Shown: in pieces, positions 1 through 64,000 of the stretch
How positions within the stretch are numbered: position 1 is the first letter of the stretch
How the letters are laid out: each line of letters opens with the position of its first letter
NCBI GenBank assembly: GCA_964607485.1
Contig: CAZSKP010000009.1
Location: 14,045 to 78,044 of the forward strand
Source of the DNA: an uncultured bacterium
GTDB taxonomy: Bacteria; Abyssobacteria; SURF-5
DNA: 64,000 bases
Direction: 5' to 3'
The notes under the pieces: model-generated
Database searches by the model: none
Told to the model about the DNA's origin: nothing
Seen by the model: the letters and a program-made list of their open reading frames with translations, nothing else
Program-made: the position numbers and the translations under genes

Positions 1-1651
1 GAGCCTCATTCCTGCGGAATCGCAGAAGCGTCTTTTCCCTATCCTCGGGCCGCATCCTGCCATGCAACAGCGCAACGGACAGCTCAGAGAAGAGCTTCTT
101 GTAGTCCGCGTAAGTCCTGCTCGCCGTCGCGGCGGTTCTGCCCGCGTCGCCGCGAGGCGCGCCCGCCGGAACGCGCTGCTCTCCTATTTCGGGACAAACG
201 ACGAATGCCTGTCTGCCGCCCGAAATCTCTTCACGCACGAATTGGCACACTTGCCCGCGCTCCGACTCGGAGACGTGGCGGGTCTCGACCGGATGTCTTC
301 CCGGCGGGCATTCGTCGATGACTATCGTCTCGAAGTTGCCGTAAAGAGCGAGCGCGAGCGTGCGCGGAATTGGGGTGGCGGTCATCACGATGAGGTCGGG
401 GCTGACGCCCTTCTCCCTGAGCGCCGCGCGCTGGCTGACGCCGAACCGATGCTGTTCGTCTATTATTACCAGGCCTGCGTTCGGGATGCTGACCTTCTTT
501 TGAATGAGCGCATGAGTGCCGACTATCAGGGAAGGCGTTCCCGACGCCAGCAGTTTCAAAGCGCGCTCCTTCTCGGGCGTCGAACGGCTTCCCGAGAGCA
601 GGGCTGTCCTGAGCTCGATGCCCCGAAGCAACTCGCGCAGACTGGACAGGTGCTGCTCGGCGAGAACCTCGGTCGGCGCCATCAGGATGGCCTGTTTGCC
701 GTTTTCGATGGCCTTCAGCATCGAATAGGCGGCAACAACTGTCTTGCCTGAGCCGACGTCGCCCTGAAGCAGGACGTTCATCTGGCGGGGGGATTCCATG
801 CGCGCGAAGATTTCGGTGATCGCTCGCTGCTGTGCGCGTGTAGGTCTAAAAGGAATGCAGGAATCAAGCCGAGAGGTCAGGCTCGGAGCCGAATTGTGGG
901 CGATTCCGCCGCCGTATTCGCCGCCGGCCGCCGACTGAATAGATAATTGAAGCGCGAGAAATTCCTCGAAGGCAATCCTCCTTCGAGCCGTCTCGGACTC
1001 CTCGCTTACGTGGGGGAAATGGATCGCACGGAGCGCATCCTTTCTTGAAACCAGCCCGTGGGCGTCGATAACCCCGGCAGGCAGGTTTTCGGGAATGCCG
1101 TCAAGAAAATCCTCCAGCGCATCATGCACGAGCCGCCGCAGTCTCTTCTGTCCAAGTCCCTCGGTCAGCGGATATACCGGCACGAGCCCCATCGTGTGGA
1201 GGAAATCATGCTCTTCGCCCGACATCGGCTCGACATCCGGATTCTCCATCTGCAGGCCACGCCGTTCCAAGACGCTGCCCGAAAGGATTACGTTCGCGCC
1301 TGCCGGAAGATTTCTCCTGATGTAGGGTTGGTTGAACCAGACGACCTTCAGGGAGCCGGTTCCATCGCTCACGAGGCACTGAGTGATATGGAGCCGCCTC
1401 AAGGGGCGGAAGCATCGCACGCGGGTCACCTCGCCCCGCACGACGGCGGGCTGCGATGCGCGAACGGACCCGATGGGGACGATGTTACGACGGTCGAGAT
1501 ATGCGCGTGGGAAGTGGTACAGCAACTCTCCGACCGTGGATACGCCGATTTTGTGGAGCACCAACCCGGTTTTCGGGCCGACTCCCCTGCAGGCGGAAAC
1601 GGCGAGCGACAGCGGCGAACCGTCCCTTTTTCCGCTGCGTGTCAATCTCAA
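1..1651 (-). CDS. recG: ATP-dependent DNA helicase RecG, 3'-truncated by window edge (about 550 N-terminal codons present)
   Basis: Not in ORF track because the frame runs off the window. Reverse complement of 721-787 translates to RQMNVLLQGDVGSGKTVVA (RecG-type Walker A); reverse complement of 1561-1645 gives SPLSLAVSACRGVGPKTGL, matching the RecG N-terminal region. Both are in the same frame. Only TTG candidates (1651 or 1645) as start; TTG at 1651 overlaps stop of upstream gene (TTGA). Confidence 0.8.
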   Translation of the reverse strand, partial: MRLTRSGKRDGSPLSLAVSACRGVGPKTGLVLHKIGVSTVGELLYHFPRAYLDRRNIVPIGSVRASQPAVVRGEVTRVRCFRPLRRLHITQCLVSDGTGSLKVVWFNQPYIRRNLPAGANVILSGSVLERRGLQMENPDVEPMSGEEHDFLHTMGLVPVYPLTEGLGQKRLRRLVHDALEDFLDGIPENLPAGVIDAHGLVSRKDALRAIHFPHVSEESETARRRIAFEEFLALQLSIQSAAGGEYGGGIAHNSAPSLTSRLDSCIPFRPTRAQQRAITEIFARMESPRQMNVLLQGDVGSGKTVVAAYSMLKAIENGKQAILMAPTEVLAEQHLSSLRELLRGIELRTALLSGSRSTPEKERALKLLASGTPSLIVGTHALIQKKVSIPNAGLVIIDEQHRFGVSQRAALREKGVSPDLIVMTATPIPRTLALALYGNFETIVIDECPPGRHPVETRHVSESERGQVCQFVREEISGGRQAFVVCPEIGEQRVPAGAPRGDAGRTAATASRTYADYKKLFSELSVALLHGRMRPEDREKTLLRFRRNEA

Positions 1652-2613
1652 CGCCCTTCCGCTTCAGGTGACGGGCGGGCCTGAGACGCTTCTTCCTCTT
1701 TCCTTGCGATCACGAACATGTCAATGAACCTGAATTTCACGATAGTGTCTTCAATGCCAAGCCACTGGACGAGCCTGTCGGCGACGCGGCGGGCGGTCTT
1801 GCTGTAAGGTTCCAGCTTGGTCACCAGGAACCGCATGCTACAGGGCCACACTCCCGGCCGCGTTTCGATCAGTTTGAACCCCGTCTTCGAAAGCATCCGC
1901 TCGAGGGTTTCCTTTGAGAAGAAGTAATTGTGTTCGGCCGCCTTCTTGAATCCGTACCAGTAGCCCCCCATCATGCGAGCCGGGAGACTGCCCGAATTCG
2001 GCACGGTCATGAAAAGGTATCCGCGAGGTCTTAGAATGCGGTTGATTTCGGCCAGCTCGTTCGTGGGGTCGAACGAGTGTTCGAGCATATCCCACATCGT
2101 GGCTACGTCGTATGAGGACGTCGGCGCCCCTGCGTGTGCGAGCGTTCCCGTGTACACCCTCACCTTTGCTTTATCCCTGGCCGCCTGTGAGGCGAACGGG
2201 GAAACCTCGACCCCCTCGGCCTTCCATCCGCGTGAGCTTGCAACCTGGAGAAAATATCCGAAGGCGCAGCCTATATCTATTATGGAAGCGGGCGGCCGGA
2301 CAAACTTTTCTATGACCGCAAGGTGTTCGGTGAACACCTGTTTCAGACCTTCGGCGTGGCTGGAATAGTCGTCGTAGCCCAGTGTGGAGGGATTCTGGCT
2401 GACAAAGTACTGTTCAGAGTAAATATCCGATACGTCCTTCGCCGGCCGGCGCGGATTCGTGTAGAACAACCCGCAGGAGTCGCACCGAACAATCTGAAAT
2501 TCGCCGACCCTGCAATAGGGGGAGGCGTCTTCGGCGCCACAGAGGTTGCAGGCGACATATTCCAATGCCGACGGTCTCCTCAAACAGTTGCCAGCCGACG
2601 GTCGCGGCTTCAT
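1648..2613 (-). CDS. Class I SAM-dependent methyltransferase with N-terminal Cys-rich zinc-ribbon
   Basis: ORF 321 aa; motif I IDIGCAFGYF, post-motifs YDVATMWDMLEH and LRPRGYLFMTVPN; N-terminal CNLCG...CDSCG Cys pairs. Confidence 0.7.
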   Translation of the reverse strand: MKPRPSAGNCLRRPSALEYVACNLCGAEDASPYCRVGEFQIVRCDSCGLFYTNPRRPAKDVSDIYSEQYFVSQNPSTLGYDDYSSHAEGLKQVFTEHLAVIEKFVRPPASIIDIGCAFGYFLQVASSRGWKAEGVEVSPFASQAARDKAKVRVYTGTLAHAGAPTSSYDVATMWDMLEHSFDPTNELAEINRILRPRGYLFMTVPNSGSLPARMMGGYWYGFKKAAEHNYFFSKETLERMLSKTGFKLIETRPGVWPCSMRFLVTKLEPYSKTARRVADRLVQWLGIEDTIVKFRFIDMFVIARKEEEASQARPSPEAEGR

Positions 2614-2683
2614 GTTCAGGCAGCAAAAAGCCCGGACCGCATAAGCTTTCCGGGCTTGCGATAGCGCCGATTTTGCCGCTGCA

Positions 2684-3685
2684 TCACGACGAAGAGAGCG
2701 TTTCTTCTGAGAGCGCGTCGGCCGTCGTCTGTTTCAACCCTTCCTGAATGTCGAGGGTCAGCGAGGCTGCGGACTCGGCCCTTTCGACCCTCTCAGGCTC
2801 GAGGCGCGCCTTGAGCACCTCGGATTTTGCTGCATCGCTTTGGATCTGGTCGAGTCGTTTCTCTGTCGAAGATATCAGGTAGTTATTCCGTGCCTCTATC
2901 TGTTTTATGCCTTTCTGAACATTGGCCAGTGAGCCCTTCTGGACGGAAAGCTCTCGGTTGGTATCGTCAAGCCGAGCAGATACCTGGTCGAGGCGTTCCT
3001 CTACCGTGGACTGGTCGGCGATTTTGGCTTCGATGGCACTCATTTCCTTCGACATCTTCGCCCTCTTGTTGAGCTCGTCTCTGACGGCCATTATTTCGTC
3101 TATCGTGCCGACCGCGCGGTAATCGGTAAGCTCAGCCTCGAGCTTCGTGTTCTCAGTCTGGAGCTCGGCAAGCTGCTCGCCCGGCGTCGGTCCGCTCGTC
3201 AATATTTTCTCAACCACCTTCATGCCGGGCTTCACTCCGAAGAATCCTATGACCAGACCGGCCGCGGCGACGGCGACAAACAACAGAGCGGCCTTGATGC
3301 CGCGCCTGCGTTTCGGAGGCGCGTACTCCTCTACTTCGGGGGGTGGCGAAATGGGTGCCTCGCGTTCCGCCACCGCGCCAACCTCTCCACCCGTGACGCC
3401 CCCCGACGTGACTTCTTCACCGAAGTCAATCCCGAGCCCCAATTCCTCATCGACCGGGGGCTCTGTAGCGCCGATAGGCTGTCCAAGATCGGGTCCGCCT
3501 CCGGAGGAACCCGAGAACCCGCCGTCGCTCATTCCGGTTTCAAGGCTGATGGTATCGGCGTCGAACTCCTCGCCGAAGCCGGCATCTCCCACATCGAACA
3601 TATCCTCGCCCGTGTCACCCGGAATCGCCTGCGAGATATCGGCCTTCTTCCGCTTCCTGAAAATTCCGAAGATCTTTTCGAACAT
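2684..3685 (-). CDS. Coiled-coil membrane-anchored protein (paralog 1), function unknown
   Basis: ORF 333 aa: basic N-terminus MFEKIFGIFRKRKK, acidic Gly/Asp-rich low-complexity region, one hydrophobic helix AALLFVAVAAAGLVIGFFG, then heptad-like coiled-coil. ATG at 3685 with GGAGG upstream. Confidence 0.5.
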   Translation of the reverse strand: MFEKIFGIFRKRKKADISQAIPGDTGEDMFDVGDAGFGEEFDADTISLETGMSDGGFSGSSGGGPDLGQPIGATEPPVDEELGLGIDFGEEVTSGGVTGGEVGAVAEREAPISPPPEVEEYAPPKRRRGIKAALLFVAVAAAGLVIGFFGVKPGMKVVEKILTSGPTPGEQLAELQTENTKLEAELTDYRAVGTIDEIMAVRDELNKRAKMSKEMSAIEAKIADQSTVEERLDQVSARLDDTNRELSVQKGSLANVQKGIKQIEARNNYLISSTEKRLDQIQSDAAKSEVLKARLEPERVERAESAASLTLDIQEGLKQTTADALSEETLSSS

Positions 3686-3736
3686 GTAATCCTCCGCCTC
3701 CGGTCAGTTTCCGAACGTATTTGTTTCCCCCATCTC

Positions 3737-4792
3737 CTATTCCGGCGCAGCTTCGGAAGGAGTTGCCGGCGAAACTGCAGGAGTCAACCGGGAGAGCTGC
3801 TGATCGAGTTCGGCCAGTTTCTCCTGGAAACTCTCGATGTCTTCCATCTGAAGCTCAATCAACAGGCGTTGACTGATTTCGGCGCGCACCAATTCAAGCT
3901 GGAAACGCGCATACTCTTCTTCGGTCTGCTTTGCCAAGGCGGCCACCCTGACCCGTGCATCTTCTATCTGTGCCTTAACCTGGCTGATCTCAGCGCGTGT
4001 CTTCGATATGTTGGATTCGATCTCGCCAATCTTTGCCACCAACCCGTCGTACGTGGCCTCCCTCTCCTTCGCGAGGTTATATTCAGTCTCGAATTGCTCC
4101 ATCGCCCCCTCGGAGTCTCGCACCTGGGCGAGCTGCTGCTGAAGGGCTTTCACCTCGGCCGGCTTTCCCATTCCTACGAATTCGCTGATCTCCGATTTCA
4201 ATTTTTCGTTCTTTCGCCGCTCGGCGTTCACCTGTGTCTGAATGTCGAGCTTGGGCTGCTCCGTGCCGGAACTCCTTATGAGCTTGCCTACCACGGGCCA
4301 CAGGAACAACTGAGCCACTCCCCCCAAGATTAAGGCAATCACGGCCACAATGGCCAGCGTAATAATCCGCTTGCCGGGAGAAACGGGCTCGGGCTCCTCC
4401 ATGGCCTCGAGGAACGGCGGCGCCTCGGCTTCGCCAGGGAAGGCGGCCGGAGCCTCCGCTCCGGCTTCCGCTACGCCCAGGTCGGTTCCGGATATTTCGT
4501 CGCTGATCGTTCGTTCGTCGAAATCGCTCGCCCCGGTCGAAAAATCTCCTTCGCCGGTCTGAAAATCGGCGTCGGAAAAAGGAGGTTCCATTCCGGGTCC
4601 GCTCTCGGCGCCGACCGGCGCTGTGCCAACCTTGTCGATCGATTCCTGCAAGTCGCTGATATCGCCGAAACCCTCATCCAGCCCAAAATCGTCCAGGCCC
4701 GGCTCTTTGCCGTTCATGATGGTGGTTTCGCCGCTCTGCCTTTTGCGTCTTCTTGTAAAACGCTTGAAAAAGCCCGAGATTTTTTCGAACAT
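3737..4792 (-). CDS. Coiled-coil membrane-anchored protein (paralog 2), function unknown
   Basis: Same architecture as 2684-3685: MFEKISGFFKR start (internal ATG at 4792 of ORF 3737-4819, RBS AAGGGAAC), acidic region, TM helix IITLAIVAVIALILGGVAQLF, long coiled-coil. Confidence 0.5.
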   Translation of the reverse strand: MFEKISGFFKRFTRRRKRQSGETTIMNGKEPGLDDFGLDEGFGDISDLQESIDKVGTAPVGAESGPGMEPPFSDADFQTGEGDFSTGASDFDERTISDEISGTDLGVAEAGAEAPAAFPGEAEAPPFLEAMEEPEPVSPGKRIITLAIVAVIALILGGVAQLFLWPVVGKLIRSSGTEQPKLDIQTQVNAERRKNEKLKSEISEFVGMGKPAEVKALQQQLAQVRDSEGAMEQFETEYNLAKEREATYDGLVAKIGEIESNISKTRAEISQVKAQIEDARVRVAALAKQTEEEYARFQLELVRAEISQRLLIELQMEDIESFQEKLAELDQQLSRLTPAVSPATPSEAAPE

Positions 4793-4848
4793 GTCTTTGT
4801 TCCCTTTTGTTCGTCCCACAAAGACGCACGTGACCTCTTCTTTTGTGA

Positions 4849-4877
4849 ATTATACCTCAAAACTCCTTGCTTGTCAA
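4849..4877 (-). promoter_or_regulatory. Candidate sigma70 promoter for the coiled-coil gene pair (TTGACA-17nt-TATAAT)
   Basis: Minus-strand reading of 4849-4877 gives TTGACA, a 17-nt spacer, then TATAAT; about 55 nt upstream of the ATG at 4792. Confidence 0.55.
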
Positions 4878-5061
4878 CATCTTTCGCCTTCACACGGCGC
4901 GTCCTCAAAGAATGAGATGAACACGAGGAGAATATCGTCGGTGATTGATGAGGCAAACACCGTGCCAGCCTCAGGACTCATTGCTGAAGCTGTGCGAGGG
5001 ACAGACCGAACTGGGGAGAAACAGGGGGCGGAGAGAGGAGAGTGAATGAGACGAAGGCTTC

Positions 5062-5715
5062 CTATCGGACGAGCGTTGAGTGGATGAGCCTGCCTCCGTA
5101 TCCGACAAAGAGAAGACCGAACAGAAGCAGAAAAGCTCCGCATGCCTGGAGCATGTGGCGATACAGTTTCGCTTCGAGCATCCGCCTGCCCGAACCCACG
5201 AGCAGCCCGACGAGCCCGAACCACAAAAAGTCCGCTGAAATGTGACCGATATAGAACACGACGATTCCCACCAGGCCGGCCTTTGCGGAGAACAACACGA
5301 GCGCCAGCCCGGCCGTGAGCCACCACGCCGTCCAGTACGGGTTTGCAATCGTCACGGCGGCCCCGCCCACGAGCAGACTGTGCGGCCTGTCGGGGGAGAC
5401 GGAATCATCGGTCAAGCTTGCGCCCTCGCGAGGCTGCCTGATTGCGCCCACGCCCATCCACAGGAGAATGGCGCCCCCGAGAAGACCAACGGGACCGGCT
5501 ATCGCGTCCACCGAGACGAGTCGGCTCAAACCGCCGACGAGCGCGCCGACCATCAGCAGTTCCAGGAATGAATGGCCGCTCGCCAGCCACAATGCCGACC
5601 ACTTGCCCCGGCTGAGGGATTCCTTGAGCGTGAGGGCAAGCAGCGGACCCGGCATCATGGCGCCGGTCAGGCCGATGCCGAGTGAGGTAACGAATATCAC
5701 CGCCAGATTTTGCAT
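5062..5715 (-). CDS. LysE/RhtB-family amino acid exporter
   Basis: Hydrophobic multi-helix protein starting MQNLAVIFVTSLGIGLTGAMMPGPLLALT; internal ATG at 5715 chosen because the upstream 113 codons of ORF 5062-6054 are Arg/Gly-rich and overlap the EF-G gene. Confidence 0.7.
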   Translation of the reverse strand: MQNLAVIFVTSLGIGLTGAMMPGPLLALTLKESLSRGKWSALWLASGHSFLELLMVGALVGGLSRLVSVDAIAGPVGLLGGAILLWMGVGAIRQPREGASLTDDSVSPDRPHSLLVGGAAVTIANPYWTAWWLTAGLALVLFSAKAGLVGIVVFYIGHISADFLWFGLVGLLVGSGRRMLEAKLYRHMLQACGAFLLLFGLLFVGYGGRLIHSTLVR

Positions 5716-5747
5716 CGAAGACAATCCTGAAGAGTCACTCACATGTC

Positions 5748-7802
5748 CTACTTCTCCGACTCTTCTTTCTCCTTTTTCGCCTGCTCGATTATCCTCTGCG
5801 CTATGTGGGCGGGCACCTCCTCGTAACTGGAGAATTTCATCGTAAAGCTGCCCCGACCTCCCGTGATAGAGCGCAGCTCGGCCGAGTAGTTGAGCATCTC
5901 GGCTTCCGGAACCAGCACGCGTATGATTTGCCCGTAGGAACCTCGCTCCATGCCGAGTATTCGCCCTCGCTTGGAATTGAAGTCTCCGGTGACATCGCCC
6001 ATGAACTCCTCGGGCACCACGACCTCCACCTCCACGACCGGTTCGAGAAGACACATCTCGGTCGAGGAGGCGGCCTTCTGAAACGCCATCGATCCTGCAA
6101 GCTTGAACGCCAGGTCGGACGAATCAACCGAGTGCATCATCCCGTCGTACAGGCGAACCTTTATATCCACGATGGGATAGCCGGCGAGTATGCCTCGTTC
6201 GAGCGCCTCGACCACGCCTTTTTGTACGGAGGGAATGAAGTTCTTCGAGATCACACCCCCGAAGATGTCATCTTCAAACTCGAATCCCTCTCCCCGCCCC
6301 TTCGGGCTTATCTCTATCTCGACCTCTCCGAACTGGCCCCGGCCGCCCGATTGTTTCTTGTGGCGATAACGTGCGGAAGTCTTCCCCTTGATCGCCTCCT
6401 TGTATGCGATTTTCGGAAGCGCGGTGTCGGCGGACACGTTGAATTTGTTCTTGAGCCGGTCCATGATGACGTTCAGATGAAGGTCGCCCATGCCGGCGAT
6501 TATCTCTTCCTTTGTCTCACGGTTGCGATACGCTTTGAACGTGGGGTCCTCCTCGGCGATGCGGTTGAGGGCGTTCATAATACGGTCCTCGTCGGCCCGA
6601 GATTGCGGTTTGACCGACAGGCGCACCATCGGCTCCGGGAACTCGATCGAATCGAACGTGAGCGGATGGTTGTCGTTGCAGAGGGTATCCCCCGCCGCTG
6701 TGGCCTTCAGCTTGGGCACGGCCGCGATTTCTCCCGGCCCCACCGACTGGACGCTCGTTTGTTCTTTTCCCTGCATGAGCAACAAATTGCTGATGCGCTC
6801 CTGGACTTCTTTGTTCGCGTTGTAGAAACCGTCCGCGGCTTTCACCGTTCCCGAGAAGACGCGGAAATAGGTCAACTGACCGATGTATGGGTCGGTCATC
6901 GTCTTGAACACGTACGCAGCCAGAGGAGCTGCGGGGTCGGGTTTGAGCTCTTCTTCCTCGCCCTTTTTGTTTTTTGCCCGCCGGGACGGCACATCGAGGG
7001 GTGACGGCAGGCAATCGACGACGAAGTCGAGCAGTTGCTCGACGCCTATCCCCTTCTCGCCCGCACCGCAGACTACCGGCACGATGCTGCCCGAGGCTAT
7101 GCCCCTCCTGAGACCGCTCGCAATTTCTTCCTCGGTGAGCGTGCCTTCCTCAAGGTACTTCTCGGTCAGTTCGTCATCGGTTTCGGCGGCGGCCTCGACG
7201 AGTTTCTCGCGGTACTCGGCGAAATTCTGCCGCGCTTCCTCGGGCGCCTGCGATTCCTCGCTTGTGCTCCAGAGGCTCACCACCCCCGTCAGGCCCGCCT
7301 CCTTGCCCACGGGAATCGTGAAGGGAATGCATGAAGATCCGAAACTCTCCTGAACGGATGCGAGCACCTTGTAGAAGTCGCTGTGCTCTTTGTCAAGCTT
7401 GTTGATAAAAATTGCGCGGGGGAGATTGTATTTCTCGCAATAGCGCCAGCAGCTTCTTGTGCCGACTTCGATGCCGGCAAGCCCGTCAACCAGCAAAATC
7501 GCGCTGTCGAGCACCGACAATGAGGCTACCATCTCGGCCACGAAATCGGCGTAGCCGGGGTTGTCCACGATGTAGATGGGAGTCTTTTTCCAGTCCGTAT
7601 GCATCAGTTTCAGGGAAATGGTGAATTTGCGCGCGACCTCTTCTTCCAGATAGTCGCCGACGGTGTTGCCGGCGGCGATGGTTCCCACGCGGCTTGTTTT
7701 GCCGGTCTTGTCGAGGATATGTTCCACGAGGGTGGTCTTTCCCGTTCCCCCGTGGCCTACTAGGCCCACGTTGCGCACATCCTTCACTTCGAATTTGCTC
7801 AT
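5748..7802 (-). CDS. Elongation factor G family GTPase (EF-G paralog-like)
   Basis: 684 aa; G1 motif GLVGHGGTGKTTL, DNPGYADF (G3), NKLD (G4), full EF-G domain length; GGGAGG RBS before ATG at 7802. Confidence 0.9.
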   Translation of the reverse strand: MSKFEVKDVRNVGLVGHGGTGKTTLVEHILDKTGKTSRVGTIAAGNTVGDYLEEEVARKFTISLKLMHTDWKKTPIYIVDNPGYADFVAEMVASLSVLDSAILLVDGLAGIEVGTRSCWRYCEKYNLPRAIFINKLDKEHSDFYKVLASVQESFGSSCIPFTIPVGKEAGLTGVVSLWSTSEESQAPEEARQNFAEYREKLVEAAAETDDELTEKYLEEGTLTEEEIASGLRRGIASGSIVPVVCGAGEKGIGVEQLLDFVVDCLPSPLDVPSRRAKNKKGEEEELKPDPAAPLAAYVFKTMTDPYIGQLTYFRVFSGTVKAADGFYNANKEVQERISNLLLMQGKEQTSVQSVGPGEIAAVPKLKATAAGDTLCNDNHPLTFDSIEFPEPMVRLSVKPQSRADEDRIMNALNRIAEEDPTFKAYRNRETKEEIIAGMGDLHLNVIMDRLKNKFNVSADTALPKIAYKEAIKGKTSARYRHKKQSGGRGQFGEVEIEISPKGRGEGFEFEDDIFGGVISKNFIPSVQKGVVEALERGILAGYPIVDIKVRLYDGMMHSVDSSDLAFKLAGSMAFQKAASSTEMCLLEPVVEVEVVVPEEFMGDVTGDFNSKRGRILGMERGSYGQIIRVLVPEAEMLNYSAELRSITGGRGSFTMKFSSYEEVPAHIAQRIIEQAKKEKEESEK

Positions 7803-7830
7803 TTCTGCCTCCCACTCTAACGTGTCGGTT

Positions 7831-8370
7831 TCAGACGGCCTCGGAGCCCAGATGACTCACCTTCATGAGACCCACTATCGTCTTGGCGTCGATTATCTCT
7901 CCATGTTCGATTTTATCGAGCGCCTCTTGCAGAGACATCCTCTGTACCTCAAGCTGCTCGTCTTTGTCAAGCTTCGACTCGCAGCGCTCAAGCCCGGTCG
8001 CCAAAAACAGATGCAGAAACTCGTCGCAGAACCCCGGCGACGTGAAGAAGCCGCCCATCGGGTTCATGTTTCCCGCGCGGTAGCCGGTCTCTTCGACCAA
8101 CTCTCTCTCCGCGCAGGCCAGGGGCGTTTCGCCCGGCTCGACCGTTCCGGCGGGAATCTCCCACAGCGTCTTCTTGGCGCAATAGCGAAACTGCTTTATC
8201 AGCACCACCTCGTCAGGGGACAGCATCGGCACTATCGCGGCGGCGCCCGAATGCCGGACAACCTCGCGCGTGGCCTCCCTGCCGTCGGGCAGAACTATCG
8301 TTTCGACCGATAGCCCGACGACGCGGCCCGAATAGACCTGCTTCACGTTCTTGACTTCAAAATCCTTCAT
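7831..8370 (-). CDS. NUDIX hydrolase
   Basis: 179 aa; Nudix box GTVEPGETPLACAERELVEETGY. Confidence 0.8.
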   Translation of the reverse strand: MKDFEVKNVKQVYSGRVVGLSVETIVLPDGREATREVVRHSGAAAIVPMLSPDEVVLIKQFRYCAKKTLWEIPAGTVEPGETPLACAERELVEETGYRAGNMNPMGGFFTSPGFCDEFLHLFLATGLERCESKLDKDEQLEVQRMSLQEALDKIEHGEIIDAKTIVGLMKVSHLGSEAV

Positions 8371-8515
8371 TATGTCTCAGTCTGCGTGGGGAGTCGCGTC
8401 GGTGTCACGGGATGAATCGACAGAGGCAACGATCGTGCCGGCTGCAAGCGGACGGACTTTGCCGGGAACCTCAAGTTCGCCGGCAGGACTCAGTTTGATC
8501 TCCTCGCAGCGTTCC

Positions 8516-9037
8516 TCAAACGACCTCCGCGCCGTATGTCTTTGTCATGCGCTCGAGCGAAAATCTGTGGAACTTCTGGTCGAAATCGGCGACCCCCTTC
8601 TTGTACACGGTGACCGGATAATCCCGGCTGCGCAGGCCGCCGACCGTATCCATCACGCAGATCGAAGTGCACACCCCTACGACATCGACATGCTTTATCC
8701 TGTTTTCCTTCAGTATCGATTCCAGCCTCGTCCCGTAAAAGCCTGAATAGCGCGTCTTGCGGATGACGACGTCGCCGCGTTTGGGTTTCAATTCGGGTAT
8801 CACCTGCGCGCCGGGAGTCCCCTTGACGCAGTGCTTCGGAAACATCTGAAACTCTTTGTCATTCGGCTTGTGGCTGTCCGTTATATAGACAACGAGGTCG
8901 CCCGCGCGCCTGGCCTGTTCCAGCTTTTTCTTTATGAACGGAACCATCTTCTCCGCGGTCGGCCCGCAGTACAGCGCGCCCTTCTTGTCGATAAAATCGA
9001 CGAGCGTGTCCACCACGATGAGCGCGTTTCGGCTCAT
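8516..9037 (-). CDS. Isochorismatase-family cysteine hydrolase (nicotinamidase-like)
   Basis: 173 aa; LIVVDTLVDF N-terminal strand, catalytic-type VVGVCTSICV motif. Confidence 0.7.
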   Translation of the reverse strand: MSRNALIVVDTLVDFIDKKGALYCGPTAEKMVPFIKKKLEQARRAGDLVVYITDSHKPNDKEFQMFPKHCVKGTPGAQVIPELKPKRGDVVIRKTRYSGFYGTRLESILKENRIKHVDVVGVCTSICVMDTVGGLRSRDYPVTVYKKGVADFDQKFHRFSLERMTKTYGAEVV

Positions 9038-9082
9038 TTTCCGCCTCCCTCGACTCAGAACGGCGGCGCGCAGGAGACCGCG

Positions 9083-9442
9083 TCAGCCGCTGCCCAACTG
9101 GCGCAGGAAATCGTCAACGTCAAACGGGGGCAGGTCGGAGGAGGGCTCGCTGTCCTCCGACTTGCCGCCGAGCGGATTTCTCAAGAACTTCTGCTGGCAG
9201 CCGCGACAAAGGTCGAAACTGAACTGCTTGAACACGTCTTCCTGCAACTGCTTGGGGTCCATGTGCTCGATCTTTTCGATCAGCTTGCGAATCTCGTCCT
9301 CATAATCCTTCTCGAGGTCGGAAAGCTCTATCTTCATCGTGTCATATGCGGCAAATATGTTCATTTTGAGCACATACCTGAGCTCATTCGCCTCTATCCG
9401 CGCCCCGCACCTGTCGCACGTATAATATTTCACCCGAAACAC
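9083..9442 (-). CDS. Small zinc-ribbon protein, function unknown
   Basis: 119 aa; CDRCG near the N-terminus and CRGC later, acidic C-terminus. Confidence 0.4.
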   Translation of the reverse strand: MFRVKYYTCDRCGARIEANELRYVLKMNIFAAYDTMKIELSDLEKDYEDEIRKLIEKIEHMDPKQLQEDVFKQFSFDLCRGCQQKFLRNPLGGKSEDSEPSSDLPPFDVDDFLRQLGSG

Positions 9443-9605
9443 CTTCCTAGGCTCAGATTAGTCGAATGCCGGTATCCAACTAATCTAACACAAAGCCAGA
9501 GCTTTTTCAAACGGTTTCGCGGGGAGGGCAGAGATTCAGAAAAGGCCCGCAGACACAAATTGAACCGCAAAGCCGCAAAGGGCGCAAAGATAGATGCACC
9601 GTGGC

Positions 9606-12179
9606 CTAATTGCTGCGACGGGGTGCGGCGGGTTTGCGGCGTGGGTGGCGGAATGAGGCGAAGAAGCGCTGGAATTCGTCGAAGACCTCGTCGGAGCCGC
9701 CGCGAACGATGCGGCACGCCGGCAGCGAATTGAGGAACGTGCGCCCGTACGATTTCTCGACGACGCGCTTGTCGAGGATCAGAACGGCGCCGTGGTCGGT
9801 GCGGTTGCGGATGAGGCGGCCGAAGCCCTGCTTAAACTTGATGGCGGCCAGCGGGACGGCGTATTCGGTGAACGAGTTGCCGCCGCGCCGCTCGATGTCC
9901 TCGGCGCGCGCCTGCGTGACCGGCTCGTCGGGCACCTTGAACGGCAGCTTCACGAGCACGACGCATTCGAGCGATTCGCCCTCCACATCGACTCCTTCCC
10001 AGAAGCTGAGCGTCGCGAACAGCACCGACGTGGTATCGCGCCGGAACCGTTCGAGCAGCGCCGTCCGGTTGTCGTCGCCCTGACGCAACGCATTGACGCC
10101 CATCAGTTTCTGCAAACTCGGCGCGAGCTCGTCATACACCGAGTCGAGCATGCGAAACGCCGTGAACAGCAGGAAGGCGCGTCCCTGGCTGATGGTCAGG
10201 CATCGGAATATCGACTGAACGAGCGCTTCCCGATACTTCGGGTCCTTGACGACGGGGACATCTGTCGGGATTCCTATTATCGCCTGCTCGGCGAAATCGA
10301 ACGGCGACGGAAGCGCGATGAACTCCGTGCGGTCGGCATCGACCTTGTCCAGCCCGATGCGGCCCGCGACAAAATCGAACCGGCCCTCGACGGTCAGCGT
10401 CGCGGAGGTGAGCACAATCGTGGGGAAATGCGAGTAAATCTGCTCGGCGAGCACCGTCCCCACGTCGAGCGGGACCGAATAGAGCCTCACCACCGACGTT
10501 CTCTTTCCGCCGCGAGCTTCTATCCACCTGATGCGGTCGGGGTCGTCGCCGAAAAGCGCGTCCTCGATGTTCGACGCGGCGACGTCGAGCCTGTTGCAGA
10601 TGGCTCGAAGCTCGATGCGCTCGTCTATGAAATCCAGCTCGCCGCCCGTGTCGCGCTTGAGACCGTCCAGCCTTTTGAGCACGAGATTGATCCGCGAGAT
10701 GAGATTGCGCAGTTCGGTAAGAAGCTTCTCCACCGGCGGCAGACAATCCTCACGCCAACGGTCGTCTTCCTGCAGTTGCGGTCCGACGCGCATCTTGATT
10801 TCGCCCTTCGCTCCCCGAGACTGTGCCGATGTTAACTCGTAAATGGCGTCGAACGCCTCCGCCAGCCTGTGCTCCAGTTCGCTCTTCAGCGGGATTATCT
10901 CGTCCTGAATGTCCAGGAGGATTTCGTCTATTTTCTCGCTCACGCCCGGTGCGCGCATGAGCTTCGCCCTGAGAACCGTCACCAGCCCGCCCTCCCGCCT
11001 TCTCGGCTGGCGGTGGTGGATGCGTCCGAGCAGCCGCAGTAGGCCGATGCGCGTGACCCTCGCTCCGAAATATGAGGTCGCCGAATCCTCGACGTTGTGA
11101 GCCTCGTCGAGTATCACGCGACGATAGCCGGGCAGAATGGCCATGTCGGAATAACTCTGCGTCGCGCTCCTCAGGGCGAGGTCGGCGAAGAGGAGATGAT
11201 GATTCACCACGAGCAGGTCGGCCGAGGCGGCTTCGCGGCGCGCCTTGTTCACGAAGCAGTCGGCAAAGCGGGCGCATCGCGCGCGCGGGCACGTGTCGCT
11301 CTCGGCGTTCACCTTGTCCCATATCTCTGGCTTCGGGACGAAGTTGAGGTCCGACCGGCTGCCGTCGCGCGTCTGCTTCGCCCATTCCATAATAGAGCGC
11401 AGCACGTCGCACTCCTCGGGCGTCGTCAGCAGGTCGAACTCGCGCTCGAGCATGGCCAGCTTGCGCAGGCAGACGTAATTGCCCCGGCCCTTGACCAGCA
11501 CGGCCTTGCATTCGGCCCCGAGCGCGGACAGAAGCGTCGGAATGTCTTTTTTGATGAGCTGCTCCTGCAGGTTGATGGTGTTCGTCGAGACGACGACGCG
11601 CTCCTTGTTTGTCACGGCCCACGAGATTGCGGGGATGAGGTACGCGAACGTTTTCCCCGTGCCCGTGCCGGCCTCGATCGCGACGATGCCGTCTTCGTTG
11701 AACGCGCGCGCCACAGCGCGCATCATCTCGACCTGCTGTTCCCTGTGCTCGTATTTCTTCAGCTTGCGCGCGATAGGCCCGCGGGGCATGAGAACTTTAG
11801 AAAGCTTCTCAGCGTCGAGCGGCTCAAGCTTCTCGCGCCCGAATGCGGCGACGACCTCATACACGCGCGTGACGGAATTATTGATGATGTAGAAACCCAC
11901 GCCCGCCTGCCCGACGCCGCTGGCAATGGAGATGTCGGCCGACGACGGGTCGAGCGGCCCGGAGGGATGGTTGTGGATGACGACGTCGCCCGGCCGCGCA
12001 AGCTGCGTTATCGCGGGCACCGCCCCCTCGTTCCCGTGGGCCAGAGGGACGGCCTTCGTGACGACGCGCTCGTCATCGGTGCTGCCGAGAAAGAAGACCT
12101 CGTTGCCGCCCGAGGCTTCGATCTCGGTGCGCACGGCCTCGATGACAGCGGGTGCGAACAGCTTCTTTGCGGATTTCAT
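9606..12179 (-). CDS. dinG: DinG/Rad3-family ATP-dependent DNA helicase with N-terminal RadC-like JAB domain
   Basis: ATG at 12179 (ORF track start is TTG 12185). N-terminal region has VVIHNHPSGPLDPSSADISIA (RadC-like JAB HNHPSG motif); helicase core has Walker A EAGTGTGKTFAYLIPA and VLDEAHN (DEAH-type). Confidence 0.8.
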   Translation of the reverse strand: MKSAKKLFAPAVIEAVRTEIEASGGNEVFFLGSTDDERVVTKAVPLAHGNEGAVPAITQLARPGDVVIHNHPSGPLDPSSADISIASGVGQAGVGFYIINNSVTRVYEVVAAFGREKLEPLDAEKLSKVLMPRGPIARKLKKYEHREQQVEMMRAVARAFNEDGIVAIEAGTGTGKTFAYLIPAISWAVTNKERVVVSTNTINLQEQLIKKDIPTLLSALGAECKAVLVKGRGNYVCLRKLAMLEREFDLLTTPEECDVLRSIMEWAKQTRDGSRSDLNFVPKPEIWDKVNAESDTCPRARCARFADCFVNKARREAASADLLVVNHHLLFADLALRSATQSYSDMAILPGYRRVILDEAHNVEDSATSYFGARVTRIGLLRLLGRIHHRQPRRREGGLVTVLRAKLMRAPGVSEKIDEILLDIQDEIIPLKSELEHRLAEAFDAIYELTSAQSRGAKGEIKMRVGPQLQEDDRWREDCLPPVEKLLTELRNLISRINLVLKRLDGLKRDTGGELDFIDERIELRAICNRLDVAASNIEDALFGDDPDRIRWIEARGGKRTSVVRLYSVPLDVGTVLAEQIYSHFPTIVLTSATLTVEGRFDFVAGRIGLDKVDADRTEFIALPSPFDFAEQAIIGIPTDVPVVKDPKYREALVQSIFRCLTISQGRAFLLFTAFRMLDSVYDELAPSLQKLMGVNALRQGDDNRTALLERFRRDTTSVLFATLSFWEGVDVEGESLECVVLVKLPFKVPDEPVTQARAEDIERRGGNSFTEYAVPLAAIKFKQGFGRLIRNRTDHGAVLILDKRVVEKSYGRTFLNSLPACRIVRGGSDEVFDEFQRFFASFRHPRRKPAAPRRSN

Positions 12180-12216
12180 ACACAACCATTATACCTGCGA
12201 AGGCACGAAGAAATAC

Positions 12217-12263
12217 AGAAAGAAAAGGGGGAAAAAGGAAGGAGGGAAAAGGGGAAAAGGAAA
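12217..12263. repeat. 47-nt uninterrupted purine (A/G) tract in the pgeF-dinG intergenic region
   Basis: Plus strand 12217-12263 is only A and G (agaaagaaaagggggaaaaaggaaggagggaaaaggggaaaaggaaa); lies just upstream of the dinG start on the coding strand. Confidence 0.6.
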
Positions 12264-12285
12264 TTCATCTGAAGTGTCCCAAGGA

Positions 12286-13104
12286 CTAAATGATTGCAAT
12301 GACGGAGAGCGTGCGGCCGACGCCGGGGCCGTGCCTGCGGGCGGAGAAATATTCGTGCGAGTTGCAGGCGGAGCAGATTTCGGGATTGATAATCCGTTCG
12401 CCGCTCATGCCGCAGTCTTCGAGCTGCCGCCGATTGGCGAGCCACAGGTCGAGATGCCACTTTTCCTGAGCCGTCTTCCGGAAGAGCGATGGCGCGTAGT
12501 GAAATTCTACGCTGAATTGCTCGTAAACATCGCGGCCGACCTCGTAGCAGCACGGACCGATGGACGGCCCGAACGCCGCCCACATGACCGCAGGGTTCGA
12601 CCCGAATTCCTCTCGCATCCTCTCGACGGTTTTCCGGGCGATAGAGAGCCCCGCGCTGCGCCAGCCGGCATGCACGATGCCTACCGCCATTCGCTCCGGG
12701 TCGTACAAGAAGAGTGGCACGCAATCCGCCGTGAACACGCCCACCGGCACGCCCGGCACGTCGGTGACCAACGCGTCGGTCGCAGGGATGGCGTCGTCGT
12801 AGCTGAGCGCTCCCCTGCCAAGGTGTTCCGCGGTCACGCGGCAGACGTTGTCGCCGTGCACCTGCTGGGCTGCGGTGAAGGAGTCTCGGTCCAGACCGAG
12901 CTCATCGAAGATAAGCCTTCGATTTTCGAGGACGTTTATGGGGTCGTCGCCTGTGTGAAGGCCGGTATTAAGGTTCCCGGAAGAGGAATCGTCTTTAGCA
13001 AGCCGGCGCGTGGTAAACGCCGCTACTATTTTATCGAACGGCGCCTCGGAGGGAAACGCATACCGCACGGGACTTCGATCATTCACGGATAATTTATTCT
13101 GCAT
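12286..13104 (-). CDS. pgeF: YfiH/PgeF-family (laccase-domain) protein
   Basis: 272 aa; family-typical VHAGWRSAG and CCYEVG motifs. Confidence 0.75.
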   Translation of the reverse strand: MQNKLSVNDRSPVRYAFPSEAPFDKIVAAFTTRRLAKDDSSSGNLNTGLHTGDDPINVLENRRLIFDELGLDRDSFTAAQQVHGDNVCRVTAEHLGRGALSYDDAIPATDALVTDVPGVPVGVFTADCVPLFLYDPERMAVGIVHAGWRSAGLSIARKTVERMREEFGSNPAVMWAAFGPSIGPCCYEVGRDVYEQFSVEFHYAPSLFRKTAQEKWHLDLWLANRRQLEDCGMSGERIINPEICSACNSHEYFSARRHGPGVGRTLSVIAII

Positions 13105-13107
13105 TAC

Positions 13108-14475
13108 TCACAGGATGAATCGGCTCAGGTCCTGGTCTTTGAGGATTTCCTTCAGGCGGTCCTTCACGTAGGCGGCGTCGACGGTGACGGTGCTGCCCGA
13201 GCGGGCGGGCGCGTCGAAGGAGATGTCCTCCACCACGCGCTCCATGATGGTGTGAAGCCGGCGCGCGCCGATGTTTTCGGTCTGCTCGTTCACAAGCTCG
13301 GCGCTTGTTGCTATCTCCTTGATCGCGTCGTCGGTGATGATGAGCTCGACACCCTCGGTCTTCAGAAGGCCGATGTATTGCTTGACGAGCGCGTTCAGCG
13401 GCTCCTGCAGAATGCGGACAAAATCCTCGGCCGTGAGGCTCGACAGCTCGACGCGCAGGGGAAAACGCCCCTGCAGTTCGGGAATGAGGTCGGACGGCTT
13501 GGTCATGTGGAACGCGCCGGCGGCGATGAAGAGGATGTGCTGGGTGTTCACCGGCCCGTATTTCGTTATGACGGTGCTGCCTTCGACGAGCGGAAGCAGG
13601 TCGCGCTGGACGCCCTCGCGGGACACGTCGGGCCCGTAGCCCGATTGTCCACGGCTCGCGACCTTGTCTATTTCATCAAGAAATATGATGCCCGCGTGCC
13701 GGGTTCTTTCGAGCGCCGTCGATACGACTTCGTCCATGTCGATGAGCTTCTGAGCCTCCTCCTGCGCGAGGATCTTCTTCGCTTCCTTAATCTTCACCTT
13801 CTTCTTCTTTGTCTGCGAGGGCATGAGCTTGCCGAGGAAGCCCTTCAGGCCCACGTCCATCTCCTCGAGGCCCGAGCCGGAAAAAATCTGGAGGGGAAGC
13901 GAGGCGGACTCCTGCATCTCTATTTCGACGTATCGCTCGTCCATCTCGCCGTTTCGGAGTTTTTCCATCAGCCTGTCGCGCGTCGTCGCGGGAGCCGCAA
14001 CTGTATCGGCCGGCCCGCGCCCGTAGAACGCCTCGCCGGTTCCACCTGCGGGACGGTACTGCGGCGGCAGGATGATGTCCATCAGGCGCTCTTCGGCCAT
14101 CTTCTCGGCCACCGTTTCGACCTCGGCGGTACGCTGCGACTTGACCATGTTGATTGCGATCTCGGTCAGCTCCCGAATCATCGATTCGACATCGCGGCCG
14201 ACGTAGCCGACCTCGGTGAACTTCGACGCCTCCACTTTAAGGAACGGCGCATCGGCCAGGCGCGCGAGCCGCCGGGCGATCTCGGTCTTGCCGACTCCCG
14301 TCGGTCCGATCATGATGATGTTCTTCGGGGCGACCTCGTCGCGAAGCTCCTCGGGCAGGTGCTGACGCCGCCAGCGGTTGCGCATGGCGATGGCCACCAT
14401 CCGCTTCGCGTCATTCTGGCCGATGATGTACTTGTCGAGCTCGGCCACTATCTGCTTTGGAGTCAGCGAGCTCAT
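13108..14475 (-). CDS. hslU: ATP-dependent protease ATPase subunit HslU
   Basis: Starts [20 protein letters not shown] at internal ATG 14475 (overlaps upstream stop, ATGA); Walker [16 protein letters not shown]; HslU length and I-domain. No hslV seen adjacent. Confidence 0.9.
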
Positions 14476-14927
14476 ACTCGGTTCATTTCCTTCACGACGA
14501 TTTCGATTCCCGCCTCTTCGAGCATCCCGCGGGCGAGCTTGTCCGGATAATCGCCGCACACGACGATGCGTTCGACGCCGGTGTTAATCAGCATCTTGGC
14601 GCAGAGCACGCAGGGCTGGTTGGTGCAATACATGGTCGAGCCGCGCAGGCTGATTCCGAACTGGGCCGCCTGAAGGATGGCGTTCTGCTCGGCGTGGATG
14701 CCCCGGCACAGCTCGTGCCTCTCGCCCGACGGTATCCCCTCGCGCTCGCGGATGCAGCCGACCTCGGAGCAATGTTTCAGTCCGCTCGGTGCTCCGTTAT
14801 AGCCCGTGGTGAGCATGCGCTTGTCGCGGACGAACACGGCGCCCACCTGACGCCTCAGGCACGTGGAGCGGCTCGAGACGAGGTTCGCGATTTCCAGAAA
14901 ATATTCATCCCATGAAGGTCGTGCCAC
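14472..14927 (-). CDS. dCMP deaminase (cytidine/deoxycytidylate deaminase family)
   Basis: 151 aa; zinc-binding HAEQNAI and PCVLCAKM motifs. Confidence 0.8.
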
Positions 14928-14962
14928 GATGTGCCTCCATCGTTATTCGAAAGCGGTGCGGC

Positions 14963-16246
14963 TCACGCGTCGCCGGGCATCGGAAACCGGTCGCAGAGTT
15001 CCTGCACGCGTTCGCCGATTTTGGCGAGACGAGCTTCGTCGGAGCGCGCGTCCAGGGCCTCGTCGATGAGTTGCGCGATCAGAACCATCTCCTCCTCGCC
15101 CATGCCGCGCGTGGTGACCGCGGGAGTGCCCGGCCTGATGCCGCTGGTGACGGCGGGACTCTTCTTGTCGAACGGAATCGTGTTCTTGTTTACAGTTATG
15201 CCGGCGCGGTCGAGTATCTCGACCGCTTCCTGCCCGGTGACCCCCTTGTTGGTGAGGTCGATGAGCATCAGGTGCGTGTCGGTGCCGCCCGCGACCAGCC
15301 GGAAGCCGCGCTCGCCGAGCTCGGCGGCAAGTCGGGCGGCGTTGCGCGCGATCTTGCGCTGATAATCGGCGAACTCCTCGGTCATGGCCTCCTTCAGGCA
15401 GACTGCCTTGGCGGCGATGACATGCATGAGCGGGCCGCCCTGGATTCCGGGGAAAACCGTCTTATCGATTTTCTGCGCATATTTCTTCTTGCACAATACC
15501 ATGCCGCCGCGAGGCCCGCGCAGCGTCTTGTGCGTGGTCACCGCCACGAAATCGGAGTGCGGGAATGGACTGGGGTGCACGCCGCCCGCGATCAGCCCGG
15601 CGATGTGTGCGATGTCGGCCATCAGGTACGCGCCCACCTCGGAGGCGATCTTGGCAAACTCGGCGAAGTCGATCGTGCGCGGATAGGCGCTCGCGCCGAC
15701 GACGATCATCTTCGGCTTACAGGCGTGGGCCTGCTTCCTTATCGCGTCGAAATCGAGCGTCTCGGTCTTGGGATTCACGCCGTACGCGACGACTTTGAAG
15801 AGTTGGCCCGAGAAACTGGCGGGAGCGCCGTGCGTCAGGTGCCCGCCGTGCGACAGCTCCATGCCCATGATCACGTCGCCCGGCTTCAGGACGCTGAGAT
15901 ACACCGCCATGTTCGCCTGCGTGCCCGAGTGCGGCTGCACGTTCGCGTGTTCCGCCCCGAACAGTTTCTTAGCGCGCTCGATGGCAAGGTTTTCGACCAC
16001 GTCCACGTACTCGCAGCCGCCGTAATACCGATGTCCGGGATAGCCCTCGGCGTACTTGTTGGTCATCACGCAGCCCTGCGCCTCGAGCACGGCGGGGCTG
16101 GTGAAATTTTCGGACGGAATCAGTTGCAGCTTGCCGCGCTGCCGCTCATGCTCGCAGTCGATGGCGCGCGCGACGTCGGGATCCACCTTGGCCAGAACGC
16201 CCAGTTTTTCATCTACGGAACGGGAGTTTACAAATTTGGAACACAT
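14963..16246 (-). CDS. glyA: Serine hydroxymethyltransferase
   Basis: LIPSENF, PLP-site [16 protein letters not shown] at 16246 preferred over TTG 16270 (ORF track start), start uncertain. Confidence 0.95.
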
Positions 16247-16522
16247 TTTCCCCCCAAAATAGCTTGACAAGAACTGACAATTATGGTATTACTATCATGC
16301 AGGTCCGAGTCCGTCTTTAGGGGCGGGGGTAGGTCCTGCTTTTCATTTCCCGTAAAAAGGCCTGATAATCCCCTCGGAATCATGGCGCGTAGCCTCTGTC
16401 ACAAGAATCGGCGCCAACAAACCAAAAGCTTCATTCAGCCCATACCTTTTCCGAGAGTGCCTCGGACTTTCCATCAGCTTTCCTTCGTGATACAAGAATA
16501 AAAACTCTGACTCGGTCCAAGT

Positions 16523-17437
16523 CTATAGAGTCCTATCCGAGGGAAGACGTTTCAGCCTCTTTGGTTCTTCCGGAGAATACTTTAGCCTTCGGCGTCGCAC
16601 ATCGTCTATTCTCCATCCCATCATAAATATCTCATGACTCCCTATCTTATCGACTTTCTTGAGTTTTATCTCTTGGCCTGGGAAGAAGGCACCACAGCTC
16701 ACCTCCTGCGGGGAACAGGAGTTATCGTTTACGCAGACCACTAAGGAATTGGTCTTGCTCGAAAGGCGTAAGCAAGATCCAAGTGCTTGTGAGAATTTGT
16801 TTGTATAGCACGGAACTAGGATAACTTCAATGTCCGCCTTGTTCAAACTCGTAGAGTTCAATACCTCAAACTTATATTCAGCATTACGGTCGGCCACATC
16901 TAGGCAAATCAAGACGCTAATTACTCCAAATTCTGTGTTAATAAGTAGAAATTTCGGTTTGCCTTTTGGAACTTTACATTCTTCGCCGGCCACTTGGGCC
17001 AGATTATATTTGTATTGCTGAAATGGTCTATTCCTATATGGCGTGTATATCAGCGAAGTATTAAAGAAGGTTCTTGGATCATAATATGAACCGGCAACAA
17101 TATGTGACCCAAATCTGCCTGCAAAATTTGCCAACTTGCTTTCCAGTCCACGTGCTCCGTACGGATAAGATAGTTCGCTGAAACAAATAAGATTTGCTCC
17201 TTTTCTTGCCGCACTTTGTGCACATTGCAGAAAATTCTTCGAGAAGCTTTTTAGCTTTGTCTCTTTGAGAACGAAGATGGTGTCATCTCTATCTGCTTTG
17301 GAAACAAAACAATCCTCGGGAATATGCATTGACACTAATGCAATTTTTATCTCTGGACGACTGACGAACGAAAGAGTCTTTGTTAGAGATAGAGTGTCCT
17401 CCTGAATAGTGACATTTTCCTTGCTGGGATTCGACAA
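16523..17437 (-). CDS. Nitrilase-superfamily (carbon-nitrogen hydrolase-like) protein; island gene C
   Basis: 304 aa in low-GC DNA; candidate E-K-C triad context: GANLICFSELSYP (Glu), YKYNL (Lys), VISVLICLDVADRN (Cys). First in-frame start is TTG at 17437; start uncertain. Confidence 0.5.
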   Translation of the reverse strand: MSNPSKENVTIQEDTLSLTKTLSFVSRPEIKIALVSMHIPEDCFVSKADRDDTIFVLKETKLKSFSKNFLQCAQSAARKGANLICFSELSYPYGARGLESKLANFAGRFGSHIVAGSYYDPRTFFNTSLIYTPYRNRPFQQYKYNLAQVAGEECKVPKGKPKFLLINTEFGVISVLICLDVADRNAEYKFEVLNSTSLNKADIEVILVPCYTNKFSQALGSCLRLSSKTNSLVVCVNDNSCSPQEVSCGAFFPGQEIKLKKVDKIGSHEIFMMGWRIDDVRRRRLKYSPEEPKRLKRLPSDRTL

Positions 17438-17520
17438 GTGTAATGTCTCACCAATTAGGGGTGCAGGATCATTCTTGAAAATAGGCTGAGATGCTATTGA
17501 AAACGAATGGCAGAAGCCAG

Positions 17521-18012
17521 TTAACCAAATCTCTGGTGTATCAGCTTTGTTTTCGCCAAATTAGCAACCTGTTCTCTGGGCAGACAGATACGTGTTAAGA
17601 AAGTACAATAGTCCTGCTCCAATTCCTTGAGATTCTCAATTGTTCCTCTCAGAGTCTTATTATTTCCCAAAGAAATGTCCGCCCCCTTCTTTCTCTCATC
17701 CAGCCTGTAATCGGATATCAGACAAGGATATTCGAAGATCCATTCCGGTATTTCTTCTAAACTTAATACAAGTGGTCGAGGCAAACCTCTCCGAACACAC
17801 TGGTGATCGACCTGTTCGATTTGTTCGTTGCATAGGACTCGTTTTTCAGTGAAGGAAAAGTAAAAGTTCTTCAACTCCTTGTTTTCTTTTTCGAAGCGAA
17901 GCCGAACATTTACACTGTCCGAATATTCCCAAACACTTACCCGCCCACAGATTAATCCCATAAACGCGTCCTCTCCCATACCCAATGCTGTTCGTAACAT
18001 TTGACCGAGCAA
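17521..18012 (-). CDS. Hypothetical protein; island gene B
   Basis: 163 aa ORF in low-GC DNA, no motif recognised; starts 2 bp after gene A stop (TTG 18012 or ATG 18000). Confidence 0.4.
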   Translation of the reverse strand: MLGQMLRTALGMGEDAFMGLICGRVSVWEYSDSVNVRLRFEKENKELKNFYFSFTEKRVLCNEQIEQVDHQCVRRGLPRPLVLSLEEIPEWIFEYPCLISDYRLDERKKGADISLGNNKTLRGTIENLKELEQDYCTFLTRICLPREQVANLAKTKLIHQRFG

Positions 18013-18013
18013 C

Positions 18014-18901
18014 TCAGTTGTCCGAACCGATCATGCGTGCAAAAGCTTTACTCACTCTCGCAGGTCCCGCGTCTCTAACAGTCAAAGGAGGGGTCTGGCG
18101 CTGGTCATAACAGATGCCAACATGGCTGTCAAATGTGCCATTTCCATTCGTGCTTGACTCTAAAACTATCCCTTCTGTGTCTTCACCCGCCAGACCAGCC
18201 CATTCAGCGTTTGTTGCTTCAAGATATTCTTGAATTTCTGGCCAGCTTGAGCACCTCCAACCCTGCCAGAAAATCATTGTTTCTGCAACATTGCGCATCT
18301 CCTTATCTGTCTTAATCATTGCTCTGAAATCTATCTCCTCGCCAGCGAGCAAACTGCTCACGCATCCTGCAAATTCAGGATCCATCGAAGCAACAAATTT
18401 GAGACTGATCTTCTTTCCTTTAGAAACTTCCTCGTAAAATCCTTCCTCAACCAATATTTTCCGATAGCTATTATAAACAATATCATCAAGGCCGGAGATA
18501 TATTCGGAACAGGTTGAAAAGAAATTGTGAATCTCTTGTGCATCCAAATTTCCGTTTGAAGACTGGATCAGAGAACATCTGGACCATATTTTACTTTTGT
18601 TTGGTGGAACACAAATCGTAATGGATGGCCTGTACTCGAGCAGAAAACCATTGGACCTAAATTGGAGACCGCCGAAAACCAATCCAGGCCCTTCCCGCGA
18701 CTCATTCTCTGGTTCTAGACTCTTTTCATTCGTGATACGCGTCAAGCAATTCTTGATCTCTTTATGGAGAGATATCCATTTGCGGCTCATTGCATTCCTT
18801 ACTGCAGTAGCCTTCCCATATTCACTGCTGCAGAATCCACGCGGTTTCACAACCAAGCATGACCTGATCAAAGGGAATCTGTATTGCTTGTCAGCGTACA
18901 A
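18014..18901 (-). CDS. Hypothetical protein; island gene A
   Basis: 295 aa ORF in low-GC DNA, no motif recognised; first in-frame start TTG at 18901, possible later ATG (MSRKWISLH). Confidence 0.4.
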   Translation of the reverse strand: MYADKQYRFPLIRSCLVVKPRGFCSSEYGKATAVRNAMSRKWISLHKEIKNCLTRITNEKSLEPENESREGPGLVFGGLQFRSNGFLLEYRPSITICVPPNKSKIWSRCSLIQSSNGNLDAQEIHNFFSTCSEYISGLDDIVYNSYRKILVEEGFYEEVSKGKKISLKFVASMDPEFAGCVSSLLAGEEIDFRAMIKTDKEMRNVAETMIFWQGWRCSSWPEIQEYLEATNAEWAGLAGEDTEGIVLESSTNGNGTFDSHVGICYDQRQTPPLTVRDAGPARVSKAFARMIGSDN

Positions 18902-19102
18902 GATTACACCTGCCTTCCTCCGGTTGCACTTATCATGCTTGCTCTAACTTCTGTTTTCCTAAGCACATGGACACACTAATATTATATCCTATAACATAAA
19001 CTTTTTCAAGAAACTTCCCGCCCATGGGGGATAGATTCTGGTTCGGGCGCTGAAGCGTAAACTCGGCATTAGTGGGCGATTATTTTCTCTCACGAACAAT
19101 CT

Positions 19103-19131
19103 ACCATAACGCACGCTAACAAATTTGTCAA
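19103..19131 (-). promoter_or_regulatory. Possible sigma70-like promoter upstream of the island genes (TTGACA-17nt-TATGGT)
   Basis: Minus-strand reading gives TTGACA (19131-19126), 17-nt spacer, TATGGT (19108-19103); about 190 nt upstream of TTG 18901. Confidence 0.25.
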
Positions 19132-19221
19132 GTTGAATGCAATATTCTTCTTTCGTAGTTCCGCAACGAATGTCCAGGTTCCACGAAGGCCGAACGCGAA
19201 GCAGCATTAAGCATACCTTTA

Positions 19222-19656
19222 CTATTCTTCGCCGTCTATTTTGCGGATTCGCCTGAGGTGGCGTCCCCCCTCGAAGGGAGTTTCCATCCACACGCGGAGT
19301 ATGTCCCGGGCGGCGGCAAAATCGATGAGCCTCGAGCCGAGCACAAGCACGTTCGCGTCGTTGTGTGCTCTCGACATCTCTGCCATCCGGGTATTCATGC
19401 AGAGCGCGGCGCGGATGCCTTTGTACCTGTTGGCCGTGTAGCTCATCCCCAGTCCGGTGCCGCATATGAGCACCCCGCGCTCGCATGCATTTGCGAGTAT
19501 CGTCTCGCACAGTTTCTTGGCAAAATCGGGATAGTCGCAGGATTCGGTGCTATAGCAGCCGAAGTCTTCCACCTCATGCCCTTCGGATGCGAGATGCTCC
19601 TTGACCCTTTCTTTCAGCTCAAATCCAGCGTGGTCAGAAGCTACCGCCAACTTCAT
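19222..19656 (-). CDS. rpiB: Ribose-5-phosphate isomerase B
   Basis: Starts MKLAVASDHAGFELKE at internal ATG 19656; RpiB/LacAB fold motifs GVLICGTGLG. Confidence 0.85.
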   Translation of the reverse strand: MKLAVASDHAGFELKERVKEHLASEGHEVEDFGCYSTESCDYPDFAKKLCETILANACERGVLICGTGLGMSYTANRYKGIRAALCMNTRMAEMSRAHNDANVLVLGSRLIDFAAARDILRVWMETPFEGGRHLRRIRKIDGEE

Positions 19657-20323
19657 CTGGGTTCCCTTCCTGAGAATACAGTCTCCTGCCAAACTCGGCG
19701 ACCACGGCGCTCAGCCTGTCAGCCGGGACCGCACCCTCCCTTAATATTACTATTTTTCGACCGGTAACTTCCACTATCGTTGACGGCAGCTTGCAGGTGC
19801 TCGGCCCTCCATCGACAACCGCGTCGATTTCGCCCCTGAAGTACTCCATGGCTTCCTGCGCGCTCCGTGCAGGCCGGCCTCCAGAGGGGTTGGCGCTTGT
19901 GGCAACCAACAGCCCGCCCAGCGCGCCCGCGATGGCGCGGGCGATAGTGTTGTCGGGCATCCTGACGCAGATCATCCTGCGCGCGTCCAGCACATCGGTC
20001 GGAAGATTCCCGGAATCCTCGACCACGAGCGAGACCGGGCCGGGCCAGAATGTCTCGGCGATGGCCGCAGCGACGGGACTGAGCCTGATTCCCCACTCCG
20101 CCAGCCGCTCCGGCTTGTCGATGACGTAGGGAAATGGTTTTGCCCCCTCCCTGCCCTTGAGTATTCTGACCTTGTGGTTGGCGTCGGAGTTGAAGGCGTC
20201 GCCGCCGAGTCCGTAAAGCGTGTCGGTGGGGTAGGCAATCACGCCTCCCTTTTTCAGCAGCGAGGCGACCTCGTTCACCAGTTTAGGCTCGGGCGCTCTT
20301 GTGTTTAGTTCGAATACTTTCAT
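19634..20323 (-). CDS. tsaC: L-threonylcarbamoyladenylate synthase (TsaC/YrdC family)
   Basis: Starts MKVFELNTR at internal ATG 20323; YrdC motifs GGVIAYPTDTLYGLGGDA and LLVATSANPSG. Confidence 0.8.
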   Translation of the reverse strand: MKVFELNTRAPEPKLVNEVASLLKKGGVIAYPTDTLYGLGGDAFNSDANHKVRILKGREGAKPFPYVIDKPERLAEWGIRLSPVAAAIAETFWPGPVSLVVEDSGNLPTDVLDARRMICVRMPDNTIARAIAGALGGLLVATSANPSGGRPARSAQEAMEYFRGEIDAVVDGGPSTCKLPSTIVEVTGRKIVILREGAVPADRLSAVVAEFGRRLYSQEGNPDEVGGSF

Positions 20324-20927
20324 CCTTCTTCGAACGCTCGGCGAGCATTCGCTCCAGAATGCGGCGAGCCTTCCTGAGGGCTTGCGCGCGGTGGCTGATC
20401 TCGTTCTTTGTTTTCGTGCCCAACCGGGCAAAGGTCTTGTCGTACCCCTTGGGAATGAACACGGGATCATACCCGAAACCCGATTTCCCGAGCGGGCGCG
20501 AGGCGATCCTGCCCTCGCACTTTCCCGTGGCCATCCAGATTTTCTTTCCGTCGGTTATGGCCACCACGCACACAAAGCGCGCCGTTCGCTTTTCGGCCTT
20601 GACGCCCCGCATCAGGCGCAGCAGCTTCTTGACGTTATCCGCGTCCGTGGCATCGTCTCCGGCAAATCTGGCCGAATGGCAGCCGGGCTGTCCACCGAGA
20701 CGGTCAACCTGCAGGCCCGAATCCTCGGCAAGCGTGAGGAAACCGGTCTGACGAACATATGTCCTTGCCTTGATGCGCGCGTTTGCCGCGAACGAATTGC
20801 CGCTCTCGCGCGCGGGCTTGACATTCTTGATTTCCTTGAGACTGACTATCTCGACGGGGAGCCCGTCGAGAATCTTCGAGATTTCGCGGATTTTGCCCGT
20901 GTTGCCGGTTGCGAGGAGGAGCTTCAC
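20283..20927 (-). CDS. rdgB: Non-canonical purine NTP pyrophosphatase (RdgB/HAM1 family)
   Basis: 214 aa; [23 protein letters not shown] motifs; directly downstream of rph. Confidence 0.85.
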
Positions 20928-21659
20928 GACCCCGCGCTCCCGGCTTCGAGCGCGGCCGTCTGCGAGCGGACCAACCGTCGAATGCCATCCTGCGCGAGGT
21001 CGAGCAGCTCGTCGAGGAGCTTTCTCTCGAACGGGTCCTTTTCAGCGGTGGCCTGAATCTCGACAACCCTTCCTGCTTGCGTCATAATCACGTTGAGGTC
21101 CGCCTCCGCCCGCGAGTCTTCCTGATAGCACAGGTCGAGCATCGGAATCAACTATGCCCACGCTGGTGGCGGCCACGACTTCCCTGATGGGCATCGAGTC
21201 GATTCCGTTCGACTCGATGAGCCACGAGAGAGCGTCGTGCAGCGCGACGAACGAGCCGGTGATCGCGGCGGTTCGCGTGCCGCCGTCTGCCTGGAGGACA
21301 TCGCAATCCATCTGAATCGTCCGCGAGCCCAGGGCCGAAAGGTCCACCACGGAGCGCAACGTGCGTCCGATAAGCCTCTGAATCTCGAACGCGCGCCCCG
21401 ATGCGCCCCGGCCGATGCGGGTCTCGTTCGAGCGGGGGAGCATCGCATACTCGGCGGTTATCCATCCCTTGCCCGAACCCTCCAGAAAAGGCGGGACCCC
21501 TTCCCCGACGGAGGCGTTGCACAGGACCCGAGTATCGCCGATTTCAATCAGCACGGACCCTTCGGCGTACTTTGTGAATCCTCTCCGGATGACGACGGGC
21601 CGCATCTCGTTCCACCGTCGCCCGTCCGGCCTGAGAATGTGCGTGCGATCATCCGCCAC
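20924..21659 (-). pseudogene. rph: Ribonuclease PH, interrupted by a frameshift near 21143-21160
   Basis: ORF 21042-21659 carries the RNase PH N-terminal two-thirds ([48 protein letters not shown]) and runs into Arg/Gly junk after SVGIVD; ORF 20924-21151 in another frame carries the conserved C-terminus ([20 protein letters not shown]...VEIQATAE). Confidence 0.75.
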
Positions 21660-23079
21660 TGGGAACTTCCTCGGGTTGCGGCTGCTGCTCAGTCTCGGGA
21701 GCTGTCGTATCGGGGAGAGCCTCGACAGGCGCTGTGTCCGTCGACGTGCCGGAGGAAACCTCCTTCGGCTCCTCCTTCGCGGTGGTCTCGATCTGTTTTT
21801 TCGCGACGTTTATGTTCTGTTCGATTGTCTTGAAGATGTCGTACCCCTGAAGCAGCTCTACCGCCCGTTCGAGCTGAATGTCCGTTGCCTCAGGCTTTTC
21901 CTGGCCGGCGCCGACCGTGCCGGGTATGGTCATGCCGCTGAGGAGGTGGGCAAGCTGTTCCTTGCTCATCTTCACGACAATATCCGGAGTGATGCCGACC
22001 CCGTTTATGGAATGGCCGTTCGGGGTGAGATACTTCGCCGTGGTCAGACGAAGGGCCGAACCGTCGGACATTGGGATTATGCTCTGAACCGAGCCTTTCC
22101 CGAATGTCTTCTCGCCCAGGATGACTGCCCGATGCCAGTCTCTGAGCGCGCCCGCCACAATTTCCGACGCGCTGGCGCTGCCCCCGTTCACCAGCACGAC
22201 GATGGGCGTACTTGGATCGACCGTCGCGTCGCGCTTCGCCTTGAATCTCAGACTCTGGTCGGGGTGGCGAGACTCGGTGTAAACGATGAGCTGGCCTTTC
22301 TCGAGAAATTCGTCGGCCACGTCGGCGGCCACGTTGAGCAGTCCGCCGGGATTCGTGCGAAGGTCAAACACGAGCGACCGCATCCCCTTGGCCTTCAGGT
22401 CCTCTATCGCCTCGTGGAGCTCGGTCCCGGTCTGTTCGCTGAACTCGCGAAGGCGGATGCGCCCGATGGAGTCGTCGAGCATATCCCACTTGACGCTCCG
22501 GATCTTAATGTCGTCGCGAACCAGCGTGAACTCCAGCTCTTCCGGAACGTTGCCGTCGTTTTCGTGAAGCCTGAGAACGGAAATGGTGACCTTTGTGCCT
22601 TTCGGACCCCGAAGTTTCTTGACAGCCTCTTCGAGCACCAGTCCCGTTGTGCTCTCCCCGTCGATCTTTATGATTTTGTCGCCCGCCTGCACGCCGGCTT
22701 TGAACGCGGGGGTGTCCTCGATGGGCGAGACGACGGTGAGCACCTTGTTTTCGTCGAGGCTGATGACGATTCCCAGCCCGCCGAAGTGTCCCTCGGTCTC
22801 GACCTTGAGCTCCTTATAGACATCCGGGGGCATGAACTGGCTGTGGGGGTCGAGTCCGTCCAGCATTCCCTTCAGCGCGTCGTATATCAGCGTTTGGGTG
22901 GAGACTTCCTCCACATATTCGCTCTGCACAATGCTGAGGGCGTCGGAGAAAAGCTCGAGGTCGTTGTATGTCGAGCCGGTCTGAGCCGCGACGTAGCCGG
23001 ACAGGCTGTTGCCTATGATGAGGCCCAGCGTGAGAACCGACGCCAGAAAAAGGAAAAACTCACTCCGATTGCGTTGCAT
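21649..23079 (-). CDS. ctpA: Carboxyl-terminal processing protease (S41 family)
   Basis: 476 aa; signal/anchor then PDZ region (GLGIVIS...[13 protein letters not shown]) and S41 core [14 protein letters not shown]. Confidence 0.85.
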
Positions 23080-25093
23080 GTATATTCCTCCTTTGAAGCC
23101 AAACAGCAGGGTCGACGGGGTCTCCGTGTTCCCTTATTTCAAAATACAGAAACGGGCCCTTCAGCGAACCGGTTTCGCCCACGAGCGCTATGGGTTGGCC
23201 ACCCTTCACATGGTCTCCTTTCCTCACGAGAATCTCGGAGCAGTGCGAATATATGCTGTTATACCCGTCGCCGTGGTCGAGAATCACGAGCTTGCCATAT
23301 CCTCTGAACCAGTCGCAGTAGGCGACAATCGCGTCGTGGATGGCGCGGATTTGCGAGCCCACCGAGCCCGAAATATCGACGCCAAGGTGCCTGGTGAATG
23401 TGCCCGAGTCGGGATTTCGCACCCTGCCGAATGGAACCGTTATTTCGCCCTCGGTCGGCCAGGGGAGCAGCCCCCTCATTTCCCCGAACGGAACCGCGCC
23501 CGTGAGTGCGGGCTGCGCCTCCGCCCGTTGCTTTTCGATAAAATCCTGCAGGTTACGAGCCGAAGCCTCCAGGTCGGTTATCGCGGCCAGATAGATATTC
23601 TTCTGTTCCCTGAGCTTCGTCAATATGACTTCGCGCTGTCTCTTCTTCTCCACAGCCTGCTGAGCGCGCAATTTCGCGGCCTCGGTATAAAGCGTATCCA
23701 ATTCGACGCGCTTACGCAAGGTTTCCTGTTGCTCCAGATAGGTCCTGCGAAGCCCCTCGGCCCGCTCAAAGGTCTCGGCCTCCTTCTCCGCCAACAGTGA
23801 GAGCATTCGTCGACGCCTCGTGATCTCGGATTGGGGAATATCGCAGAGTATGACCTCGACCAGAGACGGTTCCCGTTGATTGCACAGAAGCCTGAGCCAC
23901 TGCTCGAGCTCCTGCCGCGAGCGTACATACAGCGTCTCACACCTGCCGAGTTCGGCCTGCGCCATCCCGATCGCCTCTTTGTTGGCTGCAATATTCGCTT
24001 CGCCCGTCTTGATTTCACGGGCAAGGCTGTCTATTTCCTTGTCTCTCCCCTCCAGGTCGTCTATTATCGCGCGTTCCTGCTGGCCGAGTTTTTCGGCGGC
24101 GGCCATGCTCTGTTGCAGGTCGCGTTCGAGCCGCTTCAGTTCCTGTTGATACTTGACCAGCTCGGACTCCAAGTCCTCATCGGCGCGGACCAGACTCCCG
24201 GCCGGCCACGCGGCGAGCAGGACCGCGAGCGTCACTACGAGCACGTTTCGAAGCGAAAACCAGCTTGCCATGAGCGCCAGAGCCGGGCCGACGGCAAAGG
24301 CCGCCCCCACCAGTCCCAGGGGGAGCCGAAGCGTCTCGCCCATCCTGTTCGAAAGCAGCGCGGCCGTGACTGCCAACGCGCCGACGCCGACGGCCGACCC
24401 GCACATGCCCTGCGCAACACCCTCCACTGCGAAGACGCGGCGAATGAACTTTGTGCTCGCGCCCAACATGCGAAGCGTGCGTATCTCGCTTTTGCGGGCG
24501 GTCGAGGCGAGCCTCGCTATGTTGACCGTGATTATTCCGAACGCCAGGATCCAGAAAATGCTCGTCCCGGCCGCAAATCCGGCCATTTCCCGGCGAAATT
24601 GCAGGTATCGCTCGAGCATCGTTTCCTCGAACCGTACCTCGTCCACCCCCTTGATCGAAGCAACCCGCGAGGCCACCCGCCTGATGACGGAGAGGTCCCG
24701 GTTGCCCTCGACAAGCCTTATCACAATCGAAGGGGGCAACACCTCATCGAGCGGCACCTCGCCCAAGTCGAGCGAATCGCCCGCTTCGGAGAAGAGTTCT
24801 TCCCACGATTGCTGGCCGCTGACCAGTCTCGCGTCGCCCACCTCGTTGATGGAGCGAACGTCGTCGAGCACCTTCTGCGGGCTCTGCGCCTCCGGCCCGC
24901 GGGAAAGAAAGGCGACCAGCTCCACCCTGCTCTCCCATTTCTTGAGCAGAGAATTCACGTTGAGGACGAGGAACGCAAACGCCCCCATCGCAAACACGGC
25001 GACCGCCACGCATCCGGCCATGGCCAGGCTAAGAGTGCGCGCCCGCCGGAAATTCCGAAGCCCTTCCCTAACGGCGAGGTTGTATCCCTCCAT
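23060..25093 (-). CDS. ftsX: FtsX cell-division permease fused in one ORF to an EnvC-like coiled-coil/M23 (LytM) domain
   Basis: 677 aa continuous ORF: FtsX-like N-terminal part with four hydrophobic helices around a periplasmic domain, an extra hydrophobic segment VLVVTLAVLLAAWPAGSLVRA, a long coiled-coil, then M23 motifs HLGVDI and YSHCSEI. Confidence 0.7.
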   Translation of the reverse strand: MEGYNLAVREGLRNFRRARTLSLAMAGCVAVAVFAMGAFAFLVLNVNSLLKKWESRVELVAFLSRGPEAQSPQKVLDDVRSINEVGDARLVSGQQSWEELFSEAGDSLDLGEVPLDEVLPPSIVIRLVEGNRDLSVIRRVASRVASIKGVDEVRFEETMLERYLQFRREMAGFAAGTSIFWILAFGIITVNIARLASTARKSEIRTLRMLGASTKFIRRVFAVEGVAQGMCGSAVGVGALAVTAALLSNRMGETLRLPLGLVGAAFAVGPALALMASWFSLRNVLVVTLAVLLAAWPAGSLVRADEDLESELVKYQQELKRLERDLQQSMAAAEKLGQQERAIIDDLEGRDKEIDSLAREIKTGEANIAANKEAIGMAQAELGRCETLYVRSRQELEQWLRLLCNQREPSLVEVILCDIPQSEITRRRRMLSLLAEKEAETFERAEGLRRTYLEQQETLRKRVELDTLYTEAAKLRAQQAVEKKRQREVILTKLREQKNIYLAAITDLEASARNLQDFIEKQRAEAQPALTGAVPFGEMRGLLPWPTEGEITVPFGRVRNPDSGTFTRHLGVDISGSVGSQIRAIHDAIVAYCDWFRGYGKLVILDHGDGYNSIYSHCSEILVRKGDHVKGGQPIALVGETGSLKGPFLYFEIREHGDPVDPAVWLQRRNIHATQSE

Positions 25094-25122
25094 TGAGATC
25101 GTTCGCCGTCCTCTCCCCCGCG

Positions 25123-25794
25123 TCAGGACGCCGGGGTCTTCTCCATCCGACCGAAGGAACGTGTGTCGAGCATGATGGGACGTTTGCCCGACTGCTCCGC
25201 AAATTCGACGTTATGAGTCGCAATCACGATGGTCGACCCGCGCAGGTTCGCGCCCTTGAACAGTTCCGCCGCCTTCTCGGCCGACCGCCAATCGAGCCGC
25301 TCATACGGTTCGTCGGCCAGCACGATTTTGGGCCGGCGCGCCAGCGCGCGGACGATCTTGAGCATCTGCTTTTCATTCTCCGAAACCTGGTCGGGGAACA
25401 GGCCGGTCTTGCCGAGGAGGCCGATTCCCCTGAGATAGAAAACGGTCTCCTTCCTGGCATCGGAGGCCCGCCAGCCCGCGAGTTCGAGCGAAACCGATAT
25501 ATTCTCGGCGAGGGTATGCTGTGGAAGCAGATAGTCGTCCTGAAATATCACTCCGAGTGTGCGCCTGTACTTGGGATAGTCGCGTCGCGGAATTTCGGTG
25601 ATGTCGCGCCCTTCCACGATGACGCGGCCGCCCGAGGGCATCTGCTGAAGCGCCAGCGTGCGCAACAGAGAGGTTTTCCCCGAACCCGCCTGCCCGCAGA
25701 TGAAAACAAAATCCCCCTTTTCGATATGCAGATTGAGGCCGTCGAGCACCTCGTGGGGCCCATGTCGCAGGCACAGGTCCAAGGTAATAATCAC
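25123..25794 (-). CDS. ftsE: Cell-division ABC ATPase FtsE
   Basis: GTG at 25794 overlapping upstream stop (GTGA); Walker A GQAGSGKTSLL, signature-like VSENEKQM, Walker B IVLADEP. Confidence 0.85.
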   Translation of the reverse strand: MIITLDLCLRHGPHEVLDGLNLHIEKGDFVFICGQAGSGKTSLLRTLALQQMPSGGRVIVEGRDITEIPRRDYPKYRRTLGVIFQDDYLLPQHTLAENISVSLELAGWRASDARKETVFYLRGIGLLGKTGLFPDQVSENEKQMLKIVRALARRPKIVLADEPYERLDWRSAEKAAELFKGANLRGSTIVIATHNVEFAEQSGKRPIMLDTRSFGRMEKTPAS

Positions 25795-26750
25795 TTCCCG
25801 GCCGCCTTCCTCGATATGGCCCGACGCGCAGCCTCTGCCACGTTCTCGGCCGTGAGTCCGTAGGCCGCCATCAACTCTTTGGGCTCCCCCGACTGACCAA
25901 ACCTGTCCTCTATGCCGACCCTCACCACCGGAGCCGGAGAGGTCTCGCACACTATCTCCGACACGGCGCTTCCCAGGCCTCCGATGACATTGTGCTCTTC
26001 CGCCGTGACGAGCGCGCCCGTTTCGTTGACGGCCGCGACTATCGCATCCCGGTCGATAGGTTTGATGGTGCTCATGTTGATGACACGAGCGCCTATTCCG
26101 TCCTTCGAGAGCGCCTCGGCGGCGACGAGCGCAATTTGCACCATCGTGCCAATGGCAATAATGGCGACATCGGAGCCATCCCGAAGAATCGACGCTTTGC
26201 CGAGCCTGAAGGGGTAGCTTTCTTCATAGATTATGGGCACTCCCGACCGGCCCAGCCGCAGATATGCGGGGCCGGGTGTCTCCACCACGGCGGCAACCGC
26301 CTTTTCGGTCTCCACCCCGTCGGCGGGAACGATGACTTTCATGTTCGGAATGGCCCGCATGATGGCGATGTCTTCGATTGATTGGTGAGACGACCCGTCG
26401 GGTCCGACGGCGATGCCCGCATGCGAGGCGGCGATCTTGACGTTCAGGTTCGCATAGCAGATGGAGTTTCTTATCTGCTCCCAAGCTCTTCCGGTGGCGA
26501 AGATTACGAATGAACTGGCGAATGCGATCTTGCCCGCTGCGGCGAGGCCCGCGGCCGTGCCCATCATGTCCGCCTCCGCGATGCCCATGTCGAAGAATCG
26601 TTCCGGGAACTTCTTCTTGAACTTTATCGTCTTTGTGGACTTGGCAAGGTCGGCGTCGAGCACAACGACGTCGGGGTTCTGTTCGCCCAACCGCACGAGC
26701 GCGTTTCCGTAAGCCTCGCGCGTCGCAATCTTATCACCGACCTTCAGCAT
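25791..26750 (-). CDS. Transketolase, C-terminal (pyrimidine-binding) subunit
   Basis: 319 aa; matches split-transketolase C-terminal half (GIAEADMMGTAAGLA..., ETPGPAYLRLGR). Confidence 0.85.
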   Translation of the reverse strand: MLKVGDKIATREAYGNALVRLGEQNPDVVVLDADLAKSTKTIKFKKKFPERFFDMGIAEADMMGTAAGLAAAGKIAFASSFVIFATGRAWEQIRNSICYANLNVKIAASHAGIAVGPDGSSHQSIEDIAIMRAIPNMKVIVPADGVETEKAVAAVVETPGPAYLRLGRSGVPIIYEESYPFRLGKASILRDGSDVAIIAIGTMVQIALVAAEALSKDGIGARVINMSTIKPIDRDAIVAAVNETGALVTAEEHNVIGGLGSAVSEIVCETSPAPVVRVGIEDRFGQSGEPKELMAAYGLTAENVAEAARRAISRKAAGK

Positions 26751-26769
26751 CTCCTATTTTCCCTCGCGC

Positions 26770-27594
26770 TCACTCCATTTCAGCCAATGCGCGAACACAC
26801 TCCTCCTCCGTGGGTGCGACGCCGTGATAATCGACCATGTTTTCCATGAACGAGACGCCCTTTCCCTTGACCGTGCGTGCGACTATCATTGTCGGCCGGG
26901 CTTTGGCATCCCGGGCCGTTTCGAAGGCTTGAAGTATCTCCCCCATATCATGTCCGTCTATTTCGACGACGTTCCAGCCGAAACTCTCCCACTTTGCCGA
27001 TATCGAGCCCAGAGACTTGATCTCGTCGATGTGCCCGTCGATCTGAAGGCCGTTGTTGTCCACGACCGCACAGAGATTGTCCAGTCCGTGATGGGCTGCC
27101 GTCATCGCCGCCTCCCATATCTGGCCCTCCTGTATCTCTCCGTCGCCCAGAAGGACGTACACGCGATAGTCGCGTCTGTCGAGCCTGGCGGCGAGCGCCA
27201 TGCCGTTGGCGATCGAGAGCCCCTGCCCTAACGAGCCGCTCGACATATCGACGCCGGGGGTCTTCCGCATGTCCGGATGTCCCTGCAGCGGGCTGTTCAA
27301 CTTCCGAAGGCCGTCCAGCCAGTCGACGGGAAAATATCCGGCCTTCGCCAGTACCGCGTACCATGTTGGCGCGCAGTGTCCCTTCGACATCAGGAAGCGG
27401 TCGCGTTCGGGCCAATCGGGACGGCGCGGGTCGTGCCGCATCACATGGAAATACAGGGCGACAACTATGTCGGCGCACGACAGGCTTCCGCCCGGGTGAC
27501 CGGAGGCGGCCTTGGCGAGCATCGTGACGACATCTCGTCTTACGGCCTTCGCATGCGCCTCGAGAGCGGCAATCGTGTTCCGGTCAAAAGACAT
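26770..27594 (-). CDS. Transketolase, N-terminal (TPP-binding) subunit
   Basis: 274 aa; GHPGGSLSCADIV, GDGEIQEGQIWEA TPP-binding motifs. Confidence 0.85.
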   Translation of the reverse strand: MSFDRNTIAALEAHAKAVRRDVVTMLAKAASGHPGGSLSCADIVVALYFHVMRHDPRRPDWPERDRFLMSKGHCAPTWYAVLAKAGYFPVDWLDGLRKLNSPLQGHPDMRKTPGVDMSSGSLGQGLSIANGMALAARLDRRDYRVYVLLGDGEIQEGQIWEAAMTAAHHGLDNLCAVVDNNGLQIDGHIDEIKSLGSISAKWESFGWNVVEIDGHDMGEILQAFETARDAKARPTMIVARTVKGKGVSFMENMVDYHGVAPTEEECVRALAEME

Positions 27595-27701
27595 GTCGCG
27601 GGCCCCTGTTTATCCAATATATGACATCGGGAGAACAGCATGTTAGTTTATCAGATTGGCGGGTAAATGTAAACCGAAATTCACTTGTTCGACGGCGGGA
27701 A

Positions 27702-29072
27702 TCAAACCTTGATATCGTACTTTTTTATGCGGTATTGCAGCGTTTTGTACGTCATCCCCACGAGCTTCGACGCTTTCAGAATGTGACCGCCTGTTCTTGC
27801 GAGCGCCTCGCAGATGAGCTTCTTTTCTACCTCCTCTATCGAGAGTCCCTCTTCGGGCAGCCGCACTCCCGGAAGCTGCTCGGCGGCCGCCTGAGGAGCG
27901 AGCAGACTCCGGGGCAGGTCGTCCACGGCTATTTTGTCCTTATCCGTCAGAACCAGCAGCCGTTCGAGCGTGTTCTCAAGCTCCCGCACATTGCCCGGCC
28001 AATGGTACGCCACAAACTTGTCGATGACCGCAGAATCGAGGACGGGATATCTTCGCTGAAACTCTTGCGAGAGCTTCCTCTTAAAAAAGTCGATCAGCGG
28101 GGGCACGTCTTCCTTGCGCTCGCGCAGGGGCGGGATATCGACGACTATCACGTTAAGCCGGAAAAACAGGTCTTCCCGGAAGTTTCCTTTTGCGACCTCG
28201 CGCTCCAGGTTCTTGTTCGTGGCGGCGATCACCCGGACATCCACGGAGATCAACTCGGTCCCGCCGACGCGCTCGATCTTCATTTCCTGCAGCACCCGGA
28301 GCAGCTTCGCCTGCAACTCCATCGACATGTCGCCGATCTCGTCCAGGAAGATGGTGCCTCCGTCGGCGAGCTCGAATTTGCCCTTTTTTGTCTGTATTGC
28401 GCCCGTGAAGGCCCCCTTCTCGTGGCCGAACAGCTCGCTTTCTATGAGATTCTCGGGCACGGCGGCGCAGTTTACCGCAACGAACGGGTTCTTCTTGCGG
28501 GGGCCGTTGAAATGAATGCTGCGTGCCACCAATTCCTTGCCCGTCCCGCTTTCGCCCTGTATCAGGACGGTGCTGTTGACCGGAATAGACCTCTCGATGA
28601 GCCTGAAGATTTTTTGCATCTTCTCGCTTGTCCCGACAATGTTGCCAAGATTGAAGCGGGTTTCCACCAACTCGCGCAGTTCCAAATTCTCCTGCCGGAG
28701 CTGTTTGTGCTCGAGAGCCCTCTGAACCGAGACAAGGAGCACCTCTTTGTCGAATGGCTTTGTGATGTAATCGTGCGCGCCCTGCCGCATCGCCTCGACC
28801 GCGCTTTCTATCGAGCCGTATGCGGTCATGACTATTACCTCGGTTTCGGGAGAAACCTGCTTGGCCCCCCTCAGCACGTCGATGCCGTTGCCGTCTTCCA
28901 TTTTGAGGTCGGTGATGATGAGGTCGAGCCTGTCCTTCTCGATCTGCTCGACGGCCTCGATCGTGCCGGAGGCCTGCGTGACGTCGTACTTTGCCCGACT
29001 GAGAACGTCGGAGATGATCTGACGCTGAGCGTCCTCGTCATCCACGACGAGTATCTTCGCCAGCGCGCTCAC
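27702..29072 (-). CDS. Sigma-54-dependent response regulator (NtrC family)
   Basis: REC domain (ILVVDDE...DLIITDLKMEDG), AAA+ activator core (GESGTGKELVARSIH, GAFTGA), C-terminal HTH; GTG start overlaps kinase stop (GTGA). Confidence 0.9.
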   Translation of the reverse strand: MSALAKILVVDDEDAQRQIISDVLSRAKYDVTQASGTIEAVEQIEKDRLDLIITDLKMEDGNGIDVLRGAKQVSPETEVIVMTAYGSIESAVEAMRQGAHDYITKPFDKEVLLVSVQRALEHKQLRQENLELRELVETRFNLGNIVGTSEKMQKIFRLIERSIPVNSTVLIQGESGTGKELVARSIHFNGPRKKNPFVAVNCAAVPENLIESELFGHEKGAFTGAIQTKKGKFELADGGTIFLDEIGDMSMELQAKLLRVLQEMKIERVGGTELISVDVRVIAATNKNLEREVAKGNFREDLFFRLNVIVVDIPPLRERKEDVPPLIDFFKRKLSQEFQRRYPVLDSAVIDKFVAYHWPGNVRELENTLERLLVLTDKDKIAVDDLPRSLLAPQAAAEQLPGVRLPEEGLSIEEVEKKLICEALARTGGHILKASKLVGMTYKTLQYRIKKYDIKV

Positions 29073-30478
29073 GGTGCTTTCTCCGGAATGGTGACGGTGA
29101 CGGTGGTGCCCTGTCCTTGCCGGCTTTCGACTTTTATTTCTCCTTCGTGCTTCTCGATTATCGTCTTTGTGAGCGAGAGTCCCAGGCCGGTCCCTGAAGA
29201 CTTCGTGGAGAAATACGGGTCGAAAATCTTGTCGAGCGCTTCGGCGGGGATTCCCTTGCCCTTGTCCGCAATCGTCAACTTGATCTGCCCATCCGATTCG
29301 GCCATGCTCACATCGATGGTTCCGGTCTCGCCGGAGGCCTCCATTGCGTTTATGAGTATGTTCAGTATGGCTCCTTTCAAGAGCTGGGGATCAACCAAGA
29401 AGTCTCTCGGCGCGGCGGGAATGTTCGTCCGCAGGCTCACGCCCCTTCTTTGCGCGTCCTTTTCGACCAGGTGCGCCGTTTCCTTCAAGAGCTGGTCGAC
29501 CCTGCAGGGACGCAGTGAGAGTTCGCGCTCCTTGGCCAGCGTGAGGAAATCCCTCACGATGTCGTCGAGCCGGTTTACCTCCTTGAGGATGGTATCGGCA
29601 TATCTGTTGAACGACGCCTCATCGAGGTCGTGCTGGGAGAAGATATCCTTCAGATGTGAGATGGTGAGCTTGATCCCGTTGAGCGGATTCCCGATTTCGT
29701 GTGCGATACCGGCCGTCAGATTGCCCAGTGCAGACAACCGCTGTGTCTGGGCGAGCTTCTGCTCCATCTTCGCCTTTGTTCTCAACGCCTCGACCATTTC
29801 ATTGAACTTCATCTCGAGAGTCAAGACCTCGCTGGCGTTGGGCTTAATATCGATCTCATGAAGGTTGCCCTCGCTTATTTCTTTGCAGGTCTCGGCCATT
29901 GCGCGCAACGGGTGCAGAAGCTTGAAAATGAAGTAGCACAGAGCCCCGATGGTGCCAAGAAACAGGATCAGGAGCGCGACGAGGACTTTGCTCCGAAGCG
30001 CCTTCACCAGATGGGTCTGGGGCGCGACGGCAAGCGCGATGCTCACGTAGCCGACCGGCTCCGAGTCAACCATGATGGGAAAGGTTTGAAAGTATGCGGT
30101 TATCTTTCCGCCACCGGCGGGCCGTGCCTCTATAATCTTGGTATCGGGATTGCCGAATTCCAGAAGCGGCGTCTCGTCGTGCTGGATGCTTGAGACGACG
30201 TTTTTTTCGGAATCGCGGACGATTATCGCATCGACGCCGCTGGGCGTCTCCAGGTCGGAGAGACTCTTTTTGAGAACCTCTCGGCGCGGCTCCGCCACTT
30301 CCAGATTCTCGAGGTGAACTTGAAAGTGACGCACTACCTGTGAGCTCTTCTCTTCCATCTCTGAGAGGATGCTCTGCTGGTAGCGGAAAAGGACGCCGAC
30401 TACACTTCCGACGAGGCAGAACGTGAGTACGATGCAACACAGGATGATCTTGAATACCAGAGATTTATACCACTTCAT
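29069..30478 (-). CDS. Sensor histidine kinase
   Basis: Start MKWYKSLVFK at internal ATG 30478; two TM helices, H-box GIAHEIGNPLN, ATPase motifs DKGKGIP and GTGLGLSL. Confidence 0.85.
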   Translation of the reverse strand: MKWYKSLVFKIILCCIVLTFCLVGSVVGVLFRYQQSILSEMEEKSSQVVRHFQVHLENLEVAEPRREVLKKSLSDLETPSGVDAIIVRDSEKNVVSSIQHDETPLLEFGNPDTKIIEARPAGGGKITAYFQTFPIMVDSEPVGYVSIALAVAPQTHLVKALRSKVLVALLILFLGTIGALCYFIFKLLHPLRAMAETCKEISEGNLHEIDIKPNASEVLTLEMKFNEMVEALRTKAKMEQKLAQTQRLSALGNLTAGIAHEIGNPLNGIKLTISHLKDIFSQHDLDEASFNRYADTILKEVNRLDDIVRDFLTLAKERELSLRPCRVDQLLKETAHLVEKDAQRRGVSLRTNIPAAPRDFLVDPQLLKGAILNILINAMEASGETGTIDVSMAESDGQIKLTIADKGKGIPAEALDKIFDPYFSTKSSGTGLGLSLTKTIIEKHEGEIKVESRQGQGTTVTVTIPEKAP

Positions 30479-30799
30479 CTGAGTTCTTTTCGGGCGGGGA
30501 CACTCCACCTCTTAGTATACCCCCTGCGGGTCATTTCTGTCAATTCACCCGCAACCCCGAGATGCAAGACCCGGCGGGTCCATGACATAGGGGTATGCCG
30601 ATGTTTCTCACTCTCTCAATTACACACACGCCGCCGGTAAAGTCGGGCTCGGCGGGAAAAAGACGAGGTTTTGTAAGGTCACGCCCCACCGACCGCGATG
30701 GCCGGTCGAGCGGATAGAAATGCGCCGCACATCTGCAGGCCGCGGCCCGCCCGGGCGGCTGAATCCACCCGCATTCCATGGAGTTGTGGTTGACGGAGA

Positions 30800-31207
30800 T
30801 CAGGCACGTGAAATGCGGCGAGAGTTGCCGTATGTCTCGAGCGCCTTCCTTGCAACGCTCAAGATCTCCTGTCCCTTGACGGGTTTGTTGATGTATTCGA
30901 ACGCACCCAGATTCATCAGGTCCATGTACGATTCGACCTCGCCGTAGGCGGTGATGAAGATGACGGGTACTTTCATCTTCTTCCGCTTGATTTCCTCCAT
31001 CAACTCCATTCCGTTCAGGTTGGGCATTCTCAGGTCGGAGATGACGAGGTCAAACACATCTTCCGAGAGCGCTTCGAGGGCTTCACGTCCGTCGGCGGCA
31101 ACGGTCACGTCGTAGCCCGACTTCTCGAACATCTTCTTCATCGCCTTACGGAACTCTTGGTCGTCGTCCACGAGGAGTATCGACTGCTTATCGTTCATCG
31201 ACATCAC
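30800..31207 (-). CDS. Single-domain response regulator receiver (CheY-like)
   Basis: 135 aa; ILLVDDD and DLVISDLRMP receiver motifs. Confidence 0.8.
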   Translation of the reverse strand: MMSMNDKQSILLVDDDQEFRKAMKKMFEKSGYDVTVAADGREALEALSEDVFDLVISDLRMPNLNGMELMEEIKRKKMKVPVIFITAYGEVESYMDLMNLGAFEYINKPVKGQEILSVARKALETYGNSRRISRA

Positions 31208-31231
31208 TCCTTTTCTCCTAATTATAACCAG

Positions 31232-32785
31232 TCAATCCTCAAGTGGCAACTTGAGAAGGAAAGAGGCGCCTTCTCCAGGCTCTGAGTAGAACTCGATGGA
31301 GCCGCCGTGGGCGCCGATGATATCGCGCGCTATCGGAAGGCCCAAGCCGGTGCCCGCCGACTTGGTGCTGAAGAACGGCTCGAACAATTTCTCGGCGTCA
31401 ACGCGCCGGATGCCCGGGCCGGTATCCGAGATGACTATCTCCGCCCAATCGTCCGAAGCGGCCGTGACCGTCTTTATCCTGCCGCCATCCGGCATGGCCT
31501 CTGCGGAATTCTTATACAGGTTCAAAATCGCTTCCTTTATCCGCTCTGTGTCGAAATATATGTTGGGCAGCCTGTCCGAAAAAACGTTCACAAACGCAAT
31601 TTTTCGGGATTCCATCTCCTTGCGCATGAAATCCTGCAGCTCTCTCAGCGTCCGGTGCAGACACTGTCGGCGAAACTGCATCTTCGGGATGCGGGTGTAG
31701 TCGAGGTATTCTCCCGTGATGCGCTCGAGCCGCTCGACCTCCTTCATTACCGACTTAATGAGTTCCCCCACCTCGCTGCTGATTCCGCTCTCGGCAATCT
31801 GCTCCAGCTCGCATTCCAGCATCTCGATATTGAGCCGGATCGATGCGAGCGGGTTCTTCACCTCGTGGGCGATCCCAGCCGTCATCCGCCCGACAACAGC
31901 CAATTTCTCGGCGTGCAGCTCGTTGGCCTGAAGCCGCCTGAGCTCGGTCGTGTCCCTTATGACGGCCGACTTGCCGGTGGGCTTGCCCGTCTCGTCGCGC
32001 ATAAGCGTCCATGTCACGTCGAGATACAGCTTTCGGCCCGTCTTGTCAAGGGCGGGCATTTCACAACTTCTAAGCGACCCGCTCTCGCCTATGCGCTCGC
32101 GGATGTTCTTCAACACCTTCCGGTGGGTACGCTGATCCGGCACAATCAAGGACAAACCCCGGCCGATCGCCTCATGCTCGTCGTATCCGAAGATGGCCTG
32201 GGCCCCGCGGTTCCAGCTTCGGATACGCCCGCGATTGTCAAAACCTATGATCGCATCGGCGGAATTGGTCGCGAGGTTGGCAAGATAATTGGCCTCGTGC
32301 CTCAGCTTCCGCTCCAGGTTCTTCTCCCTGGTGACATCCCGCAGAACGCCGACTACTCCCGCAACCCGGCCCTGGCGGTTCTTCAAGAGCTTCGCCGTGA
32401 GCAGACACTGCAGTTTCCTTCCATCTTTCGCTTTCACCGTCACTTCGCGGTCGTCCACGTGCTCCGATGTCGTAAGTTCGTTCAGGATCCCCTCAATATC
32501 GCCTCTCAGGATAAATTCGGCCGCAGGATGACCAACGGTATCCTCGTGGCAATAGCCGAGCAGTTTTTCCATGGTGGCGCTGTGGCTGGTGATGACTCCG
32601 CGGGCATCGGTCAAAAGAACCGCAATATCGGGAAGCTCTTCCACAAGACGGTCGAGAACCTCGCGTTCCGCCAAGGCAGGGGCGGGTGATTCGGCGTGGC
32701 GGGAACGGCCGGAGAGGGAGCCCAATCCTTTCGTGACGTTCCTCCGGCCCCCCGAGTCATTGCTGTTGCGAGGCAAGTCCGCCAT
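31232..32785 (-). CDS. PAS-domain sensor histidine kinase
   Basis: PAS-like regions, H-box GIAHEVKNPLASI, ATPase DTGPGI and GTGLGLPIA; start at ATG 32785 tentative (ORF track start 32938). Confidence 0.8.
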   Translation of the reverse strand: MADLPRNSNDSGGRRNVTKGLGSLSGRSRHAESPAPALAEREVLDRLVEELPDIAVLLTDARGVITSHSATMEKLLGYCHEDTVGHPAAEFILRGDIEGILNELTTSEHVDDREVTVKAKDGRKLQCLLTAKLLKNRQGRVAGVVGVLRDVTREKNLERKLRHEANYLANLATNSADAIIGFDNRGRIRSWNRGAQAIFGYDEHEAIGRGLSLIVPDQRTHRKVLKNIRERIGESGSLRSCEMPALDKTGRKLYLDVTWTLMRDETGKPTGKSAVIRDTTELRRLQANELHAEKLAVVGRMTAGIAHEVKNPLASIRLNIEMLECELEQIAESGISSEVGELIKSVMKEVERLERITGEYLDYTRIPKMQFRRQCLHRTLRELQDFMRKEMESRKIAFVNVFSDRLPNIYFDTERIKEAILNLYKNSAEAMPDGGRIKTVTAASDDWAEIVISDTGPGIRRVDAEKLFEPFFSTKSAGTGLGLPIARDIIGAHGGSIEFYSEPGEGASFLLKLPLED

Positions 32786-33055
32786 GCGCTGTACTCCGGG
32801 GAACGTGGGGAAAAAGTTGGCCGCCTCGAAAAATAGGAAAAGTGCATAATTATTATACCACCAAATCGTTTGCTGTGAAGTAGATATTTTGAAGAAATCT
32901 CTTTTTTTTCTTGCGAAACGCATCGGGCCTTTCCCCAAAGGTTAACATCTGAACCCAAAAGATAATTGGCGCGATAGAGAGTCTTGAAAGGTGGTTCCTG
33001 AATGGAAACTGAACGGCAGCCGAGGCGACGAGCGGCGATAAGTCGAGCGGCGGGT

Positions 33056-33379
33056 TTACGCGACGTGCGGGCTGGGCCTGTCGAATTGGATGGTCACAGC
33101 GCTTCCGAGTTCAATCATGTCGCCGTGTCGGAGCTTCGTCTCTTCGCTTATCGGCGTTCCGTTCACCGATGTCCCGTTCATGCTCTGAAGGTCGCATATG
33201 TAGTATGCGTCGTCCCTCTTCACGATGCGCGCGTGAGAGCGCGAGACCCCCTCGGACGCTATCTGCATATCGTTCGAGGGAGCGCGACCGAGCGAAACGG
33301 TGTTGGAGACGATGCAACAGGTTTGCGAAGCTAGGCCCTTGATAACAATAAGCTTAGGGACTGCGGACGCGTCATCCAA
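33056..33379 (-). CDS. FHA-domain protein
   Basis: 107 aa; LGRAPSNDMQI...VSRSHARI...NGTSVNG FHA pattern. Confidence 0.65.
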   Translation of the reverse strand: MDDASAVPKLIVIKGLASQTCCIVSNTVSLGRAPSNDMQIASEGVSRSHARIVKRDDAYYICDLQSMNGTSVNGTPISEETKLRHGDMIELGSAVTIQFDRPSPHVA

Positions 33380-33410
33380 GGCGGGCTTCCCCCATCTGCC
33401 GATGCCGGCG

Positions 33411-33686
33411 TCAACCGCCTGCGATTGCGGAAAGGACGGAGATTTCGTCGCCCTCGCTCAGGCGTTCGTCGAGCCTTTCCGGGATATCCAGGCGGTCTCC
33501 GTTCAGGAGAAACGTGGCTCTCCCCTGCTTCACCAGTCCTTTGAAAAATCTTCTGCCGAGCGCCTTCTTCTTGTCCAGACGCGCGAAAACTTTCTTGGGC
33601 GTGTCGTTCTCGATATAGGGTTCCTCGAACGTCCGGTTCAACGGGCTTCCGAGGAACACTCCCGTAACCTTCACTCGAATCGCCAT
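33411..33686 (-). CDS. MoaD/ThiS-like small beta-grasp protein ending in Gly-Gly
   Basis: 91 aa ending AIAGG; immediately downstream of the aldehyde:ferredoxin oxidoreductase gene. Confidence 0.55.
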   Translation of the reverse strand: MAIRVKVTGVFLGSPLNRTFEEPYIENDTPKKVFARLDKKKALGRRFFKGLVKQGRATFLLNGDRLDIPERLDERLSEGDEISVLSAIAGG

Positions 33687-33741
33687 CTCATCCCTGCCGG
33701 CCTATCAGTTCCACGCGCGGCATTCGTTCGACTCGAAGCGC

Positions 33742-35739
33742 TCAATCTCCGTACAAGTCCCTGATCGGGCCGAGCAGGCCAAGAGCCTCAAGCCGCTCCC
33801 TCTTGGGAACGCCCGTTTCGTAGTCCCAGCCGAGCTTGTCGTAGTATCGCGACGCCATCTTGTCGAGGTCGAGCGTGATATTCGCCAGAGGCCCCTTGCT
33901 CAGAGGAGGATAGCCGCCGGCCCTGTTCCTTATCTGCGTGTCGGCGGGCTTTATGCCCTCGCGGACGTTGAAGCAATGTCTGAGGGTGAGTATCCTCTCT
34001 CCGATTCTGAGGGCTTCGTGCGCGTCGATGCTCCAGCCGGTCACCGCGTTTATCATCTCGAACAGCGGGTATTCGCCCACGAGCAGCCCGAACATGCAGA
34101 CGCCGGCGCTGTTGGCGACCTGGACGAACGCGCTGTTGATGGTCTGGAACTCGCCCGCCTTGTCATAGTTGTACTTCGACGATTTCAGCGATACCTGCTT
34201 GACGGGTTTGACTTGCTTGAACTTCTTGTGAAGCTCCATCAGCATGACGTACGTGTCGGAGGAAATGGTGTGCCGGCCGGGGGTCGGCTCCACCTCGTAT
34301 GCGGTGCCGAAGGTGGGGTCGAACCGCGGATCGTGCATCGGCAGCTCCTGGCCGCCCGCATGGACGGCGAACTTCTCGGAGCCCTTCCCTATCTTTTCCG
34401 CCGCACGCTTGACGCCGTCGGCCAGAACGTCGCCGAAGCCCGACCGCGCCGCCAGTTTCTCGGTCATCTTGACGATGGCGTCGGCGTTGCCCCAGGTCAG
34501 CTTCAGGCCGTCCGTGTCCTCGTCGGTTAATAGTCCGTTCTCGTAACATTCGATGGCAAAAGCGATCGTCGCGCCGGCCGAGATGGTGTCCAGCCCGGCT
34601 CGGTTGCATATCTCGTTGGCCGCGATAATCGATTCGAGGTCGTCGTTCAGGCACATCGTCCCGAACGCAGCAAGGGTTTCATACTCGGGCTTGTGGCTTT
34701 CCTCAAGGGCATACTTGCCCTCCTTCACCTTGACGATGCCGCCGCAGCCGAGCGGACAGAACGCGCAGTAGTACTTCTTCTCCTGATACTTTATGAGATT
34801 CTCGTCGCTGATCTTGTACGATTTGGCGCTGACGGGAAAATCGTGGTGACCGCTTCCGCCCCAGTTTTTCACGGGTGAGTCGCCGCTTTCTGCCGAGTAG
34901 GCCGTCATGCCGCCCGTGCCGTAGCGCATGATGAGTTCCTTGTACGTCGCCGGCGGCGTGGCGAAGAGGAACGGGAAATAGCTGCGCACGAGCTTTCCCA
35001 TGAGGTTGATGTTGTCAACCGATGCCTTGTCTTTGAACGGCGGCTTCTTTCGGAATTTCTCCAGGTAACTCTTGCGTATCTTCGAGAACGCATCCGGGTC
35101 GGCCAGTTCGGTCTTCTTGTCGCCGAAAGCCGCAATGGCCTTGAGCCGCTTCGAGCCCATGACCGCGCCCAGGCCCGAGCGTCCTGCCGCCCTGCCCCTG
35201 TCGGTTATCACTCCCGATATAAGCGAGAGCTTCTCGCCCGCGGGACCGATGCAGGCGATCTGGTACTTCTTGTTGCCCAATTTCTCGCGGATAAGGACCT
35301 CGGTCTCGACGCAATCTTTTCCCCAGACGAACGACGCGTCCACAAGCTCGGCCTTGCCCTCGTTGATGACGAGCATCACGGGCTTTTCGGAAATGCCCTT
35401 CACAAAGACGGCGTCGTAGCCCGTGCGCTTGAGCATCGGCGAGAAATAGCCGCCCGAGTTGGAGTCACCCCATGTGCCCGTGAGCGGCGATTTGCCGACG
35501 ACCATGTACCTGCCCGTGAACGGAGCTCCCGTGCCCGTCAAAAGGCCGGTCGTGAAGCCGATGACCGCGTCGGGGCCGAGCGGGTCGGTCTTGGCGGGCT
35601 GGCGGTCGTACACGATTTTCGCGCCCAGCCCGTAGCCGCAGAGAAAGTCGCGATAGGTGAGTTCGTCTATTTCCTCATCCCATATCTTGCCCGTGCTCAG
35701 GTCGGCCCACAGCACCTTTCCCATATATCCGGAAGGCAT
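33742..35739 (-). CDS. Aldehyde:ferredoxin oxidoreductase (tungsten-containing AOR family)
   Basis: 665 aa; AOR N-terminal domain and C-terminal cofactor-binding region with CAFCPLGCGG; AAAGGAG RBS before ATG 35739. Confidence 0.9.
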   Translation of the reverse strand: MPSGYMGKVLWADLSTGKIWDEEIDELTYRDFLCGYGLGAKIVYDRQPAKTDPLGPDAVIGFTTGLLTGTGAPFTGRYMVVGKSPLTGTWGDSNSGGYFSPMLKRTGYDAVFVKGISEKPVMLVINEGKAELVDASFVWGKDCVETEVLIREKLGNKKYQIACIGPAGEKLSLISGVITDRGRAAGRSGLGAVMGSKRLKAIAAFGDKKTELADPDAFSKIRKSYLEKFRKKPPFKDKASVDNINLMGKLVRSYFPFLFATPPATYKELIMRYGTGGMTAYSAESGDSPVKNWGGSGHHDFPVSAKSYKISDENLIKYQEKKYYCAFCPLGCGGIVKVKEGKYALEESHKPEYETLAAFGTMCLNDDLESIIAANEICNRAGLDTISAGATIAFAIECYENGLLTDEDTDGLKLTWGNADAIVKMTEKLAARSGFGDVLADGVKRAAEKIGKGSEKFAVHAGGQELPMHDPRFDPTFGTAYEVEPTPGRHTISSDTYVMLMELHKKFKQVKPVKQVSLKSSKYNYDKAGEFQTINSAFVQVANSAGVCMFGLLVGEYPLFEMINAVTGWSIDAHEALRIGERILTLRHCFNVREGIKPADTQIRNRAGGYPPLSKGPLANITLDLDKMASRYYDKLGWDYETGVPKRERLEALGLLGPIRDLYGD

Positions 35740-35887
35740 GAACGGCTCCTTTCATAGCGTTGCGCGAACAGTACCCAATGCAGCCATTATAGCATGTTTA
35801 TTGGAGAGCTTAAGAGTCCTCGCACCTAAATCGTAAGTCCAATATAGATAGTTAGTTATAGGGAAAAGTTGGCTGTGTCCCCATTTA

Positions 35888-36637
35888 TTATTCTTGGCCA
35901 CGTCTAGGCAAATCTTCCAGAGATAGAACGGGACACTTCCGCTTACCCAGATTGGCCAAAGTTTCTGCCAACTCTGTTGCCTCTAGATTCCTACCATGTA
36001 GTTCATAGAACCTGAGCAAGTCATTTCTGGCAGCAATAGAAGGCAGAGATACACACCCCTTCTCATTTGTGATGCGATCAGCAACCGAAATGCTCTTATG
36101 GTAACACGCCTCGGCACTTTCCAGGTCCCATAAGATCACGTACAAGTCGGCTGCCAATATATAACTCGAATAACTTAAGCGCCAATTTTCATATTCTTCG
36201 TAAATTTCTGCGGCCTCTACAAAAGCGTTCGCCGCATTCTTAAGTCGCAAATGGCCACAATCAGCAGCAATATGGCCCAACTTATTGTCTAGCTCGGCGC
36301 GTAGTTCTGGGGAATCGCTCTCACTTAGCCTGCTGATACTCCTTTCAAGCAAATCTATGGCATCATCATATCTGCCAAGTGAATATAGTTTGTCGGCCTC
36401 GGCGATAGTTTTCACCGAGAACTGTTCCAAACACTCTTGGCGAGCACTTCTCTCAAAGAATTCATCCGATTTCTCGCAAATTTCTTCGCCATACTCCTCC
36501 TGGCTATCATCAGCTGAGACTTTTGGCTGCCAGAAGACGCATACCAACACAGCTATCCAAAGAGCCCAAACCACGCCTCTTTTGGTTGATGTAGTTGATG
36601 GGGTCAAATCTTTAGCCTTGCATGTCGAGCTTATCAA
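35888..36637 (-). CDS. Secreted or membrane-anchored helical-repeat (TPR-like) protein, function unknown
   Basis: 249 aa in a lower-GC stretch; N-terminal hydrophobic segment VVWALWIAVLVCVFW then acidic, helix-rich repeats. Confidence 0.4.
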   Translation of the reverse strand: MISSTCKAKDLTPSTTSTKRGVVWALWIAVLVCVFWQPKVSADDSQEEYGEEICEKSDEFFERSARQECLEQFSVKTIAEADKLYSLGRYDDAIDLLERSISRLSESDSPELRAELDNKLGHIAADCGHLRLKNAANAFVEAAEIYEEYENWRLSYSSYILAADLYVILWDLESAEACYHKSISVADRITNEKGCVSLPSIAARNDLLRFYELHGRNLEATELAETLANLGKRKCPVLSLEDLPRRGQE

Positions 36638-36713
36638 CGAATTTTGGCTATCGCAGGTTAACCAATTCTAGCATGGGCACAAGGTGCTGTCAATCGCAGT
36701 AGCCGTGCCTCGT

Positions 36714-37946
36714 TCAGTCGAAAATTTCCATTGTCTCGAGCTTGTTCTTGAGAATCTGGAGGAAGCGGGCGGCGGGAGCGCCGTCAACGACGCGGTGGTC
36801 GAATGAGAGCGAGAGTTTCATGATAAGAGCGACCTCGATTTTGTCGTCTTTGACGACCGGCTTCTTCACAATCGAGCCGACGCCTATTATCGCCGCCTCG
36901 GGAAGGTTGACGATGGGGGTGAAACAATCGATGTCGTATGCGCCGAGGTTCGATACGGTGATGCTGCTGCCGGTGACATCGTCCACCTGCAAACGGCCCG
37001 CACGAGCCTTCTCGATGAGCGCCGCCGAGTCCCGGGCGATGGCCTGCAAATCTTTCTTGTCGGCGTCCTTTATCGAAACGGTGATGAGTCCGTCGTCGAG
37101 GGCGACCGCGAGCCCGATATTGACGTCGGCATGCTTGCGGAGCTTGTCGCCTTCGAGCGAGACGTTGAGCTTCGGATACTCACGCATTGCCGACGCGGTC
37201 GCCTTTACGAGAATCGTGTTGAACGAGAGGTCGGCGCCGGCGTCGCGCTTGAAGGATTCCCTGTGCTCTTGCCGGTAGCCGACGGCGCGGGTCATGTCCA
37301 CCTCGGCGAAATGGACAACGCGCGCGACCGTGCGGGCGCTGCGGGCCATGTTGTCGCCTATCGAGCGGCGCATCTTGCCCACTGGCACGCTCTCGCCGGG
37401 GCGACCCTCGATGACGAAGCCCTTCGGGACGCCTTCGGCCCCGGCCTTCGCCTCTTCAACGGCGCGGAGCACATCCTCGCGGACAATCCTTCCGTCCGGG
37501 CCGGTTCCCTTGATAAGCGACAAATCTATCCCGTGCTCTTTGGCCAGTCTCCTCGCGGCGGGGGACACCTTGACCTCGGCCTCGGCTCTCTCCTCCTCCG
37601 GCTCCGAGGCGGCCTCCTTCAGGGCCTGTTTCTCTTCCCACTGCTCGCGCGTCATAGCGACGGCCCTCGTCTCGGCAATTATCTCATCGAGGTTCGGTAT
37701 TTCCTCAGCGGGTTCCGCGATGACGGCGATCGTCTTGCCGCAGGGTATTACCTCGCCTTCGACGGCGATAATTTTGCGGACCACGCCGGATGCGGGCGAC
37801 TCGATCAGCGTGGTCACCTTGTCCGACTCGATTTCGAGAAGGTCCTCGCCCTTCTCGACGCGTTCGCCTTCGTCCTTGTGCCAGAGCACCACGAGCCCCT
37901 CTCTCATCACGAGGCCCAGCTTCGGCATCACAACCTTTGTCGCCAT
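36714..37946 (-). CDS. 2-oxo acid dehydrogenase E2 component (dihydrolipoamide acyltransferase)
   Basis: Starts MATKVVMPKLG at internal ATG 37946; lipoyl motif EIESDKVT, E3-binding region, catalytic DHRVVDGA. Confidence 0.9.
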   Translation of the reverse strand: MATKVVMPKLGLVMREGLVVLWHKDEGERVEKGEDLLEIESDKVTTLIESPASGVVRKIIAVEGEVIPCGKTIAVIAEPAEEIPNLDEIIAETRAVAMTREQWEEKQALKEAASEPEEERAEAEVKVSPAARRLAKEHGIDLSLIKGTGPDGRIVREDVLRAVEEAKAGAEGVPKGFVIEGRPGESVPVGKMRRSIGDNMARSARTVARVVHFAEVDMTRAVGYRQEHRESFKRDAGADLSFNTILVKATASAMREYPKLNVSLEGDKLRKHADVNIGLAVALDDGLITVSIKDADKKDLQAIARDSAALIEKARAGRLQVDDVTGSSITVSNLGAYDIDCFTPIVNLPEAAIIGVGSIVKKPVVKDDKIEVALIMKLSLSFDHRVVDGAPAARFLQILKNKLETMEIFD

Positions 37947-37948
37947 TC

Positions 37949-39916
37949 CTATTCTCCCATCAGGCTGCGGACGGCCTGCTCGAGCCTGTCCTCGTCGGGG
38001 ATGACCGTTTGTTCGAGCGATGGCGCGAACGGAACCGGCGTATCCAGCGCAGCGACCCTCTCGATGGGCGCGTCGAGATAGTCGAACGCCTCCTTTGCCG
38101 CGATGGCGGCCACCTCGGCGCCGAACCCGCCCGTGAGGCATCCCTCTTCGGCTATGATCAGCCGGCCCGTCTTCTTGACCGAATCGATGATTGTTTTCTT
38201 GTCGAGCGGCGCGAGGGTGCGCGGGTCTATCACCTCGATGGAAATTCCGTCGCGCTGCAACCGTTCGGCGACGCCCAGCGCCTTCGCCACCATTGCCGAG
38301 ACGGCGACAACGGTCACGTCTTTGCCGGCGCGCTTGATGTCGGCCTTGCCGAACGGAATCGTGTATTCGCCCGTGGGAACCTCGCCGGAGTTGAAGTACA
38401 TCGCCTTGTTCTCGAAGAACAGCACCGGATTGTCCGACCGGATGGCCGTCGTGAGCAGGCCCTTCGCGTCGCGCGGCGTCGAAGGAACGGCGATTACCAA
38501 GCCCGGCACGTGCATCAGCAACGCCTCGAGGCTCTGCGAATGCTGGGCGGCGGCGGAGAAACCCGCGCCCATGTTGGTGCGTATGACGAGCGGCATCTTC
38601 ACCTGGCCGCCGGTCATGAAGCGGAGCTTTGCGGCCTGATTGATGATGGGGTCCATGCAGCACGTGAGAAAATCGGAAAACTCTATTTCCGCCACAGGCC
38701 TGAGGCCGGTCATCGCCGCGCCCACGGCGGCACCGGCTATTATATTTTCGCTGATGGGCGTATCGAGCACGCGTTCCTCGCCGAACTCCTCGACGAGACC
38801 GGCGGTGACGCCGAAGACGCCGATGGTCACATCTTCTCCGAGCACTACCACGCTCGGGTCGCGACTCATCTCGTCGCGCAGCGTCTGCTGAACGGCCAGT
38901 GCGAGCGGGATGTCCTCCTTCTCGTTCGACGCCGCCGCACTCTGCGAGACCGTTTCAGTGGAATAGACGTTCTGCGTCACGGTTGCGGGGTCGGGGTCGG
39001 GACTCTCATCGGCGAACTTGACTGCGTCCCTGACCGCGCCATCGACGGATTCGTCAATGGCGTCCAGTTCCCCTTCCTTCGCGACGCCTTCAGCGACGAG
39101 CTTGGCGCGGAAATTGGCGATCGGGCATTTCTCTTTCCACTCCTCGACCTCCTCGTCGCTCCTGTACGAATACACGTCGCCCTCGTAGTGGCCCATCCAC
39201 CGATAGGTCTTGCACTCGATGAGCGTGGGCCCCTTGCCCGAGCGCGCCCTCTCGACGGCCTGCTCAGTCGCCGCCTTGACGGCCATGACATCGTTGCCGT
39301 CAACTATGACGCCGGGGATTCCGTACGCCGCGGCCTTGTCGGCGATGTCGGCAACCTTTGAATGTTTCGCGTACGGCGTGAACTGACCGTACAGATTATT
39401 CTCGCAGACGAAGACGACCGGCAGGTTCCACACGGAGGCGAGGTTGACGCTCTCATGAAACATCCCCTCTGTGGTCGCGTCGTCTCCGAAGAAGCAGGCG
39501 ACAACCTGCTTGCTCTTTCGCACCTTAACGCTCAGGCCGGCTCCGGCGGCGATCTGGGTCCCCGCGCCGACGATTCCGTTTGCGCCGAGAATGCCCAGGC
39601 CGACATCGACGATGTGCATCGAGCCGCCCCTGCCGTGGCAGTAGCCCGTTTCTTTTCCGTAAAGCTCGGCCATCATCTTGTTCAGGTCGCCGCCCTTGGC
39701 GATCAGGTGGCCGTGGCCTCGGTGGGTGCTCGTTATGTAGTCGTCGTCGTTCAGGCCGGCGCAGACCCCCACCGCGACCGCCTCCTGCCCCGTGTACAGA
39801 TGCACGAAGCCGGGAATGCAGCCGTTGGCAAACTGGACAGAAACCTCCTCCTCGAACTTGCGGAGTTCCTGCATCGATTTGTACAGTCTCAGAAGTTGCT
39901 CTTTCGATGAAGTCAT
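37949..39916 (-). CDS. 2-oxo acid dehydrogenase E1 component, fused alpha and beta subunits
   Basis: Alpha-like TPP motifs (GDDATTEGMFHESVNLA, VCENNLYGQ) and beta-like half (VVLGEDV..., EIEFSDF) in one 655-codon frame; ATG 39916 with GGAGG upstream. Confidence 0.9.
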   Translation of the reverse strand: MTSSKEQLLRLYKSMQELRKFEEEVSVQFANGCIPGFVHLYTGQEAVAVGVCAGLNDDDYITSTHRGHGHLIAKGGDLNKMMAELYGKETGYCHGRGGSMHIVDVGLGILGANGIVGAGTQIAAGAGLSVKVRKSKQVVACFFGDDATTEGMFHESVNLASVWNLPVVFVCENNLYGQFTPYAKHSKVADIADKAAAYGIPGVIVDGNDVMAVKAATEQAVERARSGKGPTLIECKTYRWMGHYEGDVYSYRSDEEVEEWKEKCPIANFRAKLVAEGVAKEGELDAIDESVDGAVRDAVKFADESPDPDPATVTQNVYSTETVSQSAAASNEKEDIPLALAVQQTLRDEMSRDPSVVVLGEDVTIGVFGVTAGLVEEFGEERVLDTPISENIIAGAAVGAAMTGLRPVAEIEFSDFLTCCMDPIINQAAKLRFMTGGQVKMPLVIRTNMGAGFSAAAQHSQSLEALLMHVPGLVIAVPSTPRDAKGLLTTAIRSDNPVLFFENKAMYFNSGEVPTGEYTIPFGKADIKRAGKDVTVVAVSAMVAKALGVAERLQRDGISIEVIDPRTLAPLDKKTIIDSVKKTGRLIIAEEGCLTGGFGAEVAAIAAKEAFDYLDAPIERVAALDTPVPFAPSLEQTVIPDEDRLEQAVRSLMGE

Positions 39917-40006
39917 GTAGCACGTGCCTCCGTAATCGTTACTCACGCGGGAGAGTGTGTTTGTCCTCACAACGCGAGAGGCTGCGCCCACGCAGTTGTC
40001 CCGGAC

Positions 40007-40696
40007 TCACCATTGCGAGGAATATTCCTCGGGCAGTTGTTCTCTCAAGGCAGTCATACCTGCTTTGACAATGCCGGTCATCTCGGAGACTCTCCTTCCC
40101 ACACTCTCGGCGCACATGAGTCCTTCCTGGTCCTCAAGCACCTTGTCTTTGGCGAACGGGTCAAGCCCTCCGCCCGTATATGCAGCAGCGCCGATGTAGC
40201 TTCCCATCAACGTATCGCCCGATACAACGACGCCGTTCAGCATCAGACAACTGGCCAGCAGAAACGTCAAGACATTGTCCTGCCCGCCATACCGGTGGCC
40301 GCCGTTCGTGACAACCCCGCATACCTTGCTGAACCTGGGCATCATCTGCCCCTTGTGCAGATAGTGACAGAGGGTCAGGTTGCCCAGCCTATCGAGCAGC
40401 GCCTTCATCGAGGCCGGCACCGACATATGATAGACGGGCGCGCCCCAGATGACGCCGTCAGTGTCCAGGTATATCTTGATAAAATCCTGCAGATCGTCCT
40501 CGAAGACACATTCACCTTTTTCGAGGCACTTGTAGCAACTGATGCAGTGATGCACCTTCTTGCCGGCGAGCTGATAGAGGGTCGTTTCGACGCCGGGCAG
40601 GCTGTTGGCTCCCTCAAGGGCTTTCGCCACAAGTTTGGCGGTGTTGCCGTCCTTGCGCGGGCTTCCCGAAACCCCGAGGATTCTCAGGCTCTCCAT
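40007..40696 (-). CDS. NADPH-dependent FMN reductase / iron-sulfur flavoprotein (Isf-like)
   Basis: Starts MESLRILGVSGSPRKDGNT at ATG 40696 (GGAGG RBS); Cys cluster HHCISCYKCLEKGEC. Confidence 0.7.
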   Translation of the reverse strand: MESLRILGVSGSPRKDGNTAKLVAKALEGANSLPGVETTLYQLAGKKVHHCISCYKCLEKGECVFEDDLQDFIKIYLDTDGVIWGAPVYHMSVPASMKALLDRLGNLTLCHYLHKGQMMPRFSKVCGVVTNGGHRYGGQDNVLTFLLASCLMLNGVVVSGDTLMGSYIGAAAYTGGGLDPFAKDKVLEDQEGLMCAESVGRRVSEMTGIVKAGMTALREQLPEEYSSQW

Positions 40697-40730
40697 GTTC
40701 AGCCTCCTGCCGCCAGGGGCGAGCGATGGC

Positions 40731-51115: not shown

Positions 51116-52333
51116 TCACCCCAATTCCCACAGCGAAATCGAGCGAAGCCGCCTGCGCCGGAACTCAAGCTTGCGCCCGCTGCCCCAGGCAATGAGCTTT
51201 TCGCGCGCAAAAGCGCTGTCTTTCCTGTGAGTCATCATGCGGCAATCCTCCCCCAGCAGCCTCACCGCCTCCTTCGCGCCTTCCAGGAAGAATTTCGCCT
51301 TCTTGGGAAGAGGCATCGTCTTGACAAACCGGCGCGACGGGCTGGCGGGCATGAGTCCTGCGAAGGCGTGTACGGCGCCCTCGATCCCCGCGATGTGGGC
51401 TCCGACTCGATAGTCAAGAGGGGAGAAGAACGACTCGAACGTGTAGGACGGAATCCCCAGCGAGAGTGTCAGCCAATCGCTGAGCACCATCCTGCCTTTT
51501 CTGAACTCGGTCAGCAGCGGACCCGAAATCTCCCTGCCCTCGCCTTTCGTTATGGTTTGAGGTATGGGCACGAAAAGTTTTCGGAGGAACCTGCCGACGT
51601 TGCTCACCTTCCGGGGCACGTAATAGTTGCGCTTCAGATTCTCGATGATGCGCGCGCCTACGCTCTCGCCGAGCTCGCGCTGCGAGTCGGGGATGAACTC
51701 TATCACCGTCACCTCGAAATTGTTGGGCAGGAACCGCCATTGCTGAGGCAATTGAAACCTGACGCCCGGCCTGTAGAACAGCGTCTCGTGCAGGTCGAGC
51801 GAAAGCGCGGCGCGTTGTTCCAACAGATATTTCTTAAGCGCCCTCGTCTCCGGCGGCAGGAACTCGTCGGGCCGGCACCAGACCGCGTTGACATCCTCCC
51901 AGTTGCTCTCCGAGTAATCCTCCCGAATCTCGGTGTTGCCGATGGGATCGACGCACTTCACCCCGCGGCAGTCGTAGCCGTCGGGGTCGAGACACGGAAG
52001 CAGGATGAACTGCACGTTTCTCAGTATGCGTTCGAGCGACCCGTTGGGCTGAGCAAGCCTGCGCGCTATGGAAAGCAGCGCCAGCGGCGGCGCATCCTCG
52101 CGGCCGTGATTCGCCGCGGTGAGAAGAATCTTATGGCTTGTCCCGGCCGACCCGGCCTTGACCGCGTAAATCGGACGGCCCATCTTCGAGCGGGCTATCT
52201 CCTCGACGGAAAGGCGGTCGCCGAGAGCCGCGAAACCGGCCTCAAGGTCGGAGTAGCGCTTGAATTCGTTCAGCTCCTTGATGGGCGGATATTTGTCGAA
52301 CAGTTCGGTCATCTTTCGAGCCTCATGATACAC
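51116..52333 (-). CDS. M14-family zinc carboxypeptidase-like protein
   Basis: 405 aa; zinc-ligand-like ANHGRE (HxxE) and LLPCLDPDGY (NPDG-like) motifs. Confidence 0.5.
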   Translation of the reverse strand: MYHEARKMTELFDKYPPIKELNEFKRYSDLEAGFAALGDRLSVEEIARSKMGRPIYAVKAGSAGTSHKILLTAANHGREDAPPLALLSIARRLAQPNGSLERILRNVQFILLPCLDPDGYDCRGVKCVDPIGNTEIREDYSESNWEDVNAVWCRPDEFLPPETRALKKYLLEQRAALSLDLHETLFYRPGVRFQLPQQWRFLPNNFEVTVIEFIPDSQRELGESVGARIIENLKRNYYVPRKVSNVGRFLRKLFVPIPQTITKGEGREISGPLLTEFRKGRMVLSDWLTLSLGIPSYTFESFFSPLDYRVGAHIAGIEGAVHAFAGLMPASPSRRFVKTMPLPKKAKFFLEGAKEAVRLLGEDCRMMTHRKDSAFAREKLIAWGSGRKLEFRRRRLRSISLWELG

Positions 52334-53790
52334 TCGCCCGGCTCTTTGAATTCTCTCTGATGGAACACGGCCTTCGACTGGTACACATCGGCCACGCCGT
52401 TCCAGCCGAAGTGGAGCGCCCTGTGAAAGGTTTCGGTGTAGGCGTCCACAAGGTTATTCGTATTTTTCACGAGCTCGTTCAGCTCGGCCAGCTTCTCGTC
52501 TTCGACCAACGAAGGCGATGCAAAATCCTCGAAGATTCTGTCGAAGCCTTTCGCAATATCGGAAAAGTGCTTCCTGACGCTCCGGCTCAGCAGCAGACTC
52601 GCGACAAACGTGGCGACGCCGAACAGCAGGATGGGCGAGATGAAGAGCGACCCCTTGAAAAGACCGAACACGCTGTCGAGTATGCCCACCGCGATGAGTA
52701 TTATCGGAATCTGGCGTTTCTCAAAGGATACGAGCTGGCCCAGCTTCATCGCCTGGAATTTCCTCCGCGAGTAAGCAGTAATGTACAGGCTCTGCGAGAG
52801 CTTCGACCTGATTTTCGCCACGTCGAGCTTCTCGGGCACGCGGATGACGTTGTCTATCTCGACATTCCTCTCGCTGACAAGGTGCGCGATGGGATGCAGA
52901 GCGGGCGGGATGAAGCTCATCGGAAACCATTCCCCGTCGGAAAATTCGTCGGCCAGGTATATCTCGTAGGACTTTTGCGTCGGCAGCACAATCAGCTCTA
53001 TCGAACGGTGGTGGCTGCTTTGCTTCAGCAGAGGCGCCTTCCGAACGCTCCGCTCGGGAATCCGTATGCGCTTGGCGTCCTCGTCGCTGAACAGGACTTT
53101 CAGAAAACGGAGCGCGCTCATCAGGAAACCACGGCGGGGTTTGCTGTCCTCGAACTGGGCGTAGTAGTACCGCTCGACCGATTCGAGCCCCTCTTCGTTG
53201 GGCACGGCGGCCAGCTTCAGGTAGATGTCCTGCGTGCTCCCATCGATTCTGTCGAAGCACTGGACGACCCGGTCCACTCCCGCCGCCGTCTCGTCGTCCC
53301 CGCCTCGCACAACCTTCAGGCTGTTGGAAATCTCACAGGCGCAATCCTTGAATTTTGCGGCGACCGCCAGCTTCTTCACGCGCGCATACGTGTGGATCAC
53401 GTTGAACACCATGTAAGGCAACAGCAGCGGCAGCAGCAGAGGTTTCACCACGGCGAGCACGACGCAGCCCGAAAGCCACGCGAACTCCAGCACGCTCGAA
53501 AGCAGCCCGACATGCATCAGCTCATCCTGATTGAGCGCCAGGCTGTCCCAATCCTTCTTCATCTGGCGCTCGACCTCCCTCAGGTCTTCTTCGGCGGGGC
53601 GACCGTGAAGGAAAGCAGTCACTGAAAACGAATCCAGGTTCGCAAGAGCGGCGACCTCGTTCATTAGGTCCACGTAGTGCGAGAGCAGCACGTATTCCTT
53701 CTGCCCTATGACGGGCAGATACGCGGCGGCCATGGTCACACGGGCCTCGTTCCGTTCAACCTCGACCGTATGAAACGTTTCCGCCTTCAC
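52309..53790 (-). CDS. Hypothetical membrane protein
   Basis: 493 aa with several hydrophobic helices; no motif recognised. Confidence 0.4.
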   Translation of the reverse strand: MKAETFHTVEVERNEARVTMAAAYLPVIGQKEYVLLSHYVDLMNEVAALANLDSFSVTAFLHGRPAEEDLREVERQMKKDWDSLALNQDELMHVGLLSSVLEFAWLSGCVVLAVVKPLLLPLLLPYMVFNVIHTYARVKKLAVAAKFKDCACEISNSLKVVRGGDDETAAGVDRVVQCFDRIDGSTQDIYLKLAAVPNEEGLESVERYYYAQFEDSKPRRGFLMSALRFLKVLFSDEDAKRIRIPERSVRKAPLLKQSSHHRSIELIVLPTQKSYEIYLADEFSDGEWFPMSFIPPALHPIAHLVSERNVEIDNVIRVPEKLDVAKIRSKLSQSLYITAYSRRKFQAMKLGQLVSFEKRQIPIILIAVGILDSVFGLFKGSLFISPILLFGVATFVASLLLSRSVRKHFSDIAKGFDRIFEDFASPSLVEDEKLAELNELVKNTNNLVDAYTETFHRALHFGWNGVADVYQSKAVFHQREFKEPGECIMRLER

Positions 53791-55120
53791 TACTGACGCC
53801 TCCCGATATGGACGCCAACGCGCTCGCGCGCTCCCGCTCGGTCAAGAGGAGGGTGCTCGACGCATCGGGCACTATATAGGTTGTGAAATCCTTCCGCAAG
53901 TTATCGGTCGCGGTGCGATAAGCCTGTTGAAAAGAGGCGCAGGGTCGCATCCTCATCCGTTCAACGTCGGATGGATTCAATCCGGAAACCAGAGCGATGT
54001 TCACCGTCGTCGCTTTTTCGAACGCGGCGTACGCGGTCTGTCCGTAAATCTCGTAGTTCGCCCGGAGCTCCTCCTCAAACTCCGCCGCATCGTCGAACCT
54101 GAACCAGTCGATGAATCCCGGATAGCCGAGCCCGTCGCCGCACTCGGCGACGACGAGCATCCAGCCGCCCGGCCTGGTGACCGGATGCGCGCTGTGGATC
54201 GCCTTGTGAGCCTGTATGAAGTTGATGTCCTTCGGGCTTCCGCCGCAGCTCACGATTGTGAGGTCCGCCGGCTCCGCCACGACCACGCTGAAGTTGTCGA
54301 TGTAATGAGCGCACGCGACCTCGTGCGCCGCGACGAAATCGCCCGCAAACGCCGCCGCCACGGTCTTCTCCGGCCCGACGATGGTGTTCAACATGAAGTG
54401 GGGGCCCACCATTTTGGCGGCCTCGAGCATGTCCTCGTGCACCGGGTTGCCCGCCAGGCGCGCAACGCGCGCGCCAGCATTCCTGCCCCGCGCGGGCGAC
54501 GGCTCGAACACGAGCATATGGCTCTGCAAGTTTGCCTCGAGCGAACACACGCCCGGCATTATACTCTTTCGGCCTCCACCGAAGCCCGCATAGTAATGCG
54601 GGCCGACCGCGCCGGTGAGGATGACTTTGTCCGCTTCGGCAACTGTCCGGTTCACGGCGACCTCCGTCCCCCTCGAGGTCGTGCCGTAGGAAACGAGCCC
54701 GGCACGGTCGCGGGCGTCGTGGTCGATGGGACGAATCCGCTCGTAGAGCGCGTCTCCCAGCAGACTGCGATGCTCCCCCTCGGTCTGCGGCCGGTGTATG
54801 CCCAGTGCGATTACTATGGCGATATCGCGGTCGGGTATTCCCGCCGCATTCAGCTCCTCCACGAGAATCGGCAGAAATACGTCGCTCGCCGTCGAGCGAG
54901 TGATGTCCGAGGCGACGATGGCGACCCTGTCCCCTCGCGAGACAATCTCGCTCAGCGGAGGCGAACCGATGGGATTCTCGAGCGCGTGCCTCATGAGGTC
55001 GGCGGCGTCGGAGGCGGGCTTGGGGCGACGCGGAAGAAGGACTCTCGGTTCTTGCCCGCAATTCACATCTGCTTCTATTTCTTTCCCACCGTATTTCAGC
55101 CGAAACCGGCGGCTGCTCAT
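53756..55120 (-). CDS. Lactate racemase (LarA) family protein
   Basis: 454 aa; LarA/DUF2088-like N-terminal region and length. Confidence 0.65.
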   Translation of the reverse strand: MSSRRFRLKYGGKEIEADVNCGQEPRVLLPRRPKPASDAADLMRHALENPIGSPPLSEIVSRGDRVAIVASDITRSTASDVFLPILVEELNAAGIPDRDIAIVIALGIHRPQTEGEHRSLLGDALYERIRPIDHDARDRAGLVSYGTTSRGTEVAVNRTVAEADKVILTGAVGPHYYAGFGGGRKSIMPGVCSLEANLQSHMLVFEPSPARGRNAGARVARLAGNPVHEDMLEAAKMVGPHFMLNTIVGPEKTVAAAFAGDFVAAHEVACAHYIDNFSVVVAEPADLTIVSCGGSPKDINFIQAHKAIHSAHPVTRPGGWMLVVAECGDGLGYPGFIDWFRFDDAAEFEEELRANYEIYGQTAYAAFEKATTVNIALVSGLNPSDVERMRMRPCASFQQAYRTATDNLRKDFTTYIVPDASSTLLLTERERASALASISGGVSSEGGNVSYGRG

Positions 55121-55267
55121 CTGATGCCCACCAACGGCGCGTTCAGGCCGGAGTTGCTGTTCGGAAATTCAAGAGAGTTGACCATTCAAACTTCACCCTG
55201 TATCATTATACGGCTTGGCCGTCGCGGCCAAAGGGAAAGTTACATCCTCATCCTTCCGGGAGGTCTA

Positions 55268-56512
55268 ATGAAACGCCCGAACAAAGTGTTTTTCGGCTGG
55301 TTCATAGTCGCCGCAAGCTTCCTCGTCGTCTTCTCGCTCAACGGAGTTATTATAAATACATTCGGTGTGTTCTTCAAGCCCGTCTCGGAGAGCATGGGGT
55401 GGAGTCGCGCGACGTTCAGCGCAACTCTCGCTATAGGCGCGCTGGCGATGGCGGCGGGAGCCCCTTTCGTGGGCAGAATGATAGACACAATCGGCGCAAG
55501 CAAGACGATGCTCGCGGGCTGCCTGCTCTGCGGCGGAGGGATGGCCGCGCTTGGCGCAGCCACAAGATTGGAGCATTTCTATATTTTGTTTGCCATAGTT
55601 GGCCTTGGATTGTCGGCCTCGACCATGATCCCGGTTTCGCTCCTGATCGCGAACTGGTTTGTGCGCAAACGTGGAATCGCCATGGGCGCGGCATTCACCG
55701 GCACGAGCATCGGGGGCATGATCATGAATCCGGTGAACACCTACCTGGTGCAGACGTTCGATTGGCGAAAATCGTATGTGATACTCGGCGCGGCAATCCT
55801 GCTGGTGACGGTCCCGTTGGTCCTTTTCGTTATAAGGACCCGGCCTTCCGACGTAGGCTTGCTTCCCGACGGCGACGAGGCCGGGGAAAAGGAAGTCAAG
55901 GAGCTCACGGGACACACCCTGAACCAAGCCTTCCGAACTCCGGCCTTCTGGTTCATAGCGGCAAACATGTTTCTGGTGACCGTGATGTCCCAGGCCATCG
56001 GAGTACACTGCATTCCGTATCTCACCGATATCGGACATTCGGAGATGACCGCCGCCTTCGTCTTCGGCGCGTCGCTGGGCTTCATGACTATCGGCAAGGT
56101 GGGCCTTGGCGTGTACGCCGACCGGTGGGGTGCGCGACCCACGTTTGTTTACAGCATCGTCGTGACCGCCGTGGGGATCGGCATACTCATGCTTGCCAAA
56201 CCTCTCTGGGTGGCAATGCTGTTCGCGGTCGTATTCGGATTCGCTCAGGGCGGCCCGCTCACACTCACGCCTATGGTGACGGCGGATTGCCACGGATTAT
56301 CCAATTTTGGCTCCATTTTTGGGACGCTGACCTTCTTCTCAATCGTCGGAGCCGCCGTCGGCCCCGTGGTCGTCGGGAAAATGTACGACGCCACACAGCC
56401 TCACACGTATCAGGGCGCCTTCGCCCTGCTCATCATCATTACACTGATGAGCGCATACTGCATTTACAGAGCCAAACCCACTGAAGAATTCGGACATGTG
56501 ACCGGCGAATGA
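55268..56512 (+). CDS. MFS transporter
   Basis: ATG 55268 after GGGAGG; 12 predicted hydrophobic helices, MFS-type loop GRMIDTIGASK. Confidence 0.85.
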   Translation: MKRPNKVFFGWFIVAASFLVVFSLNGVIINTFGVFFKPVSESMGWSRATFSATLAIGALAMAAGAPFVGRMIDTIGASKTMLAGCLLCGGGMAALGAATRLEHFYILFAIVGLGLSASTMIPVSLLIANWFVRKRGIAMGAAFTGTSIGGMIMNPVNTYLVQTFDWRKSYVILGAAILLVTVPLVLFVIRTRPSDVGLLPDGDEAGEKEVKELTGHTLNQAFRTPAFWFIAANMFLVTVMSQAIGVHCIPYLTDIGHSEMTAAFVFGASLGFMTIGKVGLGVYADRWGARPTFVYSIVVTAVGIGILMLAKPLWVAMLFAVVFGFAQGGPLTLTPMVTADCHGLSNFGSIFGTLTFFSIVGAAVGPVVVGKMYDATQPHTYQGAFALLIIITLMSAYCIYRAKPTEEFGHVTGE

Positions 56513-56574
56513 TATCTTGTTGGTAACGGCTGAACGCACGGGCGCGTGCCGGAATGCGCGGTGAAGGAGGAGAC

Positions 56575-58110
56575 ATGGCTGCCGCTGATACAAGAGAGCG
56601 TTGGGATGTGATAGTGGTGGGCTCGGGCCTGGGAGGGCTGAGCTGCGGAGCGCTTCTTGCGAAGAACGGCAAGAAAGTGCTCGTCCTGGAAAGGCACAGC
56701 AAGGTCGGCGGCTATGCGCACCAGTTCACCCGAAAAGCGGGAGCCGACATAAAATACCGTTTCGACGTCGCGCTGCACGTGACCGGCGCCATGGATGAAG
56801 GAGCCTCGTCGCGACGTATCCTGGAGGAGATTGGAGTCTGGGACCGAATCCGGGTCAAGCGTCTCGACGTTATGTGCCGTTCGAGCTTCCCCGATTTTGA
56901 AATGGTCGTTCCGGCGGACAAGGAGCTGTTTCGGCAGAAGCTCGTTGCTCAGTTTCCGGAGGAAAGGGACGGCATCGACTCGCTCTTCGGCACCATCGAC
57001 AAGTTTGCGGAAGAGGTCGGCGCACTTATGAAGGCCTCAGTTCCGGGCGAGGCGCCGTCGCCCGACTTCGCGGAGAGGTATCCCACCGTCATGAAGTACA
57101 TGGCCGCGACGCTCCATCAGTTCGTGTCGGAGCACGTGACCAATGAAAAAGTCGCCGCCGTGTTCTGCCAACCGTGGCCCTACTTGGGACTCCCCCCGAA
57201 GCGGGTGTCGGCCTTCCTCTACCTGCAGATGTGGCTCAGTTTTTTCACGGGCGGAACATACTACATTCAGGGCGGCGGCTACGCCCTCAGCAGAGCCATG
57301 AGCGACGCCATCGAGCGACGGGGCGGCAAGGTGCTCACAAGGACGGAGGTGACGCGGATTCTCACGGAAGGCGGCCGCTGCGCAGGCGTCGAAACAAAGA
57401 AGGGCGAAAAGTTCAGCGCGCCGATAATCGTGAGCAACGCGGCCGCGCCCATTACTTTCGACAAGCTGCTCGACGCCTCCATTGTGGACCCGGCCTACTT
57501 GCAGCAGGTCCGAACCAGTGAGGTGTCGGTCTCCATCATCCAGGCGTACATCGGAGTCAAGGGCACCCCAAGCGAGATCGGGTTCGAGGACCATGAACAC
57601 TTCATGAATTTCGGATACGACGCCGAAGAAGGGTTTGACCGGATGCTCGAGGGAGATTACTCGCAGAGTGCATGTGTGATGGCGAACAACACGTCGGTCA
57701 ATCCCGACGACACCCCGCCCGGCAGGTCCATAATCGAGATCGCTATTTTCGCGGACGGAAAACGCTGGTTCGGTTTCACCGAAGAGGAATACAAGAAGAA
57801 GAAGGCCGAGGTGACCGAGCTGCTCATCGACCGCTTCTCCGAAATCATTCCCGACCTCCGCGACCGCATCGAGGTGATCGAGGTCGGCACACCCCGCACG
57901 ATGGAACGTTACAGCGGCAACCCGTACGGCGCGGTGTATGGCTACGCGTCCACCCCGACCGGTCATTCCATATTCAGGCCGAGGCCGGACACTCCGGTGC
58001 CGGGCCTTTACCTGGCGAGCGCATGGACGTTCCCGGGACCGGGATTCGGAGGCACGTTGGCAGGCGGTGCGAACACCGCTCGGATAATCCTGGGGCGAAC
58101 CGGTGGCTGA
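56575..58110 (+). CDS. FAD-dependent oxidoreductase of the phytoene desaturase (CrtI-like) family
   Basis: ATG 56575 after GAAGGAGG; dinucleotide-binding DVIVVGSGLGGLSCGALLAKNGKKVLVLE. Confidence 0.75.
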   Translation: MAAADTRERWDVIVVGSGLGGLSCGALLAKNGKKVLVLERHSKVGGYAHQFTRKAGADIKYRFDVALHVTGAMDEGASSRRILEEIGVWDRIRVKRLDVMCRSSFPDFEMVVPADKELFRQKLVAQFPEERDGIDSLFGTIDKFAEEVGALMKASVPGEAPSPDFAERYPTVMKYMAATLHQFVSEHVTNEKVAAVFCQPWPYLGLPPKRVSAFLYLQMWLSFFTGGTYYIQGGGYALSRAMSDAIERRGGKVLTRTEVTRILTEGGRCAGVETKKGEKFSAPIIVSNAAAPITFDKLLDASIVDPAYLQQVRTSEVSVSIIQAYIGVKGTPSEIGFEDHEHFMNFGYDAEEGFDRMLEGDYSQSACVMANNTSVNPDDTPPGRSIIEIAIFADGKRWFGFTEEEYKKKKAEVTELLIDRFSEIIPDLRDRIEVIEVGTPRTMERYSGNPYGAVYGYASTPTGHSIFRPRPDTPVPGLYLASAWTFPGPGFGGTLAGGANTARIILGRTGG

Positions 58111-58170
58111 AGACAGAAAAACCGCCGGGCGACCCAACGTCATCACGTGCGCACTGCGGCGGTAACCCTG

Positions 58171-58223
58171 AAAAACCGCGCGGGCACAAGCCACCATGGG
58201 GCGGTAGTTCGGCTTGTGCCCGC
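58171..58223 (-). terminator. Candidate intrinsic terminator (13-bp perfect stem, 18-nt loop, T-run on minus strand)
   Basis: gcgggcacaagcc (58180-58192) pairs with ggcttgtgcccgc (58211-58223); plus-strand aaaaa at 58171-58175 is a U-run after the hairpin on the minus strand, downstream of the stop at 58255. Confidence 0.45.
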
Positions 58224-58254
58224 ATTCTATGTGTGTGAGGGTGGATCGCCCGCG

Positions 58255-58389
58255 CTAGAACTTTCTCCTTTTGAATCCCAATTTCTCCAGCGCCCTCAAA
58301 GCCTCCCGTCGGCTAGAGGCGCGCACGACTTCGACCTTGCTCACCATCGGGCTGTCGGGCGAGTGAATGAAAACCATGTACTCTTTCAC
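58255..58389 (-). CDS. Small hypothetical protein (about 44 aa)
   Basis: GTG 58389 or ATG 58377 preceded by AAGGAGGAGAGG; followed by the hairpin terminator; no motif recognised. Confidence 0.25.
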   Translation of the reverse strand: MKEYMVFIHSPDSPMVSKVEVVRASSRREALRALEKLGFKRRKF

Positions 58390-58682
58390 GACCTCTCCTC
58401 CTTGGTTGTGTGAAAACATGCAGAGGGCAATATTTATGCCATCGACAGCCTGACCAGCGCTAAATCCATTCACAGCAAATATTTGCGTCTGTTTACCTTA
58501 AGTTGCTCTTGTTGAATGTTCGGCGGTCGAATGGAGTTTTTTGCCGCCCCAAGGTCAGGTAATTTCCCCCTCCTCACTGTCGGGCAAGCAGGATCGCACT
58601 TTGGAACTTGGATTCGGCCGTGGTAGAATCTCATGGTTACATTGAATCGCGCGATGGGGACACGGGGCGAGGGTATTCGCTT

Positions 58683-59456
58683 ATGCAGTATCTGTTCGGT
58701 GATTCAGACCTGGCCGCGTACCGGCTTAAGGTTCTGGCCGATGTGTACGCCGAATCGACCAGGAATTTTGTTCTCGATGCGGTCATCGAAAGGCCGCGTC
58801 TGGCCGTGGATATGGGCTGCGGGCCGGGTTATACGACACATCTGCTGGCCGGCCTGCTTCAGTGCGAACGCACCGTGGGGTTTGACAGCTCGGAGCATTT
58901 CATATCACTCGCTCGGAAAACGGAAACGGACGCACTGTCTTTCCGGCTCCATGATGTCACATCGGTTCCATTTCCCGTGGGACCCGCCGACCTCCTCTTC
59001 TGCCGGTTCCTGCTGACCCACTTGAGAGACCCGCAGGCGGTCGTCGCGAGATGGGCCACGCAACTGGCGCCGAAAGGGCTCCTCCTGATGGAGGAAGTGG
59101 AGTGGATACACTCGCAGAATCGGGTGTTCCGCACGTACCTCAACATTGTCGAGGCCATGCTGGAGCATAAGTCGGGCAGGCTGTACGTGGGCCAGACCCT
59201 CGACCGACTCAGCGACGACAGCGCCTTTGAACGAAGGATAAGCCAGGTGGTCCGTCTGCGGGTGTCGAACCGCGACGCGGCAACGATGTTCTATCTGAAT
59301 ATCCGGACATGGAAACTCCAGCCCTTCATCAGGACAAATTATCCCTCCTCGATGATTGAACAACTGGAAGAAGACTTGAAGACCCTCGCCGGGAGGCGGG
59401 ACGATGCGAGCGAGATCGAGTGGGGCATGAGACAAATCGTCTTTGAAAGAACATGA
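58683..59456 (+). CDS. Class I SAM-dependent methyltransferase
   Basis: Motif I VDMGCGPGYTT; start at ATG 58683 tentative (ORF track start 58608). Confidence 0.7.
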   Translation: MQYLFGDSDLAAYRLKVLADVYAESTRNFVLDAVIERPRLAVDMGCGPGYTTHLLAGLLQCERTVGFDSSEHFISLARKTETDALSFRLHDVTSVPFPVGPADLLFCRFLLTHLRDPQAVVARWATQLAPKGLLLMEEVEWIHSQNRVFRTYLNIVEAMLEHKSGRLYVGQTLDRLSDDSAFERRISQVVRLRVSNRDAATMFYLNIRTWKLQPFIRTNYPSSMIEQLEEDLKTLAGRRDDASEIEWGMRQIVFERT

Positions 59457-59518
59457 ACGGCATCGATTGGGGACAGCCCCTTAGGCTGGAGAGAAGCTGT
59501 GTGGAAGACGGCGGGAGA

Positions 59519-60508
59519 CTATTCGCTGTTCTCTTCTTTCGCCCGGTGAAACACTACGGCGACTTCTCCATGGACAGGGGATACCCGTACCTGACAGAGC
59601 GTTGATTCGCCCCCGGCGGCGCGGACATCTGTCTTGAAATCGACTCCCCTGTTGAGTCTGCGCGCATCACAAACCTTTTCCTCCAGCGAAGCGGCAGACA
59701 CGGACGGCATGTATTCAAACAATTTTTTCCCAACCATAGCAGGCCTTTTGACACCCAGGAATTCCTCGGCCAGCCGATTGCATTCCAACACTCTGAACTC
59801 GCGGTCCACTATCAAGATCGCATCGAGCGTGACGTCGAACAGGCTGCGATACTGCATCTCAGCCCTCATCAGCCGCTTGTTCGAATCGCGCAGCAGTGAA
59901 ATGGTTCGTTCCAGCTTCTCGCGGACGGAGATTTTGGGCGGCGCCACCTCGTATCCGTAAGTTTGCAGGTCGGGTCGTGTGCCGATGAGGAACTCGCACT
60001 CCTCGTCCCCCTTGCCGATGCATTTGCTTTCGACAACGGATATATCATCGACGCCCGTCTTAGCCTGTCTGTGCGTCTCCGACATGAAACACATGAGAAC
60101 GCCCCGCGTGTAATCGCACTTGGGACGATTCTGCACGTTCCGGTTTTCGACGTAAGCCCAGCCCTCGAACGAATCGTTGCAGCGGACGATCGCCCAGCCC
60201 CTCGACCAGAACAATTCAGCTATCTCGAAGTTGCCGAAGCCTGCATCCGAATACGTATCGACCGCGCCCCTGAAGCCGTCCTCGTCCGCCGTGAGCCGGC
60301 CCGATTCCATGGCGGAGACCATGAACGAGGTGGAACCCTGTCGGCCGGCCTGACAGACGAGGTCATCCTCGGTGTCTCCGACCTCGCGCGCGAGAACTTC
60401 CCTGAGCCCGTAGAAGCCGCCCTTCGTCTCGACGAGCGACATCCTCGCGCCGCCCACCTCGATCCAGCCGCGCCTGACAAAATTTATGAAATCGGATCCC
60501 TTCGTCAT
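59519..60508 (-). CDS. V4R-domain plus PAS-domain protein (putative sensor/regulator)
   Basis: 329 aa; N-terminal V4R-like Cys-containing region, C-terminal PAS-like region. Confidence 0.5.
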   Translation of the reverse strand: MTKGSDFINFVRRGWIEVGGARMSLVETKGGFYGLREVLAREVGDTEDDLVCQAGRQGSTSFMVSAMESGRLTADEDGFRGAVDTYSDAGFGNFEIAELFWSRGWAIVRCNDSFEGWAYVENRNVQNRPKCDYTRGVLMCFMSETHRQAKTGVDDISVVESKCIGKGDEECEFLIGTRPDLQTYGYEVAPPKISVREKLERTISLLRDSNKRLMRAEMQYRSLFDVTLDAILIVDREFRVLECNRLAEEFLGVKRPAMVGKKLFEYMPSVSAASLEEKVCDARRLNRGVDFKTDVRAAGGESTLCQVRVSPVHGEVAVVFHRAKEENSE

Positions 60509-60572
60509 CTCCCCTCCCGGCCGCCGCTCGGGGCTTCCGAATTGTCACGGAAACCGCTTCACCAACTTTGCC

Positions 60573-61820
60573 TCAGAAAGCCTTCTCCAATATGGTGATG
60601 ACCATGGCGGCCTCCTCGACGCCGATGTTGCCGCCGCCGTTCTCCGCCAGAGCCATTCGGGCGCCCTCGACCTGCCTCTTGTCGCACTCGCCCCTGAGCT
60701 GCCACACCAGCTCGGCAAGCTGGGCGGTGCCCGTCGCGCCTATCGGATGGCCGCGCGATTCGAGTCCGCCGCTGGTGTTGACGGGAAGCTTGCCGCCGAG
60801 CTTCGTGGCGCCCGACTCGGCAAACGGTCCGCCCTCTCCCTTTCCGCAAAAGCCGAGGCACTCGGTCTGATGAAGCTCGCCGAAGGCCGTGGCGTCGTGC
60901 ACCTCGGCGAGGTCGATGTCCTCGGGACCCACGCCCGCCATTTCATATGCCTTGCGGCTGAGGCGGCCGCCTATGTCCTCCTCGTCGAAGTCCCGGTCGC
61001 GCCCCGATGCGAGCACGCAGGCCCTCACTTTGACAAGTTTCTCTGCGCCGATTTTCTTCGCAAAATCCGCCGAGCAGAGGATGGCCGCGGCGGCGCCGTC
61101 GCCCACGGGCGAGCACATGGGCCTCGTGAGCGGATACGACACCTCGGGCGCGCTCAGGACCTCCTCGACGGTCATGTCTTTCTGGTATTGGGCGTAGGGA
61201 TTCATCGAGCTGTGATAGTGGTTCTTGGCCGAGATAACGGCCAGTTGCCGCTGCGTGGTGCCGTACTTCTTCATATGGTTGCGCGCGGCGAGAGAATAGA
61301 TGTCCATGAACGCGCTGCGGCTTTTGCCCGCGCCGCCCTCGCCCGAGGCCTTTGCCCCCATCTCCTTCTTTTTTTCCTCTTCAGCCGCCATCATCGCCTT
61401 GAAGGCTTCCATTATCTCCACGTCGGTGGACGCCCAGAACGTCTGGAACATCTTCTTCTTGTCCTCGAGGTACAGCTTTTCCATTCCCAGCGCGAGCGCT
61501 GCGTCGTACACGCCGCATGCGATGCCCATCCACGCGCCGTAGAAGGCCGACGATGCCGAGGCGCACGCGTTCTCCACGTTCATCACGGGTATCGCGCCAA
61601 TACCCATCGCCCGAAGCACCACCTGCCCGCGGATGCCCTCCTGCCCCGTCACTATTCCCTGAGCGGCGTTGCCGACCCAGGCCGCCTGCAGGTTAGCCTT
61701 GTCCACGCCCGCGTGCTCGAGCGTTCGCGTGACGGCTTCTTCCGCCAGCGATTTCATGTTGCGTTCCAGGTACTTGCCGAACCGGGTCATTCCGACGCCG
61801 ATCACATATACATCTCGCAT
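60573..61820 (-). CDS. Thiolase-family protein (acetyl-CoA acetyltransferase / SCP-x-type thiolase)
   Basis: Start MRDVYVIGVGMTRFGK at ATG 61820 (GGGAG RBS); active-site Cys context NVENACASASSA, C-terminal GHPIGATG. Confidence 0.85.
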   Translation of the reverse strand: MRDVYVIGVGMTRFGKYLERNMKSLAEEAVTRTLEHAGVDKANLQAAWVGNAAQGIVTGQEGIRGQVVLRAMGIGAIPVMNVENACASASSAFYGAWMGIACGVYDAALALGMEKLYLEDKKKMFQTFWASTDVEIMEAFKAMMAAEEEKKKEMGAKASGEGGAGKSRSAFMDIYSLAARNHMKKYGTTQRQLAVISAKNHYHSSMNPYAQYQKDMTVEEVLSAPEVSYPLTRPMCSPVGDGAAAAILCSADFAKKIGAEKLVKVRACVLASGRDRDFDEEDIGGRLSRKAYEMAGVGPEDIDLAEVHDATAFGELHQTECLGFCGKGEGGPFAESGATKLGGKLPVNTSGGLESRGHPIGATGTAQLAELVWQLRGECDKRQVEGARMALAENGGGNIGVEEAAMVITILEKAF

Positions 61821-62038
61821 CGTGTTTTCGCTCCCTCTCTCTCCGAACCTTCCTGTTCCTGGCCGTAGAGGGCTCACACCGTAGCTGGGATGGTTACGCC
61901 ACTATGCTAGTACATTTCGCGGACGAAATCAAGGATGGAGAACAAACGCTTCGCTCTGCAGGAACGCTGTTTGAACGATCAGATGGGTGGAGCGTGCAAC
62001 CCCCGGGCGAGAAGAACAATGAGGGTGATCCTGCGAAG

Positions 62039-62902
62039 TCAGGATCCTACCTTCTTCTTCAGAAATTCCAGGAAGGCCTCCCCGAAATCTTTTCTTTTCA
62101 GTCCGTATTCGACCTGGGTCTTCAGGTAGTCGAGCTTGTCGCCGATATCGTATCGCTTCCCCTTAATGGTCAAGGAGTAAACAGGCTGCTCATTCTGGAG
62201 CAATCTCAGAGCATCGGTAAGCTGCACCTCATCGTTCCTGCCCCTCGGCAAGCTCTCCAGGATGTCGAAAATCCCCGGTGTAAGTATGTAGCGACCGGCT
62301 ATGGCCAGCGTGGAGTCGGTCTCTTGGACGGAAGGCTTCTCAATCAGGGAGGTCACCTCGTGGACATTTTCGCTAATCCTTTTTCCATCGACAATACCAT
62401 ACCGTGAGACTTTTTCCCTTGGTACTGTTTCAACCGCAATGATGGTATGCCTGTACTCGTTGTAGCACTCGACGATTTGTCGGACGGCCGGCGTATCGGA
62501 TTCGATAATAGTATCGCCCAGCAGCACTGCAAACGGCTCATCGCCGACGTGATGGCGGGCGCAGAAGACCGCATCTCCCAGCCCCTTCGTTTCCTTCTGC
62601 CGGACGAAATGTATGTTTGCCGTATCGGCAATCCGCTGGACCTCGTTGTAGAGAGCCTTCTCCTCTTTGTTGTCAAGAATCCGCTCCAATTCCGGATTGC
62701 GGTCAAAATGGTCCTCGATGGCTCGCTTCCCCTTCCCGGTGACGATGAGGATGTCGTCGATGCCCGACTCCACCGCTTCCTGAACCACGTACTGTATCGT
62801 CGGCGTATCGATGATTGGAAGCATCTCCTTCGGTTGCGCCTTTGTGGCGGGTAAGAATCTTGTCCCCAATCCTGCCGCCGGAATGACAGCCTTTCGTATC
62901 AT
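62039..62902 (-). CDS. galU: UTP--glucose-1-phosphate uridylyltransferase
   Basis: 287 aa; KAVIPAAGLGTRFLPATKAQPKEMLPI nucleotidyltransferase signature. Confidence 0.9.
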   Translation of the reverse strand: MIRKAVIPAAGLGTRFLPATKAQPKEMLPIIDTPTIQYVVQEAVESGIDDILIVTGKGKRAIEDHFDRNPELERILDNKEEKALYNEVQRIADTANIHFVRQKETKGLGDAVFCARHHVGDEPFAVLLGDTIIESDTPAVRQIVECYNEYRHTIIAVETVPREKVSRYGIVDGKRISENVHEVTSLIEKPSVQETDSTLAIAGRYILTPGIFDILESLPRGRNDEVQLTDALRLLQNEQPVYSLTIKGKRYDIGDKLDYLKTQVEYGLKRKDFGEAFLEFLKKKVGS

Positions 62903-62916
62903 TTGTGAAATGCCCC

Positions 62917-63912
62917 CTACGCTACCGTCGGCTTGACCACCGTGGCCTCCATCTTCGCGAATGCCTCGACCAGTTCTCCAAACATATCATCGTCTCTGTA
63001 CATTCCGATTATCGATCCTCCAGAGCCTGCGAATTTGGCCGACGCTCCAAGCTTTCGGGCGGTTTCCACCATCTCGCGATCTCCCACGCTGATCCTCATA
63101 ATCTTACTTCTCTGGTCGAAATTCTCATTCATCAGGTCGAACAGACGGTCGAAGTCACTGTTCAGCAAGGCCTGTCTTCCTTCCTCAGCGATTTCCGCTA
63201 TGCGGCCTAGGCAATCGAGAACCAGCCTGTCACCTTGCTCATATCCGATACGTATCGTATTGAGCGCATGTCCCGACACTTTCCCGAGGCCCTCCTTGTA
63301 AGCTATGAACAATTGAGGCAGGAGCTTTGGGTCAAGGCGCTCATAGTGGCCCCGATTGTTCCGTTCCATCAGCTCACGATCAAAATCCATGTGGAGACAT
63401 CCCCCGTACGCCTGGATGACCCTATCCTGCAAGCCGGCATTGATTCCGAGTTCACTCTTCTCCGCGTCCAGCGTGAGCGAAGGAAGGACCTCCAGCGGAA
63501 TATCGACGCCAAAGAATCTCATGAGGCACCGGACGGCGGCGGTGACAATCGCGCTCGAACCTCCCAGCCCTACTTGGCGCGGTATCGACGACTGCGACCG
63601 CATCGTGAAATTCTTCTGCTCAAGCTCAATTTCGTTCGAGACGCAGTAATCATGGAATTTCGTCATCGCCGCCTTCAGCAGGCGTTCGGCTCCGTAATAC
63701 CCGTAACGGCCAACCTGGCGAGCAAGATCTTCAACACTCTCATACGAAGATGCCTCATAGTCATAATCCTCGATTCGAAGCCTATCTGTTGGCTCAAGCG
63801 AGACATGCGCGGTGAAGTTGTCGAGGGCAATCGATATCGTCTTGCCGAAATAGCCGTCCGATGGATTCCCCAAGAAACCCGCACGCGCGTGTGCCCTGGC
63901 TTCTATTGCCAT
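62917..63912 (-). CDS. GHMP-family sugar kinase
   Basis: 331 aa; GHMP ATP-binding motif PRQVGLGGSSAIVTAA; adjacent to galU. Confidence 0.7.
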   Translation of the reverse strand: MAIEARAHARAGFLGNPSDGYFGKTISIALDNFTAHVSLEPTDRLRIEDYDYEASSYESVEDLARQVGRYGYYGAERLLKAAMTKFHDYCVSNEIELEQKNFTMRSQSSIPRQVGLGGSSAIVTAAVRCLMRFFGVDIPLEVLPSLTLDAEKSELGINAGLQDRVIQAYGGCLHMDFDRELMERNNRGHYERLDPKLLPQLFIAYKEGLGKVSGHALNTIRIGYEQGDRLVLDCLGRIAEIAEEGRQALLNSDFDRLFDLMNENFDQRSKIMRISVGDREMVETARKLGASAKFAGSGGSIIGMYRDDDMFGELVEAFAKMEATVVKPTVA

Positions 63913-64000
63913 GCTGCGCTCATCCTCTCATTGTCTGGACGCTTGTTGCGACCTGTTTTGTCGAAAGCAATAAAATCTTAACGTCACAGTACCGGTTAGT

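Follow-up and report, generated by a model that had tools for sequence, protein, structure and literature searches.

A RadC-type JAB domain joined to a DinG/YoaA-like helicase in an uncultured bacterium, a typical member of the RadC-like DinG family

Does a single gene in the 64,000-nucleotide stretch of DNA analyzed here (the window) join a RadC-type JAB domain to a DinG-family helicase? If so, is this an unusual protein, and what reaction might its JAB domain carry out? The gene in question lies in a long open reading frame on the minus strand, listed as 9606-12185, with an alternative TTG start at 12185 that adds two amino acids. The ATG at 12179 is the start at which the N-termini of homologues align. 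An earlier note, made from the letters of the window, had placed a RadC-like JAB domain and a DinG/Rad3 helicase core in this one frame; its coordinates correspond to the ATG-initiated frame of 857 amino acids, and the peptide that it quoted, VVIHNHPSGPLDPSSADISIA, comprises residues 66-86. The presence of both parts in one frame is confirmed by domain scans, structure matches and homologues. The features of the gene are collected in Table 1.

Table 1. Features of the RadC-like DinG gene, with positions given in the coordinates of the window
Feature	Residues	Position (nt)	Strand	Evidence or remarks
RadC-like DinG gene, complete	857 aa	9606-12179	-	ATG at 12179; full-length AF2 model
RadC-type JAB/MPN+ domain, N-terminal	1-118 (end approximate)	11826-12179	-	PF04002, 2qlc, Foldseek
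JAMM motif segment VVIHNHPSGPLDPSSADISIA	66-86	11922-11984	-	Zn ligands H69, H71, D82; plus S79
General base, upstream of the JAMM segment	E27	12099-12101	-	
DinG/YoaA-like SF2 helicase body	128-826	9702-11798	-	NCBIfam YoaA, PDB, Foldseek
Walker A, GTGKT	173-177	11649-11663	-	Motif search and 48-sequence alignment
Fe-S cluster domain	C237, C297, C302, C308	11256-11471	-	Conservation in 150 representatives
DEAH box	358-361	11097-11108	-	Motif search and 48-sequence alignment
Arch-type insertion, variable, mostly helical	approx. 385-580	10440-11027	-	Conservation, model
Helicase_C_2, motor domain 2	658-820	9720-10208	-	PF13307, 5e-45

We have examined the N-terminal domain by profile and structure comparison. 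When the N-terminal 125 amino acids were scanned in isolation they matched the Pfam RadC family PF04002 with 25.9 bits (E = 1e-5), passing the gathering cut-off of 22.1 bits. In the scan of the full-length protein the same family scored 21.1 bits, slightly under the cut-off, and the match covered aa 66-93 only. Every one of the 44 relatives sampled matched PF04002, and ten of them matched Prok-JAB also. The profile of a 44-sequence family alignment was compared with the PDB, giving the RadC crystal structure 2qlc as the best match (E = 6e-8), with AfJAMM marginal. We modelled the domain with AlphaFold2 (pLDDT 87), and a Foldseek search with this model retrieved the JAB/MPN fold; the best-scoring PDB matches are all JAB/MPN proteins, namely CSN5, RadC 2qlc, Rpn11 and AF2198. 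Translation of the 64 kb window in all six frames gives a motif of the type H-x-H-P...S-x-x-D only once, and the window contains no second copy of RadC or DinG.

The canonical JAMM arrangement E...HxHx7Sx2D is complete in this domain, being formed by E27, H69, H71, S79 and D82, and these residues are unchanged across nine close homologues. Among 150 cluster representatives, 143 of which have the JAB domain, E27 is present in 140, H69 and H71 in 143 each, and S79 and D82 in 142 each; about 98% of the relatives examined have all five intact. For the JAB domain as a whole the conservation per 20 aa is 0.28-0.66, compared with ~0.5-0.75 in the best-conserved blocks of the motor domains. As judged from these alignments the zinc-hydrolase centre (E27, H69, H71, S79, D82) is under strong purifying selection. 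Near-invariance of these residues throughout the family makes an active zinc hydrolase the most likely identity of the JAB domain.

The JAB domains of the family are acidic throughout, with a median net charge of -6 and a pI of 4.9, and 98% of them are net negative. Only two basic positions are conserved, and at position 48, where Arg or Lys is usual in the family, this protein has His. An acidic domain with so few conserved basic positions shows no indication of a DNA-binding surface of its own, and this hints, weakly, that the JAB domain may not bind DNA by itself. With the helicase available to hold DNA, the acidic character is compatible with a nuclease and with a peptidase alike.

The remainder of the protein is a DinG/XPD helicase. 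Pfam finds Helicase_C_2 (5e-45) and DEAD (5e-10), and the best NCBIfam model is YoaA, with 596.5 bits and model positions 2-620 aligned on aa 128-826. Two DinG models scored 503 and 417 bits in the same scan; the Bacillus-type ExoDinG model (PRK08074, 503 bits) ranks next after YoaA, followed by E. coli DinG. The closest sequences in the PDB are E. coli DinG (6fwr, 4.5e-45) and S. aureus ExoDinG (8zef, 1e-44). Foldseek with the full-length model also places E. coli DinG 6fwr first (3e-43), then S. aureus DinG, XPD and CasDinG. In a 48-sequence alignment T172, G173, G175 and K176 of the Walker A region are invariant, as are D358, E359 and H361 of the DEAH box, while A360 and the C-terminal F839 are each conserved in at least 90% of the sequences. 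The Fe-S cysteines are found in 141 (C237), 133 (C297), 150 (C302) and 150 (C308) of the 150 representatives. The least conserved part is the Arch-type insertion, at 0.17-0.37 per 20-aa block, for which the model has long helices at 414-543. The body is thus an XPD/DinG-type iron-sulfur SF2 helicase, nearest to YoaA and DinG, with its ATPase motifs intact.

The AF2 model of the complete protein has a pLDDT of 92 and a pTM of 0.88. In this model motor domain 2 is followed by a C-terminal helix at aa 829-844 and then by a disordered basic tail (pLDDT <50 for aa 847-857). The pTM value suggests that the JAB domain and the helicase may be held in a fixed arrangement.

How widespread is the fusion? 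We searched 1.84 billion cluster representatives (50%-identity clusters) by HMMER with aa 1-801 as the query, finding 19,395 relatives. Reading the presence of the JAB domain from the aligned ranges of the query, it is found in 143 of the best 150 of these, at identities of 35-49%. The seven exceptions comprise five to six that appear to be JAB-less and one gene call that is clearly truncated. A scan of species-representative genomes (one per species) gave at least 316 candidate stretches with a coding sequence related to the JAB domain. In the best 80 of these loci the JAB domain and helicase lie in one frame without exception (80/80); in 70 of the 80 a single in-frame HSP spans both parts. 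The hosts of these best 80 include Geobacter, Geomonas and Geotalea (Geobacteraceae), Desulfuromonadales, Acidobacteria, Acidimicrobiia, Candidatus Poribacteria, KSB1, Calditrichota and Sumerlaeota. Identity over the full length reaches 72-75% in the nearest relatives among the 80 loci retrieved, which come from uncultured bacteria and one metagenome-assembled genome labelled Candidatus Poribacteria; a lookup of the exact protein sequence gave no record. When the N-terminal 149 aa served as the query of a word-indexed search for homologues, just eight fragmentary matches came back; these would wrongly imply rarity, and the scan of species-representative genomes corrected that. The sequences compared indicate that the fusion is the usual form among the relatives of this protein, so that the suggestion of an unusual JAB-DinG architecture in the earlier note does not hold.

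That suggestion is also countered by the literature, in which the architecture is already known and published (PMC3239186, PMC11981726). Iyer and colleagues described RadC-type JAB domains fused to DinG/RAD3 helicases in several phyla, close to versions with a 3'-5' exonuclease, and proposed that the JAB may be a nuclease on the grounds of non-homologous domain displacement of that exonuclease (Iyer et al., 2011, NAR, PMC3239186). The idea of a different processing activity, raised again in the earlier note, had therefore been drawn there. The nuclease argument was restated in 2017 (Iyer et al., 2017, PMC5512222). A review in Comput Struct Biotechnol J in 2025 distinguishes ten subgroups of DinG, among them 'RadC-like DinG' (PMC11981726), and in the literature that we searched the term was not found beyond that review. 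E. coli radC mutants have normal sensitivity to DNA damage, according to Attaiech (2008) as cited in the review (PMC11981726).

When set beside the published RadC-like DinG proteins, the present one differs in nothing substantive. It has the N-terminal RadC-like JAB domain with an E/H/H/D centre, the YoaA-like four-domain Fe-S helicase made up of two motor domains, Arch and Fe-S domains, and the C-terminal helix after motor domain 2. Its identity is 45-49%, both to the cluster representatives that rank highest and to the Geobacter and Geotalea orthologues. The copy has its origin in another, uncultured lineage, and carries His at 48 and a basic C-terminal tail that is not conserved.

Comparison with more distant systems locates the protein further. 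E. coli YoaA is a DinG-family Fe-S helicase whose partner is HolC. YoaA is the best curated family for the helicase body, and shares with it the Fe-S cluster and the C-terminal helix; however YoaA has no JAB domain, and the 596.5 bits of our protein fall below the equivalog cut-off of 680 (NF053712). No HolC is reported in organisms with RadC-like DinG (PMC11981726). The ExoDinG proteins of Bacillus and Staphylococcus (PDB 8zef/9ii8) have a homologous helicase body (503 bits to PRK08074, 1e-44 to 8zef, 4e-32 in Foldseek) and likewise an extra catalytic domain at the N-terminus, but that domain is an exonuclease of RNase H fold, whereas the one found here has a JAB/deaminase-like fold. Pfam gave no match to a DnaQ-family exonuclease, and TIGR01407 and PRK08074 align from model positions 240-249 onward, below their cut-offs.

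The JAB domain belongs to the same clade as RadC/YicR (PF04002, TIGR00608; 2qlc), with the HNHPSG...PS..D signature, although the helix-hairpin-helix domain at the N-terminus of RadC is absent from our protein. The full-length RadC models TIGR00608 and PRK00024 give 20.7 and 16.4 bits where their cut-offs are 180 and 133.85, respectively, and by sequence they align to the motif region only (aa 54-93). The JAMM/MPN+ isopeptidases Rpn11, CSN5, AfJAMM and PfJAMM1 share with the domain its fold and its E...HxHx7Sx2D zinc site. Their identity to it is only 11-19%, however; the JAB domain here is minimal, at about 118 aa, and its gene neighborhood is without ubiquitin-like substrate or partner genes.

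The genomic context was surveyed for evidence of function. On the same strand lie genes for an EF-G paralogue, a NUDIX protein, an isochorismatase-family protein, a small Zn-ribbon-like ORF, a PgeF/YfiH-like protein, HslU, dCMP deaminase and SHMT, with Sua5 and a CtpA-like peptidase farther out. This is a housekeeping neighborhood. None of the neighbor genes of the window flank the orthologues in the 80 loci compared. Across the same 80 loci there is no family-wide conserved neighbor; the largest cluster of neighbors occurs in 21, which we take to be clade-specific synteny. No ubiquitin-like protein and no E1/E2-like genes were found among the annotated neighbors, no CRISPR-like repeat array in nt 1-30000, and no Rfam element in the window. 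In the 170-nt segment that surrounds the start and extends upstream of it there is no promoter-like site and no inverted repeat or LexA-like palindrome. SOS regulation was rejected because of the lack of an inverted repeat in that segment. With neither a LexA-like palindrome nor a conserved neighbor, a role in DNA damage is without contextual support at this locus.

Taking these results together, the protein very probably belongs, as an ordinary orthologue encoded on the chromosome, to the published RadC-like DinG subgroup, in which an intact Fe-S helicase and a JAB domain of the zinc-hydrolase type would act in replication-associated repair. By analogy with DinG, YoaA and XPD, the helicase would load on single-stranded DNA and translocate in the 5' to 3' direction. 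The JAB domain would take the place of the DnaQ-type exonuclease of the related ExoDinG proteins, and may act as a putative Zn-dependent hydrolase on whatever the helicase exposes or meets in the course of such repair. Since the alignment of PRK08074 begins only at model position 249 and at aa 136 of our protein, and ExoDinG is among the best matches, the JAB domain is positionally equivalent to the exonuclease, and it is on this equivalence that the published proposal of a nuclease is based. To our knowledge, all JAB domains of known chemistry are (iso)peptidases. The nuclease proposal is weakened by this, and by the structural matches, which are to peptidases and RadC only. What bond, then, would the JAB domain cut? 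As a rough apportionment, a nucleic-acid-processing, nuclease-like reaction is the first candidate, with rather less than an even chance; cleavage of an amide bond in a protein or peptide adduct on DNA comes next as a serious contender, and some other bond would be the least expected, though still credible. It is conceivable, if on balance doubtful, that the JAB domain of RadC-like DinG has a biochemically new activity, as the first JAB-fold nuclease or as a helicase-coupled protease for DNA-crosslinked proteins.

Other explanations have to be weighed against that of an ordinary RadC-like DinG. The JAB domain could be a metallopeptidase that cleaves a protein or peptide held covalently on the DNA, such as a crosslink or a trapped enzyme, when it is met by the translocating helicase; the fusion would then be the counterpart, in one polypeptide, of helicase-assisted crosslink proteolysis. 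We regard this as a tentative possibility. The centre is of the JAMM peptidase type, complete including the oxyanion serine and near-invariant, and the acidic surface of the domain speaks against direct binding of DNA, to which it would be targeted by the helicase. Yet no ubiquitin-like, E1/E2 or other protein-substrate partner is encoded nearby and no neighbor is conserved; RadC-type JAB domains are said to lack the groove for the ubiquitin tail (Iyer et al., PMC5512222); the N-terminal additions described for other DinG helicases are nucleases (PMC11981726); and our literature search found no paper tying RadC to crosslink repair. It is improbable that the JAB domain is catalytically inert, serving the helicase only as a DNA-binding, regulatory or oligomerization module, because this protein, like about 98% of the relatives examined, retains all five catalytic residues, and an acidic domain is ill-suited to be a DNA-binding module. 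MPN- domains are nevertheless common scaffolds. Moreover, the zinc ligands have been lost in some fusobacterial versions of JAB-DinG (Iyer et al., PMC3239186).

Two further readings concern the identity of the gene itself. The protein gives 457 bits over aa 136-826 to the PADLOC model 'typeIV_DinG; CAS-IV-A associated', as might a CRISPR type IV CasDinG (Csf4) or another anti-phage defence helicase. That match is explained by generic DinG homology. With the NCBIfam equivalog for Csf4 the protein reaches only 107 of the 400 bits set as the cut-off. It also keeps the Fe-S cysteines, while CRISPR-associated DinG-like proteins are among those that have lost the cluster (PMC11981726). With the score below the cut-off, no array in nt 1-30000 and housekeeping neighbors, we have rejected a CRISPR or defence identity, which is now very unlikely. 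More improbable still is an artefact, with two genes joined by an assembly error or a frameshift, or with a motif that matches by chance. The sole support for this is the sub-threshold score of Pfam RadC on the full-length protein (21.1 against 22.1 bits). It is refuted by the continuous open reading frame in 80/80 independent genome loci and by 143 protein clusters, in addition to the confident single-chain model and the profile and fold matches to JAB.

The conclusion that emerges is that the locus is a typical member of a described and widespread family, and 'RadC-like DinG helicase', with no claim to novelty, is the label that the gene should carry in annotation. The family itself is a widespread and strongly conserved fusion of a helicase with a putative hydrolase, and it provides the main contextual argument in the debate on the substrates of RadC-type JAB domains, nucleic acids or proteins. 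The window adds no lever beyond the published family. Orthologues are carried by cultured species of Geobacter, Geomonas and Geotalea, which offer a better experimental entry than the copy of an uncultured lineage. A new JAB activity, nuclease or protease, would, if true, settle the long-standing question of the function of RadC-type JAB domains.

We have examined the N-terminal JAB domain of the RadC-like DinG helicase protein at a position that is basic in most of the family. Residue 48 (nucleotides 12036-12038) is histidine in this protein, where 80% of family members carry arginine or lysine, within an ARGN motif. Besides this site, the JAB domain of the family has just one other conserved basic position.

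Among the best cluster representatives from the HMMER search, five proteins (P0106, P0134, P0146, P0154 and P0157) are close relatives in the helicase body, with lengths of about 730-750 amino acids, that lack the JAB domain. In each the protein start falls just ahead of the helicase, and they are either secondary losses of the domain or the result of mis-called starts. A further representative, P0090, has its start within the final strand of the JAB domain and appears to be a truncated gene call.

The helicase gene is preceded by an intergenic region of 106 nt, which contains a polypurine tract (see table) that is read on the helicase coding strand as a pyrimidine-rich leader. A TATAAT sequence lies only 8 nt upstream of the ATG, and no obvious Shine-Dalgarno sequence was found in this intergenic region.

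Immediately 3′ of the helicase gene lies a Zn-ribbon-like ORF, with an inverted repeat and a promoter-like site upstream of it. Searches of Pfam and PADLOC gave no match to this ORF in either, and in the neighborhood comparison it was absent beside the RadC-like DinG orthologues.

Features of the window.
Feature	Position	Strand	Description
EF-G-like GTPase, 684 aa	5748-7802	-	all five EF-G domains present
Zn-ribbon-like ORF, 119 aa	9083-9442	-	two CxxC pairs, acidic tail
Inverted repeat	9455-9486		16 nt
Promoter-like site	9510-9482		
Polypurine tract	12207-12254	+	48 nt; two imperfect 24-nt units, GAAGAAATACAGAAAGAAAAGGGG and GAAAAAGGAAGGAGGGAAAAGGGG
Low-GC segment	16001-20000		GC content 0.45-0.50
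Low-GC ORF 1	16523-17437		weak CN_hydrolase match only
Low-GC ORF 2	18014-18901		no Pfam match
FtsX + Peptidase_M23 ORF, 677 aa	23060-25093	-	domains in a single ORF

The EF-G-like GTPase probably represents a paralogue of EF-G rather than canonical fusA. Its context is not that of a ribosomal operon, its neighbors being NUDIX and LysE-type exporter genes. Elsewhere in the window, a single ORF encodes the FtsX extracellular and permease domains (amino acids 57-284) and a C-terminal Peptidase_M23 domain (568-662), and looks like a fusion of FtsX with an M23/LytM-type domain; a CtpA-like S41 peptidase adjoins it. Lastly, the GC content of the low-GC segment compares with about 0.58-0.63 in the rest of the window, and this segment may have been acquired horizontally.

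Follow-up and report, generated by a model that had tools for sequence, protein, structure and literature searches.

What is a small, AT-rich group of genes doing inside a run of housekeeping genes, and do the three genes work together? The question arises in a 64,000-nucleotide stretch of DNA from an uncultured bacterium, referred to here as the window, where genes A, B and C lie between rpiB and glyA. To answer it, we consider how the genes arrived, what they encode, whether they keep one another's company elsewhere and, lastly, which known systems they resemble. The features on which the argument draws are as follows, with coordinates counted from the first letter of the window.

About 16260–19221: inserted low-GC island of ~2.96 kb, between the rpiB stop codon and a retained GGGGG spacer before the glyA start
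19222–19692, minus strand: rpiB, host gene on the left flank; Pfam LacAB_rpiB match on the identical Logan gene, syntenic with SURF_17; its stop codon is the island boundary
14963–16246, minus strand: glyA, host gene on the right flank; likely start ATG 16246; 83% identity to the glyA of SURF_17
18014–18901, minus strand: gene A, 295 aa, TTG start; the window's member of an undescribed family of ~300 aa
17521–18000, minus strand: gene B, ~159 aa; the ORF runs to TTG 18012 (163 aa), with an alternative ATG at 17961 (146 aa)
16523–17437, minus strand: gene C, 304 aa, TTG start; predicted divergent nitrilase-superfamily (CN_hydrolase) enzyme
18981–19009, minus strand: promoter-like site TTGAAA-17-TATAAT, 11/12 matches, in the island upstream of A; a consensus pattern match only
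19103–19131, minus strand: second promoter-like site TTGACA-17-TATGGT, 10/12 matches, inside the island; a consensus pattern match only
16500–16523, minus strand: terminator-like hairpin (GACTTGGACCGAGTC) with a T-run; overlaps the C stop codon; from a consensus scan

Acquisition of the island

The cassette region is the deepest GC dip of the window. Windowed GC is 0.40–0.48 across 16200–19200, as against 0.56–0.66 (about 0.62) on either side, and the island as a whole is atypical in composition, at 0.437 compared with 0.590 for the host. Coding sequence tells the same story: GC3 is 0.42–0.45 in genes A, B and C but 0.70–0.83 in all 10 flanking genes tested, while the synonymous codon usage score runs from -0.32 to -0.39 in the cassette and from +0.04 to +0.31 in host genes. 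The window has two low-GC islets, and they have no sequence in common.

Because rpiB and glyA are only ~60 bp apart in Ca. Abyssobacteria SURF_17 (L002)—the closest genome available, and the one relative compared—the cassette is an insertion. Synteny with SURF_17 by blastn breaks at window position 19223 and restarts at 16195, with collinear flanks on both sides. At the junctions, whose sequences were compared with those of SURF_17 by eye, the N-terminus of glyA carries a four-residue insertion, NSRS, relative to its SURF_17 counterpart. Matches of 9–12 nt (CAAATTTG) at both island edges were considered as repeats and judged to be chance, given their length and AT content. The junctions themselves recur in an independent Logan assembly of SRR14802574, whose contig L001 is 100% identical to window positions 16073–21135 and covers both. 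Homologous modules, described below, occur in hosts of 31–52% GC. The island was horizontally acquired from a lower-GC donor and placed directly after the rpiB stop codon in a genome of the Abyssubacteria lineage.

Much of this was anticipated in a preliminary description of the locus. Windowed GC, GC3 and codon usage all set the proposed low-GC cassette apart from its flanks, and the housekeeping run that it was said to interrupt does consist of tsaC, rpiB and glyA. The reported lack of an integrase or tRNA nearby was borne out, in that a tRNA scan was empty, the flanks are syntenic housekeeping genes, and no integrase or convincing flanking repeat was found at the island. Insertion had been suggested from gene order in Bacillus subtilis; insertion stands, although the relevant comparison is the sister Abyssubacteria genome rather than B. 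subtilis. That the genes might belong to a known metabolic operon which relatives keep at this site, an outcome that the preliminary description had named as refuting it, is contradicted by the empty site in that sister genome.

Within the island, the pattern matches listed above mark the cassette as a self-contained transcription unit with its own putative promoters and terminator. For the 5' leader and the 3' spacer, a structured RNA was considered and rejected (z-scores 0.32 and -0.77; no Rfam match at E up to 1), and no conserved small gene was found upstream of A.

One nitrilase-type gene and two new families

Gene C is the most readily interpreted of the three. It matches the Pfam CN_hydrolase model PF00795 at 32.2 bits (gathering cut-off 23.2; E 9e-8), a match limited to residues 62–181 and to model positions 14–152 of 256. 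Its predicted catalytic residues are Glu88, Lys143, Glu152 and Cys178. Glu88, Lys143 and Cys178 are invariant across relatives of 16–37% identity (alignment A4); Glu152 is invariant in alignment A6, and this second Glu is present in closer members. The triad residues fall in the catalytic region of solved nitrilase-family enzymes, the motifs around the Lys and the Cys line up with their counterparts in pantetheinase and beta-alanine synthase, and the C-family profile matches beta-alanine synthase (2vhh, 3e-5), PH0642 and Nit2 (structures 2vhh, 1j31 and 2w1v). The protein ends in a strongly basic C-terminal tail (pI 9.2). Precomputed Pfam annotation assigns no CN_hydrolase domain to the C-type proteins of three related loci (L089, L092 and L095), yet at E up to 1 the model itself picks up four of five C-family members. 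By its conserved triad, gene C is a divergent nitrilase-type enzyme, predicted to be catalytically intact.

Gene A, by comparison with catalogued families, stands apart: Pfam, NCBIfam, PADLOC, PHROGs and the PDB, including a PDB profile search, returned no match. Word-indexed searches gave self-matches only and made it look like an orphan, a view overturned by an exhaustive phmmer/HMMER search that recovered 16 distant homologues of ~280–320 aa. Two further candidates, P0005 (a HAMP-repeat protein) and P0008 (3,829 aa, repetitive), were discarded as sums of weak repeat matches, and a metagenome scan with the A alignment confirmed one locus, identical to one already found. The family is very rare and patchy, with one or two members per cluster, and identity within it is low (17–24% for A and B). 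Even so divergent a family retains invariant residues R13, C97, K104, W106 and Y146 and the motif [ST]xT[VI]CxPPNxSKIWxR (alignment A1); none of its invariant positions is acidic or a histidine, and it has no recognizable toxin fold. One of 17 A-family members matches PADLOC PDC-M18A (E 0.024). A was also weighed as a degenerate nitrilase paralogue, and the idea was dropped at an hhalign probability of 1.3%.

The start of gene A deserves comment. An N-terminal YxxPxxR motif lies in the 37-residue stretch that precedes the annotated ATG at 18790, which argues that TTG 18901 is the true start; a Shine-Dalgarno-like AGGTG/GGAGG sequence lies upstream of the gene. On this evidence the public annotation, 258 aa from ATG 18790, is truncated relative to the predicted 295-aa protein. 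GC content by codon position in gene A is 0.456/0.436/0.449, with almost no periodicity, and the chance of a 295-codon open frame at ~44% GC, calculated from base composition, is about 3e-8.

Gene B is a member of a fast-evolving family whose invariant residues are C68, R75, E102 and C139 and whose C-terminal motif is CxPRxQ (alignment A5). A co-oriented gene of 151–184 aa occupies its position after A homologues at six loci (L082, L083, L086, L087, L092 and L095), and in a leave-one-out HMM test the window's B scored 15.6 bits, whereas the best of 300 shuffles reached 7.9. It has no known family in Pfam, NCBIfam or PADLOC and no significant PDB profile match; word-indexed homology searches with B and C returned self-matches only. 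Translation more likely begins at ATG 18000 or 17961 than at TTG 18012. Single-sequence AlphaFold2 models of A and B (pLDDT 34.6 and 37.6) were unusable.

The gene-level claims of the preliminary description fared well, with two amendments. The coordinates of its three minus-strand ORFs hold for A, B and C, although of the TTG codons that it gave as first in-frame starts, that of B is less likely than an ATG. The E, K and C motifs from which it assigned C to the nitrilase superfamily prove to be the family's invariant catalytic positions. A and B, said to match nothing recognizable, indeed fall in no catalogued family, but they are not unique: both are rare families found again in other metagenomes in the company of C-type nitrilases, and the cassette is thus a conserved module and not a one-off.

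Recurrence of the module and its possible functions

At seven of 11 informative loci, a C homologue comes after the A homologue, co-oriented with it and within tens of bases, and a B homologue sits between the two in five of those seven. The C homologues that adjoin A homologues include those of L083 (E 3e-50), L092 (9e-32), L089 (3e-17), L087, L093 and L095, and similarity scores for A and C co-vary over loci (Spearman 0.88). The arrangement is not rigid. For instance, L094 has a PHP phosphoesterase in the nitrilase's place after A, the A-B pair of L082 has no nitrilase, and A in L085 appears to lack any partner.

Gene neighborhoods offer some clues to function, and just two loci have flanks long enough to reveal defense-like neighbors. 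The A-C pair of L089 has a Type IIG restriction-modification enzyme (E 3e-292) ~900 bp away, and a Type II methylase and a NACHT-type protein also occur nearby. In L082/L088, the A-B pair is found among wHTH proteins, a PD-(D/E)XK nuclease, an SF1 helicase and a methylase. Two of the wHTH proteins are paralogues that flank A-B and carry weak, sub-threshold matches to SocA/Panacea (E 0.024) and to the C-terminal region of the DarG antitoxin (E 9e-4). Neighbors are housekeeping or metabolic at the window cassette, L085 and L091. Scans of viral contigs and tblastn searches of phage and plasmid records found neither A nor C.

The reading that we favor, with a probability of roughly one half, is that the island carries an acquired and undescribed conflict module, of phage-defense type, such as abortive infection, or of toxin-like or toxin-antitoxin-like type, in which a nitrilase effector would act with A and B as its partners. 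The defense or toxin-type character is suggested by the context in only two long contigs, and by analogy with DRT systems, since in DRT1 and DRT11, both anti-phage systems, it is a nitrilase domain that was recently shown to act as the effector, or killing, part; the substrate of those effectors is unknown, and nitrilases are described as otherwise uncommon in defense (PMC13275509, PMC13436386). In such a module C, a nitrilase-superfamily C-N hydrolase predicted to be competent, would be the enzymatic effector. A, the most conserved and module-defining partner, may serve in sensing or regulation, and B, which diverges rapidly and is absent at times, could be an adaptor or specificity subunit. 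The three proteins may form a complex and, once triggered, the nitrilase might hydrolyze an essential amide- or amine-bearing metabolite, a scheme modeled on the DRT1/UG5 nitrilase effectors but without a reverse transcriptase. A more specific version can be offered only tentatively: that A-B-C is a new, RT-independent abortive-infection system against phage, with A as sensor, interchangeable nitrilase or PHP effectors, and B as a specificity or inhibitor subunit.

A metabolic role is the first alternative to weigh. The island could be a small acquired operon for catabolism or detoxification, in which C hydrolyzes an amide, nitrile or carbamoyl compound while A and B serve as subunits, chaperones or substrate-binding proteins. 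Horizontally acquired amidase operons are common, the best matches of C are ordinary metabolic enzymes (beta-alanine synthase, PH0642, Nit2 and pantetheinase), the generic Pfam model outscores defense nitrilase models on C, and several loci have metabolic neighbors. Yet the cassette contains no transporter, regulator or other pathway enzyme; A and B, at 17–24% identity, evolve too fast for typical enzyme subunits; and the family is extremely rare. The PHP swap in L094 and the missing nitrilase in L082 are hard to reconcile with a fixed pathway, and restriction-modification or nuclease genes adjoin the module at two loci. On balance, we consider a catabolic operon unlikely.

Less probable still is a toxin-antitoxin arrangement with the roles reversed, in which A, with or without B, would be toxic and C an enzymatic antitoxin that removes the product of A, other antitoxins substituting for C elsewhere. 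Such a scheme has precedent in enzymatic antitoxins such as DarG, and it would fit the observation that A is the constant component and its partner the variable one. The paralogous wHTH proteins around A-B in L082/L088 point the same way, as Panacea antitoxins pair with many unrelated toxins (PMC8832971). Against this, the antitoxin-domain matches fall below curated thresholds, A offers neither an invariant acidic or histidine residue nor a toxin fold, and the partnerless A of L085 would be lethal were A toxic, unless that copy is inactive. Finally, that the locus is no functional unit, but an assembly chimera or decaying junk DNA, is a very remote prospect and already largely refuted: its origin in a metagenome-assembled genome, the weak codon periodicity of gene A and the absence of mobility genes would fit, but the independent assembly matches both junctions exactly, chance is a very poor explanation for a trio of long, uninterrupted ORFs in AT-rich DNA, the window copy retains the catalytic triad and every family-invariant residue of A, B and C, and the same gene order occurs in unrelated samples.

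Whatever the function of the conflict module that we favor, the locus has value of its own. A and B are two new protein families with clear invariant residues, absent from Pfam, NCBIfam and PADLOC; the truncated public gene model of A can be corrected; and the island is a clean case of genes recently gained by a deep-subsurface candidate lineage, for which the empty site can be compared exactly.

Comparison with known systems

Searches of PADLOC-DB v2.0.0 returned nothing for A and B and, for C, only weak nitrilase-domain matches that score below its generic Pfam match; in the literature, we found no stand-alone nitrilase defense or toxin-antitoxin system described. Among characterized enzymes, C shares its Glu-Lys-Cys triad with the metabolic nitrilases beta-ureidopropionase/beta-alanine synthase, Nit2 omega-amidase, PH0642 and pantetheinase. 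However, only the N-terminal ~120 domain residues align with these, the C-terminal half and basic tail of C being family-specific, and C shows an obligate linkage to A (and B) for which the metabolic branches offer no equivalent.

Two other systems also bear comparison. C weakly resembles the nitrilase part of the PADLOC model CARF_m7--CARF_nitrilase (E 3.6e-5, positions 223–353 of 457), but it has no CARF domain in Pfam and the flanking genes are housekeeping; nothing in A, B or C matched a CRISPR-Cas protein family. PanA (Panacea-domain) type II toxin-antitoxin pairs are likewise compact and patchy, with variable partners (PMC8832971), and find an echo in the weak Panacea- and DarG-C-like neighbors of L082/L088. 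Unlike these two-gene binder pairs, the window cassette has three genes, one of them for an enzyme, and no Panacea-like gene.

The module further resembles the class 3 UG/Abi RT-nitrilase systems DRT1/UG1, UG5 and DRT11, which similarly combine a nitrilase bearing an intact catalytic set, as probable effector, with a compact and mobile format. Class 3 UG/Abi RTs use a nitrilase or a phosphohydrolase as alternatives (PMC13275509), a choice mirrored by the PHP phosphoesterase of L094. At the sequence level the resemblance is modest: PADLOC RT_UG5-nitrilase matches the window's C at 15.7 bits (E 1e-3), the best C-family scores against the RT_UG5-nitrilase and RTasNitrilase models (~6e-7 to 1e-6) are no better than against generic CN_hydrolase, and the C-terminal half of C matches the DRT1 structure 9yfd faintly (E 0.11). 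In contrast to DRT systems, neither the cassette nor homologous loci contain a reverse transcriptase (by Pfam and PADLOC, across A, B, C and 17 A-family members), and the module has no associated structured RNA. Its nitrilase is instead a separate protein of ~300 aa, partnered by two unrelated novel families. In essence, the operon pairs a stand-alone nitrilase with two small new partners and dispenses with the 1,200-residue RT fusion; should the conflict-module reading prove true, it would provide a far simpler system in which to learn what a nitrilase effector hydrolyzes and how it is switched on.

Recent acquisition of the cassette between rpiB and glyA

The low-GC island between rpiB and glyA carries three co-oriented minus-strand genes, whose coordinates and TTG first starts, as given in the preliminary description, match the ORF listing.

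Features of the cassette (sigma-70-like and terminator-like sites are pattern matches only)
18014-18901, minus: gene A, 295 aa, first in-frame start TTG
17521-18012, minus: gene B, 163 aa, first in-frame start TTG
16523-17437, minus: gene C, 304 aa, first in-frame start TTG
16523-16610, minus: basic C-terminal tail of C, ...DDVRRRRLKYSPEEPKRLKRLPSDRTL
19009-18981, minus: near-consensus sigma-70-like site TTGAAA-17-TATAAT, in the island upstream of A
19131-19103, minus: near-consensus sigma-70-like site TTGACA-17-TATGGT, in the island upstream of A
Overlapping the C stop codon, minus: terminator-like hairpin and T-run

The nearest relative, sought by scanning the window's glyA against one genome per species, is Candidatus Abyssobacteria SURF_17 (83% amino-acid identity). 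Its gene order (ctpA, rph, rdgB, tsaC, rpiB, glyA, dCMP deaminase, hslU) is that of the window, with rpiB and glyA nearly abutting. By blastn, synteny extends from 21500 to 19223, where it breaks off precisely at the stop codon of rpiB, and picks up again at 16195, within glyA; SURF_17 has about 62 bp in place of about 3.0 kb of the window. The junction sequences put the insert at about 16260-19221, directly before a G-run that has been retained and the start of glyA. The empty junction in this one related genome upholds the earlier suggestion that the cassette interrupts a tsaC-rpiB-glyA run.

Base composition tells the same story. GC is 0.40-0.48 over about 16200-19200 versus 0.56-0.66 in the flanks, the deepest dip within the 64-kb window; the GC3 of A, B and C is 0.42-0.45, whereas the ten neighbours tested all fall within 0.70-0.83; and a synonymous-codon score trained on host genes gives -0.32 to -0.39 for the cassette and positive values for every host gene. 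The AT-richness first estimated from hand counts is therefore borne out, and the cassette was acquired horizontally and recently. Copies of the module elsewhere lie in DNA of 31-52% GC, roughly their local composition, which is consistent with descent of the window copy from a donor of lower GC. Both junctions are also covered by a Logan assembly (run SRR14802574) that agrees with window 16073-21135 at 100% identity, making a chimeric join unlikely.

The search for tRNAs found none at the cassette, as had been noted from the sequence, and the check for direct or other terminal repeats at its ends yielded no convincing ones. Rfam gave zero matches for the cassette even at E up to 1, and the non-coding flanks, on either side, fold no better than shuffled sequence. 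The junction-side N-terminus of glyA carries a 4-residue insertion; in the 250-bp spacer that follows the cassette's terminator-like hairpin, no clear sigma-70-like site for glyA was found. Beside the insertion (16200-16270), the first codons of glyA differ from those of SURF_17, which encode (M)RFVDEK; 12 nt seem to have been inserted here, or the TTTGTAGA motif partly duplicated.

Elsewhere in the window, a second low-GC islet (35740-36713; GC 0.45-0.47 versus about 0.60-0.63 in its flanks) is flanked by an aldehyde:ferredoxin-oxidoreductase-like gene on one side and a 2-oxoacid dehydrogenase E2 gene on the other. Its single ORF (35888-36637, minus strand, 249 aa, TTG start) encodes a protein that has a hydrophobic segment near its N-terminus and weak matches of TPR type. 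The islet has no sequence in common with the cassette.

Two protein families and a divergent nitrilase

Fast word-indexed searches with A, B and C returned self-matches only, and A and B, unrecognised at the outset, indeed have zero matches in Pfam, NCBIfam, PADLOC, PHROGs and PDB. Exhaustive HMMER with A gave 18 matches among 1.84 billion representatives, 16 of which form a genuine family (279-319 aa, 17-24% identity to A) with invariant R13, C97, K104, W106 and Y146 and the core motif [ST]xT[VI]CxPPNxSKIWxR. The family as a whole has no consistent Pfam or PADLOC match and no PDB relative. The small size of its clusters, one or two members apiece, marks it as very rare. The other two matches, both giant proteins, were rejected as artefacts of summed repeat scores: P0005, an 11-fold HAMP_2-repeat chemoreceptor-like protein, and P0008, a repetitive protein of 3,829 aa, owe their E values (1e-13 and 2e-8) to 8-11 weak repeated matches to residues 64-131. 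Kinship between A and C was likewise rejected, a comparison of the A family with C finding them unrelated.

Both public calls for A (NCBI and Logan) are 258 aa from ATG 18790. The family's YxxPxxR motif (invariant R13, near-invariant P10) falls within the 37 residues upstream of that ATG, which identifies TTG 18901 as the true start (295 aa) and the public models as truncated. Genes at the B position are very divergent. Leave-one-out HMM scores exceed all 300 shuffles in five of seven members (15.6 bits for window B versus a shuffle maximum of 7.9), C68, R75, E102 and C139 are invariant and a CxPRxQ motif lies at the C-terminus; by these measures B-position genes are a real family.

The nitrilase-superfamily assignment of C, first made from an E-K-C-like pattern, stands: C exceeds the Pfam CN_hydrolase gathering threshold, over residues 62-181 only, and Glu88, Lys143 and Cys178 are invariant in five family members of 16-37% identity, with a second Glu (E152) invariant among the three closer ones. 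As judged from this alignment, the catalytic triad is under strong constraint. The C-family profile matches beta-alanine synthase (3e-5), PH0642 and Nit2. PADLOC reports weak matches to the nitrilase parts of its CARF-nitrilase and RT_UG5-nitrilase models, and the structure of DRT1, a reverse transcriptase-nitrilase defence system, faintly matches the C-terminal half of the family (E 0.11). Triad invariance and these matches together make C a divergent but almost certainly active member, assignable to the superfamily but not to a particular branch of it. Window C has a pI of 9.2 and no membrane segments. The strongly basic, Arg/Lys-rich C-terminal tail, present on every full-length family protein (window, L089, L092, L095), is reminiscent of the C-terminal extensions through which nitrilases and DRT1 control oligomerisation and the lid of the active site; alternatively, it could bind nucleic acid.

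The module in other metagenomes

Neighbourhoods were taken for 12 A-family members including the window, the others being metagenomic loci (L082-L096); 11 are informative, L091 ending at A.

Arrangements around A
A, B-size gene, C homologue: window; L083/L084; L087 (C cut by contig end); L092; L095/L096
A, C homologue directly: L089/L090; L093
A and B, nitrilase absent: L082/L088; L086
A, then PHP phosphoesterase: L094
A without B- or C-type partner: L085

Gene order and similarity across these loci show the A-(B)-C arrangement to be conserved. The C-position genes match window C at 39.5% over 205 aa in L083 (E about 3e-50), at 31% over 273 aa in L092 (9e-32) and at 3e-17 in L089; those of L087, L093 and L095 are linked to it transitively. 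From locus to locus, similarity scores for A rise and fall with those for C (Spearman 0.88, ten non-independent pairs), as expected if A and C travel together. In L094 (1311-1979), a PHP-domain phosphoesterase (222 aa) and a 194-aa protein of no known family replace B and the nitrilase. A 136-aa gene of no known family lies about 420 bp upstream of A on two independent contigs (L089 9173-9583, L090 200-610); no counterpart was found in the window or the other loci.

Two long-flank loci supply a defence-island context. On the 60-kb contig L089, a Type IIG restriction-modification enzyme (E 3e-292) is encoded about 900 bp away from the A-C pair, and the surroundings also hold a Type II methylase, a DUF4062-NACHT protein, an HD protein, WD40 giants and a caspase-like peptidase. 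The A-B pair of L082/L088 stands between two paralogues (L082 238-987 and 2876-3664, same element in L088; E 2e-23 to each other), each with an N-terminal winged helix; genes for a PD-(D/E)XK nuclease, an SF1 helicase and a methylase come next. These paralogues have sub-threshold matches only, to SocA/Panacea (E 0.024) and the C-terminal region of the DarG antitoxin (E 9e-4), and may represent an antitoxin-like partner in place of the nitrilase.

A candidate conflict module

Rarity, patchiness, rapid divergence, foreign composition, the context of those two loci, the apparent swap of enzyme partner (nitrilase or PHP phosphoesterase) and the precedent of DRT1 and DRT11 all point to a conflict module, acting in phage defence by abortive infection or as a toxin-antitoxin-like element, a reading to which we give roughly even odds (about 0.5). 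Nitrilase C would be the effector, A the sensing or regulating partner, being the defining and most conserved one, and B a fast-evolving adaptor. An acquired catabolic amidase operon would sit well with the beta-alanine synthase match and with the housekeeping or metabolic neighbours in the window, L085 and L091, and less well with the restriction-modification and nuclease neighbours and the apparent PHP swap elsewhere; we consider it unlikely. A reversed toxin-antitoxin arrangement, in which A would be the toxin and C an antitoxin acting as an enzyme, is somewhat less probable still. Artefact or decaying DNA, set against the spanning assembly and the invariant triad, is very improbable.

Searches of viral contigs, phage records and plasmids returned no occurrence of A or C. 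PADLOC v2, Pfam and NCBIfam contain no A-B-nitrilase module, and the searchable literature holds no stand-alone nitrilase system of this type. The closest parallels to the proposed conflict module are DRT1 and DRT11, where a nitrilase domain with an unknown substrate serves as effector, and the class 3 UG/Abi reverse transcriptases more broadly, which bear a nitrilase or a phosphohydrolase (PMC13275509, PMC13436386), an alternative that the L094 arrangement may parallel through effector swapping. In contrast to DRT1 and DRT11, the cassette has neither a reverse transcriptase nor an associated RNA and therefore lies outside such systems; we propose it as a conflict module with a nitrilase effector, resting on two new protein families.

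Follow-up and report, generated by a model that had tools for sequence, protein, structure and literature searches.

A single open reading frame next to ftsE in the DNA of an uncultured bacterium spans both ftsX and an envC-like gene. This raises the question of whether the two are genuinely one gene and, if so, whether their products remain one protein. FtsEX-EnvC is a well-studied mechanotransmitting ABC system controlling cell-wall cleavage at division. The window, the whole stretch of 64,000 nucleotides analysed here, comes from a Hydrogenedentota/Abyssobacteria-like bacterium, and the FtsX-EnvC fusion encoded in it is a new variant of this known system; our literature search found no published description of such a fusion. 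The genes concerned are:

25123 to 25794, minus strand: ftsE, an ABC ATPase (best NCBIfam match TIGR02673 FtsE, E 1.9e-53)
23060 to 25093, minus strand: the fused ftsX::envC open reading frame, 677 aa (Pfam and NCBIfam; full-length homologs with the same three Pfam domains)
21649 to 23079, minus strand: an S41 C-terminal processing peptidase, CtpA/CtpB-like, with a PDZ domain (Pfam and NCBIfam)

The fused ORF begins with ATG and continues without a stop or frame break, and the junction DNA is read through in frame. The first-pass annotation had proposed that FtsX and an EnvC-like activator are encoded here as one polypeptide with ftsE directly upstream, and both proposals were borne out, by the uninterrupted 677-aa frame with domain matches to both proteins and by FtsE being the best NCBIfam match of the upstream ORF (181 bits, below the 264.85 cut-off). 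A stop codon or frameshift at the junction was looked for in the sequence and none was found. The gap between ftsE and the fusion is 29 nt. ftsE probably starts with the GTG at 25794, which overlaps the TGA (GTGA) ending the transketolase C-subunit gene upstream, and the S41 peptidase gene starts inside the fusion ORF, sharing its final 20 nt. The position of ftsE upstream of the fusion is kept in all related loci, and the S41 gene downstream is kept in the Abyssobacteria-like clade as well as in the Nitrospirota one. A scan of 10 neighbouring genes turned up no amidase gene.

The first-pass annotation had asked for a search of related genomes, in which consistently separate genes would have spoken against it; relatives instead carry the same fusion consistently. 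Around 30 full-length 90%-clusters with 51-69% identity and all three domains were recovered from NCBI, JGI, ENA and Logan assemblies; these are independent Hydrogenedentota/Abyssobacteria assemblies with the same fusion and gene order. Identical synteny (tktC-ftsE-fusion-S41-RNase PH) was present in eight GTDB species representatives, and an exhaustive search identified further full-length fused representatives. In Nitrospirota, a second clade of about 19 clusters shares the ftsE-fusion-S41 core within other genomic surroundings, and its fused proteins are matched by the Pfam CC_PcsB domain. Fused ftsX-envC was detected in at least 10 other lineages, this large Nitrospirota clade among them, and a neighbour-joining tree and pairwise scores indicate that the fusions apparently arose several times independently.

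It is extremely improbable that two genes were joined in this contig by a stop or frameshift missed in sequencing or assembly, or that the ORF is a pseudogene: frameshifted or truncated entries among close relatives (P0039, P0217, P0218 and P0036) show that such errors occur in these metagenomes, but the in-frame fusion is found in the ~30 clusters down to 51% identity, across the eight species and wherever the same protein was assembled independently, the junction sequence varies among relatives yet the frame is kept in every one, and the close matches that seemed to be FtsX-only are the frameshifted or fragmentary entries themselves. We regard it as confirmed that ftsX and the envC-like gene form one genuine reading frame beside ftsE. 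The best explanation is a genuine, selectively maintained joining of adjacent genes within an ftsE - ftsX::envC - S41 protease operon.

The encoded protein is divided into the following parts:

24245 to 25093, minus strand: FtsX part, residues 1-283 (Pfam, NCBIfam, hydropathy, AF2 secondary structure and Foldseek)
24182 to 24256, minus strand: junction, read as an internal signal peptide, residues 280-304 (alignment, core length, conservation and pLDDT)
23522 to 24181, minus strand: EnvC-like coiled-coil domain, residues 305-524 (AF2, architecture as in E. coli EnvC, Foldseek)
23774 to 23923, minus strand: hairpin tip and flanks, residues 391-440, the predicted FtsX-docking site (conservation and E. 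coli FtsX-binding sites)
23090 to 23458, minus strand: degenerate LytM/M23 domain, residues 546-668 (Pfam PF01551, EnvC LytM alignments, Foldseek and invariant columns)

We considered whether a separate EnvC might also be made from an internal start, such as Met275 or a GTG close to residue 284, in addition to the read-through fusion; residues 275-304 would then be a normal N-terminal signal peptide. The window's M275-ASWFSLRNVLVV...VRA|DE does read as a complete n-h-c signal peptide, and in-frame ATG or GTG codons occur at residues 262, 275, 284 and 287. However, Met275, the Met of MASWFSLRNV that the first-pass annotation had raised as an independent EnvC start, is not a conserved start and is Leu in most relatives. 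The candidate starts are not conserved across seven loci, and a Shine-Dalgarno-like motif precedes none of them, Met275 included, which is only mildly informative because such motifs are weak at true starts in this lineage too. A second start would also leave the absence of an ftsX stop codon in every relative unexplained, and we consider dual expression very unlikely.

The FtsX part has a cytoplasmic N-terminus, TM1 (~26-47), a periplasmic domain with a conserved X-lobe (~48-169), and TM2-TM4 (~170-279), and it ends in the conserved motif LASWFSxR282. Pfam matched FtsX_ECD at residues 57-153 (E 6.7e-8, 33.5 bits against a gathering cut-off of 23.5) and FtsX at residues 178-284 (E 2.4e-10, 40.9 bits against 25.5). 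The best NCBIfam family was TIGR00439 FtsX_Gneg over residues 8-282 (E 1e-38), whose score of 133.1 bits lies below the equivalog cut-off of 255; in this divergent phylum the match indicates homology rather than curated equivalog status. Foldseek matched the FtsX chains 8i6o_A and 8ymc_C (TM(target) 0.63-0.71). The Porter/X-lobe periplasmic domain and four TM helices are as in FtsEX-EnvC systems. The chain does not end after TM4: hydropathy shows TM1, three more helices and an extra segment, VLVVTLAVLLAAW (284-296), a fifth hydrophobic segment from which the protein runs on for 373 more residues.

What follows the extra segment is an EnvC-like protein. A long coiled coil and then a C-terminal M23/LytM domain had been described from the sequence, and AF2 helices, Pfam and Foldseek agree with this. 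The AF2 coiled coil consists of helix I (308-404), a six-residue linker helix (411-416) and helix II with the restraining-arm region (421-524); the hairpin is ~145 Å long, with two helices of ~100 residues each, and in the model the restraining arm runs on from helix II, so that no autoinhibited kink is seen. The top Foldseek matches of the EnvC part were 8tzl_E and 6tpi_A, and phmmer against the PDB (374-aa query) gave P. aeruginosa and V. cholerae EnvC chains as the best, the V. cholerae chain over residues 13-365 of the query. The best NCBIfam family of the C-terminal part was NF008644 EnvC (residues 536-668, E 4e-29, 101.9 bits, below the equivalog cut-off of 270), to which the LytM part alone aligns. 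Peptidase_M23 (PF01551) matched residues 568-662 above its gathering cut-off (E 4.1e-29), and the LytM domain could be aligned to the EnvC LytM domains 4bh5, 8c0j and 8i6o_E, with Foldseek TM(target) of 0.80 to 4bh5_A and 8c0j_B. By sequence and by fold, the fused protein is thus best matched by chains of EnvC and FtsX from solved FtsEX-EnvC complexes. Like solved EnvC, the EnvC part has an antiparallel hairpin with its six-residue linker helix, then a restraining-arm region, and a degenerate LytM domain bearing 'LYFEIR'.

The first-pass annotation had judged the M23 domain non-catalytic from a motif reading 'SHC'. The domain is indeed degenerate and activator-like, but that motif keeps H617; it is HxH that has degenerated, to F648-L-Y650 ('PFLYFEIR', compared with 'PSLYFEIR' in bona fide EnvC). 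H569, D573 (H569xxxD573) and H617 are retained and are invariant or nearly so in the clade, whereas E. coli EnvC has lost both HxxxD and the central His. The retained residues account for three of the five that serve catalysis or zinc binding in canonical M23 domains, and HxH is intact in some distant fused proteins (P0084 'AHLHFS', P0115 'PHLHFE'). Both observations would suit a working peptidoglycan endopeptidase, with FtsEX steering a hydrolase directly. PcsB of S. pneumoniae, CwlO of B. subtilis and RipC of M. tuberculosis are likewise secreted FtsEX partners with an N-terminal coiled coil and a C-terminal hydrolase-type domain, under a type VII ABC-like FtsEX regulator as here, and the predicted FtsX-binding sites of PcsB also flank its hairpin tip. 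However, these partners are active CHAP or NlpC/P60 hydrolases from separate genes, unlike the degenerate M23 domain fused in frame here. The third zinc ligand and catalytic His of HxH are replaced by an invariant F/x-L-Y, the degenerate 'P-x-LYFEIR' is common to EnvC of E. coli, P. aeruginosa and V. cholerae, and EnvC activators are the top NCBIfam and PDB matches, which together make an active endopeptidase improbable. This question concerns output, and either answer fits a cleaved or a tethered protein alike.

We then asked what the extra segment is. R282 forms an n-region, V284-W296 a 13-aa h-region and P297-A304 a c-region with V302 at -3 and A304 at -1, which predicts a signal peptidase I cut between A304 (24184-24182) and D305 (24181-24179), V-R-A|D-E. 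In purely rule-based checks, the junction satisfies the Sec signal-peptide pattern (a positive n-region, an h-region of 7-15 residues, a helix breaker, small residues at -3 and -1, and a residue other than Pro at +1): R282, the 13-aa core, P297 as breaker, V302/A304 and D305 at +1. It contains no lipobox Cys. The hydrophobic core of the junction has a median of 12 aa, compared with 17 for TM1 and 19 for TM3 of the same proteins, and its length cannot be told apart from that in 116 unfused EnvC homologs, where the signal peptide is N-terminal (median 11, p=0.11). By inspection, the pattern recurs in 30/30 close homologs, each with Ala at -1 and either a small or an aliphatic residue at -3; the Nitrospirota clade has it too and independently keeps 'x-A|KED' at the junction. 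The strict -3/-1 rule holds in 84% at the junction, compared with 59% after TM1 and 31% after TM3, although this motif alone is weak evidence because the simple rule has a high background in these Ala-rich proteins. The junction is the least conserved segment of the protein (0.28-0.49) and the lowest in confidence, with pLDDT <50 in two independent AF2 models. On these properties, the junction still looks like a cleavable signal peptide and not like a structural helix.

Unfused loci are consistent with this origin. Two Nitrospirota/Thermodesulfovibrionia loci (L010 and L011) have the same three genes in the same order, with ftsE and ftsX arranged as here and envC added after ftsX, and represent the ancestral layout. 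Their FtsX ends at the equivalent of LASWFSLR, and the h- and c-regions of their EnvC signal peptides resemble the window junction. In contrast to the window, which lacks all of these, they have an ftsX stop, a 24-nt gap, and an ATG with a basic n-region (MISSKIKH...) of a classical signal peptide. With the fusion, the stop codon of ftsX, the spacer between the genes and the envC start codon with the basic n-region were lost. The EnvC h-region and small-x-small c-region now stand directly behind FtsX TM4, where the conserved FtsX Arg282 takes the role of the positive n-region. The proposal that the extra segment sends the chain back to the periplasm was supported, the segment deriving from the EnvC signal peptide. 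Its description as resembling a retained signal anchor, with the partner covalently attached, is doubtful, given the signal-peptide-like junction and a docking geometry and 2:1 stoichiometry that fit poorly with a ~3-residue tether; separate mature proteins are more likely.

The FtsEX-EnvC systems of E. coli, P. aeruginosa and V. cholerae (PDB 6TPI, 8I6O/8I6R/8I6S, 8TZK/8TZL, 8W6I) have the same components as the window and define this geometry. The solved complex contains 2 FtsE, 2 FtsX and 1 EnvC, with the EnvC hairpin inserted between the FtsX periplasmic domains. In E. coli EnvC, the FtsX-binding sites (residues 114-127 and 142-160) lie on either side of the tip, ~80 helical residues away from residue 35, where the mature protein begins. 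Activation requires the N-terminal heptads to be free and to pair with the restraining arm. In the fusion, helix I begins 3 residues after Ala304; the spacer from core to helix I has a median of 12 aa and reaches at least 35 aa in only 2/62 fused proteins. The docking tip lies ~130 Å from the N-terminus of the EnvC part, a distance derived from helix lengths. Within the coiled coil, conservation peaks at the hairpin tip (391-440; 0.71-0.79, compared with 0.52-0.61 elsewhere), which suggests that non-covalent docking is still under selection.

The main alternative is a permanent tether, in which the junction stays uncut as a fifth transmembrane helix and keeps EnvC on FtsX, giving two built-in activators per FtsE2X2 (2:2:2). 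The continuous chain is conserved in many lineages, and the recurrence of the fusion hints that linkage brings some benefit; the stretch from R282 to R303, with 19 uncharged residues in between, could span a bilayer, and the -3/-1 motif is common by background in these proteins. The coiled coil would leave the membrane N-terminus-first, opposite in orientation to the solved complexes, so regulation would need a geometry other than that of the E. coli complex, for example with the LytM domain near the membrane or the hairpin tip docking in trans onto a neighbouring complex. Against a tether, the core is as short as those of genuine signal peptides and much shorter than TM1 and TM3, the poorly conserved junction forms no packed helix in the models, and Ala at -1 is kept in two independent clades. 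A spacer of ~3-12 residues to helix I is also at odds with a tip ~130 Å away, with the freedom that the N-terminal heptads need, with one EnvC per FtsX dimer in the known complex and with the strong conservation of the tip. We consider a lasting tether possible but rather unlikely.

Docking geometry, the need for a free N-terminus and the signal-peptide-like junction together lead us to infer that signal peptidase I cuts the chain behind Ala304. FtsX and EnvC are probably separated after membrane insertion, and the fusion would then be a membrane polyprotein that provides co-synthesis and co-localisation without a lasting tether. TM4 and the signal-peptide segment would enter the membrane as a helical hairpin, with translocation of the EnvC part to the periplasm. 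Cleavage would yield a five-helix FtsX (residues 1-304) and a soluble EnvC-like LytM factor (residues 305-677), the fifth C-terminal helix left on FtsX being poorly conserved. By homology, freed EnvC would dock its conserved hairpin tip non-covalently between the two periplasmic domains of FtsE2X2, like its E. coli, P. aeruginosa and V. cholerae counterparts, and pass ATP-driven FtsEX movements to amidase activation in cell separation. Against cleavage, the 13-residue core with its uncharged flanks could span the membrane uncut, the very short turn from TM4 to the h-region (2-3 residues) might hinder access of signal peptidase, the selective advantage of the fusion is not obvious if cutting restores the status quo, and EnvC is made 1:1 with FtsX, compared with 1:2 in the known complex.

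Compared with solved FtsEX-EnvC, ftsX and envC are here one ORF, and the EnvC signal peptide, lacking its Met and basic n-region, lies directly behind TM4. Unlike a four-TM FtsX, the FtsX of the fusion would bear a fifth hydrophobic helix, and synthesis is obligatorily 1:1, compared with an FtsX:EnvC ratio of 2:1. A membrane polyprotein cut at an internal signal peptide has a counterpart in the FbcH cytochrome b-c1 precursor of Bradyrhizobium japonicum. There, too, one chain contains a polytopic membrane protein followed by a signal-peptide-like segment and an exported domain, and after the cut the signal peptide stays as an extra C-terminal helix of the upstream protein; the proteins and their function are different, and for FtsX-EnvC the cleavage is predicted only. 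Viral glycoprotein precursors are also cut by signal peptidase.

The locus would thus be a likely bacterial case of a membrane polyprotein split at an internal signal peptide, leaving FtsX with an unusual fifth helix. The 1:1 synthesis of partners that assemble 2:1 raises testable questions on assembly and turnover, and the co-transcribed S41 protease is an obvious candidate for the turnover. If the junction were truly uncleaved, the generality of the current mechanism would be challenged: hairpin insertion, 2:1 stoichiometry and a free N-terminus would not be the sole way in which FtsEX drives a LytM factor, and the repeated independent fusions would point to a functional advantage of tethering. 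The fusion is a ready-made single-chain construct for structural biologists. It also provides independent genomic ('Rosetta stone') confirmation that the FtsX-EnvC partnership reaches Hydrogenedentota/Abyssobacteria, Nitrospirota and other little-known phyla. The ~680-aa fused proteins are named inconsistently in databases, as 'DD-metalloendopeptidase family protein', as 'FtsX-like permease family protein' or with dual JGI labels.

The ORF at 23060..25093 (-) starts with ATG and was listed as a single polypeptide of 677 aa. The first-pass annotation had proposed that it encodes FtsX and EnvC as one polypeptide, and this is borne out by an uninterrupted reading frame on which Pfam and NCBIfam placed both FtsX and EnvC/M23 domains.

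Domain families matched by the fused protein, ORF 23060..25093, minus strand (residue numbers)
57-153: FtsX_ECD, Pfam, above the gathering cut-off
178-284: FtsX, Pfam, above the gathering cut-off
568-662: Peptidase_M23, Pfam, above the gathering cut-off
8-282: FtsX_Gneg (292-position model), best NCBIfam family, below the strict equivalog cut-off
536-668: EnvC, best NCBIfam family, below the strict equivalog cut-off

Hydropathy analysis of the fusion showed TM1, three more helices and an extra hydrophobic segment. The DNA-checked residues of this junction are R282 N V284-L-V-V-T-L-A-V-L-L-A-A-W296 P297-A-G-S-L-V302-R-A304/D305-E-D-L308 (here and below, the slash marks the predicted or candidate cleavage site). 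The stop or frameshift that the first-pass annotation wished to see excluded was not found in the window DNA, where 24050-24350 reads through in frame and stop-free, and its call to look for the same fusion in relatives was answered by a search of 5.8 billion proteins. This recovered approximately 30 clusters of full-length proteins (653-687 aa) that are 51-69% identical and carry all three Pfam domains. They derive from NCBI, JGI, ENA and Logan assemblies, with Candidatus Hydrogenedentota and Candidatus Abyssobacteria SURF_17 among the named sources; Abyssobacteria is a class of Hydrogenedentota in NCBI taxonomy. Among GTDB species representatives, eight species carried the fusion (loci L001-L009). 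The junction sequence differed in each relative and was in frame every time, and an assembly artefact or missed stop was rejected on this ground. Close 'FtsX-only' hits were also ruled out as unfused close relatives, as these entries were frameshifted or truncated on contigs of 1-3 kb: in P0039 a frameshift moves the match from frame -1 to frame -2 of the window DNA, P0041, P0036 and P0038 are truncated by contig ends, and P0217 and P0218, on 1-2 kb contigs, diverge past the junction. Directly upstream of the fusion is an ORF for an FtsE-type ABC ATPase and downstream lies one for a PDZ-containing S41 C-terminal processing peptidase, and the order transketolase-C, ftsE, fusion, S41 protease, RNase PH is common to all of L001-L009.

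AF2 modelling of the fusion from a 30-sequence alignment gave a mean pLDDT of 73.5, with the FtsX part confident; pTM was 0.35-0.40 across two models, at which relative domain placement is unreliable. The EnvC part consists of helix I (308-404), a six-residue helix (411-416), helix II (421-524) and then a beta-rich LytM domain, matching the published description of E. coli EnvC with its long helices I and II and a linker containing a six-residue helix. The best PDB matches found by Foldseek for the EnvC part were 8tzl_E (V. cholerae) and 6tpi_A (E. coli), with 8c0j_B and 4bh5_A matching the LytM domain (TM(target) 0.80), while FtsX matched 8i6o_A (P. aeruginosa) and 8ymc_C (FtsEX in nanodisc) at TM(target) 0.63-0.71. 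By sequence, the C-terminal half most resembled EnvC from the FtsEX-EnvC complexes of P. aeruginosa and V. cholerae.

The LytM domain (23090-23458, residues 546-668) partly keeps the M23 active site, whereas E. coli EnvC is more degenerate: H569xxxD573 and H617 vary little or not at all across the clade. The HxH motif has become F648-L-Y650, with L649, Y650, F651 and E652 invariant, and the resulting degenerate 'PxLYFEIR' motif is common to the fusion and the solved EnvCs. This loss of HxH and the shared motif argue that the domain is probably a non-catalytic activator. The same conclusion had first been drawn from an 'SHC' motif; the conclusion probably holds, but that motif contains the retained His. 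In the distant fusions P0084 ('AHLHFS') and P0115 ('PHLHFE') both HxH and HxxxD are intact, so that the M23 partner of FtsX may, in some lineages, be a catalytically competent endopeptidase and not an activator.

We compared the junction with TM1 and TM3, which share its in-to-out orientation. In 61 fused proteins the hydrophobic core of the junction had a median length of 12 residues, against 17 for TM1 and 19 for TM3, and could not be told apart from that of N-terminal signal peptides in 116 unfused EnvC homologs (median 11; Mann-Whitney p=0.11). By inspection, all 30 close homologs had Ala at -1 and a small or aliphatic residue at -3 just ahead of the coiled coil (AFA/Q, GLA/Q, VRA/D, AYA/E and ARA/E are examples), in most cases with Pro 6-8 residues upstream. 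The Nitrospirota fused clade independently keeps x-A/KED(L), with Ala in 14 of 19 sequences. A loose -3/-1 rule was non-discriminating (0.95 at the junction vs 0.87 and 0.72 at the TM1 and TM3 flanks) and a strict rule gave only moderate separation (0.84 vs 0.59 and 0.31). Since its background is high in these Ala-rich proteins, the motif is supportive only, and we therefore gave more weight to core length, conservation and geometry. The junction was the least conserved segment in the window clade (0.28-0.49 vs 0.60-0.72 for TM1-4) and the lowest of the protein in the Nitrospirota clade (0.32-0.35). Its pLDDT was below 50 in both AF2 models, and it was non-helical in the Nitrospirota model. 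The junction has no lipobox Cys and no conserved in-frame start nearby, and such codons as occur are without SD-like motifs. The Met of MASWFSLRNV, raised earlier as a possible independent EnvC start, is Met275; it is Leu in most relatives, and a start there was not supported. Together, core length, cleavage-site residues, conservation, model confidence and the absence of both a lipobox and an internal start favour a signal peptide over a structural helix.

In solved systems the complex comprises 2 FtsE : 2 FtsX : 1 EnvC, with the EnvC coiled-coil hairpin between the two FtsX periplasmic domains. The FtsX-binding sites on EnvC (residues 114-127 and 142-160) lie either side of the hairpin tip, mature EnvC begins at residue 35 with heptads from 40, and activation needs free N-terminal heptads paired with the restraining arm adjoining the LytM domain. 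Helix I of the window protein starts 3 residues past Ala304 and is 97 residues long, which would put ~130 Å between the hairpin tip and the junction (87 residues x 1.5 Å, estimated from AF2 helix length). The spacer between hydrophobic core and helix I had a median of 12 residues and reached at least 35 in only 2 of 62 fused proteins, far too short for a tethered EnvC to sit on FtsX with its tip pointing down. Within the coiled coil, however, conservation peaks at the hairpin tip and its flanks (residues 391-440; 0.71-0.79 vs 0.52-0.61 elsewhere), and on this evidence non-covalent docking of EnvC to FtsX seems to be maintained.

The simplest way to reconcile a short spacer and distant tip with a conserved docking site would be cleavage by signal peptidase I after Ala304, which we consider reasonably likely. 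The products would be a released EnvC(305-677) and FtsX(1-304), in which the former signal peptide would persist as an unconstrained fifth helix. The first-pass annotation had likened the extra segment to a retained signal anchor; its signal-peptide-like character is supported, while retention as an uncleaved anchor gives way to cleavage as our best reading. The Bradyrhizobium cytochrome b-c1 precursor is a polyprotein separated at an internal signal peptide, and the proposed FtsX/EnvC split would resemble this separation and that of viral polyproteins at internal signal peptides. If the fusion is cleaved, a plausible advantage is that the partners are co-inserted side by side and their co-expression is fixed; 1:1 synthesis implies excess EnvC. 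A permanent tether would keep both partners in the one chain that is translated, but would have to dock by a non-canonical geometry, and we regard it as rather unlikely. Dual initiation, artefact and explanations not yet conceived share what probability remains.

An exhaustive profile search of 1.84 billion cluster representatives gave further end-to-end matches of 676-715 aa at far lower scores (P0040, P0042-47, P0067, P0072 and P0084, together with some partial or longer matches), and the sequences of this named set have the same layout as the window fusion. A second large fused clade, represented by one of these matches, of approximately 19 clusters (692-743 aa) and Nitrospirota by NCBI name, has the same ftsE-fusion-S41 core, but downstream of rpsP-rimM-trmD-rplS-rnhB; this locus was found in two independent assemblies. 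Two other Nitrospirota loci, L010 and L011, matched residues 28-670 in one stretch but were rejected as distant fusions, as the ORF listing showed two adjacent genes, and were kept as unfused comparators. Here ftsX (294 aa, ending in AVGKIRY and a stop) is followed after a 24-nt gap by envC (386 aa) with a classical signal peptide. Their FtsX scored 132/103 bits against fused Nitrospirota proteins and 67 bits against the window protein, and their EnvC 189/173 and 145 bits. In an NJ tree of the EnvC parts, which lacks support values, spans very deep distances and was used only qualitatively beside junction differences and pairwise scores, fused proteins were spread over at least 10 groups with mostly unfused nearest neighbours. 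The junctions also differ in kind, being linker-free in the window clade, whereas the Nitrospirota clade keeps a long basic linker (RFRAKxxxKxRxRK). These sequence comparisons indicate that the ftsX stop codon between adjacent genes has been lost independently several times. In P0063 (781 aa) and P0200 (743 aa), additional sequence is inserted after the signal-peptide-like segment and ahead of the coiled coil.

Some of these proteins bear the JGI label 'septal ring factor EnvC/cell division protein FtsX', and the architecture is therefore already visible in databases. We found no description of a natural FtsX-EnvC or FtsX-M23 fusion in open-access papers and preprints, and a 2024 review on FtsEX partners discusses none.

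The mechanically listed ftsE ORF of 275 aa is overlong at its N-terminal end (region 25791-25950 (-)). Translation probably begins instead at a GTG at 25794, giving a protein of ~223 aa that starts VIITLDL...; this codon shares bases with the TGA that ends the transketolase C-subunit gene upstream (GTGA). The extra N-terminal residues look 'conserved' in tblastn only because the conserved tkt gene runs through the same DNA in another frame. Transketolase is split into two subunit genes immediately upstream of ftsE, for the C-terminal part (25791-26750 (-)) and the N-terminal TPP-binding part (26770-27594 (-)), an order kept in all related loci. The start of the S41 protease gene overlaps the final 20 nt of the fusion ORF (23060-23079 (-)), and the overlap is ~17 nt in relatives (L002, L005, L007, L008). 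The conserved C-terminal tail of the fusion, RRNIHATQS[E/K], may reflect constraint from dual coding rather than function, and ftsE, fusion and protease look translationally coupled. A CtpA/CtpB-like S41 PDZ protease lies downstream of the fusion in both the Abyssobacteria-like clade (window 21649-23079 (-)) and the Nitrospirota clade (6123-7457 of the fused locus L081); the unfused envC of L010/L011 has no S41 protease after it. The protease may be functionally linked to the fusion, for instance by turning over EnvC or hydrolases. No amidase partner was found among the 10 neighbouring genes scanned.

An Rfam scan of the whole 64 kb gave no family at gathering score, and no rRNA, riboswitch or other curated RNA. 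A 295-aa ORF among housekeeping genes (18014-18901 (-)) had no Pfam match at E<=1e-5. Three long antisense ORFs, at 21415-23307 (+), 23831-25096 (+) and 27621-29861 (+) (630, 421 and 746 aa), lie opposite real genes; we do not take them for genes but attribute them to the ~60% GC content and to antisense frames with few stops. The regions 27702-30508 and 31232-32938 (-) encode a response regulator that is sigma-54-dependent (receiver, AAA+, HTH_8) and then a HAMP histidine kinase, together with a second, PAS-PAS histidine kinase just past the transketolase genes; an aldehyde:ferredoxin oxidoreductase lies farther along at 33742-35739.
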